From: Amphiscolops sp. MND2022
Taxonomy: Eukaryota
Reading direction: 5' to 3'
Length of the DNA stretch: 64,000 bases
Assembly: GCA_964187785.1 (NCBI GenBank)
Contig: OZ076413.1
Span: 54,870,001 to 54,934,000 of the forward strand
In this document: piece by piece, positions 1 through 64,000 of the stretch
Numbering within the stretch: position 1 is the stretch's first letter
Layout of the letters: each line of letters opens with the position of its first letter
Translations under genes and position numbers: made by a program
The notes under the pieces: model-generated
What the model was told of the DNA's origin: nothing
The model's database searches: none
Seen by the model: only the letters and a program-made list of their open reading frames with translations

Positions 1-48
1 CTACGCCCTAACCCTACCCCCAAATTTACTGATGAATATAGATACTAG
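1..48 (+). CDS. pol: C-terminal tail of E1 pol
   Basis: Peptide nearly identical to the last 15 aa of E2 pol; TAG at 46-48. Confidence 0.85.
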   Translation, partial: LRPNPTPKFTDEYRY

Positions 49-135
49 TCAGGAAAACTGAATTACTTGCCCCGTCATTTTCTTTAACAAATACCTTTTT
101 CTTGGGACCTGAACTACAGAGATACAATCCAACAG

Positions 136-3100
136 TCATAAATAAAACAACAAAGAAGAAAATGAACAAATGTACAGTCTAGAAACAGATGCACATAAAG
201 GTGATTGGCTTAATTCGCTCCGGGTCAATAAGTGACTCATCTTTTTAGATACTTTGGACTTCTTAGACTCAGCAGACTTAGTAACATTAGCGTTTTTGGT
301 CGCAGGATCTAAATTTCGACTGCGCTGGCAGGTTCCATCGGGATCCAATCGCTCAAGGATTTCGGCACGACCAAAGAAATCTACACTGTCCCAGGGGCTA
401 TAAATATCTGACGTCCCAACTCCAACGAAAGTGGGTTCCAAGCGCAAGAAAGCAGCAACGGACTGATCGGAGCTGACAGCTTCCACACTATAAGGCACGT
501 TTTGGAAATAAGATTGTACAGGTAACACCACGTCTACAAAACCACTTGTAGAATCGTCAGAATCAACTGAACCGAACTTGACTGGAGGTAGGGTCTGGAA
601 AGGCTCATCGAGGCACAAACAAGCCAAGCAGAAAAGCTTGAGTAGCAACGGACGACTCAGGAGGGTAGCTTGCTCGATCAGGAAAGCAACGGTATCCCGG
701 ATGAAAAGAGTAGGTTGACGTAACTCTGGATACCTGCGTCGGAGATCATCAACAAATGACGCATACTCTTCTTGACATTCAATTTCTTGTTCCAATGAAA
801 AGTGCCCTCGGAGTCGGAAGCTGGTGAACAGCTGAGAAAAGCAGTACATTGCGTGCGGTAGAGGTTCAAGCAACAGCGTATCCAGGTCAAAACTGCTTAG
901 GCCTTTCATTAGATCAGTAGTAAGGGTCTTCTGGTTTCGGACGGAACTGAACAGGTGAGAAACGTAACTTCTGGCAGACCTCCCGAAATCGTCCCTGTTC
1001 TTATTTGCCAACGCATCAAGTGGCATCCCCTGGTCCTTTTTGTCTCGGATGTCCTTTTCTGCCATGGCCCTGCATGCGACCCGAAGTCGCGAACCCAATT
1101 TGATCCGGGAGATGAACTCGGAGACTGTGAGAGCGGTTACGCTCTTGATATCCAAATTTAAGATAGCAGTCCAATTTTGTTCGTTTGGTAAATCTGCAGG
1201 GTTGGAACATCTTCGAGCGAGCTTGAACAAATATTGGCACAGTTGTCGGTACAAGTAGAAGTTGCGGTCCTTGCGTCCACTAAGGCTGATGGCGAAGCTA
1301 TTTGCATCTAAACATCACAAGCCGCTTACTAACGTAGTCAACTAGACGCGAAGTATACAAACAAAATTATTAAAATGCACTCTACGTCAGGTTATTTCAG
1401 AAGACCGAAGATTGTTTAATTAAAAAACTTCTCCTACCACAATAAGAAACAACATTTACTAACAACCCCGTGCAAGAATCTGGAAAAGTTCGAGCTTGGT
1501 AGTGAACAGGTCGTCATACACAATGGACCACTCCAGACTTTGTGGCTGAAAGGAATAACACCTGGTACCTAACAGTGAACATGGGCGAACTTTCAGTACG
1601 ACAGACACAAAGTCATTACCTGATTCTTCACTCCTTGCATCTCTTGAGTAACAGTAGCTGATCCCAAATACTCCAAGACTGCATCCCAGTTAGATAACAC
1701 TTCCTGACACATCACGTGAAGCTTAGCGTAGTCGAGTTTACAACTACGGATAGCCTAAAAACAAGACGAATGGTCACAAAGGCAATCTACAATATGACCG
1801 GACAGCAGGTCAAAAGAACATCTCCAACCTTTGAAAATTCGGGTGCGAGAAGAAGACACTCAAGGCTGAGACTGCCTCCTAGGAAGATTACAAGGTACTG
1901 CAGCACTGACACAAAGTTGATTCTTCCGAAGACACAATTGTTGCGCTTATGCATTAACTTCTGGAGAGACAACTCCTCAAACCTTTGGGGACTCTGGATC
2001 GCTCGGGGAAACAAAGGGCTTTTGTCCAACAATTGAAACAGCTCTAGTGAACATCCACTGCAGCAAACAAGAGTAGGACTCGTCGAAATTGCAGCTAGCA
2101 GCCCACTCAGTAGATTGACTTCGGCAGAGCAACGTCCTAGCACACGCCCAGTCCGTTTGAGAAGGACCCTACAGAGCTGATTGTCCCTCCAGAAACGTAG
2201 GTGTAGGAAGAGAAACACACCCTTGACCTCGAATTCAACAGCGTAATAGCCATTAGCAACGACGTGATGTCCAATGTCTTCCAGCATTTGCACAAAGATG
2301 TGATGGAAAAGCACCTAAAATGGAGAAAATTCTCAACCCAATCACCTAAAAGGAGGTATCCTGACGTCCAAGGAAGTCTCGAACCCTAGGTTTAGCTGAT
2401 AGGCCTGCGTAGATTAAAGAGACTTGGTTTTATCATAGTAAAATTACTAACAGAGTCTCTCTTTGCCCCAATTGAAGTCAGAGAAGAGGGCTTGGTGATT
2501 CACAACAACGCCCACATCCTTCCAAAGCCTCCTGAGCAACCCAAGGTCACCGATTGAAGGTAAGAAGTGCCCGAGGACGGATATCTGGACGCGAACTCTA
2601 TTATCTGAGGAAGACGTCATGTGCGTGATGCCAGCCATAGCCTCGTGATAATAGGGAAGTTTTTCACCGATGTCAATTAATTCTGCCTTCTTGAAGTGCT
2701 CATACTCCCTCCTGAGATCTTTGGGAGACAATATCAGACCTTTACTGTCTCGAACATGATGGTGGATGACTTTGTTGACCGGGTCTTCAACTGTAAGGTG
2801 TTCGTACCAACACCTCTGGTCCTTGCGGAGGTGACGTTCAGTCGAATGGTGCCTGAGGATTTCTTTAGCGCCGCGTCCATAAATTGAAATGTTCCCCTTA
2901 CAAATCTGACAATAGAATTTGTAAGGGTTCCACTTAGGGTCCATAGGACCGGATACAAATGTTCTTGTCCATGCCATCCCATCTAACATCTCATCTCTAA
3001 GAATCCTACTAGACCTTGCTACGGCTTTACGAGGGTTCTTGGGCTTGACCTTTGGTGCAGGTTTCTTTTGCCCTTTGCCTTTGTCTTGGCTGCTTCCTGC

Positions 3101-4487
3101 TTCAATTCTGCCAAGGTCTGGTTTCCAGGGCTTTCGCAAGTGGCAGAATTGGGGGTGGCAGCTGGGTCAACACGGCTGATACTAGCAACTGGAGGACTAG
3201 GAATTTGGACAGCTGACAATCGACTCGAGCAGTGTCCAGGATCAATATCGCTCCAGAACTCCCCCTCACTAGTTGCTCCTCAACCCCGTAAGACGTCAAG
3301 TCCCCTTCTGACCCAGTAGAACAAGAACGAAGGGATTCTGGGCGGTGCATTGGGCCTTTACTTGCAGATGGGGAATCACGGAGGCTCAACTGACTAGCAC
3401 GTATAACGACGCTGTTAAGCATCTCAAACGATGCTCTTGCCGTCTCATCTGCGACGATTCGTAAAATGTGTCCAATTTGTTCTTGGTTGAGGGCGACGGT
3501 CGGGTGTCCCTGTGGCAAATTAAATGAGGGGGTTTTCTCAAAATAGGTCCGAATTAGCTCTTGACTATTGATAGAGAGTGGGGCAGGCCCCCCGGTGCGA
3601 TGGATTGCTTCCTCAGGGGAAACATAGCTGGACTCACTTAGGGCAGGAGCAAAGTTCTTGACTGGAGCAGTAATAGCGTCAGCTAATGTTGACCTCTTGG
3701 GCTGGACGGACTCAGGGTCACTAATGGCTGGGACTTCTGCTTCATTGCATGACATTGGTACATCCTCTCCTGACGTAGCTCGAGACTGAGAATCAATGGG
3801 GCTGGAGGCGGAGGCTCCGCTGACGACAGGGTGCTCTCGCGCAGGGGCAAAGGTAAATTCCATTGGTAGAGCACCAATGTTGACCTTACTCTTAGGGTGC
3901 TTACTGCCTTGTCCCTGATCGCGTACGTTGGAGTGTACAGGAGGAGTCGCAAGAGAAAGCTTCTCCGGTTCTTGTTCATGAACCTCGGTAATTGGTTTGG
4001 CAGGAGGAACGGTTGGATTCAGTTCTATGGGTTCGCTGATGCAGACCTTAGGAGGGGCTGACAGAACGTCAGGTGCATCTTTCTTTCCCTGGGAGCACAT
4101 AGCAGCAAATTTCCGAGAACAATAGGCACCCACACTTTCGTCGGAACCACTACTGGCAAACACGGAACCTCCTCGTTTGTAAATTTCAGCTAAAAGGGAT
4201 ATATTCTCGGCTTCACGCTTGATTTGAGCTACACCTAAACGCTCCGGTGTAGTGACCTCTGGTTCAGGCTGTTTCTGAGGGGAATATTCGGGCTCGGAAG
4301 AGGATAAGGTAATCTCAACCACTTCAATCTCATCCTCCGTGCGGTCACTAGATTGTCCTTCAACGTCAGCATTTTGTTGGCTAGTATCCATCATCTCTTC
4401 GTTAGACTGAGTTGGTTGGCTGTTTGAATTCTCTCCTAAAAGGAAAGATATAAATGAGCGCGGTTGACTTCCTGCATAAAAATCCAT
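136..4487 (-). pseudogene. E1 antisense 5-exon accessory gene (BED-type Zn finger plus hAT-transposase-like body). Exons 4487-2452, 2314-1829, 1754-1620, 1545-1464, 1307-136.
   Basis: GT..AG introns of 137/74/74/156 nt join ORF-track fragments into one protein colinear with the E2 gene. N-terminus MDFYAGSQPRSFISF vs MDSYSGSYPLKFVSF. Exon 1 has frameshifts near 3275 and 3075, and an apparent 2-nt loss at the first donor. Confidence 0.85.
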
Positions 4488-6233
4488 CTTGCCGCAAATT
4501 TAAGAAAACTTCCGGAAGTAGATTAGACACAATGTTCACGTTCGTGACAGAACATTTCATGATGGAGGAAGTGGCAAAGTTAGAATTAAAACCCTGATCA
4601 AGTTTATTTCTAACAAAATTAAAAAAACCAACCATCCATATGGAAGGGCAGAATTGATGTGACTCAGTCCTTTCGTAAAATGCGCTGGGTATTGAAGAGT
4701 TGGATCAGTTACAGGATAGTTGACAGCAAGTCAGGTCCGCCCAAGTAGATTAATTCCCCAAAGATCCCAAAATAAGTAATTCACTTTATGGGAAATAACA
4801 GTTTAGCTGCCGAATTACTTCAGAAAAAGTGGTTGGCCTTACTCAGAAAGCTGGCAATAGTCCCAAGGTCAGAGAGACTGCAAGAGAATACCGAAATAAT
4901 CTATTGCAACTCAAGTGATGCTACTTGAGGTTGATTACTCAGCAATTGACAAGATAAGAAATTTAAATGTAGAAATGATTCCTGGAATGGAAAGTTCAAA
5001 TTGTTTGCGATGATACCCGCTACTTTGAAATCCAAGGTCAGAGAGACAGCACTAAATTACAAAGGTAAATCAGTACAGCTCAAGTGATACTACTTGAATA
5101 TCAAACAACAAGGAGAATGCAATTGAATTGAAAGATTACAACTAGAATAATGAATGAAATTTCACTGACTGAATCAAATGAAAAGATGTCAACTGATACT
5201 AATTGTCACGCCAGTTACTAAAGCAATCTAATTCTTGTGTTTATTTAACTAGTGCTATGTACTAACACGCTGTACCATCCAAGTGACGTCATGAATACAT
5301 TTAGACTGAAAGTACTCTAGACAGCACTCCTTTACCAGCATAGTAGTACTTGACTAATTAGACGCACGGTCCACTTGACTGCAAGCAAATACCTGCATAC
5401 TACTATTCACACTTAATAAAGAGTAACCTAATACAATTATGACGTCATCATCACCTTCTTACCTGAAGCGGTGTTAATGGCATTATGATACTCCTCAGTA
5501 CTCACTAGCGATTATGAAACCACCTCCATCCCTTCTCTGAATTTATCCGATATGTACAATTCGTTGCTACTAATTGCTAACATCAAAGAATCGTGGCTAC
5601 ATGTAAACTTGCTCAAAGTTACCAATTGTCTAGACCAACGTGACAATAAGTCCCGTACCTGTTAGCGGTGTACTTACTACAGGTTAACATATTGAAAAAT
5701 CAACATATCTTCATTCGGTTAAACGTTACGTGCAATTTCATTCCATAAAATTACAAACCATTTCATGAAACTTAGTTAATTCTCTTTACTCGGCGATTTT
5801 ACTCGATTTACTCATCATTATTATCCACTCATTCAGATAGCTAATTAGTCAGACCTACTACTGCAGTCGGCCTGACCAAAGGTCTTTGATGCCAATTGTT
5901 TACAGAGAATTAACACTAACACCTCTTACACCGTCAATGAGGTGTCTTTGAAAATGAAAGTAAACTCAACTTAAGAGGCAATTAATAAACTCTTACAGGC
6001 CGTAAACTCTAGATTGTTGATGACCATTCACCCAAATTGAAACCTATAAGGAAACAGTTGGGGAAGATGTGGGTAAATTTCCCGCTCAACCGTTCCCGCG
6101 AAAACGGGAGCAGACCTATAGTCAGTCTGACTTCACCTCGTCATTCCTACCCTAAAGTTCTCTCGGAAATGGCCGCAAAGAAACTCAAACCAAAATTGCT
6201 AAAAAACTTCTCATTCAACGTTTCTACTAGGAA

Positions 6234-7057
6234 ATGTCTCTACAATTTTCTTTGGAGGAACACGATAGACCTCTAGTTAGCCTTTCGTACCAGTCATCCG
6301 ATGAAGAAATGGAAGTGGACTCAGTGTCCATTGCAGAAGGGCCTGACGGTCAAGATTCTGACGACGATATACAAGTTCTTGCTTGTTATCGTGAAAATAT
6401 ACCCTTCCCTCCACAACTCACCGCGGGTCGGGCAAGTTACGACAGAGTTAGCTCATTGCTTAAATGACCTGAACATACCAGCTGACGATTTAATTGGATC
6501 AGTAAGCACTTTTACAGATCCGTCACAAGACTTGCTCGATTGGTGTGTAGGGGGCCTCAAGAACTTCTTATGGCTCAAATGCGGATGACCACCCAATAAC
6601 GTAATGTGGCCAGCTAAACCCAATACGGGACTCACCGTGGTCACCTCCGTTAGAAGACCAAGGACCATCAGTTGACACCTACCAGCCTACGCAACCTCAT
6701 GGTTCGGCAAACTCATGGTATGGCAATTCACACATCACAGGCCTAGGAATTAGCGTCAGTGGAAGTTGTGGCCAACCGAATGAGACGACCCAAACTGGTT
6801 GCGTGATCTGTGGGAAATCATCTGCCGACATTAAAGAAGAAATAACACTGGGGTACCTTGAACAGACACACATTCCCGGAGAGACTTATGAGCAGCGGAT
6901 TGCTAGACGTGATGCATTCCAGGCAGGTATGAAAGCAGGGACGTTCATACTTGTACCGGGGGGAGTGTCGCAAGCTGCCGCTTGTGACGGCGTCCTATAC
7001 CAAATGATGCCAGAAGGTAATGAGACACTACCAGCACCCGGGGTACTACCTATCTAA
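6234..7057 (+). pseudogene. E1 sense accessory ORF3 (acidic N-terminus, CVIC motif, ends inside U3)
   Basis: Homologous to E2 24946-25778 (SSDEE; CGQLNPIRDSPWSPP vs CSGLIPLVDTPMSPP; CVICGKS...PGGVSQAAACDG). TAA near 6602 where E2 has TTA; frameshift(s) upstream. Confidence 0.78.
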
Positions 7058-8514
7058 ACAAACTCTGAAACAAACTTTAGCATTTATTCTGATAGTTTAA
7101 TATTAGTTTCATACATGTAACGACCGAAGTATTAGCGCTAAACATGTAATTTCTATGCTACTATTTAGACCTAAGGTCAAACTGACAGCATTCAATCAGT
7201 ACATTTATTCAATTGCTATTATTTATTTGTTACTATTTAGAATTTCCCATTGATGAAATTACTTACAATTAGTCTGTACCTAAAGTACATCACTTAGTTA
7301 ACGATGCAACACTTAGCAAATTAACTCAACTGCTGTTAAACGATGTTTAAAGAGTACTTTAAGACACTTTTCTGAGCAGTTAATTAACTAGTACTCTACT
7401 GCAGTCAAATTGACGTGTGGTCGCAAGTACTTGTTGACCAATCAGAGTGAAGCACCAGTCTATCATTGCAGTCATGCTGACGCATGGTCAAATTTGGAAT
7501 TTCATTGAGTATTGATGTTACCAATGCATGAAAGGTTGTTTTTAACCTGAATTTGAATACATGTAAAGATACCCATTGTTTGTTTGATGCTATTCATATC
7601 TCTTCATTTGTGTGACGTAATGTCAAAACCTCCAGTCTATTTTTAGAACTAGTGACCTAATAATGAAACCGGGGCTATATTTAGAATGATATCACCCTAA
7701 ATTTAGTTCCTGACACGCAAAATATTGCGTGTCATGCAGTATAAACTATATATACGCGGAACTTGTAATAAAAGGATTCATTCATTGATTGAGAACGCTA
7801 CGATACAAAACTGTTCAATTTGTTACTGTTGATTAATTCACTGTTGAAACCAAATCCATTTCTTGAAAATGCCTTCAACTAGAAAGCAGAAAGCAAGAGA
7901 GAAACGTTCTAGACAGTCTGACGTAATGTCTGATATAGAAAATCTAGATGTAATGTTAGGAAGTTATCAGAGAGAGAATAATGAATTCCGAGGTGAGAAT
8001 AATGAAAATACATTAGACCAAAGGTCTGATGAACGGGAAGGCCAGGATCGAAATGTGGAAGACTATCAAACCTTCCTGAATAACAATCCAAGTGAAAATA
8101 GTTGTTTGACCATTGAAACTAGTAGAGTTATTAGTTCTGAAATTTCATCACAGATGTCAAGGAAGTTTCAGGAAATGCAAACTAGTCTAAATTCTCAGAT
8201 ATTGGATGTTATAAACACTGCGATTGACACTAGGGTGCTTCCCAGCATCAAAAATGCTGTTAGGAGACAGAATTCAGCGAAAAACACAAGTTTAGACCTT
8301 CGGTCAGATGGACTGCATGAAGATACTGCCGCCCCAGGAAATTCTCAGAAGGACCTTCGGTCAAATAGACTGCATCCGGAAAATACCAGTAAATCGTACC
8401 ACGATGCTCAGAATGAGTTTCCGAGGTTAATTTCAATCAAAAATAACCAAACAAATCATCGCAGAGAGAATTCAGGTGATTCTCAAGTTAGTGACGATGA
8501 ATATGGTTATGACA
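6966..8514 (+). repeat. E1 3' LTR (about 1549 bp)
   Basis: Starts TGTCGCAA directly after the PPT and ends TTATGACA (imperfect terminal inverted repeat). Same internal order as the E2 LTR: ORF3 tail, GACGT motif, TATATA, gag N-terminus. Confidence 0.82.
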
Positions 8515-8591
8515 CTTCATCAACAAACTCTGCATTCTCACATACAATTTTTCATCATCTTCTTCTTGGACTCAATGGACGCCAGATTTAG
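7869..8591 (+). CDS. gag: gag N-terminus encoded in the E1 3' LTR, reading out into flanking DNA
   Basis: MPSTRKQKAREKRSRQSDVMSDIENLDVMLG matches the E2 gag start. The LTR ends at 8514 and the ORF continues to 8591 in unrelated sequence. Confidence 0.7.
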   Translation: MPSTRKQKAREKRSRQSDVMSDIENLDVMLGSYQRENNEFRGENNENTLDQRSDEREGQDRNVEDYQTFLNNNPSENSCLTIETSRVISSEISSQMSRKFQEMQTSLNSQILDVINTAIDTRVLPSIKNAVRRQNSAKNTSLDLRSDGLHEDTAAPGNSQKDLRSNRLHPENTSKSYHDAQNEFPRLISIKNNQTNHRRENSGDSQVSDDEYGYDTSSTNSAFSHTIFHHLLLGLNGRQI

Positions 8592-11069
8592 ACAAAATTC
8601 CGAACAAATTTAAACTTCTGTGACAAAAGGTGCCAATCTTGCTATCATCTCCTTCATTTTAAAATACCAAAGACGCTTCCTTATTTGGTTCAGGTGCGAT
8701 CTTATATCAGCCTACTTGCTCAAATTAAAAGCGCCTTATTTCCTAAAACTCTCCATTTTATGACAAACTCAAGAACAAAATATACAGCCTATGACGGAAA
8801 AGTTTTATTTCCTTCGATCTCAAAACGTACGAACTTATAATGATTGCTCAAAATTTCCAATACCACATTCTCCTGAAAATAATCCAATTTTGGTTCGTTT
8901 CACCATAGAAGGCAATCTCACCGTAGACAATATAAAGCCCATATGTTATCAACAAATTTGGCAAACCTCCGAAATATACATACCGCTGGTACCAATATAA
9001 CCTCAGACAATTAAGTTTAACTACCGTACAACCTTGTGCTCAGGCCCTTTCTTCCGTAGGAAATACACGCTTAATCACTGATGTTTCTGTTCGCGACAAA
9101 GGTAAATGTACTAAAGCTTGGACAATTGTTAAACGTGACAAAAAGTCTCAGCTCAATCCGAATATGAATTTTGTCGTTATCGAAATGATCACCATCGAAA
9201 TACTATAGAACGCCGACGTACTGGAACATACAACTCTAAACCTAATGCGTTTGATTACAACGCCCTCTTGAAACTAATCAATAATTATACTAATAGTTTT
9301 TGCTAAACGATTAAACTAAATAGTTTTCGCATAACTAAACTTATCACCTACTAATATGACACTTTTGCCTGGGTTACCTACCAATTCTCAATTTGTTTAA
9401 AAGCCGAGAAAGAGCAGTTTGCTGGGACAGATATGAATATATCATTCAAAAAGACAGGTCGACACTCATTGTTAAAAATTTGAAATCAAATGGATGATAT
9501 AGAAAACAAACTCATTCAAATTGGTCACAGTCTTCCTTGTCTTCCTGATGATGGTTTTTGCGAACAAACGATAATAACACCATACACCATTGTTTGGTAC
9601 TCTGACGATTTAAGTCTTGTATTTTGAATTCACTCCTTCATTGTACGAAAATCTATAAGTACTAATGGATTTTTGCTCGAAACTTGACACGTCTTTGATC
9701 AATCCTACCCCTCATATGAAACACGTTATCATGACTGTAAATCACAAACTCACTCTCATAATCTGATCATCATGCATATTGGCCAACGTGGCCCTCTTTA
9801 TCTACCTTCTACCTGAAGCTGAATAAAATGGTTAAGTTTCAAACCAACTTTTCAGTGGAAAACTCATTCGAATAGAATAAAAATACCTTTTTCCCTGTTT
9901 TAAATTCTTCAATTAATTTTGCTACCATACATTATTAAAGCCCATAAAGATACCAAAAAAACTACGATACCAATTATGTCTTCTGAACAACGACTCTCGC
10001 AGATCTCAACACTCTACACACTATTTGTGAAGTCTATCGAGCTCAATTGTTTCATTATGTCTCTGAACAAATTTCTGACAACTCAGACTCTGAAATTGCA
10101 CACCCACTACTCAACTAGTTGGTGACTGCCCCTTTGACTGATAATGCTGCATCGATGACATCGTTTTCAGTTTCTGCTCTACCAATTTTACCACCCTTCT
10201 TAACTTTTGTGCAACAACCAGTTTCCACTTCTTCTTCGACACCTGTGTCCAGTACAAACAATGAATATTCCCCGATGAATTCCGTAGTCATGCCTCTACT
10301 TCCTCAAATTCCGTCGTCCCACAACCCATTTGCAAACTTAGAAGTCACGCCATCCACGAATAAACGAGTTACACCTAACACAAAAAAATCCACTCTGTAA
10401 AATACAAACAAAAGCTCACAACTATCATGAAGCTTTATATACTTTTTAGCATTTTTCAGAGTAATAAAATAAATTTCCAATTTAACAAATATTTCTAATG
10501 ATTCAAATGAATTGCAAACTTACTGTTCATTTCCGCTCCTCGTTTGATGCTAGCAAAGTATAAGAATGCTCCCACTCAGAATGTAAAACCATTCACTACT
10601 CAATGCCCCCAATCAAAATTGTATTACAATAACCCAAAACATTTATTTTATAAGTACCCTCAATCTCATAATTATCATCGATCACAATTCACTCCTAATC
10701 ACTTCAATTGATCCAAATCCTTTCGTTCACCACAAGTTCCATCTTGTTTTCTTCCGCGCGACATCCGTCCCCATGCTCATTCGAACTTTGCCAATTAACA
10801 AATCTGATCCACAACAATCTTACACACTTAGTTCTTTAAATTCACTCCTTTCTTCTCTTGAAGATGTTAATTGACTATTAATTACACACTAATTCTACAT
10901 GCTAAACCTATTTCTTTTACTATATTCTTTGTCTTGAGTTATCTTCTCTACAGTTTTATCATACAAATAAAAAAGGCATACAAATTAATTTTTGATGCTA
11001 AACTTTGATGTATTTATTTCTTATGCAATCTCATTTTGCCTGATAAAATAAAACTTTGTCACAAGATCG

Positions 11070-11311
11070 TCTTATCAATGCATTTTTGTCATAATTTGTA
11101 TAATCACTACAAATAAATTAGTGCACATACAAACTTCTCATCTTTTACAAAAAAAAACTCTTCAAATATTTTCCGAAACAAGTTCCTCAGAAACTTCAAT
11201 TCTAAGAACATCTCACTTCAAAGCTCAAGTCTCCTGGGTAAAATTAGAAGCTTACTCACCTCAATCCGTGATTTTCACTCATTTGGATATATATGATTCC
11301 ACTCCTTTGAT
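11070..11311 (+). repeat. Partial copy of the 350-bp tandem repeat; the array continues at 27455
   Basis: Similar to 27570-27810; ends CACTCCTTTGAT exactly where the MITE begins. Confidence 0.85.
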
Positions 11312-11641
11312 GGGGAAATGGACGATTGAGTCCCAAATGCAAAAAGCGACAATTGAGTCCCAAAACAAATTGAGTCCCAAAATACATTAAATTTAGGGGG
11401 TCGACAATTGAGTCCCAAATAATTCAGATATGAAATATTATTATAACGTAGTCAGATATGTTCACATACCCCTAGTGCTCTAAATGCAGGAGCGAAGCGA
11501 AGCGGAGCGACGTGCCATATGGCCATGCCTCAATGTTGCTACTTGGCGAAGGGAGCGAAGCGACCGAGCCATACAACAAATATGCAACCTTTTCAATTGT
11601 CGCTATTTATATTTGGGACTCAACTGTCGGCATTTGGTAAG

Positions 11642-13279
11642 TGTCGCAGGCGGCCGCCTGCGATGGCAACCTCTATACCATAGACCACAGTATGCCAATT
11701 GCCCTACCCGGAACATTACTTTTATAACTACAAGGATAAATAACTTTGAGAACATTATTTCATTTAATATTTGCAACACATGTAAACCAATTTATGTATT
11801 TTATTTGTAATATGATTGATGTTTGACAGCAAGCTATACTGACAGGCAGAAAGGAAACGAGTTCAAATGTTTGCCTGTTAAGTATAGCTAGCATAGCCGC
11901 GCACGGCATATTAGCCAATCATAGCTCATCTTGTTTTATTTGTAGTTGTAGTAATGCATTCACTTATTAATCAGAATGGACCGTCACGGTCACTTGGCCT
12001 AAGCGGACTAATTGCATTTTGTTGCTATACTGAGTTGCTGTTAAATAAATAGAACAAAGCGGATGCTGTCTTAATGGCTGAACGGCCTTACTTGTCCAAA
12101 TGTCGCTAGTGCTACTGCTAGAGAAATAAGGCCCTATGCGGCCAGCGGACTAAATGAGTATTCTCATTTGTTAATATGATGAAATCGATGCTATTATTGA
12201 TATGTTAATGAAATACGTGTTATGTATTACTGAGTGTTCAACCTCATGTAAACGTTAATATGTAGTGTTACTTCCCCTGTTTAATATGATAACATGGGGT
12301 TAAATGGTTCCTCGCGACAATAGACCGTGTAGGACCGCCATGAATCATTTTGCATGTAAAACTGTTGCTTACATGAATTTGTATATCTGAACATTTTGAC
12401 CTATATGCAACGTGGCCCTGCTAGGCGCTTTGATTTAGCCGCCTATATAGGTCCACGCTGACGTCATGTAGCTATTTATAGTTCTGATGTATCTATTTTT
12501 AGCCTGTGTGCTATTTTTAGCAGCATGACCATCAGAATTGCGGACGTCATGCTGTCTTGAGTATATATATGCCCAAGTTAGCCCACAATTTTAATGATTG
12601 ATACGATACGGTTATTATTCAGTTATTCTTTTACTGAGAGTACAAGATTCACTGTAAACCCAACAAACATTGTCCACAGGAACAATTTACTTATTTTCTC
12701 CTGGAAAGATATTTTCAATGCCGTCTACAAGAAAACAAAAGGCTAAAGCCAGGAGGTCGAGAGAGTTAGACATGTTGTCCGACTACGGTAACATGGACGT
12801 GATGCTAGGCGAAGGTAATTCTAACTCTATAGAAAGAGAGCTAGATAGTCTCATTAATGTCCCTGAAGGGCCGCAAGACTTCAGGTCATTTCCTAACAGG
12901 GAAAATTCATCTCAAGAAAATGAGATTAGAGATATTGATAACAGAAACGAACCAGTTAGAGAAAGTAGACTAACAGAATCAATTAATATGTTGTCTGGAG
13001 AAATGAATGCTAGAATGTCTCGTGAAATGGAAACAATGATGGATTTAATGCAATCACAAATCAGTAGCGCTATTAGCTCTGCCATAAGTGAAAGGATTAT
13101 TCCTGAGATACAGAACATGGTGGAAAACTTGCCTTTGAGTCAACCTGGCGCTGGACCGTGTATGTCCTCAAATGAGGATGGAATGAGAAATGTATGGAAA
13201 AGCTCAAATACGAAATTAACAAAGAAGGACTCAAGGTCTGCATGCGATCTGAGGGACCATGTGGACCCTGTTCCTTACA
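11642..13279 (+). repeat. E2 5' LTR
   Basis: Direct repeat of 25693-27330; about 8 substitutions seen by eye (about 99.5% identity); TATATATA near 12564. Confidence 0.97.
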
Positions 13280-13292
13280 TGGTGACAGGAGC
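13280..13292 (+). promoter_or_regulatory. Putative primer-binding site TGGTGACAGGAGC; priming tRNA not identified
   Basis: TGG immediately follows the LTR CA; lies inside gag coding sequence (codons M-V-T-G). Confidence 0.75.
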
Positions 13293-14410
13293 TAACGAAC
13301 CCCAACAGCACATTCCTGAATTCCTCACAGGACGAATTCACTCCCAGCCCGACCTTCAGAGACAAGAATCCGCGCATGATACAACCCTCGACACAACCCT
13401 ACCAGTGGCGGAGCCCGTTACAGCCCAACTGTCGCAAGACCCCATCAACCGATTGGCAGATGTCCTGGTAAATCTCCAGAACAAACCACAGTCGATGACA
13501 ATTCGACCGGTCACGACGAACCCTATGACATTTGACGGCAAAACAGAGAAATTCGAATTGTTTGAAGATTCATTTCATACAATGATAAAAATGCAACCCG
13601 CTATGACTGAACAAATGAAAATAAATCATTTTCATTCATTGCTCAGAAAAGGGGCCCTGCAAACCTTCCGAAATATAAACTCTATAAACCGTCAAACATT
13701 GGAAGACGTACTTATCATTTTTCGCCGCAAGTACGTTAAACCAGAGTCCCAAGCCACAGCCAAGCACAAGTGGCACAGACTCATTTTCGATCCCAACACG
13801 ATGAAACTACCCGATTTTCTCGAAAACTCAATCAGGGTGCCGAGAAAGCCTTCGGGGAGAACGCCAAGAGTATGATCGATAGCCTCTTATATGCTAAATT
13901 ACCCCCAAAACTCAAAAGATCGGTGAATATGGCCCGACTGGAAAACGGGACCTACGAGGAGATTGTGGCACATTTAGAAAGAGAACTCGAATTAAACGCA
14001 TTAGAAGAATCTGATGACTTGCCAATAGCTACAATGGCTTCATCGTCAGGAAAAGCACGAAACCTACTATCCAATGGCATCGACACCAACAAGAATAACC
14101 AATGCTCATACTGCAAGGCTGAAGACCATTTCTGGAAGAATTGCCCAAAACTGAAAAAGAAGAAAGAATCAGAGGCCAAGAATGGCAAGAAGCCTCAACG
14201 CCAAACTTACCCAGAATGTCCTACCTGCAGCAAAACCAATCATCCAGCAGAGAAATGTTGGCGCGGTGCTGGGGCCCACCTTCGTCCAAAACGAAATAGA
14301 CAGGACTCCTCAAAAGACACGGAGCCCTCAGAGGACGAAGGCACTCGTACCAAAAACGAAAAGCCCACCACATCCACATCAAACCAGTCCAATTTGAAAA
14401 AGACTGATTC

Positions 14411-14417
14411 AAAAAAC
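14411..14417 (+). promoter_or_regulatory. Putative -1 ribosomal frameshift heptamer A AAA AAC at the gag/pol junction
   Basis: Fits the X XXY YYZ pattern directly before the gag stop (TAA 14418-14420); pol is open in the -1 frame from here. Confidence 0.72.
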
Positions 14418-17400
14418 TAATTTTGCCACGACTCCAAATATGTGACCGAATGTCGATACGACAATACGTCATATCAGACCCTGCTAACATTACCTACAAG
14501 CAATCACAAAATGACATCAATGAGACTCCATCGACTGTCTGGCAGCAGCAGATGGAGGAAGCATATACTGAAACTCAATATATCATAAATAGTGACCACC
14601 CATACTTATACCGACGTAATAGCCACACGAAAGACTCTGAAACCCAATTCCGACCCTTACAAACTGTCGAAGACTATAACCCTCACTACTATGACCCTGA
14701 GTACGGCAGAGACCCGTACTGGGACGATGACATATACGACAAACAGAACTTACAATTCCGAAACGATGATTACCCTCCTACGGACGATGAAGATGATCCT
14801 GAGATTCTAGATAACGCACTGTCCCGGGCACTCATCGAACTGTGGCAACCAAATTTTGAGGCAATCAATGATCAGCCTCATGCAATAGAGACACAGGCCG
14901 CATCCGGCCTCCTAGATGAGACGGCCTTCATACATGTCCTTGTAAACAAAGAGGGAGAACCGGCATACATACCCCTATCAACGAACCTTGGACTTAAATA
15001 CAAAAAACGGATGCTATATTCCCCAATGGACTTTGGGGAATTGACCATAGACGGACTTATCGACACTGGAGCTCTGTCAAGTGCAATACCAGAAGCAGAC
15101 CTCAGGAAAATACGCTTACTAGCGCCTCAATCCATAGTCAAAGAGGGACCTGCGCCAACATTCCAAATCATGGTCGCAAATGGTCAATTAGAAACCCCAA
15201 AGAGCACTGTTGAACTCAAGTTCGAAGTTGGAGACATTGAATTCCACGAAATCTTTATAGTGATGGAAAAACTGACCGGCCCCATTATAGGACTAATGTT
15301 CCTTCAAAGGAATCACACAGTCCTGGACATGCGACAAGGCATCCTTAACTTTCCCTATTTCTCTATGCAACTTAAAACGGCTGACCACAAATATTCAAAC
15401 GTCTTGGAACCTATACTTAACCCAGACGATGTTACAATACCACCCAATGACCGTACTCTAGTAGAGATCAAATCTCAGATATATAATGAAAATTCGGTCA
15501 CAGGGGTGTTACAACCCAGTGATCTTCTCCACGAGGAGAGCGACATCACATTTTGTGCCGCAATAGTCACGTTGACTAATGGAAACGTCAGCGTTCATAT
15601 TAACAATTTCTCAGACCAACCTTACAAGCTCAAAAAGGGACTACACATAGCGAATTTTTCAGTACTAACGCCGGAACAGATGAAACACGTTAAACCAATA
15701 GACCCGGTGTCCACTTGGCATCTTCTCAACGAAAATGAAGAAGACGCGATCTATTACGTCAGTAGTCTACTTAAGGCCAACAGAAACAATGACCAATACG
15801 AACAGTACTGGTTTCCAACCCCAGAGAATCCAGGGGACGAAGATTCCCACACTCCCATCCAACGACGAATTCTCCAGGAATTACGCAATCTACAAGAAGC
15901 TGAACAGCTGGACCCTCAAAACGATGAGGAGTCACGACATAAATTTCTTAGCAACTTTGACTGGAAGGACTCGATGCTACAACAGCACGAAATTAAAAAG
16001 ATTGAATCGCTCCTAGTTGAATACCATGACATATTCGCCAGACACAGATTTGACATCGGGATGAATGAAGAATTCACGGTCAAACTAACCCCCAAGGACG
16101 ATTCGCCCGCATATAGCCAAAGTCTACCCACCCCAGTCAACTTAAAAGAGGACATCCTCGTCGAACTGGCCCTTTTACACAAATATGGCATCATAACTAC
16201 ACTGCCATTTTCTAAATATGCCAGTCCCATATTCGCACAGAAGAAGCCGAATGGGAAACTGAGACTTTTGGTCGACCTAAGGAAAATCAATAACCTTATT
16301 TCGGACGACTACATAAACAACAATCATCCAGTTAGCACATTGACGGACGCCGCACAGCATATGGCAGGAAAGAAATTATTCTGTAAACTTGACTGTTCAC
16401 AGGCGTACCATTGCCTTCCAATGGCGGACCAAAAGTCCATCGAGATGCTTGCGTTCAACTTTGCGAGCCGCACTTTCGCCTACAGAAGACTTGCCCAGGG
16501 CCTTAGCAGAGCATTATCAGCATTTTCAAGCTTTATGCGAGAATACCTTGATAAAGTTATTAAAGCAGATCAATGTGCTCAATATGTCGATGACATCGGC
16601 ATAGCTGCCAACGACGCTGATCATCTCATCAAAAATTTGAAAGCAACGTTCGAATGTATCAGACACGCAGGCCTTAAGCTAACAATGCACAAATGCCATT
16701 TTGGGGCGACAGAAATTGACTTCCTAGGAAGAACAATTACTCCCGAAGGAGTCAAACCACAAAAGGAACAAATAACAACCTTTCTGGAAAAGACCAAATT
16801 CCCCAAATCCAAAAAGGCCCTGCAGAGATACCTTGGTTTCCTCAACTATTACAGGAACTATATACCAAGATTATCTGAGAAACTAGCCCCCTTCTTCCAA
16901 CTCCTCAAAAAGGACGAGAAGGTACTCGTGACCACGGAGCTAGTACAACAATTCAACGAAATTAAACGAGATCTTGACAAATGTAGCCAATTGGCCCTGA
17001 AGCAACCTCTCCCAAACAAACAGCTAGTCCTGATGACAGATGCTAGCTTTACAGCGGCAGGCTACGCGATACTTACCGAAGACGACCCAAATCAAAAATT
17101 CACTTCTGTCAAAAAATCGTATGCTCCAATAGCATATGGATCAAAGACGTTCACCCCATCACAACTCAAAATGTCCATATACGCCAAAGAATTCTTAGCT
17201 ATATATTATGCATTCAAAGAATTTGGACACATATTTTGGGGAACACCCAAACCGACCACCATCCTCACGGACAACAAATCGGTAACGAGGTATTTCCAAA
17301 CGAAAATAATACCTCCAGCGCTATGGAACGCGTGTGACTACGTTTTACAATTCAATTTTATCATTGCCCACATTCCTGGCAAAAACAATACCGCGGCGGA

Positions 17401-19621
17401 CTATTTATCTCGAATGGAAATGGATCCTAAAGAAAAATTAGTCCTGAAAATCCGCGAAGATGTGGAAACACGGCCCATTGAGGTAAATGTCCAATCAGCT
17501 GGCGTATCAGAAGAGGAGCAAATTTTCTTCACAGAGGATGATGGTGAAACAGAAGCCCAAATTTGGGAACGCAAAAAACAAAGCCGTACCAATTCAACCG
17601 ACCAGGAGGTCGTAATCCAGATAGACGCAATAACTGAAAATATAGTTGATGAAATTACAAACTTTACACAAAAGTTCTGCCGAACGAATCAAATACTGCT
17701 CGAACAGTCTAAAGACCCTACTTTGCAACAACTCAAAGCAAAAATACAAAACGAAGATTATTCTGAAGAAACTCTCCAACAGGACATTCGATACAAACAC
17801 TATCTCAACAATTTGGTCCGAATAGTCCTTAAAGACGAAATAGTCACGCGACAGTACTATGATGAAACTGGACAAATCAAACACCACCAAATTCTCTTAC
17901 CAAAACACCTATTGAAAGAACTTTTAAACGCATTGCACGGCACCGCGCACAAGCATCCCGGCATATCAAAAATGCTACGGGAAATTCGTCAGAAATACTA
18001 TTACCCAGGTATAGCAAAACACGTCAAAAAATGGGTAGAGGGGTGTGAAACTTGTGCAAGGGACAAACGTGTTCCAAACAACACAATCACCCCTGAGTTG
18101 CTCAACTTGCCTGAATGGGACCTCGGACCGGAGGATGCAATGCAAATTGATTTATTACCAAATCTACCAACAAGTGGAGGCTACCAAACCGTGATGACAG
18201 CGATAGATGTTTTCTCAAGATACCTGTTTGCCTACCCGTTAGTAGAAGCTACCGCTTCAAACACAGCAAAAGTTCTGATTGACATCATGACAAAACATAC
18301 ATATCTGCCGACAACAATCATCACTGACAAAGGAACCGCTTTCACGTCAAAAATTATCGCAGAAATAACCGAAATTCTCGGAATTACACTAAGATGTGCA
18401 ACGACTAAACACCCGCAAACAATCGGCAAACTAGAGAGGACACACGCCTCTTTAAAGACTAATTTGAAGATGGCCTCAGGGGAATATCGCCGGCAATGGC
18501 ATAAATACCTACCACTGGCAGTACTCAATTACAATACCACCTACCACTCCAGTATTGGTTGTGAGCCAAGTAAGGTCTTCCACGGACGAATTCCCTACAA
18601 CGTCCTAGATCATAAACTTGGAAATAATCCTAATAAAGATTTCTTGCCTACTACGGAATTTGCGGAAGAATTACAACAGAGAACACAAATTCTCATTGAC
18701 AAAACGAAGCAAAATATCATGCAGTCATACTTGAAATACAAGGAATACTATGACCGGAAGGCCAAGGCAGCTTCCCTTAGTGAACAATATTTTTGCTTTA
18801 TTCTGCAACCCAAAGCAGATAATTAAGGATCAAAAATACCCTTTAGGGAGTACCACTGGATCGGTCCCTACAGAATTGAAAAGGTATTACCTAATGACAA
18901 TTACATTGTTAGACGGTTAAATACAAATAAAACACAGATATTACACCGGATTCGTCTGAAAAAATTTGTTCCAAACACACCCTTAGAGGACAAATATTCC
19001 AAAGAGAAATTGCAACCAGATGAAGAAATAATCATTCCGCAAGATGATTTATATACCATCTCTTGGGAAGCAGACTTTGATTACCAAGTCTTCGGGCCGA
19101 GACGGGACGATAACACGAATGAAGAATTACAAATAGACAACGACGCTAGTACTACTACTCGTGATTACGTCATTGATGAAGACGCTGATCACAACGCAAG
19201 AAGGCCGGGAACGGCCACCAGCCGAGACAGCACAATTACGCGAGACGCAAATGACGTCACCGAAGGGAATGAAAATGAAGCAAGACCGAGTACGGCAAAT
19301 AGCCGAGACGCGCGTACATTGAATGACGATGATGACGTCAATGACAATACTGCAAACGACAAAAGAAACAGTGAAAATGAAAGGCCGAGTACGGCCACAA
19401 GCCGAGATAACCAAACTTATGGCGACACGCCTACTGAATTGCACAATGAAATTGATGATAGTACTAAACGTTCTCCTAAAAGAGGGGAGGATGATCCCGT
19501 GCCCGGAATATCGGATGATGAAAGAAATGAAAAAATAGAAGGAAATTCAAGCCCTAGAGGAGGGAAATATAATCTTCGACCTAACCCCACCCCCAACTAT
19601 ACTGACGAATACAGATACTAG
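14414..19621 (+). pseudogene. pol: E2 pol: protease, RT, RNase H, integrase, low-complexity tail; single in-frame stop at 18824-18826
   Basis: LIDTGALSS (protease); YVDD (RT); LMTDAS (RNase H); H-H-C-C and D,D,E integrase motifs. The frame continues uninterrupted after the TAA into ORF 19010-19621. Confidence 0.95.
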
Positions 19622-19796
19622 TCAGAAATGTTAAATTATGTCCCTATTTATTTTACTGCCCAAGAAGGCATGTTTTTTACTGGGACTACTCTGACTTTTG
19701 ACTCAAAAGAAACTAACTATATAAATACAGAGACAAGAAACAGAACTCAAATTTACAAATAAAAAGTCTACAATGGCAAATGTACAATATGTAGAC

Positions 19797-22700
19797 TTAG
19801 TCTTTAGAGCTACCTTCTTTTGGATTTTCTTCGGCCTTTGAAGTTTCAGTGGGAATTATACTTCCAAAGAAAGCGGGCTTCTGAGAACTCCCAGATTCAC
19901 GAACAACTTTATGGCCTGCTGTGGATGAAACTGAAGAGCAACGTGAAGGGCCGGCAATTACCTTAACAGGAGTAGGCTTGAGGCCTTTAAAAGTCGTCAT
20001 TAAACTCTTCTGAAAGGCTGAACGCCCAAAAGCATCCACGTGCGTCCAGGGATCCCCTGCGAACTGACCAGAACTAAACTGACTATCCATTTCGCGAAAT
20101 TTGGCAATGGAACTCTCGGAGGTGCAGTAGCTGACGGACTGAGAACAATTGGCCAAATAAGACTGAGCCGGTAAGAGCATATCTGTGAAACGGCATTTGG
20201 GCTTGGACGTATCCACTTCATGGAATTTAATAGCTGGAAGTTCAGTACCACTCTCAGTAAGGCAGAGGCAACTAAGCCGAAATAAGTGAAACAAACTTTT
20301 GCGACTGCGTAAGGCAGGAAGGGCAACGAGAAAACCGACCATATCTTTCATTTGGCCGGGCACGTCCTTAAGCTGAGGGAAATTAGCTCGAAAGTGATCC
20401 ACGAATTCCATGTATTCGTCTCGATAATCAGCCTCTGAAGAACGCTGTACCCATCCGCGAAGGGCAAAGGTCTGGAAAAGGGCTCCAAAACAGAACGTCA
20501 CTTGCTCCATTGGCAGGGAAACCAGAGTGTGGGGATCAAAGCAAGCCAAGCCGTGGACAATGTCAGCTGTAAGATGGACGTCACGAAGTATTGCCTCGAG
20601 CAAAAAGACGAAGTACCCTCTGGCATTCGTCGCAAAATTATCCCTTTCGGCAACTAGCAGACCACTAAATTCATTGGCACTAATGTTAGGGTCACTGCGA
20701 GACTGACGGATTTTGGCCTTGCAAACGAGGTCGATGTCGGTGACAAGCTTCAGCCGGTGCAGGAAATCTCGGCAAGATAATAACTTTAAATCATCAGGGC
20801 ACAAATAAAGCATTCCAGTCCAATCCATGTCGCCAGGGATACACTTAGGAAGGACGGCCCGTGAACAAAGTTTTCGTAGGAAGCGACAAAATTGTCCGAA
20901 AGTGAAGAAGGAGGCATCGGCTTGCCCAGACAGACTGCGTTCGAAGCACTTGACGTCTAAACACCACATATATAGCGGGGAATCAGAGGAAAATAGAAAT
21001 GACCAAAAGGTCATACTTACAATCACGGACTATGAGACCGAAGATCTCCAACTTGATAGTGAAGTACTCATCCATCAGAATCATCCACTCAAGACTTTGT
21101 GGCTGAAAAGGTCTATGAATAAATCCTCGGAGTGAAAGTTCAAATAACGCTTAGGGAACTACTATTCTTGAAACCATAAACGGAATTTTGACCAGGAGGT
21201 GGAAGACAAAACCATAATGTTCACGCTCAACATTAGCTGTAAAAGCCTAATCAACTGAACAATAGGAAACTCACCCTGCCTCGAACTCCCTGTCCGGATT
21301 GGGAAGGTGCATCTTTAGTCATGAAGTCACGAATGTTTGGCCACTGTGCAACAATTTCCCCACATAAGGCTGGAATGCTTTGCAGATTCAGATCACATGA
21401 AGTAATGGCCTGAAAAATACACAATCATTGCCTGTATGCAACTCTGACCTTACCCGTCCCTCACTCCTTCACTTGTACAACCAGTTGTTCAGTGCTTAGA
21501 AGATAAGATGAGAAGAAACTAACCGTCGAGAGATTGGGGCAGTCTAACATCCAAGTTTGGCTAAGACCTTTGACGAGGAAGACGGTTAAGTACTTGACTT
21601 GAGAGAAGATATCGATCTTTCCAAAGAAACATTCGTACTTCTGATGCATGAGTTTTGGCAATGAAAGCACCTCGAATCTGAAGGGATATTGCAGGGAGAA
21701 CTTGAAAAGGTCACTTCGGTCAAGGGTTTGCAACACGGCGGAAGGACAGCCGGACACGCTGACTAAGTTAGGCCCGGCGGAGACGAAGGACAGCAATCGT
21801 GAAATGGAACCGAAGAAGTTCCCAGGGTACGAGGAAGCCAGCGGGTGTCTGCACAGCTCTATCCGCTGGATGGCATCATCCCGCCAGAAACGCACGGCCA
21901 TGTAACAGAAGCCTTTGCGGTTCGTAAACTCCAGAGAGTAAATGCCTTCTGTGGTGATCTGTCCTGCTATATCTTCAGTGCAGCGTAAGAAGACGTGATG
22001 GAAGATTTTCGGGAAACAAAATTAATATTGTTAGCACGGAACGTCCAAAAGGGTCACCCTGGCCAGGGAGTTAATGTAATACTTACAGTGAGGTTGTCAG
22101 ATCTCCAATCGAAATCGGAGAAGAACCCTTGGTGGGTGGCTAGTGAAGGTTCCGAATCGTGTCCACAGATTTCTCAGTAGGGCTAAATCACCTCCGTGTG
22201 GGGCAAAGAGCCCGATCAAGGAAATTTGGGTAGTCATTCGGAGTTCATCTGGACTGGATGTTCCTCCCATTGTTGCAACGTAATCGTCGTAAAATGGAAA
22301 CTTGTCTCCAATATCGACGAGGGGGGCATCAATAAAAAACTCTTCTCTTTCTCCAGTTGTAGAGGAGTAAGTATGTACCCGTCCTTCCCTCGGACTTGGT
22401 GGGTCACCTTGCCAGTTGTAGCATCTATTTCTCTGAGGTGTTCATACCTCCATTTTTGGTAACGTCGCAGGTGGCCTTGAGTCTTGTAATGGCGAAGGAT
22501 CTCTCGGCCGCCTTTAGAATATATTGATATGTTTGTTTTACATATCTGGCAATAGAATTTGTAACGATTATGTAAGGGATCAAGGGGTCCTGAGACAAAA
22601 AGCCTTGTCCATTGGATGCCCTTAAAGTAGGCATCCTTCATGACTTTGCCTGGTTTGCAAAGCATTCTCCTCCGCTTACGAGGAGGACTAGAATCTGCCC

Positions 22701-23850
22701 CAACGGGGGCTTGTGCCTGCGAAAGAGAAGCTAAAGGACGGTAATCACCACTGCTGTAGCTGCTGCCTGAACAAGGGGTCAGTATCCTGGCTGGATCATG
22801 TTGATCTGCCGCCATGTCGAGAGTCTTGGAAGCGGAAATGATAGGTGGGCAGCCTTCGGACACAGTCTCGATGTTCCTCATGTCCTCATCAGTGTCCATT
22901 GCCCCGCTGGTGTAGCCGTCACTTTCGATTCCCGTGCTCTCACCTCCAGAGCTGGACTCGTACCCAGGGCCGGGAGTTGCAGACCTGCGAGGAATATTTC
23001 GCGAGGTACGCTTGTTCAGAGGGATCCCCTCAGTTAACTTTATCAGTAGCGATTTCATCATGTGGAATGACGACAGCACTGACTCATCAGCTATGGTTCT
23101 CAGCACGGCATGAACCTGACTTTCACTAAAGGCAACAGTTGGATGACCGGCTGGCAGCTCGACAGGCACGTTCGTTGTGAAGAACTTACGGATAACTTCT
23201 CTCCCGGTTGGTGATAGGTTTCGTTCAGTCGAAAGCATCTTGTCCCGATAGGCAGCTTGTTCAGCATCACTATTCCTTGAAGACTGCTGCAAATCCTCGT
23301 CAAGGCTTGTGAATAAGTCAGGATCAAATGAGAAAGTGCCTAATTTAGTGGTAGGCAGATCGACTCCAGAACTGTCGTACAACTCTCCCGGGTCACTGGT
23401 ATCAGAGTGCAAAGCCCTATACTCAAGAGTTCTTGTTCGGGATTCTTCACTATTGCCCGGGACCGGCTGTGGTGCTTTGGTAATTTCTAAAGTTATCGAC
23501 TCAGAGACTTTAGGAGCTCCATGTGTGTTTTCCTCAGCCTCAGGGACTTTGGGAGCCGCGTGTGGATCTTCTTCAAGGACGGTGTCAAGGGGTGTTGTTG
23601 ATGCACCTGGAAACTGTGAGACAACTTTCTCAATATAGGCGCTTACACTCTCGTCAGTTGAGTTGGACGCCTGGGATTCGGGTCGCACTTCTTTTTCTGG
23701 CACATTTTGGAATTGGGCCGGTTCATGTTCTTGTCCCTGACCAATGGGAGCAATGGTAGGATTGGTGGATTCTGGCAACCTCTCTTCGTTAGACATCTCT
23801 AAATGGAAAGAGACAAATTTTAGCGGGTAGCTTCCTGAATATGAATCCAT
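19797..23850 (-). pseudogene. E2 antisense 5-exon accessory gene (BED-type Zn finger plus hAT-transposase-like body). Exons 23850-22087, 22009-21524, 21409-21275, 21102-21021, 20956-19797.
   Basis: Introns of 77/114/172/64 nt with donors GTAAGT, GTTAGT, GTGAGT, GTAAGT. Acceptors 2-4 are TTTCAG, TTTCAG, TTTAG; acceptor 1 reads CG in this copy, with CTAAC upstream. Frameshifts near 22337 and 22133. Confidence 0.87.
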
Positions 23851-24945
23851 GAGACCGCTTTACAAATCTTCTAGAAGTAAAATTGAAACATACGGCAAAA
23901 CGCTTATGCTCTTTGAAACAAATGGACAGGAAGTATTACGAGCGTGAACAGGTCCTGATCAAACCTATTTCCGTTCAAAAAGAAAAGACCAGATAGCTAA
24001 CCTGACATTGCAAAAGATTTGAATCGGATGTAGTCCAGAAGGACAATTGACAGGAAGATGGAGAAGGGAGACTGATGCTGTTACGAAGAATAAGGCACTT
24101 GGACCCCAAGTAGGAAATCCAACTTCAAAGAGAAGTCGTCTGCTGTCCGAGTATGGCCAAAGAGTAGAAGGCTGATAGTCCAATAGTGAACTTGATAATA
24201 ATAAGTAACGGACCAGAAGACTAACAACTATACTAAATAGACAATGTATAAATACGGAAGTGGTTAGAATTTGAATGGATAAAGTAACAATTGAATGAAT
24301 GACGAAGATTGCTGAAAGAAGAGTTGGAGTTCGTGGCAAACTGGAATTGATGTCAAACAATTATACAATTATAGGTGTCATTTTGTGGATGGAACCTGCC
24401 AGAGAAATCCACAAAGTTATCCTCAAAATCTTATTTTACCACGGATCTATTATTTTACAGTTATTTCATTATTTTATTTATTTCCTTATTTGGAATATTT
24501 TTATTTCGTCCGCCATTTCGGAATGCGGATACCAATGGCGATTCTTATTGGCTATCGCGGCGATGAGCCGCGCGTGGCCTCAAATCTTGACTATTAGCTC
24601 TTGAAAGTCTCAAGTGGATGTTGAGAGCTGATAAACACTTAAAGGTGCCATTGATGTCTTCAAGCCGCATTAGGCAAACTGCTGAAGTAACGATGTAAAC
24701 AAAGCGGCACGTTGGGGTCATCAAAGGTTGTTTGGAAGGAGTTATCGATATGAATGTTAACAGGAAGGCAAAACCCCGGGAAAGGAGTCACGGGTTTCGA
24801 AGTAAAAATCTTAAACGAAATCAAGAAAAGAAATTGTCATTCTCTCTCTTAAAGCCTACAAGTGCAGTTGGTCTTACAACTGAAATTCATAAAGTTGACT
24901 TCAATTTTCTACAAAATTGCGAAAAAACTGATAAAAACGCGATAC

Positions 24946-25778
24946 ATGGCTGATAGATACCCGCAAGACTTTTGTGGCGCTGCGCCCCGAAGGATAGAGC
25001 TAGTATATCTGTCCAGTGATGAAGAAGAGGAAATGGACGCATTTAGTACTACATCCGTAATGGACCTGCAACTATCGTCAGAAGATGAGGAATACGACGA
25101 TGAGATCTTGATGATGGCACAATGCGTCGAAATGCAACTGTCAACGCCTATACCTGTCCCTGGGCCTTCTACACCGAAAACGGACCGCCCTAACCTATTG
25201 AACAGGCCGTCTGAAAGCAAAAAGCCTAATCTGACACACAGCCCTAGTCCCGTCCCAGATCAGTCTTTCTTTTCATTGGGAAGGGGAAAGGGCCCGATAA
25301 GGCGTGATGATCGCATAAGGAATAACCACCCGATAAAGTTATGCAGCGGACTAATCCCTCTGGTGGACACACCAATGTCACCTCCCCCGGAAGAAAGAGG
25401 GCACTGTAGTTCTTTTTTCGACAACTATGCCGAGCGGCCAGAGTCACAACAATCTCTCGACGGAATTACAAATCATTTCCAAGGAATGGGACTCAGTGGG
25501 TCGGGCCATTAGTGAACTACTCAGACTGTGTAATATGCGGGAAATCGACAATGCAAATTCAGCAAGAAGCAGTTGCGGACTACCTGGTCAAGACGGCTAT
25601 TCCCGCAGAAACAGCACTACAAGTCGAAGCACGTAAGAGAGCCTTCATTGAAGGGATGCAGGTTGGCACATTCTTACTTCTCCCAGGGGGAGTGTCGCAG
25701 GCGGCCGCCTGCGATGGCAACCTCTATACCATAGACCACAGTATGCCAATTGCCCTACCCGGAACATTACCTTTATAA
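24946..25778 (+). pseudogene. E2 sense accessory ORF3, about 275 aa, ending 86 bp inside the 3' LTR; frameshift near 25505-25512
   Basis: ORFs 24862-25512 and 25512-25778. The homologous E1 segment is one continuous frame across this junction (HITGLGIS...GCVIC vs HFQGMGLS...DCVIC). Confidence 0.8.
25685..25692 (+). promoter_or_regulatory. E2 polypurine tract AGGGGGAG
   Basis: Purine run abutting the TG of the 3' LTR; same arrangement in E1. Confidence 0.85.
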
Positions 25779-27330
25779 CTACAAGGATAAATAACTTTGA
25801 GAACATTATTTCATTTAATATTTGCAACACATGTAAACCAATTTATGTATTTTATTTGTAATATGATTGATGTTTGACAGCAAGCTATACTGACAGGCAG
25901 AAAGGAAACGAGTTCAAATGTTTGCCTGTTAAGTATAGCTAGCATAGCCGCGCACGGCATATTAGCCAATCATAGCTCATCTTGTTTTATTTGTAGTTGT
26001 AGTAATGCATTCACTTATTAATCAGAATGGACCGTCACGGTCACTTGGCCTAAGCGGACTAATTGCATTTTGTTGCTATACTGAGTTGCTGTTAAATAAA
26101 TAGAACAAAACGGATGCTGTCTTAATGGCTGAACGGCCTTACTTGTCCAAATGTCGCTAGTGCTACTGCTAGAGAAATAAGGCCCTATGCGGCCAGCGGA
26201 CTAAATGAGTATTCTCATTTGTTAATATGATGAAATCGATGCTATTATTGATATGTTAATGAAATACGTGTTATGTATTACTGAGTGTTCAACCTCATGT
26301 AAACGTTAATATGTAGTGTTACTTCCCCTGTTTAATATGATAACATGGGGTTAAATGGTTCCTCGCGACAATAGACCGTGTAGGACCGCCATGAATCATT
26401 TTGCATGTAAAACTGTTGCTTACATGAATTTGTATATCTGAACATTTTGACCTATATGCAACGTGGCCCTGCTAGGCGCTTTGATTTAGCCGCCTATATA
26501 GGTCCACGCTGACGTCATGTAGCTATTTATAGTTCTGATGTATCTATTTTTAGCCTGTGTGCTATTTTTAGCAGCATGACCATCAGAATTGCGGACGTCA
26601 TGCTGTCTTGAGTATATATATGCCCAAGTTAGCCCACAATTTCAATGATTGATACGATACGGTTATTATTCAGTTATTCTTTTACTGAGAGTACAAGGTT
26701 CACTGTAAACCCAACAAACATTGTCCACAGGAACAATTTACTTATTTTCTCCTGGAAAGATATTTTCAATGCCGTCTACAAGAAAACAAAAGGCTAAAGC
26801 CAGGAGGTCGAGAGAGTTAGGCATGTTGTCCGACTACGGTAACATGGACGTGATGCTAGGCGAAGGTAATTCTAACTCTATAGAAAGAGAGCTAGATAGT
26901 CTCATTAATGTCCCTGAAGGGCCGCAAGACTTCAGGTCATTTCCTAACAGGGAAAATTCATCTCAAGAAAATGAGATTAGAGATATTGATAACAGAAACG
27001 AACCAGTTAGAGAAAGTAGACTAATAGAATCAATTAATATGTTGTCTGGAGAAATGAATGCTAGAATGTCTCGTGAAATGGAAACAATGATGGATTTAAT
27101 GCAATCACAAATCAGTAGCGCTATTAGCTCTGCCATAAGTGAAAGGATTATTCCTGAGATACAGAACATGGTGGAAAACTTGCCTTTGAGTCAACCTGGC
27201 GCCGGACCGTGTATGTCCTCAAATGAGGATGGAATGAGAAATGTATGGAAAAGCTCAAATACGAAATTACCAAAGAAGGACTCAAGGTCTGCATGCGATC
27301 TGAGGGACCATGTGGACCCTGTTCCTTACA
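25693..27330 (+). repeat. E2 3' LTR
   Basis: Direct repeat of 11642-13279, followed by the GTAAG TSD. Confidence 0.97.
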
Positions 27331-27454
27331 GTAAGTTCGTCAAAGTAATTTGTTTGGGACTCAATTGTCGCGGGACTCAATTGACGCTTTTTGCATTTGG
27401 GACTCAATTTGTATTGGGACTCAATTTGTTTTGGGACTCATCGTTGCCTCACCC

Positions 27455-28275
27455 TTTGATGGTATGAATCTTTCGAAAATCTTCAACACCCGTCAATTGC
27501 GAACTAATATTGAACAATAGTGACTTTTTTAAATAACAGGATATGATCAAGCCGCCACTTTGCCAATGAAACATCTTTTTTGTCGTAATTTTGTAAAATC
27601 AATCACTACAAATAAAATAGAACACATATTACCAACGTCTCATCTTTTACAAAAAACTCTTCAATATTTTTCGAAACAAGTTCCTCAGAAACTTCAATTC
27701 TTAAGAACATCTCACTTCAAAGCTCAAGTCTCCAAGTTTAAATTAGAAGCGCACTCACCTCAATCCGTGATTTTCACTCAATTGGATATGTATGATTCCA
27801 CTCCTTTGATGGTATGAATCTTTCGAAAATCTTCAACACCCGTCAATTGCGAACTAATGTTGAACAATAATGATTCCTTTAAATAAAAGGATATGATCAC
27901 GCCGCCACTTTGTCAATGAAACATCTTTTTTTGTCGCAATTTTGTAAAATCAATCACTACAAATAAAATAGAACACATATTACCAACGTCTCATCTTTTA
28001 CAAAAAACTCTTCAAATATTTTTCGAAACAAGTTCCTCAGAAACTTCAATTCTTAAGAACATCTCACTTCAAAGCTCAAGTCTCCAAGTTTAAATTAGAA
28101 GCTCACTCACCTCAATCCGTGATTTTCACTCAATTGGATATGTATGATTCCACTCCTTTGATGTTATGAATCTTTAGAAAATCTTCAACACCCGTCAATT
28201 GCGAACTAATGTTGAACAATAATGATTTCTTTAAATAAAAGGATATGATCACGCCGCCACTTTGCCAATGAAACA
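27455..28275 (+). repeat. About 350-bp tandem repeat, about 2.3 copies
   Basis: G(G/T)TATGAATC recurs at 27461, 27811 and 28163. Confidence 0.93.
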
Positions 28276-28859
28276 ACCTCAATCATTTACTGGCTATCAT
28301 GATTAACGATTAACGCTTAGTTGACATAAGCAGTAAGAATCGTTTCGAATGTCTTGCCCATGCTTCATTTTGTTGGTAAGCAAAAAACTAGATGATCGAT
28401 CGTTGTGTTTCAAAGAACTAAAAATGAACAGCTGTCACTCAACTGCCACTCCCCAGGTTGACCATACTCAGAAATGGTAAATCATACTATGTCATAGCGA
28501 GATCATGGTGAAAAATGATCATCATAATATGGTCATAGTATGGTCATATTATGACTAGCATGGCAACGATTATGGTCATAGTATGAGTGACCATGTTCGA
28601 AAATTTTCAAAAATTCGAAGTCCCCTAGCGGCAAAATTTGAAATTTGAAATACATCAAAAAGTGACTCGTTGGCGCGTTATTTGGTTTTGGAAGATCTAG
28701 GGTTACCTTAATGACCCGGGTAGCATTAAGGACGCTTTTCGGCACCGCGTTTCCTGAAGCCGCTGTGATAGGGTAAGATTTTTGGGAAAAAATTTCAGGA
28801 TTTCAAGATGGAAAAAGGGCTTATTTTAGATATGTATATCAATACAGAGACTAAATCAT

Positions 28860-29298
28860 GCATAATTTGTATACTGTTCACTCTTCCCAGGGTTTTCGAT
28901 GATTTTAGATCAAATTGATCCAGGTTCTAGATCTGATTCCTATTTTAGTTGCTGATTTCCATAATTTTGCAGCTATTTTGCCAAAATTTTAGATATTATT
29001 TTCAATAGAGGCGAAAGTATGCATAACTTAGATTCGTTGTCCTAAAGTTTTCGTTTTTAGATCAAATTGACCCAACTTTTAGATCTGATTCCTATTTCAA
29101 GAGTTGATTTCCATAATTTAGCAGCTATTTTGCCCAAAATTCACATATTATTCTCGATTTAGGGACAAAATTATGCATAATTTAGATACTCTTCGCTGTC
29201 TTCAGAGTTTTCGATGATTTTAGATCAAATTGATCCAGGTTCTAGATCTGATTCCTATTTTAGTTGCTGATTTCCATAATTTTGCAGCTATTTTGCCC
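28860..29298 (+). repeat. About 150-bp degenerate tandem repeat; same family at 41417-41800
   Basis: TTAGATCAAATTGA recurs near 28906, 29057 and 29220, and again after 41417. Confidence 0.85.
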
Positions 29299-29456
29299 AG
29301 ACCACAAGTCGCATAATTCACTTTCTTGCCTGTGTGCTAATTTTTTTTACAAGTTTTTCGAAGCGGAAGATTCTCAGTTTTTCGACAATATCGTGTCAAT
29401 CCAATGTCATAACCTAGGTAGTAACTCTCCCAGTGATGCATATATCACGAAGTCCT

Positions 29457-29477
29457 AATAATAATAATAATAATAAT
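29457..29477 (+). repeat. (TAA)n microsatellite
   Basis: taataataataataataata. Confidence 0.9.
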
Positions 29478-30032
29478 ATGAGACTGGGGAGTCTCCCCCC
29501 TTTTCGGCTTTTTGAGACTTAATTTCGAAAATTTTTAAAAGTCCCCAAAGGGTCCTCCGTTCATTTTTTGATATTTTGCAACAGAATGAACGTTAAAAAA
29601 TCTCAAAGAACCCCCCCCCCTTTCACAGTTTTTGGCCTTGTGAGATTTTTCAAAAGTAAGTATTTTTGTTTAAAAATTAGGTTTTCTCAGGCCCAGCACG
29701 CTATATCCAATTTTTTTTCCAAGACCGGTGTTTTTATATGCGACTTTTTCATCGAAGTCCCCCCCTCAATTTTTCCAAAAAATGAAACGTTTTTCGACTG
29801 TAAAGGACTCGTCAAGGTTTTCGGCACTATGCGACTTCAAAAAAATTGCCGGTGACCTTCAAAAAAAAATTTTGGAAAAATTTCGGAATTTTTTTCAATT
29901 TGGAATAATTTTTTCCTTCAATTTTCTGATTTTGCACATGACGGAGTCAATGTGCATTGCAGTCCAGCTAAGAAAGTTTTTTTTCCACCATAGTCAACTT
30001 CATAATGAGCGTCTTTTAGAAAAAAGCAAAAA

Positions 30033-30103
30033 CCCCACGAGAGATTCGAACCTGCAGCCTCCCGATTGCTCGGCATAAGTGTTGACCACTGTGCCATAGG
30101 AAC
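30033..30103 (-). ncRNA. tRNA-derived (SINE-head-like) Pol III unit
   Basis: A box TGGCACAGTGG, B box GGTTCGAATC, downstream T-runs; acceptor stem poor, so not called a functional tRNA. Confidence 0.6.
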
Positions 30104-31638
30104 GTTATTGAACAAAGTTGAACTGTTGAATATATACGCATGCGATATTAATACGCGTACGTTAATATAGCTATAGTTAAGCTATCTTTAAAATAATCGA
30201 TGTCTTCGTCATGTGTTGCGAAGCACCGCTTCGCCTCTGTGTTTAAGGTTTTCCGTTGAGGAAGATGGGTTGTTTGCTGTTTTCAGTTGGGGAAGAATGG
30301 CTTTTGAGACTTATGCCCATCCCTTCGGGAAATTTTTGGCGCTGTAACTTTGATGAAATTTTAACATAGTCCATTTACTCTTGGTTCTACGTATGATATT
30401 GCTTATTTGGTTTTCAAAAGTTCGCAAGTGTTTGCGAAGCACGGCTTCGCCTCTGTGTTAATTAATTCTAAATCAGTATTTCCGACTCGAAAACATTAGT
30501 TTCGGGGAAGATGTCCCGGACTTTTCTCTAGCTGCATGTTTCTTTCGTAGTTTTTCGTAGGTGTATTGCGTAGGAATCCTTGTAGCAACTTGCGCAGCTG
30601 TATACAGCAGTTTTTCAGCTGTCTCCGATACGGCCTAGAACCTCATACAGCCCTGTATGAAGCTGGCCGCTTGTTAATTGTTTCAATATTGCTCTACTTG
30701 TGTTGTTGTGGTGGTAATTTACTGGTAATTTACTGGTAAATCTGGTTCATTCTGGTATTTGCACACAAGATTAATCTCATCTTACTGCTATGCGTTTGTT
30801 TTTTAAATGTATTATGATTTACTTAGGAGTTACGCCTTTTTCAGATGGCCAGAATAGGAAAGAAAGGCAAGAAAATAGCAGTCTTGATTGCGTCGAACGG
30901 TTTTGTTTCTGTTCGGAAACATTGCAGGAGCAGTTTTAAGAGACTTCACAGACCAGTATTTAGAAAAATTGGGTGGCAGACCTGTGATTGTGTCAACAAA
31001 TGTACTGTGCCATTTCATTTGAACAATTTGGATGGCTGTCAATTAAAATGCTTTGGGGGAAGCGGGGCTAGGTTCCAACACCAGAACAAGAGTTTAACCC
31101 TCAATGGAGCTCTACACGCTGCTTTTGATTGGCGTGTATTTTTATTTATCCTGATTTCATTCAAAATTCTTTGTTTACTAATCGTGGACGACAGAATGAC
31201 GCCATTTCTTCTTCCGAAATGAAAAAACGTTTGCTTGAGGCCAGTGGTGCTCATTTTAACTAGTAAACCTGTTTAGATTATGTGCAGATTTCATTTTGGA
31301 CCACTAAAGATGAAGCGGCCTTAAAATCCCTCAATGAATCCTAAATTCTAAGTGGTCATTGATATCGTCATATATGTCGTGCTCTGTAATAAGGAAAGTA
31401 ATAATAACTACACAAGTAACCGCATGGATGACCTCTTCGTTTTTTAAGGTTAGCTAAATAATCGATTTCATGCCTCACGGCGATTATGACACCTTACTCG
31501 AAAAATTCAAGTTCTAATTCGTTTTTGGTTAGTTCCTTGCATGCTGTTATGAAAAATTGTTTGAATTAAAACTGAATATACACAAAATGAGCATTACCGA
31601 TACAGGCCAACCAACTTTGCCAACGATGCAATATCGAA

Positions 31639-32016
31639 ATGTTTGTTGGAATCTCAAAGAGGCAAACTAAAAATGCCGAAGCTAGGAAGAATTGTGTGTT
31701 TTGGCGTTTGGAGAAATCGAAGCTGCCATTTGACTCCAACGAACGAGAAATCAACAGGGAGATCAAAAATACCCTCTTACAGTGTTCTTTGAGCGAATCT
31801 TTGGAAGTTCATGAGATATTCTTGGGCGGTCTTCATTTCAAGGCTGGGGACCCTTTCCACCAAACAAGGTTTTCAATCAGAGCAACGCTCTCTAGGATAG
31901 TAAGGAGACTCAAGGAAGGGACGTTGCCTCTGATACAGAAAAGACTGACAGGCGCTGAGAAGAAAAAACGGAAAAAACAACGAGCCAGAAGTGAAAGCCA
32001 GCATTTTCAAAATTAG
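31639..32016 (+). CDS. Unknown 125-aa ORF or exon upstream of the SET-transposase
   Basis: ATG start, coding-like composition, basic KKKRKK tract; no recognisable domain. Confidence 0.35.
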   Translation: MFVGISKRQTKNAEARKNCVFWRLEKSKLPFDSNEREINREIKNTLLQCSLSESLEVHEIFLGGLHFKAGDPFHQTRFSIRATLSRIVRRLKEGTLPLIQKRLTGAEKKKRKKQRARSESQHFQN

Positions 32017-32304
32017 TAGAAGTGGAATTTTTGATATTCGTTTTACGGCATCTGTTTTTGCCGGAACTCTTCACGCGCTTTAAACTCTCCCCTTCGTTTA
32101 ACAATCTTTTTCGTCTGCTTATGAGTTTTTTTTCTATTTTTCGCTTTTCTAACTATTCTTTTCTTTGCTTGTGTTTTCCATTTTAGTGCTTATCAACTGC
32201 TCAATCAGTGGGCGAGGTGAAAAATTCTTCTATTGACTGTTTCAATTCACTGAGAGTGTACTGAATGTAGTAAATGGAAATTCTTTAGTCTCACGGTCGA
32301 TAAT

Positions 32305-35300
32305 TTGTTTTTGAAATTTAAGTGTCATGCAATTAGTTTCCGTCCAGTCACTTTGGCTTATTGTGATGGCTTTGCTGCCAAGAAGTTCGTTTATACCACT
32401 GGTCGTACTGCAAGTACATTGATTGAGCTACCGGATTTTTCAACGTTCAGTGAAACGGCAACGAAAAAGGAGTTGGACTTACTGCGCCGCTTAGATGACA
32501 TTTATGCGGAGACATTGAAAGCTGGTTACAGTTTTGTGGCTGATGCATTCGGTGGCCATACCCTCACGACACTGCACCAGAGGTTAGGAGACAATGTTCT
32601 TGCCTTTCCAGTTGGACTGGTCGCTAAAATCAAGCCTAGCCGAAGAGCACCTCTTCGATGATACATCTACCGTTGCTCCCACAGAATTATGCAAATTGCC
32701 CAGACTTTTGGCAGGCACCATTCGTTTCGTCAATTCCTCTTGTGATCATAATTGCCGATATGAGTTCACATCTTCAAATGGAATACCGTGTGTGAGATTG
32801 AAAACTTTGAGAAATATTCAACCAGGAGAAGAGTTAACAGTCTTTTATGGGAAACACTTCTTCGAAACACTTGAATGTCAATGTCCGCATGTACATCTTC
32901 ATGAGCAGGAGTTATCTGATCTTTCTTCCAGTCTGTCAATGTCTCCTCAGTCACGGAACAAAAAATGTAGAAGACCCCGTATTTCCTTGTCGGGGTTTAT
33001 GGCACTCCCTGGTGTAGAGACATCGAAGTCCTATAAAAGAAAAAGAACTGTCCGTTTGAACAATTCTCCCAGAGACTCAGAAGATTTACGCTTACCGCCA
33101 ATGGATGAATCCACTGATCTTTATTCTGAGGATTTTCCAATTGAACATCTCGATGTGGTACAACCGTTAGATTCTTCGACTCCCATTCATCACAACGAAA
33201 ACACTGATGATGCTTTTTTCCACATGGTCTTTTTGCACAATCTTTCCGGTTCGAGCAGTGAAAGATCAGTTGTTACCCAGCATTTGATCGCTGATGCTGA
33301 AATCGGGCTCAAAAACCTCAAAGTGTGTTTAACTGCAAATGGCTCCAAGCATCGGGCATCGGACGCGCTGATGAACGATGTGTTGAAAGTTTTCCGTCGC
33401 CTAAAACCCGACACTGATTTGCCAGGAATAAAAAAATTCAAAAAAGAGAGTCGGAAAACGTTTCTTGAGAACACATACAGCCAGGTTCCTTGTAATTTAG
33501 GTGGGTTGATACCTTTGAGGTTTTCGTTGGAATTGAAAGAAATATGCTGTCGAAATTGGGAAATTTTGGTGGAACGATCTCGGAGTTTAATTTCTAATTC
33601 CAGAAACGACATCAGACTTGGAAATTTTATCAATGGAACTGAAACAGCTATTACGCTGCACTTGATTATTTCGACCGATGGCGTCAAAATCATCCATTCT
33701 TCGGGTAAACATCTCTACCCATTGTGGATAATTATTGCTGATTTGCCTCCGGTGTTGCGTTTTTCTTTTGACAATATTGCTCTCGCGAGTTTGTGGTTCG
33801 GTGATGGCAAACCTGATTTCGAAATTGTTTTCCAGTATGTCCAAAGAGAGATCACAGATCTTAAATTTGTTAGCCACGAGGGTTTTTCGTATGCTGCAAA
33901 TGTAGAATTCGTCTTTCTCAGTGCCGATAATGTTGCCAAAGCTGCAATACTCAACATGAAGCAGTTTAACGGTTATTTTGGCTGTCATCTTTGTGAAGAC
34001 GAAGGCGAAATCGTCTCGCACAGACAGCGAATTTATCCGTGTAACACTGTTATCAAGATGCGGACTTTCGAGTCATATGAGAAAAACCTGTCCGAAGCTC
34101 AAAAACTAGAAGCAGCGGGCTTTGATCTTGGGTCAAAATCTTTCCGCAACCGAACCAAGGGTGTCAAAGGTATTGAACAAAGATATATGTCGAGAATTAA
34201 ATCGATATTTGAACGAGAAAAAAACTGAAATTCATATGGATTCCCTTTTGTGATATGAATTCTGTTTACAACAACAGATTTTTCAAGTTTTTGGATGCTT
34301 TTTCCAAATCAAATGTTTGCACAAAGCTCTATACCCTTAAGGTAGAAGCCCCCTAACTTTGATCACTAAGAGGATGCCTTTCTTCGTGACAATCGATTAC
34401 ATGCACACTGTTTGCTTGGGTGTAGCTAAAAACTTTTTGAATCACATGTACACTTCTTTACAACCCATGGAAAGGAGAATCGTGAACCAAAGAGCCAAAG
34501 GTTTCAAAATTCCGTTTGAGTTTCAACGATCGCTTTGTGGTTTGGACCAAATGTCGCATTTCCACGCAAGTGAATTCAAAACGTGGCTGTTGTATGTCGC
34601 ACCTGTAGTGACGTTGGATTTGTTGGCTGAAAATATCAGTAACTTGTTGTGGAAGTTTTCCTATGCCATCCGAATATTACTTGAAAGTGACAAGCATCTG
34701 ACAGAGTGTGATCAGTTACTCAACGATTTTTGTGCCGGTTTTGCTGCCATCGACAGTGCTGAGCAAACATTCAATTTACACTCCTTGCGTCGTCTCACTT
34801 GGCAAGTTCGAAACTATGGCCCCTTGTGGACAGCATCTTGCTTTGCATTTGAATCGGCCCACCACTCCCTTGTTTCCGCATTCACTGGATCTGTAAACCA
34901 TTTGAGGTTGCTGGTAGAGCGGTACCTGGTCAAGAAGTCACTTCTGAGAACAAATCTTGAAAACGACGCTCTTTTTAATTTGACTTCTGAGTTAATTTCG
35001 GGCCGGAAAAAAATTGGACAAGGACACTTGAAGGATACCGATGATGTTCGAGAACTTTGTAGCCGAGCGTCTTCAGTGTCAGCGAGAGAAGTTCTGAATG
35101 GACTCGCTTTTGATTCAGCCAGTGATACAAAATCTAACTCCAACTCTTTCATTACTTTCTCTCCCATTGGTGCCGACCAACTCATATTCGGTCAAGTGAT
35201 TGCTTTTTTCCGTCGTGGACGACGTAAATTCTGTCTCGTTGAGCTTTACGCTGTGCAAAAACCATTCAAATGTCCTGGTGGCGATCGCTTATCTTGTGCG

Positions 35301-35432
35301 TTTTATCACGGAAAAAGAACCAATGAAAGAATTGATTTACCTTGTGAACGAAATTTGGGAAAACTTATTGTATTCTCCATCGAGCACCAGAACATTTTGA
35401 ATAAATTGTCTTCACACTTTGATCACAATTAG
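32305..35432 (+). pseudogene. SET-domain (Suv4-20/KMT5-like) fused to a CMC/EnSpm transposase; intron 34170-34341; +1 frameshift near 32641
   Basis: SET motifs RFVNSSCDHNC, GEELTVFYG and CQC. Transposase motifs IISTDG, KPDF, AKAAILNMKQFNGYFGCHLC, IDYMH, NYGPLW..SCFAFES. The phase-1 GT..AG intron restores KGVKG-RSPL...IDYMH. Confidence 0.88.
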
Positions 35433-35469
35433 GAAAAAAAACTCGTCTCACTGCGTTTTCTTCCACATA

Positions 35470-36500
35470 TTTTACACTGGACTACATGTTCCAGCATGGA
35501 CCTTTATTTATCTTAGAAAACCATTTTTAGTCCCACAGTCGGCTTAGCTCTAATGCGTTTTTAGCTGACTGCTGGACTGATTTTGCTATCCATCGTTTAC
35601 TCTTGAGTCGGCTTAGCTTCGATGCTTTTTTGGCTGACTCCTGGGAATAACGTTGCATTGGGACAATCTCATTCTTACATTGCTAGTTTTATTATCTATT
35701 TAATTGAATAACTTTTTGTTCAAGCAATAGAGATGACCTTTTTTATTCGCGTTTTTTTCACATATTTTACTGTGGACTACATGTTCCTGCATGCATCTTT
35801 ATTTATCTTTGAAAACCATTTTCAGTCCCTCAGTCGGTGTGACTCTAATGCGTTTTTGGCTGACTGCTGGGCTGAACTTGCTATCGTTTACTCTTGAGTC
35901 GGCTTAGCTTCTATGCATTTTTGGCTGACTCTAGGGAAAAACGTTGCGTTGGTAAAAACTCATTCCAACGTTGCTGATTTTATTATGTTTAATTGGTTTG
36001 AATAAGTTTTTCTTCAAATAATAAAAGTTGGGTGATCAATTTTTTTATTCGTGCGTATATACTTGCTTCTAGATATCGTACCTCTTCGAACGGAAAACGC
36101 AACTTACTGCTTTTGTAGAAAATATGAGCGTCTTGTAAACGTTGCTGTCTCTTTTTGCTATAACTTGAAAGACGACAGGAAAAAATTTCACAAGAAAGCG
36201 TGATGTACACTTTATCTCAGGTAAAGATGACATCACTGCGTTACCAAGCAAAGGTTTTCCTTCCCTTTTTTTGTTGACGGGTTCTACCATGGACCTTTCT
36301 TTTAGAGGTAAACTATTTTTAGTCCTTCAGTCGGCTTAGCTTTGACGCTTTTTTGGCTGACTACTTAGCTGGGTTTGGTTTGCCTGTAAACTCATTCAGT
36401 GAAAATTGTCAATGCTTCATTTAATTGGTTTCATTCACGTGTATCATCCTTCGTTAACTCTTGAGTCGGCTTAGCTTCGATGCTTTTTTGGCTGACTCTT
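35470..36500 (+). repeat. About 295-bp internal repeats containing GAGTCGGC...GCTGACTC hairpins; another copy at about 38350-38668
   Basis: 35521-35830 is highly similar to 35820-36060 and to 38350-38665. Confidence 0.85.
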
Positions 36501-36610
36501 GGGATTGGCGTTGCGATTGTACGCGCTCGTGCTAACGTTTCAAAGAATATTTTCATGAATTGTAGTTGCTTGATTGATCTTGCTTTATTTTCAGACATTG
36601 GTTTAACGTC

Positions 36611-38429
36611 ATGGACAAACGCGAAAAAAGGAGCAATGATACTAGAACGCTTTTGGAGGATGTTGCCAATACTCGTTGGCTGTTCTATTGCCCTGGCGAT
36701 AAACCAGTTTTCATGATTTCTGCAGAAAGCTCAGGATGGCCGAAGGATTTGACGCTGCATCGCAAACTGAGTCTTCAGAAACACGCAAAGATCCAAATCA
36801 GAAATCCTGTCACCAGGAAGTTTCACGAGTGCTCGTTGATCGACAGCGGCACTGAGGAGTTTCTGAGGAAAGTCGAGGCGAAAGGTGCTAAATTGATTTC
36901 CAACATGCAAGAAACGCTGTTGGATTTGAGCGTTTCCTTCACTGGTGAAGAAAACGTTGCGCCAGTTGACACCCAGCCGGAAAGAACTCAACGCTCATAT
37001 AACTCGGAGGAAGAGGACGAGGAGCCACCCCTTAAGCGTGTAAAACAGATTGCGAAACCAAAACCGGTCTTTGAACAATCTCCGATTGTTCTCCATGACA
37101 ACGTAGCTCCTTTGACATCAACTCCTTGCAAATGCGATGGTGGTGAAAAAGTAAGTTCGTGGGGAGTTTTAACGCAAGGTCTATGAATTTGCTTTCTTTA
37201 CTTAGACTTCCACCCAACTGAGAACCCGTTTTGAGGTTTTTGTTGGTGCAAGAGTTGATTCTGAGACTGCTCATCAACTGCGATCTCTGTTTATCTTTTG
37301 TTAACAGCGTATATTTCCATTGTTATATTTTTCAGTGTACTTCTGGCGCAATCCGCGAGACCCTGCAGGTTTTTACCACTACCATGGAGAAGCTGCTGGA
37401 AACGCACAGGGAATGTTGGAGGGAGTATCGCGAGGTAGCGAGGAAGCGAGGAAAGAGCGGAAAGAACGCGAACGCCTGGTAGGTCAATAAAAATCCTTAA
37501 GATGCAAGTTATACTAATTAATCATTCAAGTCTGCCGATCGGCATTATATATTTCGATTAAGATGACAAATTGGGCATTTTATTCACGACGGTATAGTGA
37601 AAAAATATTTCTCTCAAACTGCTCATACTACTTTTCTGCACATTTGAGTTTTGTAGGTTTTGGACATTTGTTTTTAAGTTTTAAGAGGCATTAAGTCATA
37701 CTTAAAATAGGGACTCTGAAACCCCAACTGCATATTTGAAGTATTACTGAAAGTTATGAGACAAGGTTTGTAGATATTCGCTCGATGTGTGCATCTAACA
37801 GCACTTCAATGATTTTTTAGTCAAAGTCTGTTGAGTTCTTCTTCAAGAACGGAAAAGCTGCTGCATTCAACGACGATGTCATTAATGATGCCGACACTGA
37901 AGCAACGTGCTCCAATGATATTTCCGATCTTCGAGAAATTAAATACAAGGGGATAAACTTACGTGAGCTGACGATTCCCTACGAGCCCTCAAAATATGGT
38001 CGGAAGATAGCTGAATACATTTTCGGCAAAAACGCTGAAAGTGAGCTTATTCATTCCATGATAGAGCCTGAAGGAAACAAACCGACCCGTCCGGCAGCTG
38101 ACCTACAGAAGCAAGCTGATTTTAAAGAGCTTGTTTTATGGGCTTATTCAAAGAGAGGCTCTCTAAAAGCGCAATATGCGTATCAACTGGCCCGCAACTC
38201 TGCGAATCAGAGGGGACGAGAATTGAAAGCTGACTTACCCCATGCGAGCGAGAATGCTACTACGTCCAGTAGTCGCAGAGAGAGAGAGCAGCCACTTTTG
38301 ATTTCTTTTTGTTCCTCCCAAATGTCCGATCCTCCAACGGAGACTTGTATTTTTAGTCCCTCAGTCGGAGTAGCGTTGGGTTTTTGGCTGACTGCTGTAC
38401 TGAATTTGTTATGCATCGTTTACTCTTGA
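36611..38429 (+). CDS. Spliced CMC ORF2, probable C-terminal BEN-like domain; exon 1 36611-37150, exon 2 from 37336, last exon from about 37821; later boundaries uncertain
   Basis: AAA|GTAAGT donor and TTTCAG|TGT acceptor in frame. C-terminal YGRKIAEYIFG...RPAADLQK...ARNSANQRGRELK resembles the BEN consensus as I recall it. Confidence 0.6.
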
Positions 38430-40419
38430 GTCGGCTTAGCTTCGATGGTTTTTTGGCTGACTCCTGGGAATAACGTTGCATTGGGACAATCTCATTCTAA
38501 CATTGCTAGTTTTATTATCCATTTAATTGGTTTGAATAACTTTTTGTTCAAGCAATAGAAGTTGGGAGATAACCTTTTTTATTCACGTTTTTTTCACATA
38601 TTTTACTGTGGAATACATGTTCCTGCATGCATCTTTATTTATCTTTGAAATCCATTTTCAGTCCCTCGACTTTAACTGTCCCAGGACCTTGACTGTTCTA
38701 CAAGCTCGAGACCTTCGTTTCGTGTCTGTTACAATGCATTAAACACAAAAGACATAAAGTTTTTACATTTTTGAAAAATTCGACATTTTTGAAATTTTCA
38801 TTTACTACTATCTGTACCCCATATGTCAAAAACGCCACAGAAAAAATTTTTAATTGCTTTAAGTTGGAAAACTTGGTATCCATGGTTTCTGTCGGAAACT
38901 AATTGCTGCCAAACACTTAACAGTTTGCATCCAATGTGGAATTAAAATTTTTTTCGAGGTCTTAGGTGTTTCACAAGGATTTCCAAAATTAGTTTCAATT
39001 TACAAATTGGTCATTTTCAACATAATATTTTCATCCAGGCGTGTCGGCAATAGCTTTTATTCTCAAGAACGGTTGTACTGGCAACGTAGGAACCATTTAT
39101 AGTAAAAGAAACTTTAAAAAAATATTTTCACCCGTTCTTCAGTCATTTTGCACACATTCGGAACGTAGAAATTTTTCGACCGAAATACCCATTTTTTGTC
39201 AGGTCGAAAATTCAAATTCAGCTTTTTAAGCAAAATTATTAACTCTGGCGTAACCAGTGGGGCCCATGATACTCAAAAACACGACTGGGACTGGTATCAG
39301 TTGCTTCAATATCATATGAGACGTGATAAGACGTTATTCAGAGCAAAAGCTCTAAATCGAAGTAAATATCTCGGAAGCTGGGATCACAGTGAAGAGTGAT
39401 ATTATCAAAAGTTAACTCATTTTCGTCAATCACTATGTACAAAGGATGCGTAGGATGAGTTTCAGAACTATAAGGAGGTTTTTGAAGGAATCGGTCTGCT
39501 CAAGGGATGGTATGAATCATTTTTTTCCCAGATAGCACTGTATTTTCCAAAATTTTTAGCCCAATATCTCAAAACACTTCGCAATATACTTTCAATTACT
39601 TTATTCAATGTTTAGAATATAGATGAACACTGTGGTTGATCAGAAACACTCATCTCTTTTGTTTTCCGAAATAATTCCCTTCGCATGTGTTACATTTGTA
39701 GCAGAATAAAAAGCCGAAGCTAAAAAATACGCTATTTTGCTGAGATAGAATGGCATTGATCGTGCCAAAAAAATCTTTAAATACTTCTAACATAACCTTA
39801 CGGACCCAAAATGATTAAAAATAATCACAATGCTGACATGTGCTCTTTCTACGATCCTGGCTGGACAAGTTTTGCATATTCTTCAAGTACCTGTTAGCTG
39901 AATCTTGTGATGGCCTTTCAACTTGGCCTTGTGTCAACTTGAGAAAGCTGTCACATCAAAAAACTGTCAACAAAAAGCCCATTTGTTTATAGGATGTTGC
40001 TGTCGATGCCTAATTTCGTGATTCGATCATATCGTTAGTTCCTTCCATCGGGTCAGATAACGATTGCATTCGGTCTTTGATTAAAAAAAATATAAACTCA
40101 AAGACATTTTTTAAAATTTTTTTGTCGAAGAAAGTACAAATCAAAATGAAAAACACATTTCTCACCCTTCAAAAGCATAACATTTACTTTTCCTAACGTT
40201 ATCGGTCCCACCCTCCCGGTACGGCTTCGCCGTGTCTGTAGTACAACGCCACATTGCGTTCCGACGCCCACCGTCCGTGGGCATGCCGAGGCATGCCCTT
40301 CGACGACGTATGGCAAATTTCTTTTTTTGTGTGCTCCTGAGCGCGGTAGCGGCTAGTTATCGTTATACTCGTAGTTCAATGGTAATTAGTGTAATAGGTT
40401 TTTCGCATATTTTAGACCT

Positions 40420-41416
40420 TCAGTCACCGCGTACTAACGGTTTTCTCGGTTTGTTCTGTGGAAAACGTATTTGGGCTGTGCATATTTTCCGATTGCTTCC
40501 AAGTTATTTTTGAAAAACCTTATCTTAATGTTTTTCGCGTAATCTGTTTATCAAGTAAATGGCATGTTTCAGGCCTTTAGTCACCCGTACTAACGGTTTT
40601 CTTGGTTTGTAGATATATGTTCTGTGGAAAAATTATCTCGGTTGTGCATGTTTTTCGATTGCTTCCGCGTTATTTTTGAAAAACCTAATCTTAATGTTTT
40701 TCGCGTAATCTGTTTATCAAATAAATTTCATTTTTCAGGCCTTTAGTCACCCGTACTAACGGTTTTCTTGGTTTGTAGATATATGTTCTGTGGAAAACGT
40801 TTTTGGGCTGTGCATATTTTTCGAATGCTTCCGCGTTATTTTTGAAAAACCTAATCTTAATGTTTTTCGCGTAATCTGTTCATCAAGTAAATGGCCTGTT
40901 TCAGGCCTTTAGTCACCCGTACTAACGGTTTTCTTGGTTTGTAGATATATGTTCTGTGGAAAAATTATCTCGGTTGTGCATATTTTTCGATTGCTTCAGC
41001 GTTATTTTTGAAAAACCCTTTTTTTAATGTTTTTCGCGTAATCTGTTTATCAAATAAATTTCATGTTTCAGGCCTTTAGTCAGCCGTACTAACGGTTTTC
41101 TTGGTTTGTAGATATATGTTCTGTGGAAAACGTTTTTGGGTTGTGCATGTTTTTCGATTGCTTCCGCGTTATTTTTGAAAAACCTAATCTTAATGTTTTT
41201 CGCGTAATCTGTTTATCAAGTAAATGGCATGTTTCAGGCCTTTAGTCACCCGTACTAACGGTTTTCTTGGTTTGTAGATATATGTTCTGTGGAAAAATTA
41301 TCTCGGTTGTGCATATTTTTCGATTGCTTCCGCGTTGTTTTTGAAACACCTAATCCTAATGTTTTTCGCGTAATCTGTTTATCAAATAAATTTCATGTTT
41401 CAGGCCTTTAGTCACC
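40420..41416 (+). repeat. 166-bp satellite, about 6 copies, with alternating A/B monomers (332-bp higher-order unit)
   Basis: GGCCTTTAGTCA at 40572, 40738, 40904, 41071, 41237 and 41403. Confidence 0.95.
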
Positions 41417-41800
41417 CGGGTTTTCGATGATTTTAGATCAAATTGATCCAGGTTCTAGATCGTATTCCTATTTTAGTTGCTGATTTCCATAATTCTGCAG
41501 CTATTTTGCCAAAATTTTAGATATTATTCTCAATAGAGGCGAAAGTATGCATAACTTAGTTTCGTTGTCTTGAAGTTTTCGTTTATAGATCAAATTGACC
41601 TAGCTTTTAGATCTAATTCCTATTTCAATAGCTGATCTCCATAATTTTGCAGCTATTTTGCCAAAAATTTAGATATTATTCTCATTATTCTCAATAGAGG
41701 CGAAAGTATGCATAACTTAGTTTCGTTGTCTTAAAGTTTTCGTTTTTAGATCAAATTGACCCAGCTTTTAGATCTGATTCCTATTTCAATAGCTGATTTC
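41417..41800 (+). repeat. About 150-bp tandem repeat, same family as 28860-29298
   Basis: GGTTTTCGATGATTTTAGATCAAATTGATCCAGG is identical to the sequence near 28890. Confidence 0.87.
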
Positions 41801-42117
41801 CTTTCAGTATTTCATAATTCTTTTTTTTCAGTTTTTTTAGACCCGTGGAGGCCACGTTCTTGTCGTGGGTCTCGTCAAGTGTGATACTATGTATCTCACG
41901 AGCTGAGAGCCTCCTTAAAAATACAGAATAAGGACCTCGGCAACCTATTTCTGTAAACTTTGTTTACAGGTGGTTGTCATGTCCGACAATTTTCTCCAAA
42001 ACATGATTTCCATATTATGTTCATACTATGAAGCATGATGGATCATAGTATGATCATACTATGGAACATGGTCATTGTGGTAAGGTCTTGGCATGATCAT
42101 GATCATGGAATGACCAT

Positions 42118-42658
42118 TGTTTTGGGGGTAGCTCTCAAGCTAATTCGGAGAAACTCAAAGATAGAGTTCAAACTAGATAGATTGAGGGAACTCAAAGATA
42201 GAGTTCAGGCTAGGGATTGAGGTCTTGTTCTCAAACAACAAGACTAAGATTGATAACGTTTATTGACGATTTCTTATCACGATAACGGTATGAATATAAA
42301 TGATTGAGTTTAGAGACAATAGTGGGGAACTGGTTGTTAGCAGGTTGTTAACCAGCAAATTAGGCATTTAAAGCCAAAGGGGCAACAAAAGGTCTCAGCT
42401 GGTTGTTTACATGTATGTAAAAACAACGTTTACAATAGTGAGCAATGGGTGGTAAATATTGTACATAAAATGAGCAATGTAATTGCTGTCAAGCAAAGTG
42501 ATTGATCAATATTAGGTGAGAGATTAAGTAGACAAAGAGACAAAAAAAGGCACTCTTGCAGATTCGAACTCGCCCAGACCGATTCGAAGGCAAAGATTGA
42601 TCCACTGTGCTAAGTGGAATAAAATTTACTGCGATCGTTGTGGTGTCATGCGCCAACA
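42118..42658 (-). repeat. BEL/Pao 3' LTR (about 541 bp; alternative end at 42226)
   Basis: TGTTGG...AAAACA; AATAAA near 42260; sharp junction with CMC repeats at 42117. Confidence 0.65.
42550..42617 (-). ncRNA. tRNA-like Pol III module inside the BEL LTR
   Basis: A box TAGCACAGTGG, B box AGTTCGAATC, T7 run downstream. Confidence 0.5.
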
Positions 42659-42827
42659 TCCCGCCGGCCATGAAGTGTTAGCTTCATTGAATATATGGTT
42701 AGCACTCGTGCTAATACATTGAAATATTATGAATAGCTAGCACCCGTGCATTGAAATAATATGAATAGTTAGCATCCGTGAATTATACAGACATGAGTTT
42801 GAGTTTAAAGAGGACAAAAAATTTTAG

Positions 42828-42895
42828 TGTTTCGGGGATTCGAACTCCAGACCTTCTGAGGAGGGATTGTTGAGATTACCACTGCACCATCATCA
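42828..42895 (-). ncRNA. tRNA-like Pol III module in the BEL 3' UTR
   Basis: A box TGGTGCAGTGG, B box AGTTCGAATCC, T6 run downstream. Confidence 0.5.
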
Positions 42896-43113
42896 TTCAT
42901 AAGAGATTGGGTATACTTCGGGTAATTGCGTTGAGTGTGTGCAGCTGCAGAAAAATATAAAATATTGGCTGGGTTCTTTTATTCTTCTCTTTACACACTA
43001 AACCTCCTCCCTCGCCCCCCCCTTCATCCCCCCCGTGAGGAAGGAATCCAGATCTGAGCAAAGTTCCCTTAGGACATTGGGAACCTACTCACCAGAGGTG
43101 AGGTAGGAGAGTG

Positions 43114-43201
43114 GGCGTGAGCAGGGCTCGAACCTTGGACCCTAAGGATATCTAGAGGACTAACTAATGCATCGCCTGTTTGCCACTAAGCCAGGACACG
43201 C
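43114..43201 (-). ncRNA. tRNA-like module just after the BEL stop codon
   Basis: A box TGGCTTAGTGG, B box GGTTCGAGCCC, partial acceptor stem GCGTG/CACGC. Confidence 0.5.
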
Positions 43202-43227
43202 ATTTTCGTTGTCAATCATGCTGCTAC

Positions 43228-46200
43228 TCATTGTGTGCATTCATCGTTTGCATTGTGGAGGTCAGTGTTCTTAATTGGTAGACGTCTCAGCTTGCTGAAA
43301 GGTCTTGTGAAATCACCACGCAATGTTCTCACCAATGCCACGCGAGCTAGGCCATCATGACCAAGCTTCAATTGCATCACTCGACCAATACTCCACTGCA
43401 GTGGTGGAATGCCATGGTCTGTGATCAGCACTACGTCATCAACTGAAAGGTTTGCACGCTCTTGTCGCCATTTGCCTCGCGGCTGAAGTGATGCTACATA
43501 CTCAGAAGCCCATCGCTTCCAGAATTGAGAGAGTAGCTGTTGAAGAGCGCGAAATCTTTTTGCTGGATGCCCGCGGGCATCCATCTTCTGCAAACAGGGC
43601 TGTGGGATAGAATCCAATCGGCTGCCATTGACTAGCATTGACGGCGTCAGTGCAAAGATGTCATCAGGGTTGTTTGTGAGAGCCATTAAGGGACGATTGT
43701 TCAAGACTTTTTCTATTTGGCATAGAATAGTTGTCATCTCCTCGTAAGTGAGAATGGAATTGCCCATGACTCTACGTAAGTGGTGCTTCATCGACTTCAC
43801 CGCTGCTTCCCATAGTCCGCCGAAATTGGGTGAGCGAGGAGGAATAAAGAGCCATTCAACGTTGTTGTATGATTGTGCCCCAGCCTTGGCCATCTTCTCC
43901 AATTCGTTGAGGTCACGCCTTGCACCCACGAAGTTGGTTGCATTGTCGGACACAATTTGAATGGGAATGCCTCGTCTTGCAATGAAGCGTCTCAGAGCTG
44001 CCACCATCGCATCTGACGTCAGTGATGATACTGCTTCCAGATGAACTGATTTTGAAGCAAAACATATAAGTACAGCTATGTAACCCTTGACACACTCAGT
44101 TCCATTTTTGAATGTTAGTGGTCCTGCGAAGTCGAGGCCTACACAGGAGAAGGCACGTTCAGGAACCTCAATGCGACTGGAAGGCAGGTCACCCATGAGT
44201 TGCTGTTGGCCCTGATTTGAAGCGGAAGCACGTGACACACTTCTTGATGCACGCTGACGCCTTTTTCATTGCCTGAGTGACCCAGATTTGACGTCTCATT
44301 TCTGCCACTGTTGCTGTGGGACCACCATGCAGGGTTCGTTTGTGGGCATCATTGATTGCAAGTGTGGCCAGTTTGCTTCGATGTGACACCAGCAAAGGGA
44401 ACCGCTGATCGTCAGTCATTGAGTACCCGTGGGCCAATCTGCCACCGACCCTGATGACGCCGTTGTCCATGAATGGGTAGAGGGGTGCTATTGAGCTCTT
44501 CGGGTTGATGAACTCGCCATTTGCTAGTGCTCGATAATTGGCTTCGAAGTTCACTATTTGATCTGCCTTGACAACCGCATGTAAGGCGAGAGCCATTTCC
44601 TCCCGACCAAAGACCGACCTTGCAAATGCATAGAGTTCTTAGCAATTTCACTAGTGAATTGAAATTGTCCAAGTCTACTAACGAATTACTGTGTGAGGTT
44701 AACACTGTCAAGAATTTGACTTCTTGGCGTGCTTCCTCCTTTGTGAGGAGAGTCTGAGGTTGGTCAGGAAAGGATGATCCCAACCACGTGGGTCCTTGGA
44801 ACCAGAGCTTCTGTTGAGCCACTAGCTGCGTTGCTAGCAATCCGCGTGAGCCCAGATCTGCTGGGTTCTCTTCTGAGGGTACGTGAAGAAATTCAGTTGT
44901 TGGCAACATTGACTGAATTTGAGAGACACGGTTGGAGACGAATGTGTGCCATCGAGAGGGATCCGCTTTGATCCACGAGAGTGCGATCGTTGAGTCTGAG
45001 TACAACACTGAGATATTCAGTGCGTGCTTCGATTTTGATAAAGCCCCTTTGACCGCTGTTGCAAGTTTGGCACCAGTGTGTATTGCTAGGAGCTCGAGAC
45101 GAGGGAGAGTTGATGGTTTGATCGGCGCCACCTTGCATTTGGAGGAAATGATGGTTGAAGAGACAATGTCATCTTTGATTGACACCAGATAAACACAAGC
45201 ACCGTAGGCTTTTTCGGAAGCATCACAGAAGACTTGCAAGGAGGCTTCATCGTACAAGTGGGTTGATAGCATCTTCCTGGGTATCTTGAGTTGTGAGAGC
45301 AAGCCCATGCCATCTTTCCAGTTTGTGTATGCTCGTGACACATCGTCTGGGACTGCATCGTTCGACTCAAGATCCAGTTTCCAACACGACTGAATGATGA
45401 TCTTGGCTACTACGAGAATTGGAGCTATGAGGCCAATTGGATCAAAATGCTTTGAAACATCACTGAGTAAAGTTCGTTTGGTAATGATTGAAACATACTC
45501 ACTACTACATGCGTACACGAAGTGATCCTCTAGAGGGTGCCGCGTCAGTCCAAGTGTTTTGATTTGATGGGTTTTGTCGTTGATTTCATAGGCCTTACCA
45601 GCTTCTTGAAGGTCTTTGGGAAGACGAGTGACCAGTTCGGGTTCGTTGCTGCTCCACTTGCGTAGTGGGAGACAGTTCTTGTTGAGGGTTTCAATCAGAT
45701 TGTCTTGAAGCACGCATGCTTCCTCCAGTGTATCAGCCCCACTCAGTAAATCATCAACCCAGAAGTCGTTGAGAATCACATTCACTGTGTTCTGATTGGG
45801 TCTATGATTTTTACCACTCTCTTGAAGTGCTCGGGTTGAATGGTAGGGGAACTGGCAACACCGTACGTTACACGGGTCATGCGCAGTTCTCGGATTTCGT
45901 CCGTCAAGAAATCACGCCACAGAATTCGGTGGAAGTCGCGATCTGATTCGTCTAAGGCCACTTGTCGATACATCTTTGCCACATCTGCCGACAAGGCATA
46001 TTGGTGTAGGCGAAAGCGAATGAGGATGTCGAACACATCGTCTTGTAAGCGAGGTCCAAGCAGTAAGCAATCGTTGAGAGAATAGCCATTTGGGGACTTG
46101 CTGCTAGCATCGAACACGACACGAGGCTTTGTTGTTGTACTATCTTTGAACACACAGTGATGGGGTAAGTAGTAACACAACCCTGAAGTCTGAGGAGCTT

Positions 46201-47895
46201 CTTTCAAGTGACCCATGTCTAGAAGTTCCTTGATGAAGTCACGATACTGCTGCTTCACATCACTGTGATCCTTGAGCTTTCGTTCCAAAGCGAGCAATCT
46301 CTGCTTGGCTGTTTGAAAGTCGTTCGAGGAACGTGCCTCAGACTTGAAAGGAAGATGAACTGTGATGCGGCCGTCATCTGCCACATAGGTCGTCGTATCG
46401 TAATGTTCCACACATTGACGATTTTCTTTGGACATCGGCTTCACTCGAGGAATCTCGTCAACTTCCCAGAACCGAGCAAGATCCAGTTCCACTGCAACTT
46501 GGAATGATTGACATTGGTGGGCAGGCACTTGGGACAACACTCCAGTGACCACCCAGCCGAAGATAGACTTGCGATAGTAAAGCCCACGAGCCTTCCTCCT
46601 TTCGTCCAGAAAGAGATCCTCGTACACATCCGCGCCCAACAACAATTGAACGGGGCCAGGTTGATGGAAGTTTTCGTCAGCTAAAACTACACTTTTCATT
46701 GATTTCAATTGTTTCAAATTAATGAATTGACAGGGTATATTACCTGCAATTGAGTTCAGCACTAGTGCTGTTACCGGCAATTTTTGAGGACCAATCACGA
46801 GATTGACTGACTCCTTTGCTGCTTGTTGCCGTCCACCAATCCCTGAGATCTTCACATCTACTGTTGACCGTGCAAGGTTGAGGTTTGATGCAGCTTCTGC
46901 TGTGATGAAAGATGTTTGAGAACCTGAGTCCAGCAAGGCTCGAAACATCATCGTCTTTGCCGCTGCATCATCTATGCCAACCATTGCTGTTGACAGAAGC
47001 ACAGATGGACCACTGAATGCTGCACCACTCGTCACACCACCTTGCTGCTCGACTGGACGATCAAAGTGCAGTGATGTATGATGCCTCCCGTTGCAAGAAC
47101 GGCAGCTGAATTTCGATGGACAATCAGCCACGAAATGCCGCCCCAGACAGTTCATGCACAATTTGAGGTTCCTCACCACTGCCTTCCTCTCACGCGTTCC
47201 CAACTGCTTGTAGCGATCACACTGAGATATTGAGTGAGACCCATTGCATTCTTTCATCTGACAGCTTGCTGAGTGCTCAACAGTTGAGGGGTATGCTTCT
47301 TGAAGCACCTTCTTGGGCGTCGTCTTGGGGACGGAAGCCTCATGCTGGTCGCCGCTTGATTCCAATGCACGGCTTCGTCTATCCATGAATGTAGTTAACT
47401 CCTTGAATGTTAACACATCTGTGCCAGGATGAGCCAATTCAAATTGCTTCCTCGACTCAGCATCAAGTTTCTCCAGCAGCCAGTACACAAGTATTGCATC
47501 CCATTGATCAACAGGAAGCCCTAAAGCTTCTAGTGCTTGCACATGTTCATTGGTCGACTCCCGTAGCTTGCGCAGCTCGACACTTGAGTCCTTCTTGATG
47601 ACTGGTAGGGCATGAATTGCCGCCAAGTGCGCCTTCACGATTGATCGCTTGTTGTTGTAGCGCTCCTCTAACTTACGCTTGGCGATGTCGTAATTTGTAT
47701 CAGTGACCAACAAAGATGAAACTATCTGAGCTGCATCACCCTTCAGTGCCAGCTTGAGGTATGATAGCTTCTCAACATTGGTCATGTCACGTTTGCTGTC
47801 AACCAAGGTTGTAAATTGGTCCCAGAAAGAGACCCACTGCGTATATTCGCCACTGAATGAGGGAAGGGTCAGCTTGGGGAGCTTTGTAGTCAGGC
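43228..47895 (-). pseudogene. BEL/Pao gag-pol split by frameshifts (gag with Cys/His knuckles, protease, RT, RNase H, integrase)
   Basis: KLPKLTLPSFSG; LLDSGSQ; ADVAKMYRQ; FWVDDL; VFCDASEKAYG; TIPRLELL-like motif; GLDFAGP; SDNATNF; WEAAVKS; FWKRWASEY. Confidence 0.93.
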
Positions 47896-48635
47896 TGCCA
47901 CTTGATCATGATCATAGTATGATTTTAGTATGATCATAGTATGGTGAGTATGTTGGGTCAACCTGGGTCGTACGAAAAACCGCTCGGAGATGATTATAAA
48001 AAATAAAAGAAAGCGATGAAATAAAACCATGAACTTTTGGTTTTCATGAACTTCAAGATAAACATCGGAAATTTTCAGCTTAGGACTGCTGAATCAAATT
48101 ATCCCACGCCCATCTTAGTTTGACCCTAACTTTAGTTCCTGTTAACTGAACCTCCGCCGCCAATAAAGTTCCTCCAACATTACAACATTTTTGCTCGAAC
48201 TTCACGTACGGAAAGAAGGATTAAAAGATAAAACTATACCATGAATAACTCTAATCATATCTTTACAAACATCCACAAAAAAATTACCAACACCCCCGTG
48301 AAAAATTCTTCCTCCTATTCAGTTATTTCAACTGCTTTAATGTTCTCACTACTAGAAAAATCTTGGTCGCCCAATATGATGCTATCATTTCTTCAAAATT
48401 TTTCAAAACGGTCGGACAATATAATCATGATATAACCATCTTCTTCCAGTTGATGATATAACCATTTCATTTCAATGATCAATTTGCTTAGACACTAGTG
48501 TACACCTCTCCCAGAACAGTTTATCATACTTTGTATTCATCAAATAATATTGATTTGTAAAGCACTTTTGATTTGTACTACCACCACAACGGATAATAAA
48601 GTCTTCGTCACTAGTTGTTCCCTGAAAGACCTAAA

Positions 48636-49010
48636 ACTGCAGCTCTGTTAGCGTCTCTCTTGAAGTACTTTGACTACGCTGTTCATCTCGGTGTAAAATA
48701 TTAAAACATTTTCTAAAACAAAACAACAAAACCAGTACTAAAACATTGTCTAAACTAAGCATACTCTACATAGATTTTGCAGAGCAATTCATTCGTACCA
48801 TAGTTTTGGAAGTGAATGAAATTGCATCATCCGTCTGTGGTTATTAAAGTTTAATGGACCAACTACCATCATTTTATGTCGAGTTATACATTGTACAAAC
48901 TAAAATTACTAGGTAGATCGATAGGTTGGGAAAATATGAAAAAGAATCGTGAATGGTTTTAACTGTAAATCTGAGGTTGACCTTGAAATTGGTACAATTC
49001 TCAAGAAAGC
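48636..49010 (+). repeat. Unclassified dispersed repeat X; other copies at 50973-51261 plus 53150-53410 (split) and partial at about 56873-56980
   Basis: Shared CTGCAGCTCTGTTAGCGTC start and shared CATACTCTACATAG...TTGAAATTGGT block. Confidence 0.8.
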
Positions 49011-51261
49011 GTAAGAGAATTTCCCAAGAAATTTCTCAAGAAAGCGTACATTAAGAGACAACTAACGGGGATGCAGTATTTTTCCAGGAATAACAACTGG
49101 CAAGAACAGAAATTCATTTCTCTTCTGAGGTACAAAAACGCAATCTATTTAGCATACATATTTTCGCAGGAATTATTCTTTTCAACACATTCATACGCCC
49201 CTGATGGGTATTTGATGAAATGCATAAATTATCACAAACTTGCTAAAACTTCCTATTGTTAACAAGACGCCCGCTAAGCATTGGGATATTTTCCGCCGTG
49301 TTCGCCTTCACCAACTGAGCCATAGTTATTTTGGGAGGGGGGAATAGGATCTAAAGAAAAAGATCTAAAATTTAGTGATTTTAGATCTTCCCTTTTTTGA
49401 CTTTAAATATTATTCCCGCTGTTAGCCAATTGATGACCCTGATACTCTGATCAATTAACCATTACTAATACTCACAAGAGAACAAAATAAGTTCCAAAAA
49501 ACATTCGACAAATCCGTAAAGAAATTACAATTGGGACACTTGAGGGCTAGAAGCAAAGAAAGAAGGACAACACAGGAAACCAATGAAAGTTTGTCACAAC
49601 CTGACAGTGGCAAAAACTGAATACTGCTCTACTAATTGGCAAAAATGTTAGCTAAACTCGAGAAACGAAGCCGATTCTGTTATAGAAGGAGAACCTACAT
49701 TTGTATCTCAAGATAGCCTGAGACTCCCAAGGTCTAAAAAAAATAAGACTTAAGGGTAGCATTTGTTAAACTACAAAAAATCCGATCCCGAATGAAGACG
49801 TTGCTCTTACACAAGCGTCAAATTAAGGTCACATGATAATTTCCAGACACTCCTACGAGGTCTCAGAGGAGCAACAGCAACATCTGGTGACAGTTGTGAT
49901 GCATGTGGCGTCGATTTGGGTGAAGTTCATGTAGAAAAGCTAAGCTAGTCGCTCCAAACTGTTCAGAATATGAACTGACAGATATGAAATCTGTCAAACA
50001 TAATGACAATCAAAATGGTTGGGTAAAGTTTTTCTGTGTTTTCCTACTTACGGAAACAAGAAAATAGCACCGTTAGTTAGTCGGTATGATTCAGAAAAAT
50101 ACGGCTCCTCAGCACAATACTGTTTGTTGTTGTTTCAGACTTCTTGGTGGTTCTGTCGCCAGTTGAATATTCAGAAGCGGTAAGTGATACGTTTTTAAAT
50201 TTCCCAAGTCGTCGACATGCGGTGTTGGTAAGACTCAAGAAAATAAAATAGTTGAAAGGATGAATACAGTCAGGCTGCATACATACTTTAACAATGAAGA
50301 AGTCTGATATCACTGGAATATTTTTCTACACTGCTTCATGATTATTGAGTTAATTCACTTAAAAAGCTCGCGCTTTTTCAGAATTTTAGAGGTTGTTCAG
50401 TTGAACTTGACACGCAAGTTAAGTTGGGAAAGCCACAAAACTATTCAATAAGGAATCCAAATATAAAAGTGGAAGTACTGATTTTTGCGGGATTCAAAGT
50501 TGTCATGTTTCAAGCATTTATAGCTTAAGGCTATGGTTAAGGCTATGTTTAGAGAAGTAGCTCCCAAGCATTCATGACCTTGACAATGTGACTTTAAACT
50601 TTCAGGTCGTTGCTTAACCTGTTTCTTTCAAAGGATGAATTATAATGCAACTGAAAAAAACAACGGTTCACAATAGCTGATAATTTTGTTCGCCATTTAC
50701 TCCACAGAAGTCGAGAACTATTCTACATCTTACTTTTTGGGCGAAAACGCGAAGCCACCAAAACGTATGGTCCAACAACTTCCCATATTTCAGTTTCCAG
50801 TTTGAAACTGGCGATGCGAAGCGAGTCAACCTACAGATTTTATTAGTCGAAATCCATTTTATTTTTGTCCAATTTGGGTTTTTGAAATTGTCTCTTCCAG
50901 GAGCTTTGCGCATAACACTTTAGCTCTTGAATTTTAGTTTTCTGAACGCGAAACATTGAGTTGCCACCTAATACTGCAGCTCTGTTAGCGTCTCTCTTCA
51001 AGTACTTTGACTCTGCGGTTCATCTCCGCGTAAAACAACATAACATTTTCTAAAACAAAAAAATAACAAAACAAGTACTTTAACTGGTAATCTTTCACAT
51101 CTAATTCCTCAATGTTTCTCACTGAAAATCTTGTGACGATAGATCTCTTCACTTCCTACATCTTTACGATGACAAAGATTTCGCAGCTTTTAGTTGAAAA
51201 AATAGCTGCTTCGCGTTTTCAATTATACCTCATTGGAAAACATTGTTTAAACAAAGCATAC

Positions 51262-53149
51262 TGTCATGCCTGATGCATGAAATTACAAACAGTGATGTAG
51301 ATAACTATCCTACATACAAAGGTGAAGGAATAAACCGACGAACTGAGAACGAACATTGAAGAAGAAAAAGAATGTAGTGAACCAAACCACATCACAAAAC
51401 TTGAACTCGAATTCACCAAATGCATCATCGTTATAAAATCTCCAAACAACTTTGCTATATTCACCCATATTTCATACATGTACTGCATATACCTTGTAAA
51501 CCAAACTCGCAACATTTTAGTTGGCTGCGAGAGTAATGTAGGTGATGTACCATCATCAGATTTTTTGTTTCAATATTATTAGTCAGGTAGTTAACATATG
51601 CAATATCCATTCACTCATATGATGCTAGTAGTGTAACCACATTATAATACCAAGTATTGAGTCATGTAACTATAGCAACGCAATTCAACGCAATTGCGTT
51701 TTGTTTCGGTGCTACGCCAAAATTGCGCAATTACCAACCAAGGTGTGAACGAACAATAAGATATGATTGGTTGATGTGGTCACGTGACCAACGTCGCCAT
51801 AATTGACACCAGCCAATATAGTACCACCAGTAGATTTTGTGTAGTTATTACGTACAGTTGCTTACCACATTAGTTCTCGATATTGCAAAATTCAACATTT
51901 CCAACCTACTACTATCAACATTCAATAAAATCTTAAAAACTCCATTTATTCTTCACAATGGTCAATACTCGTTCCCAAGTAAGAAGTTCTATCCCAGTGT
52001 TTATGAGCAGGATGGATAAACATGACAGAAGTAGCGATACAGAAAGTGAATGTAGTGTCCCTGAGGTCCTTTCTAGAGACCAAATTGATGAATTAAACGA
52101 TGGAAACCCTATCCGTACTGATTACAACTCAGAGCAAAGATCGATCGATCAACGCTTCTCAGACATGAATAAACAAATTGGCGATCTTACTGGATTAGTT
52201 TTGGCATTAACCGAAAAGTTACCCTCTAAACAACAATTTGTTTATTCATGTCTGAGAAGCGTTGATCGATCGATCTTTGCTCTGAGTTGTAATCGGTACG
52301 GATAAGTTTTCCATCGTTTAACTCATCAATTTGGTCTCTAGAAAGGACCTCAGGGACACTACATTCACTTTCTGTATCGCTACTTCTGTCATGTTTATCC
52401 ATCCCGCTCAAAAACACTGGGATAGAACTTCTTACTTGGGAACGAGTATTGACCATTGTGAAGAATAAATGGAGTTTTTAAGATTTTATTGAACGTTGAT
52501 AGTAGTAGGTTGGAAATGTTGAATTTTGCAATATGGAGAACAAATGTAAGCAACTGTACGTAATAACTACACAAAATCTACTGGTGGTACTATATTGGCT
52601 GGTGTCAATTATGGCGACGTTGGTCATGTGACCACATCAACCAATCATATCTTATTGTTCGTTCACACCTTGGTTGGTAATTGCGCAATTTTGGCGTAGC
52701 ACCGAAACAAAACGCAATTGCGTTGAATTGCGTTGCTATAGTTACATGACTCAATACTTGGTATTATAGTGTGGTTACACTACTAGCATCATATGAGTGA
52801 ATGGATATTGCATATGTTAACTACGTGACTAATAATATTGAAACGAAAAATCTGATGATGGTACATCACCTACATTACTCTCGCAGCCAACTAAAATGTT
52901 GCGAGTTTGGTTTACAAGGTATATGCAGTACATGTATGAAATATGAGTGAATATAGCAAAGTTGTTTGGAGATTTTATAACGATGATGCATTTGGTGAAT
53001 TCGAGTTCAAGTTTTGTGATGTGGTTTGGTTCACTACATTCATTTTCTTCTTCAATGTTTGTTCTCAGTTCGTCGGTTTATTCCTTCACCTTTGTATGTA
53101 GGATAGTTATCTACATCACTGTTTGTAATTTCATGCATCAGGCATGACA
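51262..53149. mobile_element. Fold-back (palindromic) LTR-like insertion: arms 51262-52180 and 52234-53149, 53-bp spacer, CATAC TSD
   Basis: TGTCA...TGACA ends; CATAC at 51257-61 and 53150-54; arms about 97-98% identical by eye; each arm has a gag-N-like ORF starting MVNTRSQ. Confidence 0.88.
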
Positions 53150-53652
53150 CATACTCTACATAGATTGGGCAGAGCCGTTCATTCGTAACATAATATTAAA
53201 AATGAAAGAAGTTGCATCATCCGTCTGGGTTTTGAAAACAATAATGGACTACATTAGCATCAGTAAAATTCGAATTTTACATTGTACAAACTAAAATTAT
53301 TACGTTGATCGATGAGTTGAAAATCGTAGATCGATGAAATGAAAAAAGAGGTGTCAATGGTTTTAACTGTTGTTCTGAGGTTGTTCTTGAAATTGGTCAT
53401 CGAATTCTTCCTAAAATTGAGCATTGAGATTTTCTTGAACTTTTCCCAACATGATATCAGGCTTTAAAATATCATTTATCACATTAATTTTTCATGAAAT
53501 ATTCACTTTTATTGACATTAGCTTGGATTGTCTTTGGCACTAATGTTTTGATATTTACAATTGGCAATCCGTTTTCTTTTGAGTTGTCAATAAAAGTAAT
53601 GTTTTTTTCCCAGATTAAAGCATGGGCAAAATAATTGATCGAAATGAATCTA

Positions 53653-54016
53653 GGAAAACTCATCGGAAATAACTGGTCGGAAACAACTCATCGGAAACAA
53701 CTGGTCGGAAACAACTTGCCGAAAACAACTGGTCGAATATACAAGGCGGAAAACTCGCCCAAAAGCAGCTCGCCGATATTTCTCCGGCGGAAAACTTGTC
53801 GCAAAAACAGAAATAACTCAATTAACAAAATCTAGTTCATAATTAGCACTGGATAATACCTGTTTGTAATCTATAGTTATTCGACGAGTTTGCTCTCATT
53901 TATTTTTCGACGAGTTCATTTCCGACCAGTTTTCCGCCCTTTAATTTCGACGAGTTGTTTTGGACGAGTTGCATTCGGCGAGTTGGTTTCGACGAGTTGT
54001 TTTCGACGAGTGTTCC
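53653..54016. mobile_element. About 364-bp MITE-like element with inverted subterminal repeats
   Basis: Ends GGAAAACTCATCGGAAA / reverse complement GGAACACTCGTCGAAAA; many AACTCGTCGAA-type motifs in opposite orientation; no clear TSD. Confidence 0.7.
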
Positions 54017-55128
54017 ACATATCGATTGAGATAAAGTTATTGTTTTACTACAACTATAGATGATTTCAATGTAACAGTTGAGTTTTGGAACTAATTTCAC
54101 TATATAGAAATATCGAGTTGCGTTTTACTATCTAAAAATTTGAAGTTAGGTTTCACTCTTGTAAAAAGTTTCCACTATCAAAAACAGATTTTTTAAAATA
54201 CGACTTACAAATAAGTTTTTTTGAAATAGTTATGAGAAAATCTCAAAAAAGTTCATTAAATGTAGGTTGCTAAGAATTTGTATAATACAAGGAAAATTTA
54301 TTTTCAATCAACATTTTCAAGAGTTGAAATTTGGAGAAGAGACGGTGTTGATAGCAGGTCATCTTTGCCATCAATTAAAATTAGAAGAGTTGGATGTAAA
54401 CTTTTTGGTTGAAAATGTTAGTTTGTTTCACGTAAATCAATTGTGATAGGAAGTGAGGCAATGTCTTTTAATGATTTGACAATAAAAACATGTTTTCTGA
54501 GATTTTGTTCAGGTGAAGGTAGAGCTTTGGAATTATATAGCATACAATTAGGGGTTGGGTCACTATAGTGAATTGAGTTAGGATATAGTACTGTCAGCTT
54601 AAGTGAACCATCGCGTATGAAAAAAAAAGTTTTTTCAAAGCTTCGTTTTTGTAACAATTGTATAAGCGCGTTTCAATGGGGTCTGCAGGAGTTGACGAAG
54701 TGGAGGGAGATCTGGAGGCGTTGGAAGCAAGAGCTCTAGAGCAAGAGCGTCAGTCGAGCAAGCATGCTCTAACCTATTCGGGATAACTTCAGGATTGAAT
54801 TGCTTGCGGTTATTTCATAAATCAAGAATGTGATGTTGTAGCGGTGATTGAACAAACAAGATTGTGAAGTAGAGTTACAGAGAAGAAATAAAGAGATATG
54901 TTTGTGTGGCTACAGTGATATGACCTCGCGTGCGGCTCAAAACAACTCTCACACTTTTCTTTCTGGCAAACAAGAAATAAAACTTTTCCAATTCAACTTA
55001 ACTTCCGAAAACCTACTCAATACCACTGACTCATCTAAGGACCTCGCCGCCGTTCCCTCCGTCTGTATAAGGGGTACACCACAGCACCTACAAACTATTT
55101 TTAGATGAAAAATGCCTTCAAAACTTAC

Positions 55129-55304
55129 AATTTCAACTCTCCAAGTGAACGACTTCCTCAAAAACTTTTTCTTCTTGAAACACTTGCTTTTAACAAATCT
55201 ACATAATTAATTTTAATTTAAATTAATTATGTAGATTCGTTAAAAGCAAGTGTTTCAAGAAGAAAAAGTTTCTGAGGAAGTCGTTCACTTGGAGAGTTGA
55301 AATT
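55129..55304. repeat. Near-perfect hairpin, about 85-bp arms with a 6-nt loop
   Basis: Centre ACATAATTAATTT-TAATTT-AAATTAATTATGT; arms pair out to 55129/55304. Confidence 0.9.
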
Positions 55305-55306
55305 AT

Positions 55307-56764
55307 AATTCTCTCCATGTCAATGAAAAGTACCTGACGTTCTGGTTGTAGTTTTATGTTGAAGGACAAATCAAAAAAGACACTCGATGCATAGGATACC
55401 AAATCTAAACAAAAACGACTCCAAAAACAGATAACAAAATTGAAGTGAATGTCATATATCTTCAACTCTTTCACGCTCGAACTTTGCGAAAACGAAAGAA
55501 ATATTTTGTATAACATGACAAAATATGATATACCCTAAACCAATGCTAAATCCGATTCTCAATTATGTATTTTCAATTTTTCAAAACCCTGTCTGATGAT
55601 GCAACTTTTGATATGCCTTTCCTCTCTTTAACCTCAATTCAAGGAACATTTAATATGAATACAATAATTACTACAATGATTTCTCCTCAAATCACTCCAA
55701 TTCATCTCGCCCTCCCGTATCAGAGCTTGAAAATGTTTCTATCGTCAAACTCTTGAAACTTCAACTTCCCCCGCCGGAACCATGTAAATTTTTTTCTCCC
55801 CAGAAAAGCCCGAAATCTTTTGGATCGAAATCCAAACAAGGGTAAGAAAAAGCTCAGAACTCAAAGCAATTCTCTCCATGTCAATGAAAAGTACCTGACG
55901 TTCTGGTTGTAGTTTTATGTTGAAGGACAAATCAAAAAAGACACTCGATGCATAGGATACCAAATCTAAACAAAAACGACTTCAAAAACAGATAACAAAA
56001 TTGAAGTGAATGTCATATATCTTCAACTCTTTCACGCTCGAACTTTGCGAAAACGAAAGAAATATTTTGTATAACATGACAAAATATGATATACCCTAAA
56101 CCAATGCTAAATCCGATTCTCAATTATGTATTTTCAATTTTTCAAAACCCTGTCTGATGATGCAACTTTTGATATGCCTTTCCTCTCTTTAACCTCAATT
56201 CAAGGAACATTTAATATGAATACAATAATTACTACAATGATTTCTCCTCAAATCACTCCAATTCATCTCGCCCTCCCGTATCAGAGCTTGAAAATGTTTC
56301 TATCGTCAAACTCTTGAAACTTCAACTTCCCCCGCCGGAACCATGTAAATTTTTTTCTCCCCAGAAAAGCCCGAAATCTTTTGGATCGAAATCCAAACAA
56401 GGGTAAGAAAAAGCTCAGAACTCAAAGCAATTCTCTCCATGTCAATGAAAAGTACCTGACGTTCTGGTTGTAGTTTTATGTTGAAGGACAAATCAAAAAA
56501 GACACTCGATGCATAGGATACCAAATCTAAACAAAAACGACTTCAAAAACAGATAACAAAATTGAAGTGAATGTCATATATCTTCAACTCTTTCACGCTC
56601 GAACTTTGCGAAAACGAAAGAAATATTTTGTATAACATGACAAAATATGATATACCCTAAACCAATGCTAAATCCGATTCTCAATTATGTATTTTCAATT
56701 TGTCAAAACCCTGTCTGATGATGCAACTTTTGATATGCCTTTCCACTCTTTAACCTTAATTCAA
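55307..56764 (+). repeat. 561-bp tandem repeat, about 2.6 near-identical copies
   Basis: AATTCTCTCCATGTC at 55307, 55868 and 56429; identical ORFs in the track are 561 bp apart. Confidence 0.95.
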
Positions 56765-57193
56765 CGCCTTATTTGCATGTAGTCAAGACATGACGTGGTA
56801 TTCCTATGTCTAACACACAACCAATCAAATGTAAATGTCCAAATTGTTGTTGTTCTTCCAAGACCAGACATCTGCAGCTCTGTTAGCGTCCTTTTTAAAG
56901 TACCTTGCTATCAGCCACATCCTCAAAAAACACAACTAAAACAATAATAAACGCTCCATTACTTTAACTGGCGAAGACAAATACTTTATGGGTGACTACT
57001 GTTTTACACCATTTGAAATTCAAGTGAAACGAAACTGACGTCTAATTGAAAGATAATATATATTCGCTTGAGAACATCCCAAAACTAACAGACATATCAA
57101 AGATCAAACATTCATATGAAGAATATTGAATTTAACTTCTTACCCTGCCTACATTATCGTTTCCCGCCACAATCAAACTGTCGGAAGTCATGG

Positions 57194-59081
57194 TGTCGCA
57201 GGCTACCGCCTGTGATGGCACCAAAATCACTACCACCACCACAGGTCAGGAATCGGCACCGGGCACTCTGCCCATATTTTAAAACTCAAACTATTAAAAC
57301 TTTTACCTTGATTTTGTTCTTTTATGATCTGATGTTACTAGTTATTTCCATTTTGTCTACTAGTATATATTGATTAGTCTGTTAATATTACAGCTTGGCA
57401 AAGCTAAAGTGAATGTTGAAAATAGCAATAAATGTGCTATGCGTAAAATTAGGAGCCGTACGAATTGAACGCAACTGTAAGGCATCAAAGGAAACGTGTT
57501 CGAGTGATGTACAGTGCTATGCCGGAAACGTCACTTGAGCACGTTGTCCTGTCCAATCAGAGTGCAGTATTGACTTTGTTTTGATTACGTAAATTTAATG
57601 GCCGAGTAAGGCCAGTTGACGCAACTTCACTCGTCTCACTTAGCTTCCTAGTCAAACGGCCGGGTCCGGCTACTTCGTGCAAAATAAAGGTAAACGCCAA
57701 TAAAGCATGTTATTAACCAGTACTACCGTACTAATGCTTTCTGTACCAATTAATCGCTTTTGTGCAGTAATAATATTCCATGCTTGTTATTAATTGCTAG
57801 TCAAGAACACTTTACAATGTTTAATGATGCTTATATAGTACAAGGCAGTTGGCCTATTTTGGCCTAATTTATTGGGTTATCTTTTAATCCATTGGCCATA
57901 CTGGGCTGTATTGCTGGATTTCATCCATTTATAATGCATGCAACTATGTTATAATTTTGTCAATTTTACACATCCGCGTAAGGACGTAACTCTGACTAGC
58001 TGACATTCCTTCTATTGTAAACACCTCAAGAATGTTAAAATTGATGTGCTGTCGAAGTATAGTTTGTTTGATGTGGTAAAGTTGAATTCCTCCGCTTCTC
58101 TTTGATGGCAAATTTGATGATTGAAAAATGTATTTGGGTGTATTTCCACACCTTTTGAAGGCCTAAATCAGTGTCACTATTAATGGATTGCGTGTAAATT
58201 CCCTTCATCCATATCAGGATAGATTCCTGAACCACTTTGATGTAGCCGTCAGCGCTAAAGTGTTGTTGGTAGATGGCCTTGATCATGTGCGTTTTGTGAA
58301 GATTTGTATATAGTTCGTAATGTAAAGAGTGTGAGACTCATCCTCTCAAAGCTATATTTACTAGTATTTTCCCTGAGAGGGACACAAGTTGCTTTATGCT
58401 TTTCTGTTCAGTTCATTTACTATTCAGTTTTGAAATATCTCATATAAATCACGTTTTCGGTCAAACTAACTTATTGTTTTGCTCGGAATTTCTTCAATGC
58501 CTACTACCAGGAAAGAAAACAAAGCTAGAAAATCAAGGGGACTTGAAATATTCTCAGACATTGAAAATCTGAACATTATGTTAGGAGGAGATCACTTTGA
58601 TACAAGGAAAAGAGATGAGAGCTTGAAAAGTAACCTAGCTAGAAGGCCCGAAAGGCCATTAGTAATGATCTTGAAAACGATCATGAAAAAACTCATGTGA
58701 ATACAAGAACTATTAATTCTGGCAATTGCGCAGAGTCAGACCGAAATTCAGCCACCCCTAATTCTAGTGCTGAGATAAATAGACTGTCTAGCGAGTTGAA
58801 CTCGAGATTGTCAAGAGAGTTAGATGAGATGATGGGTTGTGTCAACACCCAGATCCAAAGAGCCATCAGCGATGCAAAAGGCAATCAGATATTGCCTCAA
58901 ATCCAGACTGCCCTGAATGCCTGGTCAGGTCACTTGACGCAAAATAGGTGGAACGTTCCGTCTGAGAGACCGTAAATTAATCCCGAAGGAATTTATGGTG
59001 AGAAGGCCAAGAAAAATACTAGATGTGAGCAACGCATTGATTATCAAAATGATGGTCAACCTCAATCGCGTGCGTACGACA
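57194..59081 (+). mobile_element. Solo LTR (1888 bp) of a third subfamily of the E1/E2 group
   Basis: TGTCGCA...TACGACA; flanks CATGG/CATGA (4 of 5 match); begins with the ORF3 tail SQATACDG...PGTLPI*; ends with decayed gag N-terminus MPTTRKENKARKSR; no PBS follows. Confidence 0.82.
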
Positions 59082-59404
59082 CATGAATAAATGAAGAATA
59101 TCATAGTTTTGACGAAGATTTGATACAAAGACCATAGAAAGTTTGGGGGAAAATCTTTGACCTTTCTGAATGAAAAACTGCGAAAAGGCTGTTCGACAAT
59201 TCTCATGTACATATGAAACCCCATCTAATTCTCTTGATGGAGTCACGCTGAACCAAATGCCTGAGGTACATGGCTAGAAGTACCGGCCACATTCGGAAGC
59301 CAAAAGAATAGTAAAAATGAGATAGTTAACTAGTCATTGTGACATCAATCAGCAAGATTTTCTTTTTAACCGTGTAATATTAAATTTTAACCAACCAAAA
59401 AACC

Positions 59405-62400
59405 ATGACTACCGCCGAGAATAACATACAGTTACGAGGACACCGGACTTGACGCAAAGAAACTATATACACCTAAAGAATGGACGGAGCAATTACGGCA
59501 CTATATCAAACGAACCTACGATATAGACATAAAACCGGCATTATCCGTGGAAACAATACCAACAAGTAACAGATGGAAGGAAAAAGAACGGCAAATAAGC
59601 CAAGATCTTATTTGGGGAGCCGGACCATCGGCTTTTGAAAACATAACCAAAGGAGAATTCAACACAGACCCGGATACAATCAACACAGAAAGACTGTTAC
59701 AACCATTAAAAGATTATTACATGCCCAGACGGAATACATACCACAATCGCGGGGAATTCATCTGGGCAAAACAAGAAGAAAACTACACCCCGGAAGAACA
59801 TTGGAGAAAACTAGTTTCTCTCGAGAGAAACTGCGAATTCAAGGGTATCAAACAAGAAGATCTGCTCGTCCCAAATTTCATTACCAGTTTTACCGACAAA
59901 AAACTACGGGAAAAGCTTATCCGTGAAAAAACACTGACCCTCAAAACACCAGTGGATCTAGTAACCCAAGACAGCTACGAGAAAAGACCCAAACAACCCA
60001 CGATACCCACAGCACTCGTAAAAAAGAAAGAAAAGAAACAAGAACCATTACAGAAAATACACAAAAAATACCAACCAAACAAACCACACATACCGGAAAA
60101 CCAGTACAAAAAATGACTGCGGATTCTGTGGACAACAAAACTGGACACCATCGCACAAATGCCCGGTAAAGACGGCAGAATGAATTGACTGCCACAAACT
60201 GGAACTTTTTGCAAGAGTATGCCGCAGCAATACCGAAAAGACGAGAAAAAGAGTAAATTACATCGAGGAAACACACGACAACGAAGAAGAAGCGAACCCG
60301 AAGAAATCAGACAATCGACACGAATCAACCGAATACTACCGGACAAAAACGACTATTACGAAATCAAACTAAAATGAAAGAAAAAAACCAAAACTTCACG
60401 ATCGACACCGGATCTCCAGGAACCATACTGCCAAACAACCCAACAATGTACGAACAAAAGGATATCCAACCGCTGAAAGAAAGATATCAAGATGTGAACA
60501 AAAACAAGATCTGAGCAAATATCGAATACAACGGTGAAGTTACAAAATTACCAATATTTATCACACGAAGAAACATCACACCTTTGTTAGGTGTAAAGTG
60601 GTTAAAACAACTACCAATTACCATCAACAAAATTTTACTGGATGAAAACATCAGCCAATCAGAAGATATCCACACAACATTCAACAAACTGTTTGAAACA
60701 AACCACACAATGGAAAACACGGAAATAAAAATCCAAATAAAACCAAGATGCTACCCGATCCAACAAAAAGCGAGACCAATACTATATCACCTACAACAAG
60801 ACGTGAAAACTGAATTGGACCGAATAATAAAATCCGGACACCTCGACAGATTGGAAACAATTGAAATAGACTGTTTTGTATCCCCCGTAGTAATTACGGT
60901 GAAGAAAGACAATACAGTAAAAATTGCCTTAGACGCCAGAAATTTAAACGATAGCTGTGTGACAACAAGACCTCATAGGCCAAACATGGAAGAATCATTG
61001 AACCAGATATCCGCAGAACTATCTAGAAATGACCACGACCCCATCTGGATATCGGTGATAGACCTTGATTATTCCTACGGACAGACAAAAGCAGCACTGG
61101 ATTATTGTAATTTCGCCATGGCAAGCGAGAACATGAACGGGTATTACCGATTCCTAAAAGGCTTCTACGGTCCTGCCGATATACCGACAATCTTCAAAGA
61201 AAAAATAGACAGAACACTCGGACACCAAACACCCGTTTGGTTAGACGACATCATCATCGTTGCCCGGGGGACAAAAGAAGAGCATACCCGAAAACTATAT
61301 TCGGTACTAGCGAAGCTGGAACTGAAGGATATAAAGCAAGCAAAATGATATCAAATTTTTACCAAATGGAAACAATATGGCTCGGACACACAATTCCACA
61401 AGAAGACGGAATAAGACCCAACAAAGAGAAAACGGACGCAATAAAAAAACTGGAACACCCCACAAACACCAAAACATTGAAGACTTTTTTCGGTGCCATC
61501 CAATACTCCGCAAAATTCAAACCGAACCTTTCCGAAAAGACCAACATTATGCGATAACTATTGAAAAAAGGAACAAAATGGAACTGAATCGACGAACGCA
61601 ATACAGACTTCAACAAAATAAAACAAGAACTAACATCTCTAGCGTGCCTAGCCCATTACAACGGAAGTTAAGGAAATATCGTCACTACCGACGCATGTAA
61701 CACCGGACTAGGAGTAGCATTATGGCAAAAGCAAAATAACGGAGAATTAAAACCCATCGCATTCGCCAGCCGTTATTTAAACGACGCAGAAAAGAAATAC
61801 TCCATCGGTGAATTGGACTTACTAGCCGTAGTTTGGGGACTGAGAGATTTCGATTTTACCTATACGTGAAACAAATTGATTTATTCTCGGATCACCAAGC
61901 ACTCGAACCATTACTGAAATGAAGCAAAACCAACAAACAGTACAGCGCACGGCTAACAAGATGGCTAGACAGACTACACCACTTCGATTTTATTCTAAAA
62001 CACACGGCTGGGAAAGAAAAAAATTCACGGATTTCTTCAGCCGAAATCTCACCGAAAATCCGGAACTGAAAAAAAATTACGAAAAAGAGTTCGTGATCAA
62101 CGCCATAGCGCAACTAGCAACGGTAAACGCCCGTATAGGACGGGTTTTTAACCAATTAGAAGCCGAGAGCACGAACAACGAAACGAACATGCATGATACG
62201 CGCACGCTAATTGATACGCCACGCTACCAAACAAACAAAAGCCACACTGATTTCAATTACCATTCATTACAGTCGCTTGAAAATGAAATTACCATGAATC
62301 ATCCAGAATGAATAACAACAACAATGAGAATCCAAACGCAAGACAAATCCGAACTGACCGGCAAATACGTTACCACTGGGATGCAGATGACGAGATTATG

Positions 62401-64000
62401 GCAATAATCAATAGCACAGAAAATTCACCCCAAACAATGGGGGTTGTAAGAGACGAACTGAGCTGGCGAAACCCGGAGTAATGAGACCGCAATGGAACAG
62501 AGGCTTAGGTAGAGAAATATATGTGCCAAGAAGACCAGAGGAAGACGAAAGAAAGGAAATAAAAAGAATCGATATTCAACTGAAAAGAAAACTAGAACAA
62601 TCACGGATTGGCGGCGGATAATTCAGAAATTTTGGCGACGAAACACTGCAAAGACCACAAAACACAGAACAAACGGACAGAAACAGCAAAAACAGAGATA
62701 CAGAATCGGCCACAACATCAAACACGGAAGAAGCCGTGACAACAAACGAACCAGGAGCTTAACCCGCCATACCCGTCCAGGAATACCGTGACGACCCCAT
62801 TGAAGACATAGCCGTCCACTATGACCGGAAACATCGTGTGGTCGAGCAAAAAGCCACCAGAATCAAGCAACAAGAAAACAACATCAACATCAGGACAGTT
62901 GAACAGGACTTCATGCTGGACTTCGAGACACTAATCAAAGAGACGGCGGCCGACCCAGACCTGATAGAATTGAACTGATGTCTACAACAACAGCAACCAA
63001 ATCTTGAACGACTACAGAACTGTATCCAAAAAACGGACCCATAAATGGGGAATAATCAAGCTGGACGACCAAATTATCGTGCCGCCCAAAACACTACGTT
63101 ACGCTGCTCTAAATGCCTAACACTTTGGACATCCCGGGATTAGCAAGATGTGCAGCGATGCAGCCGATATTCTGGTGGCCGAACATGCGGATCGACATAG
63201 ACAAGAAGGTAAAAACCTGCTCAACCTGCCTCATCGCCAATAAGAACATAAAATTTCATTTACCCTCAACCGAAAAAAAAATAAAAATCAAAAAACTGGA
63301 AAAGCCGGGCGAAGAAATCCAAATTGATATCACCGGAAACCTAGACAATAAAAAACTACAATCCAGCGCGTACATTCTAATCGCAGTAGATAAGCATAGT
63401 CGGTGGCCTGTGGCCAAAATATGTAAAAATACAAGCCACAGAAACTGTTATTACTTTTCTAAATGAGTATATAAATGTATACGGAGTACCGAAACGAATA
63501 AAATGCGATAGGGGCCGCGCCTTATCTCAAAAGAATATGAACAATTTTGTAAATCACAAAACATAAACTGCGAATACGGTAATGCGAACTTACATACCGG
63601 CACCGGATTGGTCGAACGAACCATCCAATATTTGAAGAATTTGGTACTGGCAAATTAGAGGACGAGATAAATTTACGCGAAAGCGTAAATAGAGCACTAC
63701 ATGTGCTACGATTTACGGTACAATCCGAAACCAAAAAGACACTGTTCGAAATCCATTGCGGACGGGAACCCAGAACTAAACTATCTAACCTAAAAAATGC
63801 CGTTTCAGTGGATTCAAAAGACCTCTCAGTCTATTTTACGAAATTCGGCGGGGGAAATAACGGATTACCTAGTAATGTCCAAAAAAAGACGGTGGACTCC
63901 AAATACAAACGAGAGATGACGTTCCAGCAAACCAAAAAACCGACTGGTTCGGTTAGTATGAACAAATTTGAATATATTTTTAAATTCTTTGAAAAAAATT
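59405..64000 (+). pseudogene. Decayed Gypsy gag-pol of a different family, continuing past the window end
   Basis: Gag remnant with CGFCGQQNWTPSHKC; FTIDTGS (protease); WLDDII (RT); VTTDAC (RNase H); integrase remnants from about 63100; many stops and frameshifts. Confidence 0.9.

Follow-up and report, generated by a model that had tools for sequence, protein, structure and literature searches.

A 3' accessory gene of a Gypsy-type retrotransposon family in Amphiscolops appears to be selected as protein through the polypurine tract and into U3

Introduction

Accessory reading frames at the 3' end that reach into the U3 region of the LTR are a feature of several retroviruses, among them sag of MMTV, which encodes a membrane glycoprotein, and bel/bet of the foamy viruses, which use an internal promoter. 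The lentiviral nef gene overlaps the T-rich region, the polypurine tract (PPT), the att site and the U3 of the 3' LTR (PMC11076291, available part). Among retrotransposons, the plant Ty3/gypsy elements Athila, Bagy2, Grande, RIRE2, and Retand carry conserved sense or antisense ORFs, mostly of unknown function, between pol and the 3' LTR (PMC7264820, available part). In the bdelloid rotifer elements Vesta, Juno, and TelKA, pol includes a dUTPase, and ORF3s other than env are also known; the rotifer ORF3s comprise env, GDSL esterase, DEDDy nuclease, and coiled-coil or TM proteins (PMC5408684, available part). The Gypsy-type element Cer1 of C. elegans encodes CERV, a phosphorylated nuclear accessory protein which is needed for export of the genomic RNA (PMC10309623, available part).

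Here, we analyze ORF3 of element E2, located in a window of 64,000 nucleotides from Amphiscolops sp. MND2022 (contig OZ076413.1, positions 54,870,001 to 54,934,000), to which all coordinates refer unless stated otherwise. Like nef, ORF3 is an accessory frame extending over the PPT and the att site into the U3 of a 3' LTR. Unlike nef, it resides in an env-less Gypsy retrotransposon whose gag starts in the LTR, its overlap amounts to approximately 85 nt, and its product has an acidic N-terminus and a SIM-like motif. Unlike Sag, the product has no membrane segment. The parallel to nef and MMTV sag drawn in the original prediction holds for the layout and goes no further: Pfam and a PDB profile search gave no homology to Nef or Sag, and structural comparison, made with models of low confidence, gave no significant fold match to either. 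In comparison with the plant ORFs, the antisense gene and the sense ORF3 occur here together, and ORF3 runs on through the PPT to end in the LTR; no such crossing is described in the available part of PMC7264820. ORF3 matches none of the Pfam families of the rotifer ORF3s, for which the available part of PMC5408684 mentions no overlap with the LTR. It shares with CERV the setting in a Gypsy-type element and, as a prediction, the nuclear role (PMC10309623, available part). A literature search of partial coverage yielded no report of this family, of a Gypsy reading frame that continues across the PPT and enters U3, or of an LTR retrotransposon devoid of a PPT.

Results and Discussion

Element E2 and its family

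E2 spans 15.7 kb (11,642-27,330), with limits set by the alignment of its LTR pair and by a 5-bp target-site duplication, GTAAG (11,637-11,641 and 27,331-27,335). The 5' LTR (11,642-13,279, plus strand) and the 3' LTR (25,693-27,330, plus strand), each 1,638 nt in length, show 8 differences when aligned. A primer-binding-site-like stretch, TGGTGACAGGAG (13,280-13,291, plus strand), has TGG at its start and is identical in four other copies. The pol gene (14,408-19,621, plus strand) encodes protease, a weak dUTPase-like match, reverse transcriptase (RT), RNase H, and integrase, and contains one in-frame stop (18,824-18,826). The dUTPase-like domain lies between protease and RT at about 15,420-15,665, with a Pfam E-value of 6e-4, just under the cut-off; for two relatives PF00692 (dUTPase) is given. 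E2 thereby shows the marks of a Ty3/Gypsy element: direct terminal repeats of the form TG...CA, a short target-site duplication, a primer-binding site, and the order protease, RT, RNase H, integrase. All of the 120 RT relatives listed, of 402, are without names.

Pol is followed by an antisense gene (19,797-23,859, minus strand), by ORF3 in sense orientation, and by the 3' LTR, a layout repeated in all four other copies examined, which come from three lineages. The antisense gene has about three open frames, perhaps exons, and bears a zinc finger; it occurs a second time in the window (136-4,499, minus strand), is found throughout the family, and shows 30-50% identity between lineages. A possible resemblance to hAT/BED transposase proteins is a lead only, the Atlas scores of 0.76-0.79 being below the reliable range. 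The genome comprises 1.07 Gb, and each search returned thousands of first-look candidates, about 150 of which were scored. ORF3 is linked to the family's pol, and its host element is a high-copy Gypsy-type family.

The gag gene begins within the LTR. In E2 its ATG is located at 12,718, and the last 562 nt of the 5' LTR code for the Gag N-terminus, with the frame continuing through the primer-binding-site-like stretch. All four 5' LTRs checked (12,718-13,279 of the window and the LTRs of loci L211, L213, and L215) share this phase, with about 187-215 codons running through U5 and the primer-binding site. As the initial 86 nt of the 5' LTR repeat the tail of ORF3, both ends of the LTR are protein-coding.

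E2 is flanked by 44-nt inverted arms (11,325-11,368 and 27,365-27,408) and thus was seemingly inserted into a small inverted-repeat element. Elsewhere in the host genome, pairs of ORF3 matches lie about 14 kb apart on the same strand (C1:103,351,472/103,365,794; C4:51,533,819/51,547,737; C8:59,478,562/59,492,856), which suggests tandem elements sharing an LTR. The window further contains a broken gag-pol (43,228-47,905, minus strand), which from its translation we take to be Pao/BEL-like, presumably transposase-like frames with a SET-like start (32,588-35,432, plus strand), tandem arrays of 166-nt (40,341-41,471) and 561-nt units (55,307-56,764), a near-perfect long inverted repeat (51,262-53,149), and fragments of a distant Gypsy-like element (59,409-62,311, plus strand), whose RT is too far removed to root a tree.

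The ORF3 frame crosses the polypurine tract

From its first ATG to the stop codon (25,776-25,778), ORF3 occupies 24,946-25,778 on the plus strand. The protein has 277 aa in unbroken sister copies and about 255-285 aa across the family; in E2 itself the frame is shifted near 25,503. Among the nearest copies, 14 of 17 carry a single frame of 302-308 codons, and 174 of 219 distinct copies have 225 or more open codons immediately upstream of the LTR, a proportion raised by the protein search that supplied these copies and favors intact ones. The original prediction that the two ORFs of E2 are one protein is thereby confirmed, on better grounds than a comparison with element E1 (lineage B; ORF3 at 6,192-7,057, plus strand; LTR at 6,966-8,514), which is itself frameshifted twice, near 6,436 and 6,555.

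The PPT of E2, AGGGGGAG (25,685-25,692, plus strand), has 8 nt and codes for P-G-G-(V). Positions 25,683-25,718 read P-G-G-V-S-Q-A-A-A-C-D-G, with the LTR boundary inside the valine codon (G|TG), so that the PPT encodes P-G-G, the LTR start encodes V-S-Q-A-A-A-C-D-G, and the frame passes through PPT and att site to end in U3, all as predicted. Since each round of replication would copy the 3' U3 to both ends, every LTR would carry the last 27-35 codons of ORF3. A solo LTR at 57,194-59,081 (plus strand, flanks CATGG/CATGA), previously described as unrelated-looking, belongs to a third lineage (C) of the same family, whose 3' LTRs are preceded by the same ORF3 gene. Its tail is indeed kept and reads SQATACDG...PGTLPIF*, one residue longer than had been noted.

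Purifying selection inside the LTR

From fetched loci we kept the records in which the CxxC and the motif of the LTR start share a frame, 244 in all. In one set 45 of 210 loci, mostly solo or 5' LTRs, were dropped, and in the other 5 of 72. Omission of 7 records with tails outside 24-38 codons left 213 distinct copies, which formed 61 clusters at 93% identity, each represented by a real copy. Comparisons were made between non-overlapping pairs whose upstream identity was 68% or more, giving 13 independent pairs from 29 multi-copy subfamilies. The distance from the CxxC to the LTR is 166 nt in 244 of 244 in-frame records, in a search which allowed a range of 30 codons.

From LTR nt 27 to the stop, pN/pS is 0.20 (pS 0.63, pN 0.12), pN is smaller than pS in 13 of 13 pairs, and differences at codon positions 1, 2, and 3 number 38, 31, and 128 in 260 codon pairs. 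The upstream ORF3 domain shows 0.10 (pS 0.67) in the same pairs. When all 61 representatives are used (25 pairs), the values are 0.13 upstream and 0.21 for LTR nt 27 to the stop, the latter with the same sign in 25 of 25 pairs. Read in the +1, the +2, and two antisense frames, the LTR stretch gives pN/pS above 1; the antisense frame that shares the wobble positions gives 0.29 and is interrupted by stops in 61 of 61 representatives. Fisher p-values take sites as independent, and sampling by protein similarity inflates intactness and lowers the pN/pS within subfamilies (0.21-0.23 for private changes), a value not relied on here. In 17 LTR copies found by DNA search only, minority bases are distributed 17/17/33 by codon position. 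Where tail length could be measured in DNA-found copies, the differences are whole numbers of codons in 23 of 24, a pattern that slippage in Thr-codon repeats could yield as well. Stop codons cluster at 27-35 codons into the LTR, a PGxLP-type end is present in 49 of 61 representatives, and after the stop the alignments turn gapped in most pairs. In E2, the selected U3-encoded part comprises the last 19 codons and the stop (25,719-25,778, plus strand) and ends in PGxLP.

The values beyond LTR nt 27, the frame controls, and the counts from DNA-found LTRs argue that ORF3 is selected as a protein well past the att site. Disappearance of the synonymous bias after the first 10-15 bp, which had been named beforehand as counting against the idea, is not what we find. 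On this evolutionary evidence ORF3 appears to be translated, and it is almost certainly a real gene under selection through U3: an accessory gene for which the substitution pattern indicates purifying selection through the PPT and about 85 nt into U3. Between lineages, ORF3 shows 28-45% identity over its last 163 aa, versus 84-99% for RT-RNase H; such fast divergence fits a host-facing protein.

A second reading of the same bases

The start of the LTR can form a 9-bp stem with a 4-nt loop (LTR nt 2-23; 25,694-25,715, plus strand) over the codons V-S-Q-A-A-A-C-D, a feature overlooked in the original prediction, as were the upstream start and the PPT-less lineage treated below. Synonymous divergence falls to 0.13 at the PPT codons and to 0.09 at LTR nt 1-23, as against 0.63-0.67 elsewhere, so that synonymous change in the hairpin is lowered about sevenfold. 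Among 360 cells at LTR nt 2-23, 98.3% are paired, with many G-U pairs. Covariation in the hairpin does not exceed that of shuffles, 49 of 500 of which reach the observed value. Only one change is two-sided, A8-T17, which 4 of 61 representatives from two supported clades show; the same pair appears once as A8-C17 and twice as G8-T17. Mean stem probability, in a context of 120 nt, is below 0.5 in 14 of 61 representatives. The main argument for the hairpin is the suppression of synonymous change.

The drop of pS at the LTR start together with the inverted repeat indicates that the first 25 bases of the LTR serve two purposes, coding for protein and acting as a cis signal, the latter being an RNA hairpin or a DNA palindrome. 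Because the PPT, the att site, the hairpin, and the codons use the same bases, the overlap is fixed where it is. Across all lineages, hairpin and LTR start are nearly invariant. Two metagenome contigs (L301, L302) with distant ORF3s share the LTR start and keep the tail, as does the P0040 group from outside the scored matches of the host genome, whose best match to the host genome is 45% over the full protein.

This double reading affects the comparison of E1 and E2, whose differences had been taken as nearly all third-position and as a sign of codon-level selection. Over 14 codon pairs, counted from the PPT proline, seven third positions differ and one codon differs at positions 1 and 2; the next pair, for Tyr, shows tac/tat as well. 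The bias itself is real. Its interpretation stands for the part beyond LTR nt 26, where selection on codons is found, and has to be withdrawn for five of the seven third-position changes named in the original prediction, which lie in the hairpin: since the hairpin tolerates the same changes (caa/cag with gct/gcc as a compensatory A-U/G-C pair, tgt/tgc and gac/gat as G-U/G-C, gct/gcg in the loop), these cannot by themselves establish selection on codons.

Lineage C has no polypurine tract

Lineage C comprises 15 representatives (subfamilies) with 37 distinct copies; it is supported by 100/99 on the ORF3 tree and is separated on the RT tree, too. Directly before its LTRs there are at most 2 purines, and a G-rich stretch before the LTR is found in 0 of 15 of its representatives versus 45 of 46 representatives of other lineages. 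Polypurine tracts range from 8 to 49 nt (PMC7264820, available part), a range that E2 reaches with its 8 nt and lineage C in none of 15 cases. The protein of lineage C reads A-P-A-V in place of P-G-G-V with unchanged spacing. Two full-length copies have LTR pairs that are 99.7% and 99.5% identical and perfect 5-bp duplications, from which we conclude that they inserted recently. Judged from these sequences, the PPT is dispensable in lineage C. The RT tree, for which 6 of 24 stretches gave no RT at the expected distance, is unrooted due to a far too long outgroup branch; the PPT of lineage C may have been lost or may have been absent ancestrally.

Translation probably starts upstream of the first ATG

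The start of ORF3 had been placed at 24,946; the coding signal sets in roughly 30 nt earlier. In E2, the first ATG is preceded in frame by K-I-A-K-K-L-I-K-T-R-Y (24,913-24,945, plus strand), with a candidate non-AUG start ATT at 24,916 in the context C-AAA-ATT-GC. This context resembles CAAA-ATG, the start context of invertebrates. All lineages have K-I-A-K-K-(L/I)-(I/F/L) in frame, 7, 11, 12, or 14 codons before the ATG, and the motif is in frame in 44 of the 48 representatives that have it. Of 42 representatives, 40 have ATT or ATA as second codon, and all 42 have a purine at -3 and a G at +4. Comparison of 19 pairs gives a pN/pS of 0.84 for the 8 codons that precede the motif, 0.03 for A-K-K, 0.37 from the motif to the ATG, and 0.24 beyond the ATG; as the anchor was picked by pattern match, only the stretch after the motif (0.37) is unbiased. 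In-frame stops occur as near as 3 codons upstream of the motif.

We infer that ORF3 probably has an upstream non-AUG start, AUU at 24,916. Initiator-like C/A-AGT-Y sequences lie 19-24 nt before the motif in about 21 of 42 representatives. ORF3 would be expressed from a short mRNA of its own, whose promoter would be internal, in the interval that separates ORF3 from the antisense gene, and whose end would lie in the 3' LTR; initiation would take place at the AUU, with leaky scanning to the ATG. The basic, amphipathic N-terminal extension might equally target membranes or mitochondria.

Two further candidates for the coding start were rejected: an upstream ATG, present in only 2 of 42 representatives, and a splice acceptor, with a YAG nearby in only 9 of 42. 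The want of a conserved AG acceptor before the ORF3 start is a difference to CERV, which is made from a spliced mRNA (PMC10309623, available part).

The ORF3 protein and its possible role

The protein combines an acidic N-half (net charge -4 to -20 over the first 70 residues), rich in Pro and Ser, with a conserved [ST]P.SP motif (45 of 46 subfamily proteins), a His, a CxxC followed by two helices, and the PGxLP tail. Pfam searches with both halves and 37 family members gave nothing above the cut-off, in agreement with the original statement that no domain is recognized. A profile search of 1.84 billion representatives returned 531 proteins with E<=0.001, and those looked up are without names. 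The ESM Atlas gave no usable match for residues 100-277, the best hit of the PDB profile search (E 0.34) was not significant, and 8 pattern matches in viral contigs included no relative of ORF3. AlphaFold2 runs with 19 and 37 sequences reached a mean pLDDT of 49.5 and 51.9. Most of the model outside the helix pair is below 50, so that structure prediction, suggested for the end of the protein, was informative only for the CxxC and the predicted two-helix hairpin (25,527-25,676, plus strand; pLDDT 75-88). Foldseek found no match to these low-confidence models at E<=0.001, and VIA-align reached a best Z of 5.1 over a generic helix pair, which is no sign of a new fold.

Near the N-terminus, IELVYLSSDEEEE (24,994-25,032, plus strand) consists of a hydrophobic core, SS, and an acidic run, and is a predicted phospho-SIM. 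Of 46 subfamily proteins, 26 contain the SIM-like pattern (0.86 expected by shuffling), as do 13 of 18 proteins from the database (0.37 expected); the pattern was written after the alignment had been seen, and SIMs are loose motifs. The 20 of 46 proteins that miss it, mostly of lineages B and D, have the variant LVSLSYxSSDE instead. Within the host genome, C6:22,762,100-22,762,300 (L310) holds a first exon, in part, of a host gene, which matches Pfam PF11976 and which we take to be SUMO-like. The four-residue hydrophobic core with Ser and acidic flanks agrees with descriptions of the CK2-type SIM, a motif that several viral proteins turn against host defenses (PMC12751080, available part), and in fly and worm SUMO takes part in silencing guided by piRNAs, as far as the available parts of the sources describe.

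The SIM-like motif, the viral precedents, the part of SUMO in silencing, the SUMO-like exon of the host, and the fast divergence together suggest, tentatively, that ORF3 may be a SUMO-binding nuclear regulator, which is the reading we favor. Such a regulator would most likely counter silencing, a step that is more doubtful still. On this proposal, the mostly disordered nuclear product would bind SUMO via its predicted phospho-SIM and would shield the element from chromatin silencing by the host, and the conserved Cys/His residues would bind zinc. The proposal does not account for the near-invariant last 28 residues.

Complex retroviruses place transactivators and export factors at their 3' end, the position of ORF3. 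ORF3 could accordingly be a Tat/Tas-like transactivator, its acidic N-terminus activating the LTR promoter, or a Rev/CERV-like export factor, its Cys/His domain binding the element RNA, possibly at the U3 hairpin, and exporting it. The negative charge of the first 70 residues and the conserved [ST]P.SP motif fit this alternative, as does the precedent of CERV (PMC10309623, available part), and it is partly compatible with SUMO binding, because SIM-bearing proteins can also activate. However, we noticed no basic RNA-binding patch beyond the short N-terminal extension, the hairpin, being part of U3, is placed at the RNA's 3' end instead of a TAR-like 5' position, and no homology was found. We consider it unlikely.

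Less likely again is a role in reverse transcription or integration, in which ORF3 would recognize the terminal hairpin or serve as adaptor for the antisense transposase-like protein or the integrase, and so would let one lineage drop its purine tract. It would account for an LTR start that is almost invariant everywhere, even in the lineage without PPT, and for the finding that all four sister elements inspected contain ORF3 together with the antisense gene; the profile of the Rad50 zinc hook, a CxxC between coiled coils which dimerizes around one zinc, gives a weak match (E 0.34-0.53) that points the same way. That match, however, is not significant, no observation assigns ORF3 to the particle, cis signals overlapping the tail explain why it is almost invariant, and the specificity of RNase H alone could define the primer.

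That ORF3 is an env-like or other membrane protein is very improbable: it occupies the position of env and has a mildly hydrophobic stretch before the PPT, yet no 19-residue window in 46 proteins reaches a hydropathy of 1.6 (maxima 0.47-1.59, no transmembrane segment), the N-half is strongly acidic and Pro/Ser-rich, and no env family of Pfam is matched. The notion that coding in U3 is a mere by-product of constraint on att site and hairpin, with a protein effectively ending at the PPT, is hardly credible, since the paired LTR start and the E1/E2 changes that keep pairs or fall in the loop, together with several amino-acid changes located in the loop or retaining a G-U pair, make such DNA or RNA constraint true for LTR nt 1-25 as an added layer, but the low pN against high pS past the hairpin, the clustered stops, the PGxLP-type ends, and the gapped alignments behind them refute it from nt 27 to the stop and as a full explanation.

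Significance

The tentative SUMO-binding reading can be joined with the other observations into a wider picture, very doubtful as a whole: a mobile lineage that would prime its second strand without a PPT, using the conserved U3-terminal hairpin as landmark, whose bases would at the same time specify the C-terminal part of a protein that starts at an AUU, binds SUMO, and counters silencing. If true, this would be a compact retroelement that codes for protein at either end of its LTR and brings along a counter-defense against SUMO-dependent silencing.

The PPT-less clade offers a natural experiment on what RNase H needs for defining the plus-strand primer, and annotation tools that require a PPT would miss lineage C. 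ORF3 represents a protein family without match in the libraries searched, with a testable link to SUMO-dependent silencing of transposons. The best reading of the arrangement itself is that a nef-type overlap evolved independently in an animal retrotransposon without env and has persisted in lineages with ORF3s that are only about 30% alike.

Follow-up and report, generated by a model that had tools for sequence, protein, structure and literature searches.

Does the open reading frame in which a SET domain runs directly into a transposase, within the 64,000-nucleotide stretch of Amphiscolops sp. MND2022 DNA analysed here (the window), reflect an accident of one locus, or is it the remnant of a protein that a transposon family has kept? 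A first-pass annotation had proposed that a Suv4-20/KMT5-like SET domain is fused in frame to a CACTA-type transposase, and that the transposon had captured the SET. The open frame is present as described, at 32594–34228 (544 aa), and joins the C-terminal half of the SET to a linker and the N-terminal half of the transposase; residues 32–86 match Pfam SET (E 4.6e-11, 43.5 bits, cut-off 22.4), and residues 348–473 match DUF1258 weakly, at 28.9 bits and below the cut-off of 33.1. The N-terminal half of the SET lies in a different frame, in the ORF at 32305–32661. Searched alone it has no match in Pfam or PDB, and a match appears once the two halves are joined, as they are in sister copies. The extra base suspected near 32641 proved to be exactly one additional C at 32640/32641 when the DNA was aligned with the 97.7%-identical sister copy L001, and the rejoined SET sequence agrees with sister proteins P0002, P0003, P0004, P0006 and P0007, which read '...KIKPSEEHLFDD...' unbroken. 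Position 34169, where the annotation had ended the fusion, is the last base ahead of a predicted intron, beyond which the transposase runs on to 35432. The gene is laid out as follows.

32332–32334, plus strand: start codon position, ATT here and Met in sister and distant proteins (MSFRP versus ISFRP in the window)
32332–32902, plus strand: Suv4-20-like module with N-terminal helical domain, SET and post-SET (C-x-C-P...H) and a +1 frameshift inside, recognised by Pfam SET, PDB profile search and AlphaFold/Foldseek
32640–32641, plus strand: one extra C (frameshift) within the SET, the sole indel of the SET part relative to L001; intact copies read S-E-E-H
32732–32752, plus strand: SAM-pocket motif N-S-S-C-D-H-N, canonically N-H-x-C-x-P-N, defined by alignment of 66 family members
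32903–33436, plus strand: poorly conserved linker with basic clusters (dN/dS 0.42 versus 0.12 in the flanking domains)
33437–34169, plus strand: N-half of the transposase, with the first D at 33677, the second D at 33926 and C(2)C at 33983–33994; columns invariant against 10 relatives, DUF1258 28.9 bits
34170–34341, plus strand: predicted intron, GT..AG, phase 1; the junction GVKG/RSPLTLI...DYMH fits uninterrupted relatives
34342–35432, plus strand: C-half of the transposase, with H(3)H at 34779–34793, the candidate catalytic E at 34851 and the stop at 35430 (dN/dS 0.076)

As deduced from the sequence, the transposase is one polypeptide of ~975 aa in which a Suv4-20-type module (helical N-domain, SET and a putatively Zn-binding post-SET) is followed by a loose basic linker and a DDE transposase. 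L002, a subfamily copy 70% identical to the window element, has an intron at the equivalent place whose sequence has diverged. Basic runs are found in the linker of most relatives; the idea that they form an arginine anchor was dropped, as the runs occur in most members but are not alignable. The window copy is unable to make the protein: it has lost its ATG and carries the frameshift, a histidine at 32747 in place of the near-invariant Pro of C-x-P-N, and an arginine at 34791 in place of an invariant transposase histidine, the second of H(3)H. The last motif, HSLRRL in the window, is HSLRHL in L001, L002 and the distant relatives, HSLKHL being one of its variants there. The ATT start, the Pro-to-His and the His-to-Arg changes are three lesions that the first-pass annotation did not contain.

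The closest SET family is Suv4-20, by sequence and by predicted fold. With the C-terminal half of the SET alone, a PDB search placed SUV420H2 and SUV420H1 as the best solved relatives (E 2.4e-7), ahead of ASH1L. A profile built from six family members extended the separation, with SUV420H2 at E 2.3e-16, the SUV420H2/H1 entries ranging from 2e-16 to 1e-14, and ASH1L, the next family, at 8.6e-7 (58–63 bits for SUV420H1/H2 versus 32 for ASH1L). An AlphaFold model of residues 1–215 of the sister protein P0004, computed from a 66-sequence alignment, reached a pLDDT of 87.8 and replaced an earlier prediction from 6 sequences (pLDDT 51). The top 15 PDB matches of this model in Foldseek were all SUV420H1/H2 (TM 0.60–0.72, up to 237 columns), and the alignments with 3rq4 and 4au7, at TM 0.70–0.72 over 237 columns, included the family-specific N-terminal helical domain, whereas SETs of other types gave a TM of at most 0.47 (MLL3 0.41). 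In a search of 1.84 billion proteins, the tellingly named clusters outside the transposon-type SETs were KMT5B of Biomphalaria and Suv4-20 of Orchesella.

The sequence also supports assignment of the downstream domain to the CMC/CACTA-type transposases, in line with the original call. Because the window's own transposase falls under the Pfam cut-offs (28.9 versus 33.1 bits), this class assignment rests on relatives and motifs. P0088 matches Transposase_21 at 42 bits (cut-off 28.6), P0123 matches DUF1258 at 51 bits, and P0123, P0053 and P0055 all lie above the DUF1258 cut-off; across the full-length members, Pfam finds a SET together with DUF1258 or Transposase_21 in 8 of 9. The series D, D, C-x2-C, H-x3-H, E is invariant in 12 full-length members, the window's second His being the Arg noted above. 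[quoted passage not shown] The ends and internal features of the element that encloses the gene, together with its other coding parts, are these.

28450–28451, no strand: left target-site duplication, TC at both ends
28452–28463, plus strand: 5' terminal inverted repeat CCCAGGTTGACC, 12 bp, where the similarity to L001 and L002 begins exactly; reverse complement of 47956–47967
28846–29299, no strand: subterminal tandem repeats, 152-bp unit, 2.9 copies (TRF), recurring near the 3' end at 41420–41801
31639–32016, plus strand: upstream conserved coding block, a 125-aa ORF with 76% amino-acid identity to L002 and dN/dS 0.085
36611–38228, plus strand: second conserved gene of at least 3 coding blocks, with 83% and 72% amino-acid identity to L002 and dN/dS ~0.08
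40452–41418, no strand: internal tandem array, 166-bp unit, 5.8 copies (TRF)
41420–41801, no strand: 3' subterminal repeats of the family at 28846–29299 (blastn against L001 and L002)
42118–47902, minus strand: nested BEL/Pao LTR-retrotransposon fragment inside the 3' part of the element (Peptidase_A17 E 3.5e-41, plus DUF1759, DUF5641 and rve)
47956–47967, plus strand: 3' terminal inverted repeat GGTCAACCTGGG, pairing with 28452–28463
47968–47969, no strand: right target-site duplication, TC at both ends

The element spans 28452–47967, or ~13.7 kb once the nested BEL/Pao insertion, which is missing at the corresponding point in L001 and L002, is subtracted. Inverted ends of 12 bp and 2-bp target duplications are present in all three copies (window, L001 and L002), alongside subterminal repeats, and the duplications differ among them (TC in the window, GG in L001, GT in L002), marking three independent insertions; the chance expectation for three matching 2-bp duplications is ~2e-4. 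The 2-bp duplication and the DUF1258 match presumably point to the Mirage branch of CMC. Neither the upstream ORF nor the second gene has a Pfam match, atlas searches gave weak leads only, and the two were not found when sought in distant loci of the family. The element resembles CMC transposons in its C(2)C/H(3)H DDE core, its 2-bp target duplication, its subterminal repeats, its large size and its possession of more than one gene (PMC12730594). It departs from them in its termini, which in all three copies are CCCAGG...CCTGGG rather than the usual CA...TG (CACTA), and in the SET module at the N-terminus of its transposase. Taken as a whole, 28452–47967 is very probably best explained as a dead member of the CACTA/Mirage/Chapaev (CMC) group, a DNA transposon of animals that moved by cut-and-paste; it is the nested BEL/Pao element that points to an animal host.

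Copies elsewhere show that the fusion is not peculiar to this locus. Checked for an intact frame, other copies retain the SET and read straight through it: the fusion is unbroken in P0002, P0003 and P0008, and an uninterrupted SET-linker-transposase ORF occurs in copies at 94%, 87%, 60% and 30% identity. With E below 1e-10 as the limit, the family numbers 355 cluster representatives. Outside the family of the window, one protein joins SET and transposase in another 24 clusters (50% identity), whose representatives match both the SET profile and the window transposase; 13 of the 24 cover both transposase halves, in proteins of 754–1108 aa. All these relatives are unprocessed ORFs, called on assemblies that have no annotation. 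Both domains show selection: dN/dS is 0.12 in the SET and 0.12 in the transposase N-half, falls to 0.076 in its C-half (exon B) and rises to 0.42 in the linker. One relative, the P0123 family, appears to have been active recently, judging from an intact 1035-aa ORF on at least 4 different contigs of another assembly; copies of the P0123-type element align over >18 kb and include long tandem arrays, and no inverted match to the 3' end was found within the 10 kb examined. The ORF downstream of P0092 has no match in Pfam or PDB. None of the 20 clusters looked up carries a name, and a word-based search with the 12-member alignment returned only 5 matches, none of them named.

The tree of the SETs is unrooted and poorly resolved (61 of 122 forks open). 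On it the named KMT5 proteins group in a starred clade of 22 rows (SH-aLRT 99), none of them transposase-fused, and another starred split separates this cellular clade from that of the window. A small SET clade bears C2H2 fingers. The distribution of the fused ORFs and the selection on them indicate that a large transposon family has this fusion as its selected and probably ancestral layout. The proposal of a single fused protein stands, since SET matches were found, other copies keep the SET and the single exon and ORF leaves no room for separate transcripts. The proposal that a transposon had captured a KMT5-type SET stands in part: the fusion is real, but because it is family-wide and its SETs fall outside the cellular KMT5 clade, it is not a recent capture of a host KMT5 by this element.

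The first-pass annotation had also noted NSSC where NHxC is canonical, and had suggested that activity might be altered. The substitution is real; near relatives read NSSC or a close variant (NSPC in P0002, NSLC in P0010), and the window's N-S-S-C-D-H-N differs from the N-S-S-C-x-P-N of its clade only in the Pro-to-His lesion. When other copies were compared for His versus Ser, both were found: the second position of the motif is Ser in 39, His in 20 and Ala in 6 of 66 aligned SETs, and the Pro at its sixth position is kept in 60. The His and Ser states have switched at least 10 times on the SET tree, and 9 of the 20 SETs that keep the canonical His are transposase-fused proteins. By these counts NSSC is a lineage trait in a family where His and Ser alternate, and the His-to-Ser change appears to be tolerated in the window's lineage. 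The rest of the active site has changed little. Ser112 and Cys182 are found in all 66 members, Asn134, Cys137 and Cys184 in 65 and Tyr172 in 64, and a G-x-G-like motif is nearly invariant. The window retains both the catalytic Tyr (Tyr172, in E-L-x-x-x-Y) and Ser112, which aligns with the Ser of D-F-S in SUV420H2, S251 in the numbering of PMC10697951, next to the H4-binding strand 252–256 of SUV420H1. In the post-SET, the C-x-C formed by Cys182 and Cys184 is near-invariant, a third Cys (C-x-C-x-x-C) is present in part of the family, and the window's clade has a conserved P...H.

How, then, should the fusion be explained? The out-of-frame N-half of the SET and the lost start codon in the window would suit a chance juxtaposition, whether a host KMT5 fragment taken up by one copy (pack-type capture) or a SET pseudogene beside a transposase, but the uninterrupted fused ORFs at 94%, 87%, 60% and 30% identity, the 24 further clusters, the purifying selection on the SET and the placement of the transposon SETs outside the starred cellular KMT5 clade refute this account and leave it barely conceivable. 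Host genes that combine a SET with a transposase are known, SETMAR among them, and the locus might by analogy be a domesticated gene in which a host SET is fused to an immobilised transposase and serves the host. Such domestication was rejected as highly improbable: the gene is enclosed by inverted ends, 2-bp duplications and subterminal repeats, several copies lie at separate loci, each with its own inactivating lesions, and an intact copy is found on at least 4 contigs of another assembly.

What the SET does for the transposase is a question on which we are more guarded. It would contact the H4 tail of nucleosomes during transposase action and would most likely remain able to methylate H4K20, or a comparable lysine, close to where the element is excised or inserted; DNA breakage would thereby be tied to a mark with roles in double-strand-break repair, origin licensing and heterochromatin. 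In full, we tentatively suggest an unannotated animal CMC family with an active H4K20 methyltransferase tethered to its transposase, in which H4K20me2/3 at the donor or target site would recruit 53BP1- or ORC-type readers for repair of the excision break, or would silence the new copy, and in which the His-to-Ser change would mark a SET cofactor pocket of a new type that has stayed active; taken with all its parts, this is rather unlikely. A serious possibility, if short of an even one, is that the SET is catalytically dead and acts as a chromatin tether or reader (of the H4 tail or nucleosome, steering integration or holding the transposase) or as a decoy for host factors. Loss of the N-H-x-C His to Ser or Ala, in a position that switches as if catalytic constraint had been released there, favours a dead SET, as do the non-catalytic chromatin functions of SUV420H1 indicated by the titles of PDB entries 8t9f and 8t9h. 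Against it, near-invariance extends to the catalytic Tyr and the SAM-binding Asn, to the G-x-G-like motif and the Suv4-20 Ser, and to the putative Zn ligands; constraint on the SET equals that on the DDE core (dN/dS 0.12), and the canonical His survives in transposase-fused proteins. It is improbable that the SET instead methylates a non-histone substrate, such as its own transposase or a repair protein of the host, and so regulates transposition. The title of PMC2566874 reports automethylation as a regulator of the SET-transposase protein Metnase, and the H4-contacting strand is partly lost in the family, the position of the Tyr of S-I-M-Y-S-T in SUV420H2 (Y254 by PMC10697951 numbering) being variable; yet the whole Suv4-20 architecture is retained, including the family-specific N-domain, and the window's clade keeps the Ser and Thr on either side of the H4-binding strand.

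The chromatin tools known from transposons include chromodomains, TET/JBP, DNMT and, as accessory ORFs, SET genes. If a DDE transposase itself bore a Suv4-20-type writer, the cutting and pasting of DNA would be linked physically and directly to one particular histone mark. This large family is seemingly invisible to annotation, and its natural intact ORFs open three questions: whether a transposase marks its own substrate chromatin, how H4K20 methylation relates to the repair of transposon-induced breaks, and whether a SET pocket can work with Ser in place of His. A literature search found no paper on a fusion of a Suv4-20-type SET with a CMC transposase.

Known systems resemble the fusion in one part or another. 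The predicted module shares with Suv4-20 (KMT5B/KMT5C; PDB 3rq4, 4au7, 3s8p, 4bup) the order of N-terminal helical domain, SET and a putatively Zn-binding post-SET, and keeps the catalytic Tyr, the SAM-binding Asn, the active-site Ser and the C-x-C. It differs in its low identity (~20%), in the Ser that replaces the N-H-x-C His in the window's clade, in a putative third post-SET ligand that in this clade is His rather than Cys, and in having a transposase in place of the long C-terminal tail of KMT5. SETMAR/Metnase, the primate fusion of a SET with the Hsmar1 mariner transposase, likewise has an N-terminal SET and a C-terminal transposase in one protein. That protein, however, is encoded by a single-copy host gene without functional transposon ends, which arose when a dead mariner was captured as an exon and whose SET is of a type other than Suv4-20, whereas here the SET belongs to a transposon's own transposase, of another superfamily, in a multi-copy, mobile element with terminal inverted repeats and target-site duplications. 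The family is a live-transposon counterpart of the domesticated SETMAR fusion. Finally, SET genes, which the Bostrychia preprint classes as accessory to the element, occur in HarbingerS and Phytophthora MuDR elements (Kojima and Jurka 2014, as cited in PMC12730594), in Helitrons, and in Plavaka PAG2 of the red alga Bostrychia, where the SET is accompanied by a DNA methylase domain (bioRxiv 10.1101/2025.02.11.637652). Like these, the present element is mobile and encodes its own SET protein, which presumably acts on chromatin; unlike these elements of oomycete, algal and other hosts, it resides in the genome of an animal, and its SET is of Suv4-20 type and shares one reading frame with the transposase.

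The SET domain and the transposase belong to a single gene, and their fusion is real, ancient and was selected during the spread of the family. Both reading frames claimed in the first-pass annotation are present, one of 118 aa at 32305–32661 carrying the SET N-half and one of 544 aa at 32594–34228. The expected SET match was obtained with the longer ORF, whose residues 32–86 match Pfam SET (E = 4.6e-11, 43.5 bits, cut-off 22.4) and which, among solved structures, is closest to SUV420H2 and SUV420H1 (E = 2.4e-7 to 3.6e-6), with ASH1L after them. A DUF1258 match in residues 348–473 is weak (28.9 bits, under the cut-off of 33.1), and the 118-aa ORF by itself matched nothing in Pfam or PDB. An intron contains the stop at 34228, which accounts for the conservation of this stop: exon A ends at 34169 (AAAG/GTATTG), exon B starts at 34342 after CTTAAG, the spliced protein reads GVKG/RSPLTLITKRMPFFVTIDYMH across the junction, and the stop codon of exon B is at 35430–35432. 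The subfamily copy L002 (~70% identical) carries an intron of strongly diverged sequence at the identical place, and alignment shows the same protein stretch unbroken in distant full-length relatives. Without lesions the gene would encode about 975 aa.

A protein search of an ENA assembly recovered sister proteins that are 94%, 87%, 80%, 60%, 56% and 54% identical, and one further relative (P0008, 30%) from a different data set, Logan. A Met start and an unbroken SET N-half, SET C-half and linker are found in the sister proteins P0002, P0003, P0004, P0006 and P0007, and the transposase follows in the same reading frame in P0002, P0003 and P0008; an intact frame through SET, which the annotation had proposed to look for, is present in these other copies. 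Where the window shifts frame, the sister proteins read '...KIKPSEEHLFDD...', and comparison with the DNA of L001, the locus encoding P0002 (97.7% identical), confirmed the inferred single extra base as one additional C at 32640/32641. Codon 32332 is ATT in the window and the ATG start in other copies, His (32747) replaces the Pro that is nearly invariant in C-x-P-N, and the second His of the transposase H-x3-H is Arg (34791), although L001, L002 and every one of the 11 distant relatives whose H-x3-H could be placed keep it as His. With a nested retrotransposon insertion included, these five lesions make the window copy a wreck. L001 has lesions of its own, an 84-bp in-frame linker deletion and an additional T where exon B begins (L001 10879 and 11939), and neither of these two near-identical copies is intact.

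Comparison with L001 and L002 also placed the ends of the element, which is flanked by 2-bp target duplications that are distinct in each of three insertions (TC in the window, GG and GT). Its features are as follows.

28452–47967, whole element, with termini CCCAGGTTGACC and GGTCAACCTGGG
both element ends, subterminal repeats of a 152-bp unit
internal, array of a 166-bp unit
30872–31135 and 31639–32016, plus strand, upstream coding blocks
36611–38228, plus strand, downstream second gene of at least three coding blocks (36611–37186, 37330–37494 and 37893–38228)
42118–47902, minus strand, nested BEL/Pao LTR-retrotransposon fragment in the element's 3' part

Conserved coding regions besides the SET-transposase gene number two, one upstream and one, multi-exon, downstream. 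The upstream block 31639–32016 is 76% identical in amino acids to L002 (dN/dS 0.085), and the region has no domain match in Pfam; the upstream blocks probably form a separate gene, because distant full-length relatives begin at the SET Met. The second gene is 83% and 72% identical to L002 in amino acids (dN/dS ~0.08), with no Pfam match and only weak atlas leads (BEN, DUF4806). Bases 42118–47902, missing from L001 and L002, encode Peptidase_A17 (E = 3.5e-41), a gag-like DUF1759, an aspartyl protease, DUF5641 and rve; a search within this insertion for LTRs of at least 40 bp found none. The nested fragment also points to a metazoan host, BEL/Pao elements not being known outside animals.

The assignment of the SET domain to the Suv4-20/KMT5 type was borne out by profile and by fold. 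A six-member family SET profile matched SUV420H2/SUV420H1 in PDB at E = 2.3e-16 to 1.3e-14 (57–63 bits), against 8.6e-7 (32 bits) for the next family, ASH1L. An AlphaFold model of residues 1–215 of a sister protein (66-sequence alignment; pLDDT 87.8, pTM 0.82) had SUV420H1 or SUV420H2 as all of its top 15 PDB fold matches (TM 0.60–0.72, up to 237 columns), against TM 0.41 for the next fold, MLL3. These alignments take in the N-terminal helical domain, which is unique to the Suv4-20 family (PMC10697951). Conserved across 66 SETs are Ser112 and Cys182 (66 each), Asn134, Cys137, Asn140, Phe177 and Cys184 (65 each) and Tyr172 (64). Ser112 pairs in the profile alignment with the Ser of the SUV420H2 D-F-S motif; its SUV420H1 equivalent would be S251, adjoining the H4-binding strand 252–256 (numbering of PMC10697951).

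The call of a CACTA-type transposase is likewise supported. Invariant in alignments with full-length relatives are D (33677), D (33926), C-x2-C (33983–33994), D-Y-M-H, H-x3-H and E (34851), which match the signature of the CMC group, whose target duplications are 2–5 bp (PMC12730594). Pfam bears this out for the family as a whole: among related proteins, P0088 matches Transposase_21 (42 bits, cut-off 28.6), and DUF1258 is matched above its cut-off by P0123, P0053 and P0055.

The fusion is a family trait. An exhaustive SET-profile search of 1.84 billion representative proteins returned 1953 matches at E ≤ 1e-3 and 355 at E ≤ 1e-10, and in many of the best 150, most of the strongest included, the match covers the N-terminal extension (from profile position 7–8). 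Among the matches listed, and excluding the window's own family, 24 also matched the window's transposase by BLAST, 13 of them in both halves (proteins of 754–1108 aa). Named cellular KMT5 proteins (Biomphalaria KMT5B, Orchesella Suv4-20) appeared only at about E = 1e-13. In an unrooted tree of 125 SET regions, half of whose forks are unresolved, cellular KMT5 forms a well-supported clade (SH-aLRT 99) with no transposase-fused members, and the fused proteins are dispersed over the rest. Between the two subfamilies SET and the transposase N-half each have a dN/dS of 0.12 and exon B one of 0.076, against 0.42 in the linker, ratios that are rough, synonymous sites being close to saturation. In other assemblies, four or more contigs carry intact 1035-aa ORFs of the related P0123 family at 97–99% DNA identity, which points to recent activity of that family.

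A small clade (P0092, at L006 4934–6532, and P0135) has the same SET type followed by C2H2 zinc fingers in place of the CMC transposase; a 419-aa ORF just downstream of P0092 (L006 6618–7877) has no match in Pfam or PDB. Downstream of P0025, an intact 995-aa SET-transposase ORF, lies an ORF (L004 11668–12333; GCA_013332895.1, JAAUXW010006734.1) with a weak GDSL/SGNH hydrolase match (23.7 bits, under the cut-off). The P0123-family element is very large, its copies (L005, L007, L008) aligning over more than 18 kb at 97–99% identity, with long arrays of ~340-bp tandem repeats downstream of the SET-transposase ORF; no element ends were found in the flanking sequence covered at these loci.

Chance juxtaposition and host domestication are both excluded by the other copies, the element ends and the selection pattern. 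The SET module may engage nucleosomes and, judged from its sequence, probably still methylates, because all catalytic positions but the His are conserved and its constraint equals that of the DDE core. Its main competitor is a module without catalysis that serves as a tether or reader, which is favored by the lability of the N-H-x-C His position: this residue, Ser in the window, is Ser 39 times, His 20 times and Ala 6 times among the 66 SETs of the family, with at least 10 switches of state on the SET tree.

In the literature searched, no description was found of a CMC transposase joined to a SET of Suv4-20 type, an earlier account in Repbase Reports being possible, and none of the 20 family clusters looked up has a name or an nr/UniRef accession. 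The element's termini deviate from the usual CA...TG of CMC elements. Two post-SET forms occur, the C-x-C-x-x-C of KMT5 and, in the window's clade, C-x-C-P...H instead. SETMAR is a published host SET-transposase fusion. Two sources describe SET carried by other transposons, HarbingerS and Phytophthora MuDR (PMC12730594) and Helitrons and Plavaka PAG2 (bioRxiv 10.1101/2025.02.11.637652); in these, unlike the fusion described here, SET is an accessory gene of the transposon.
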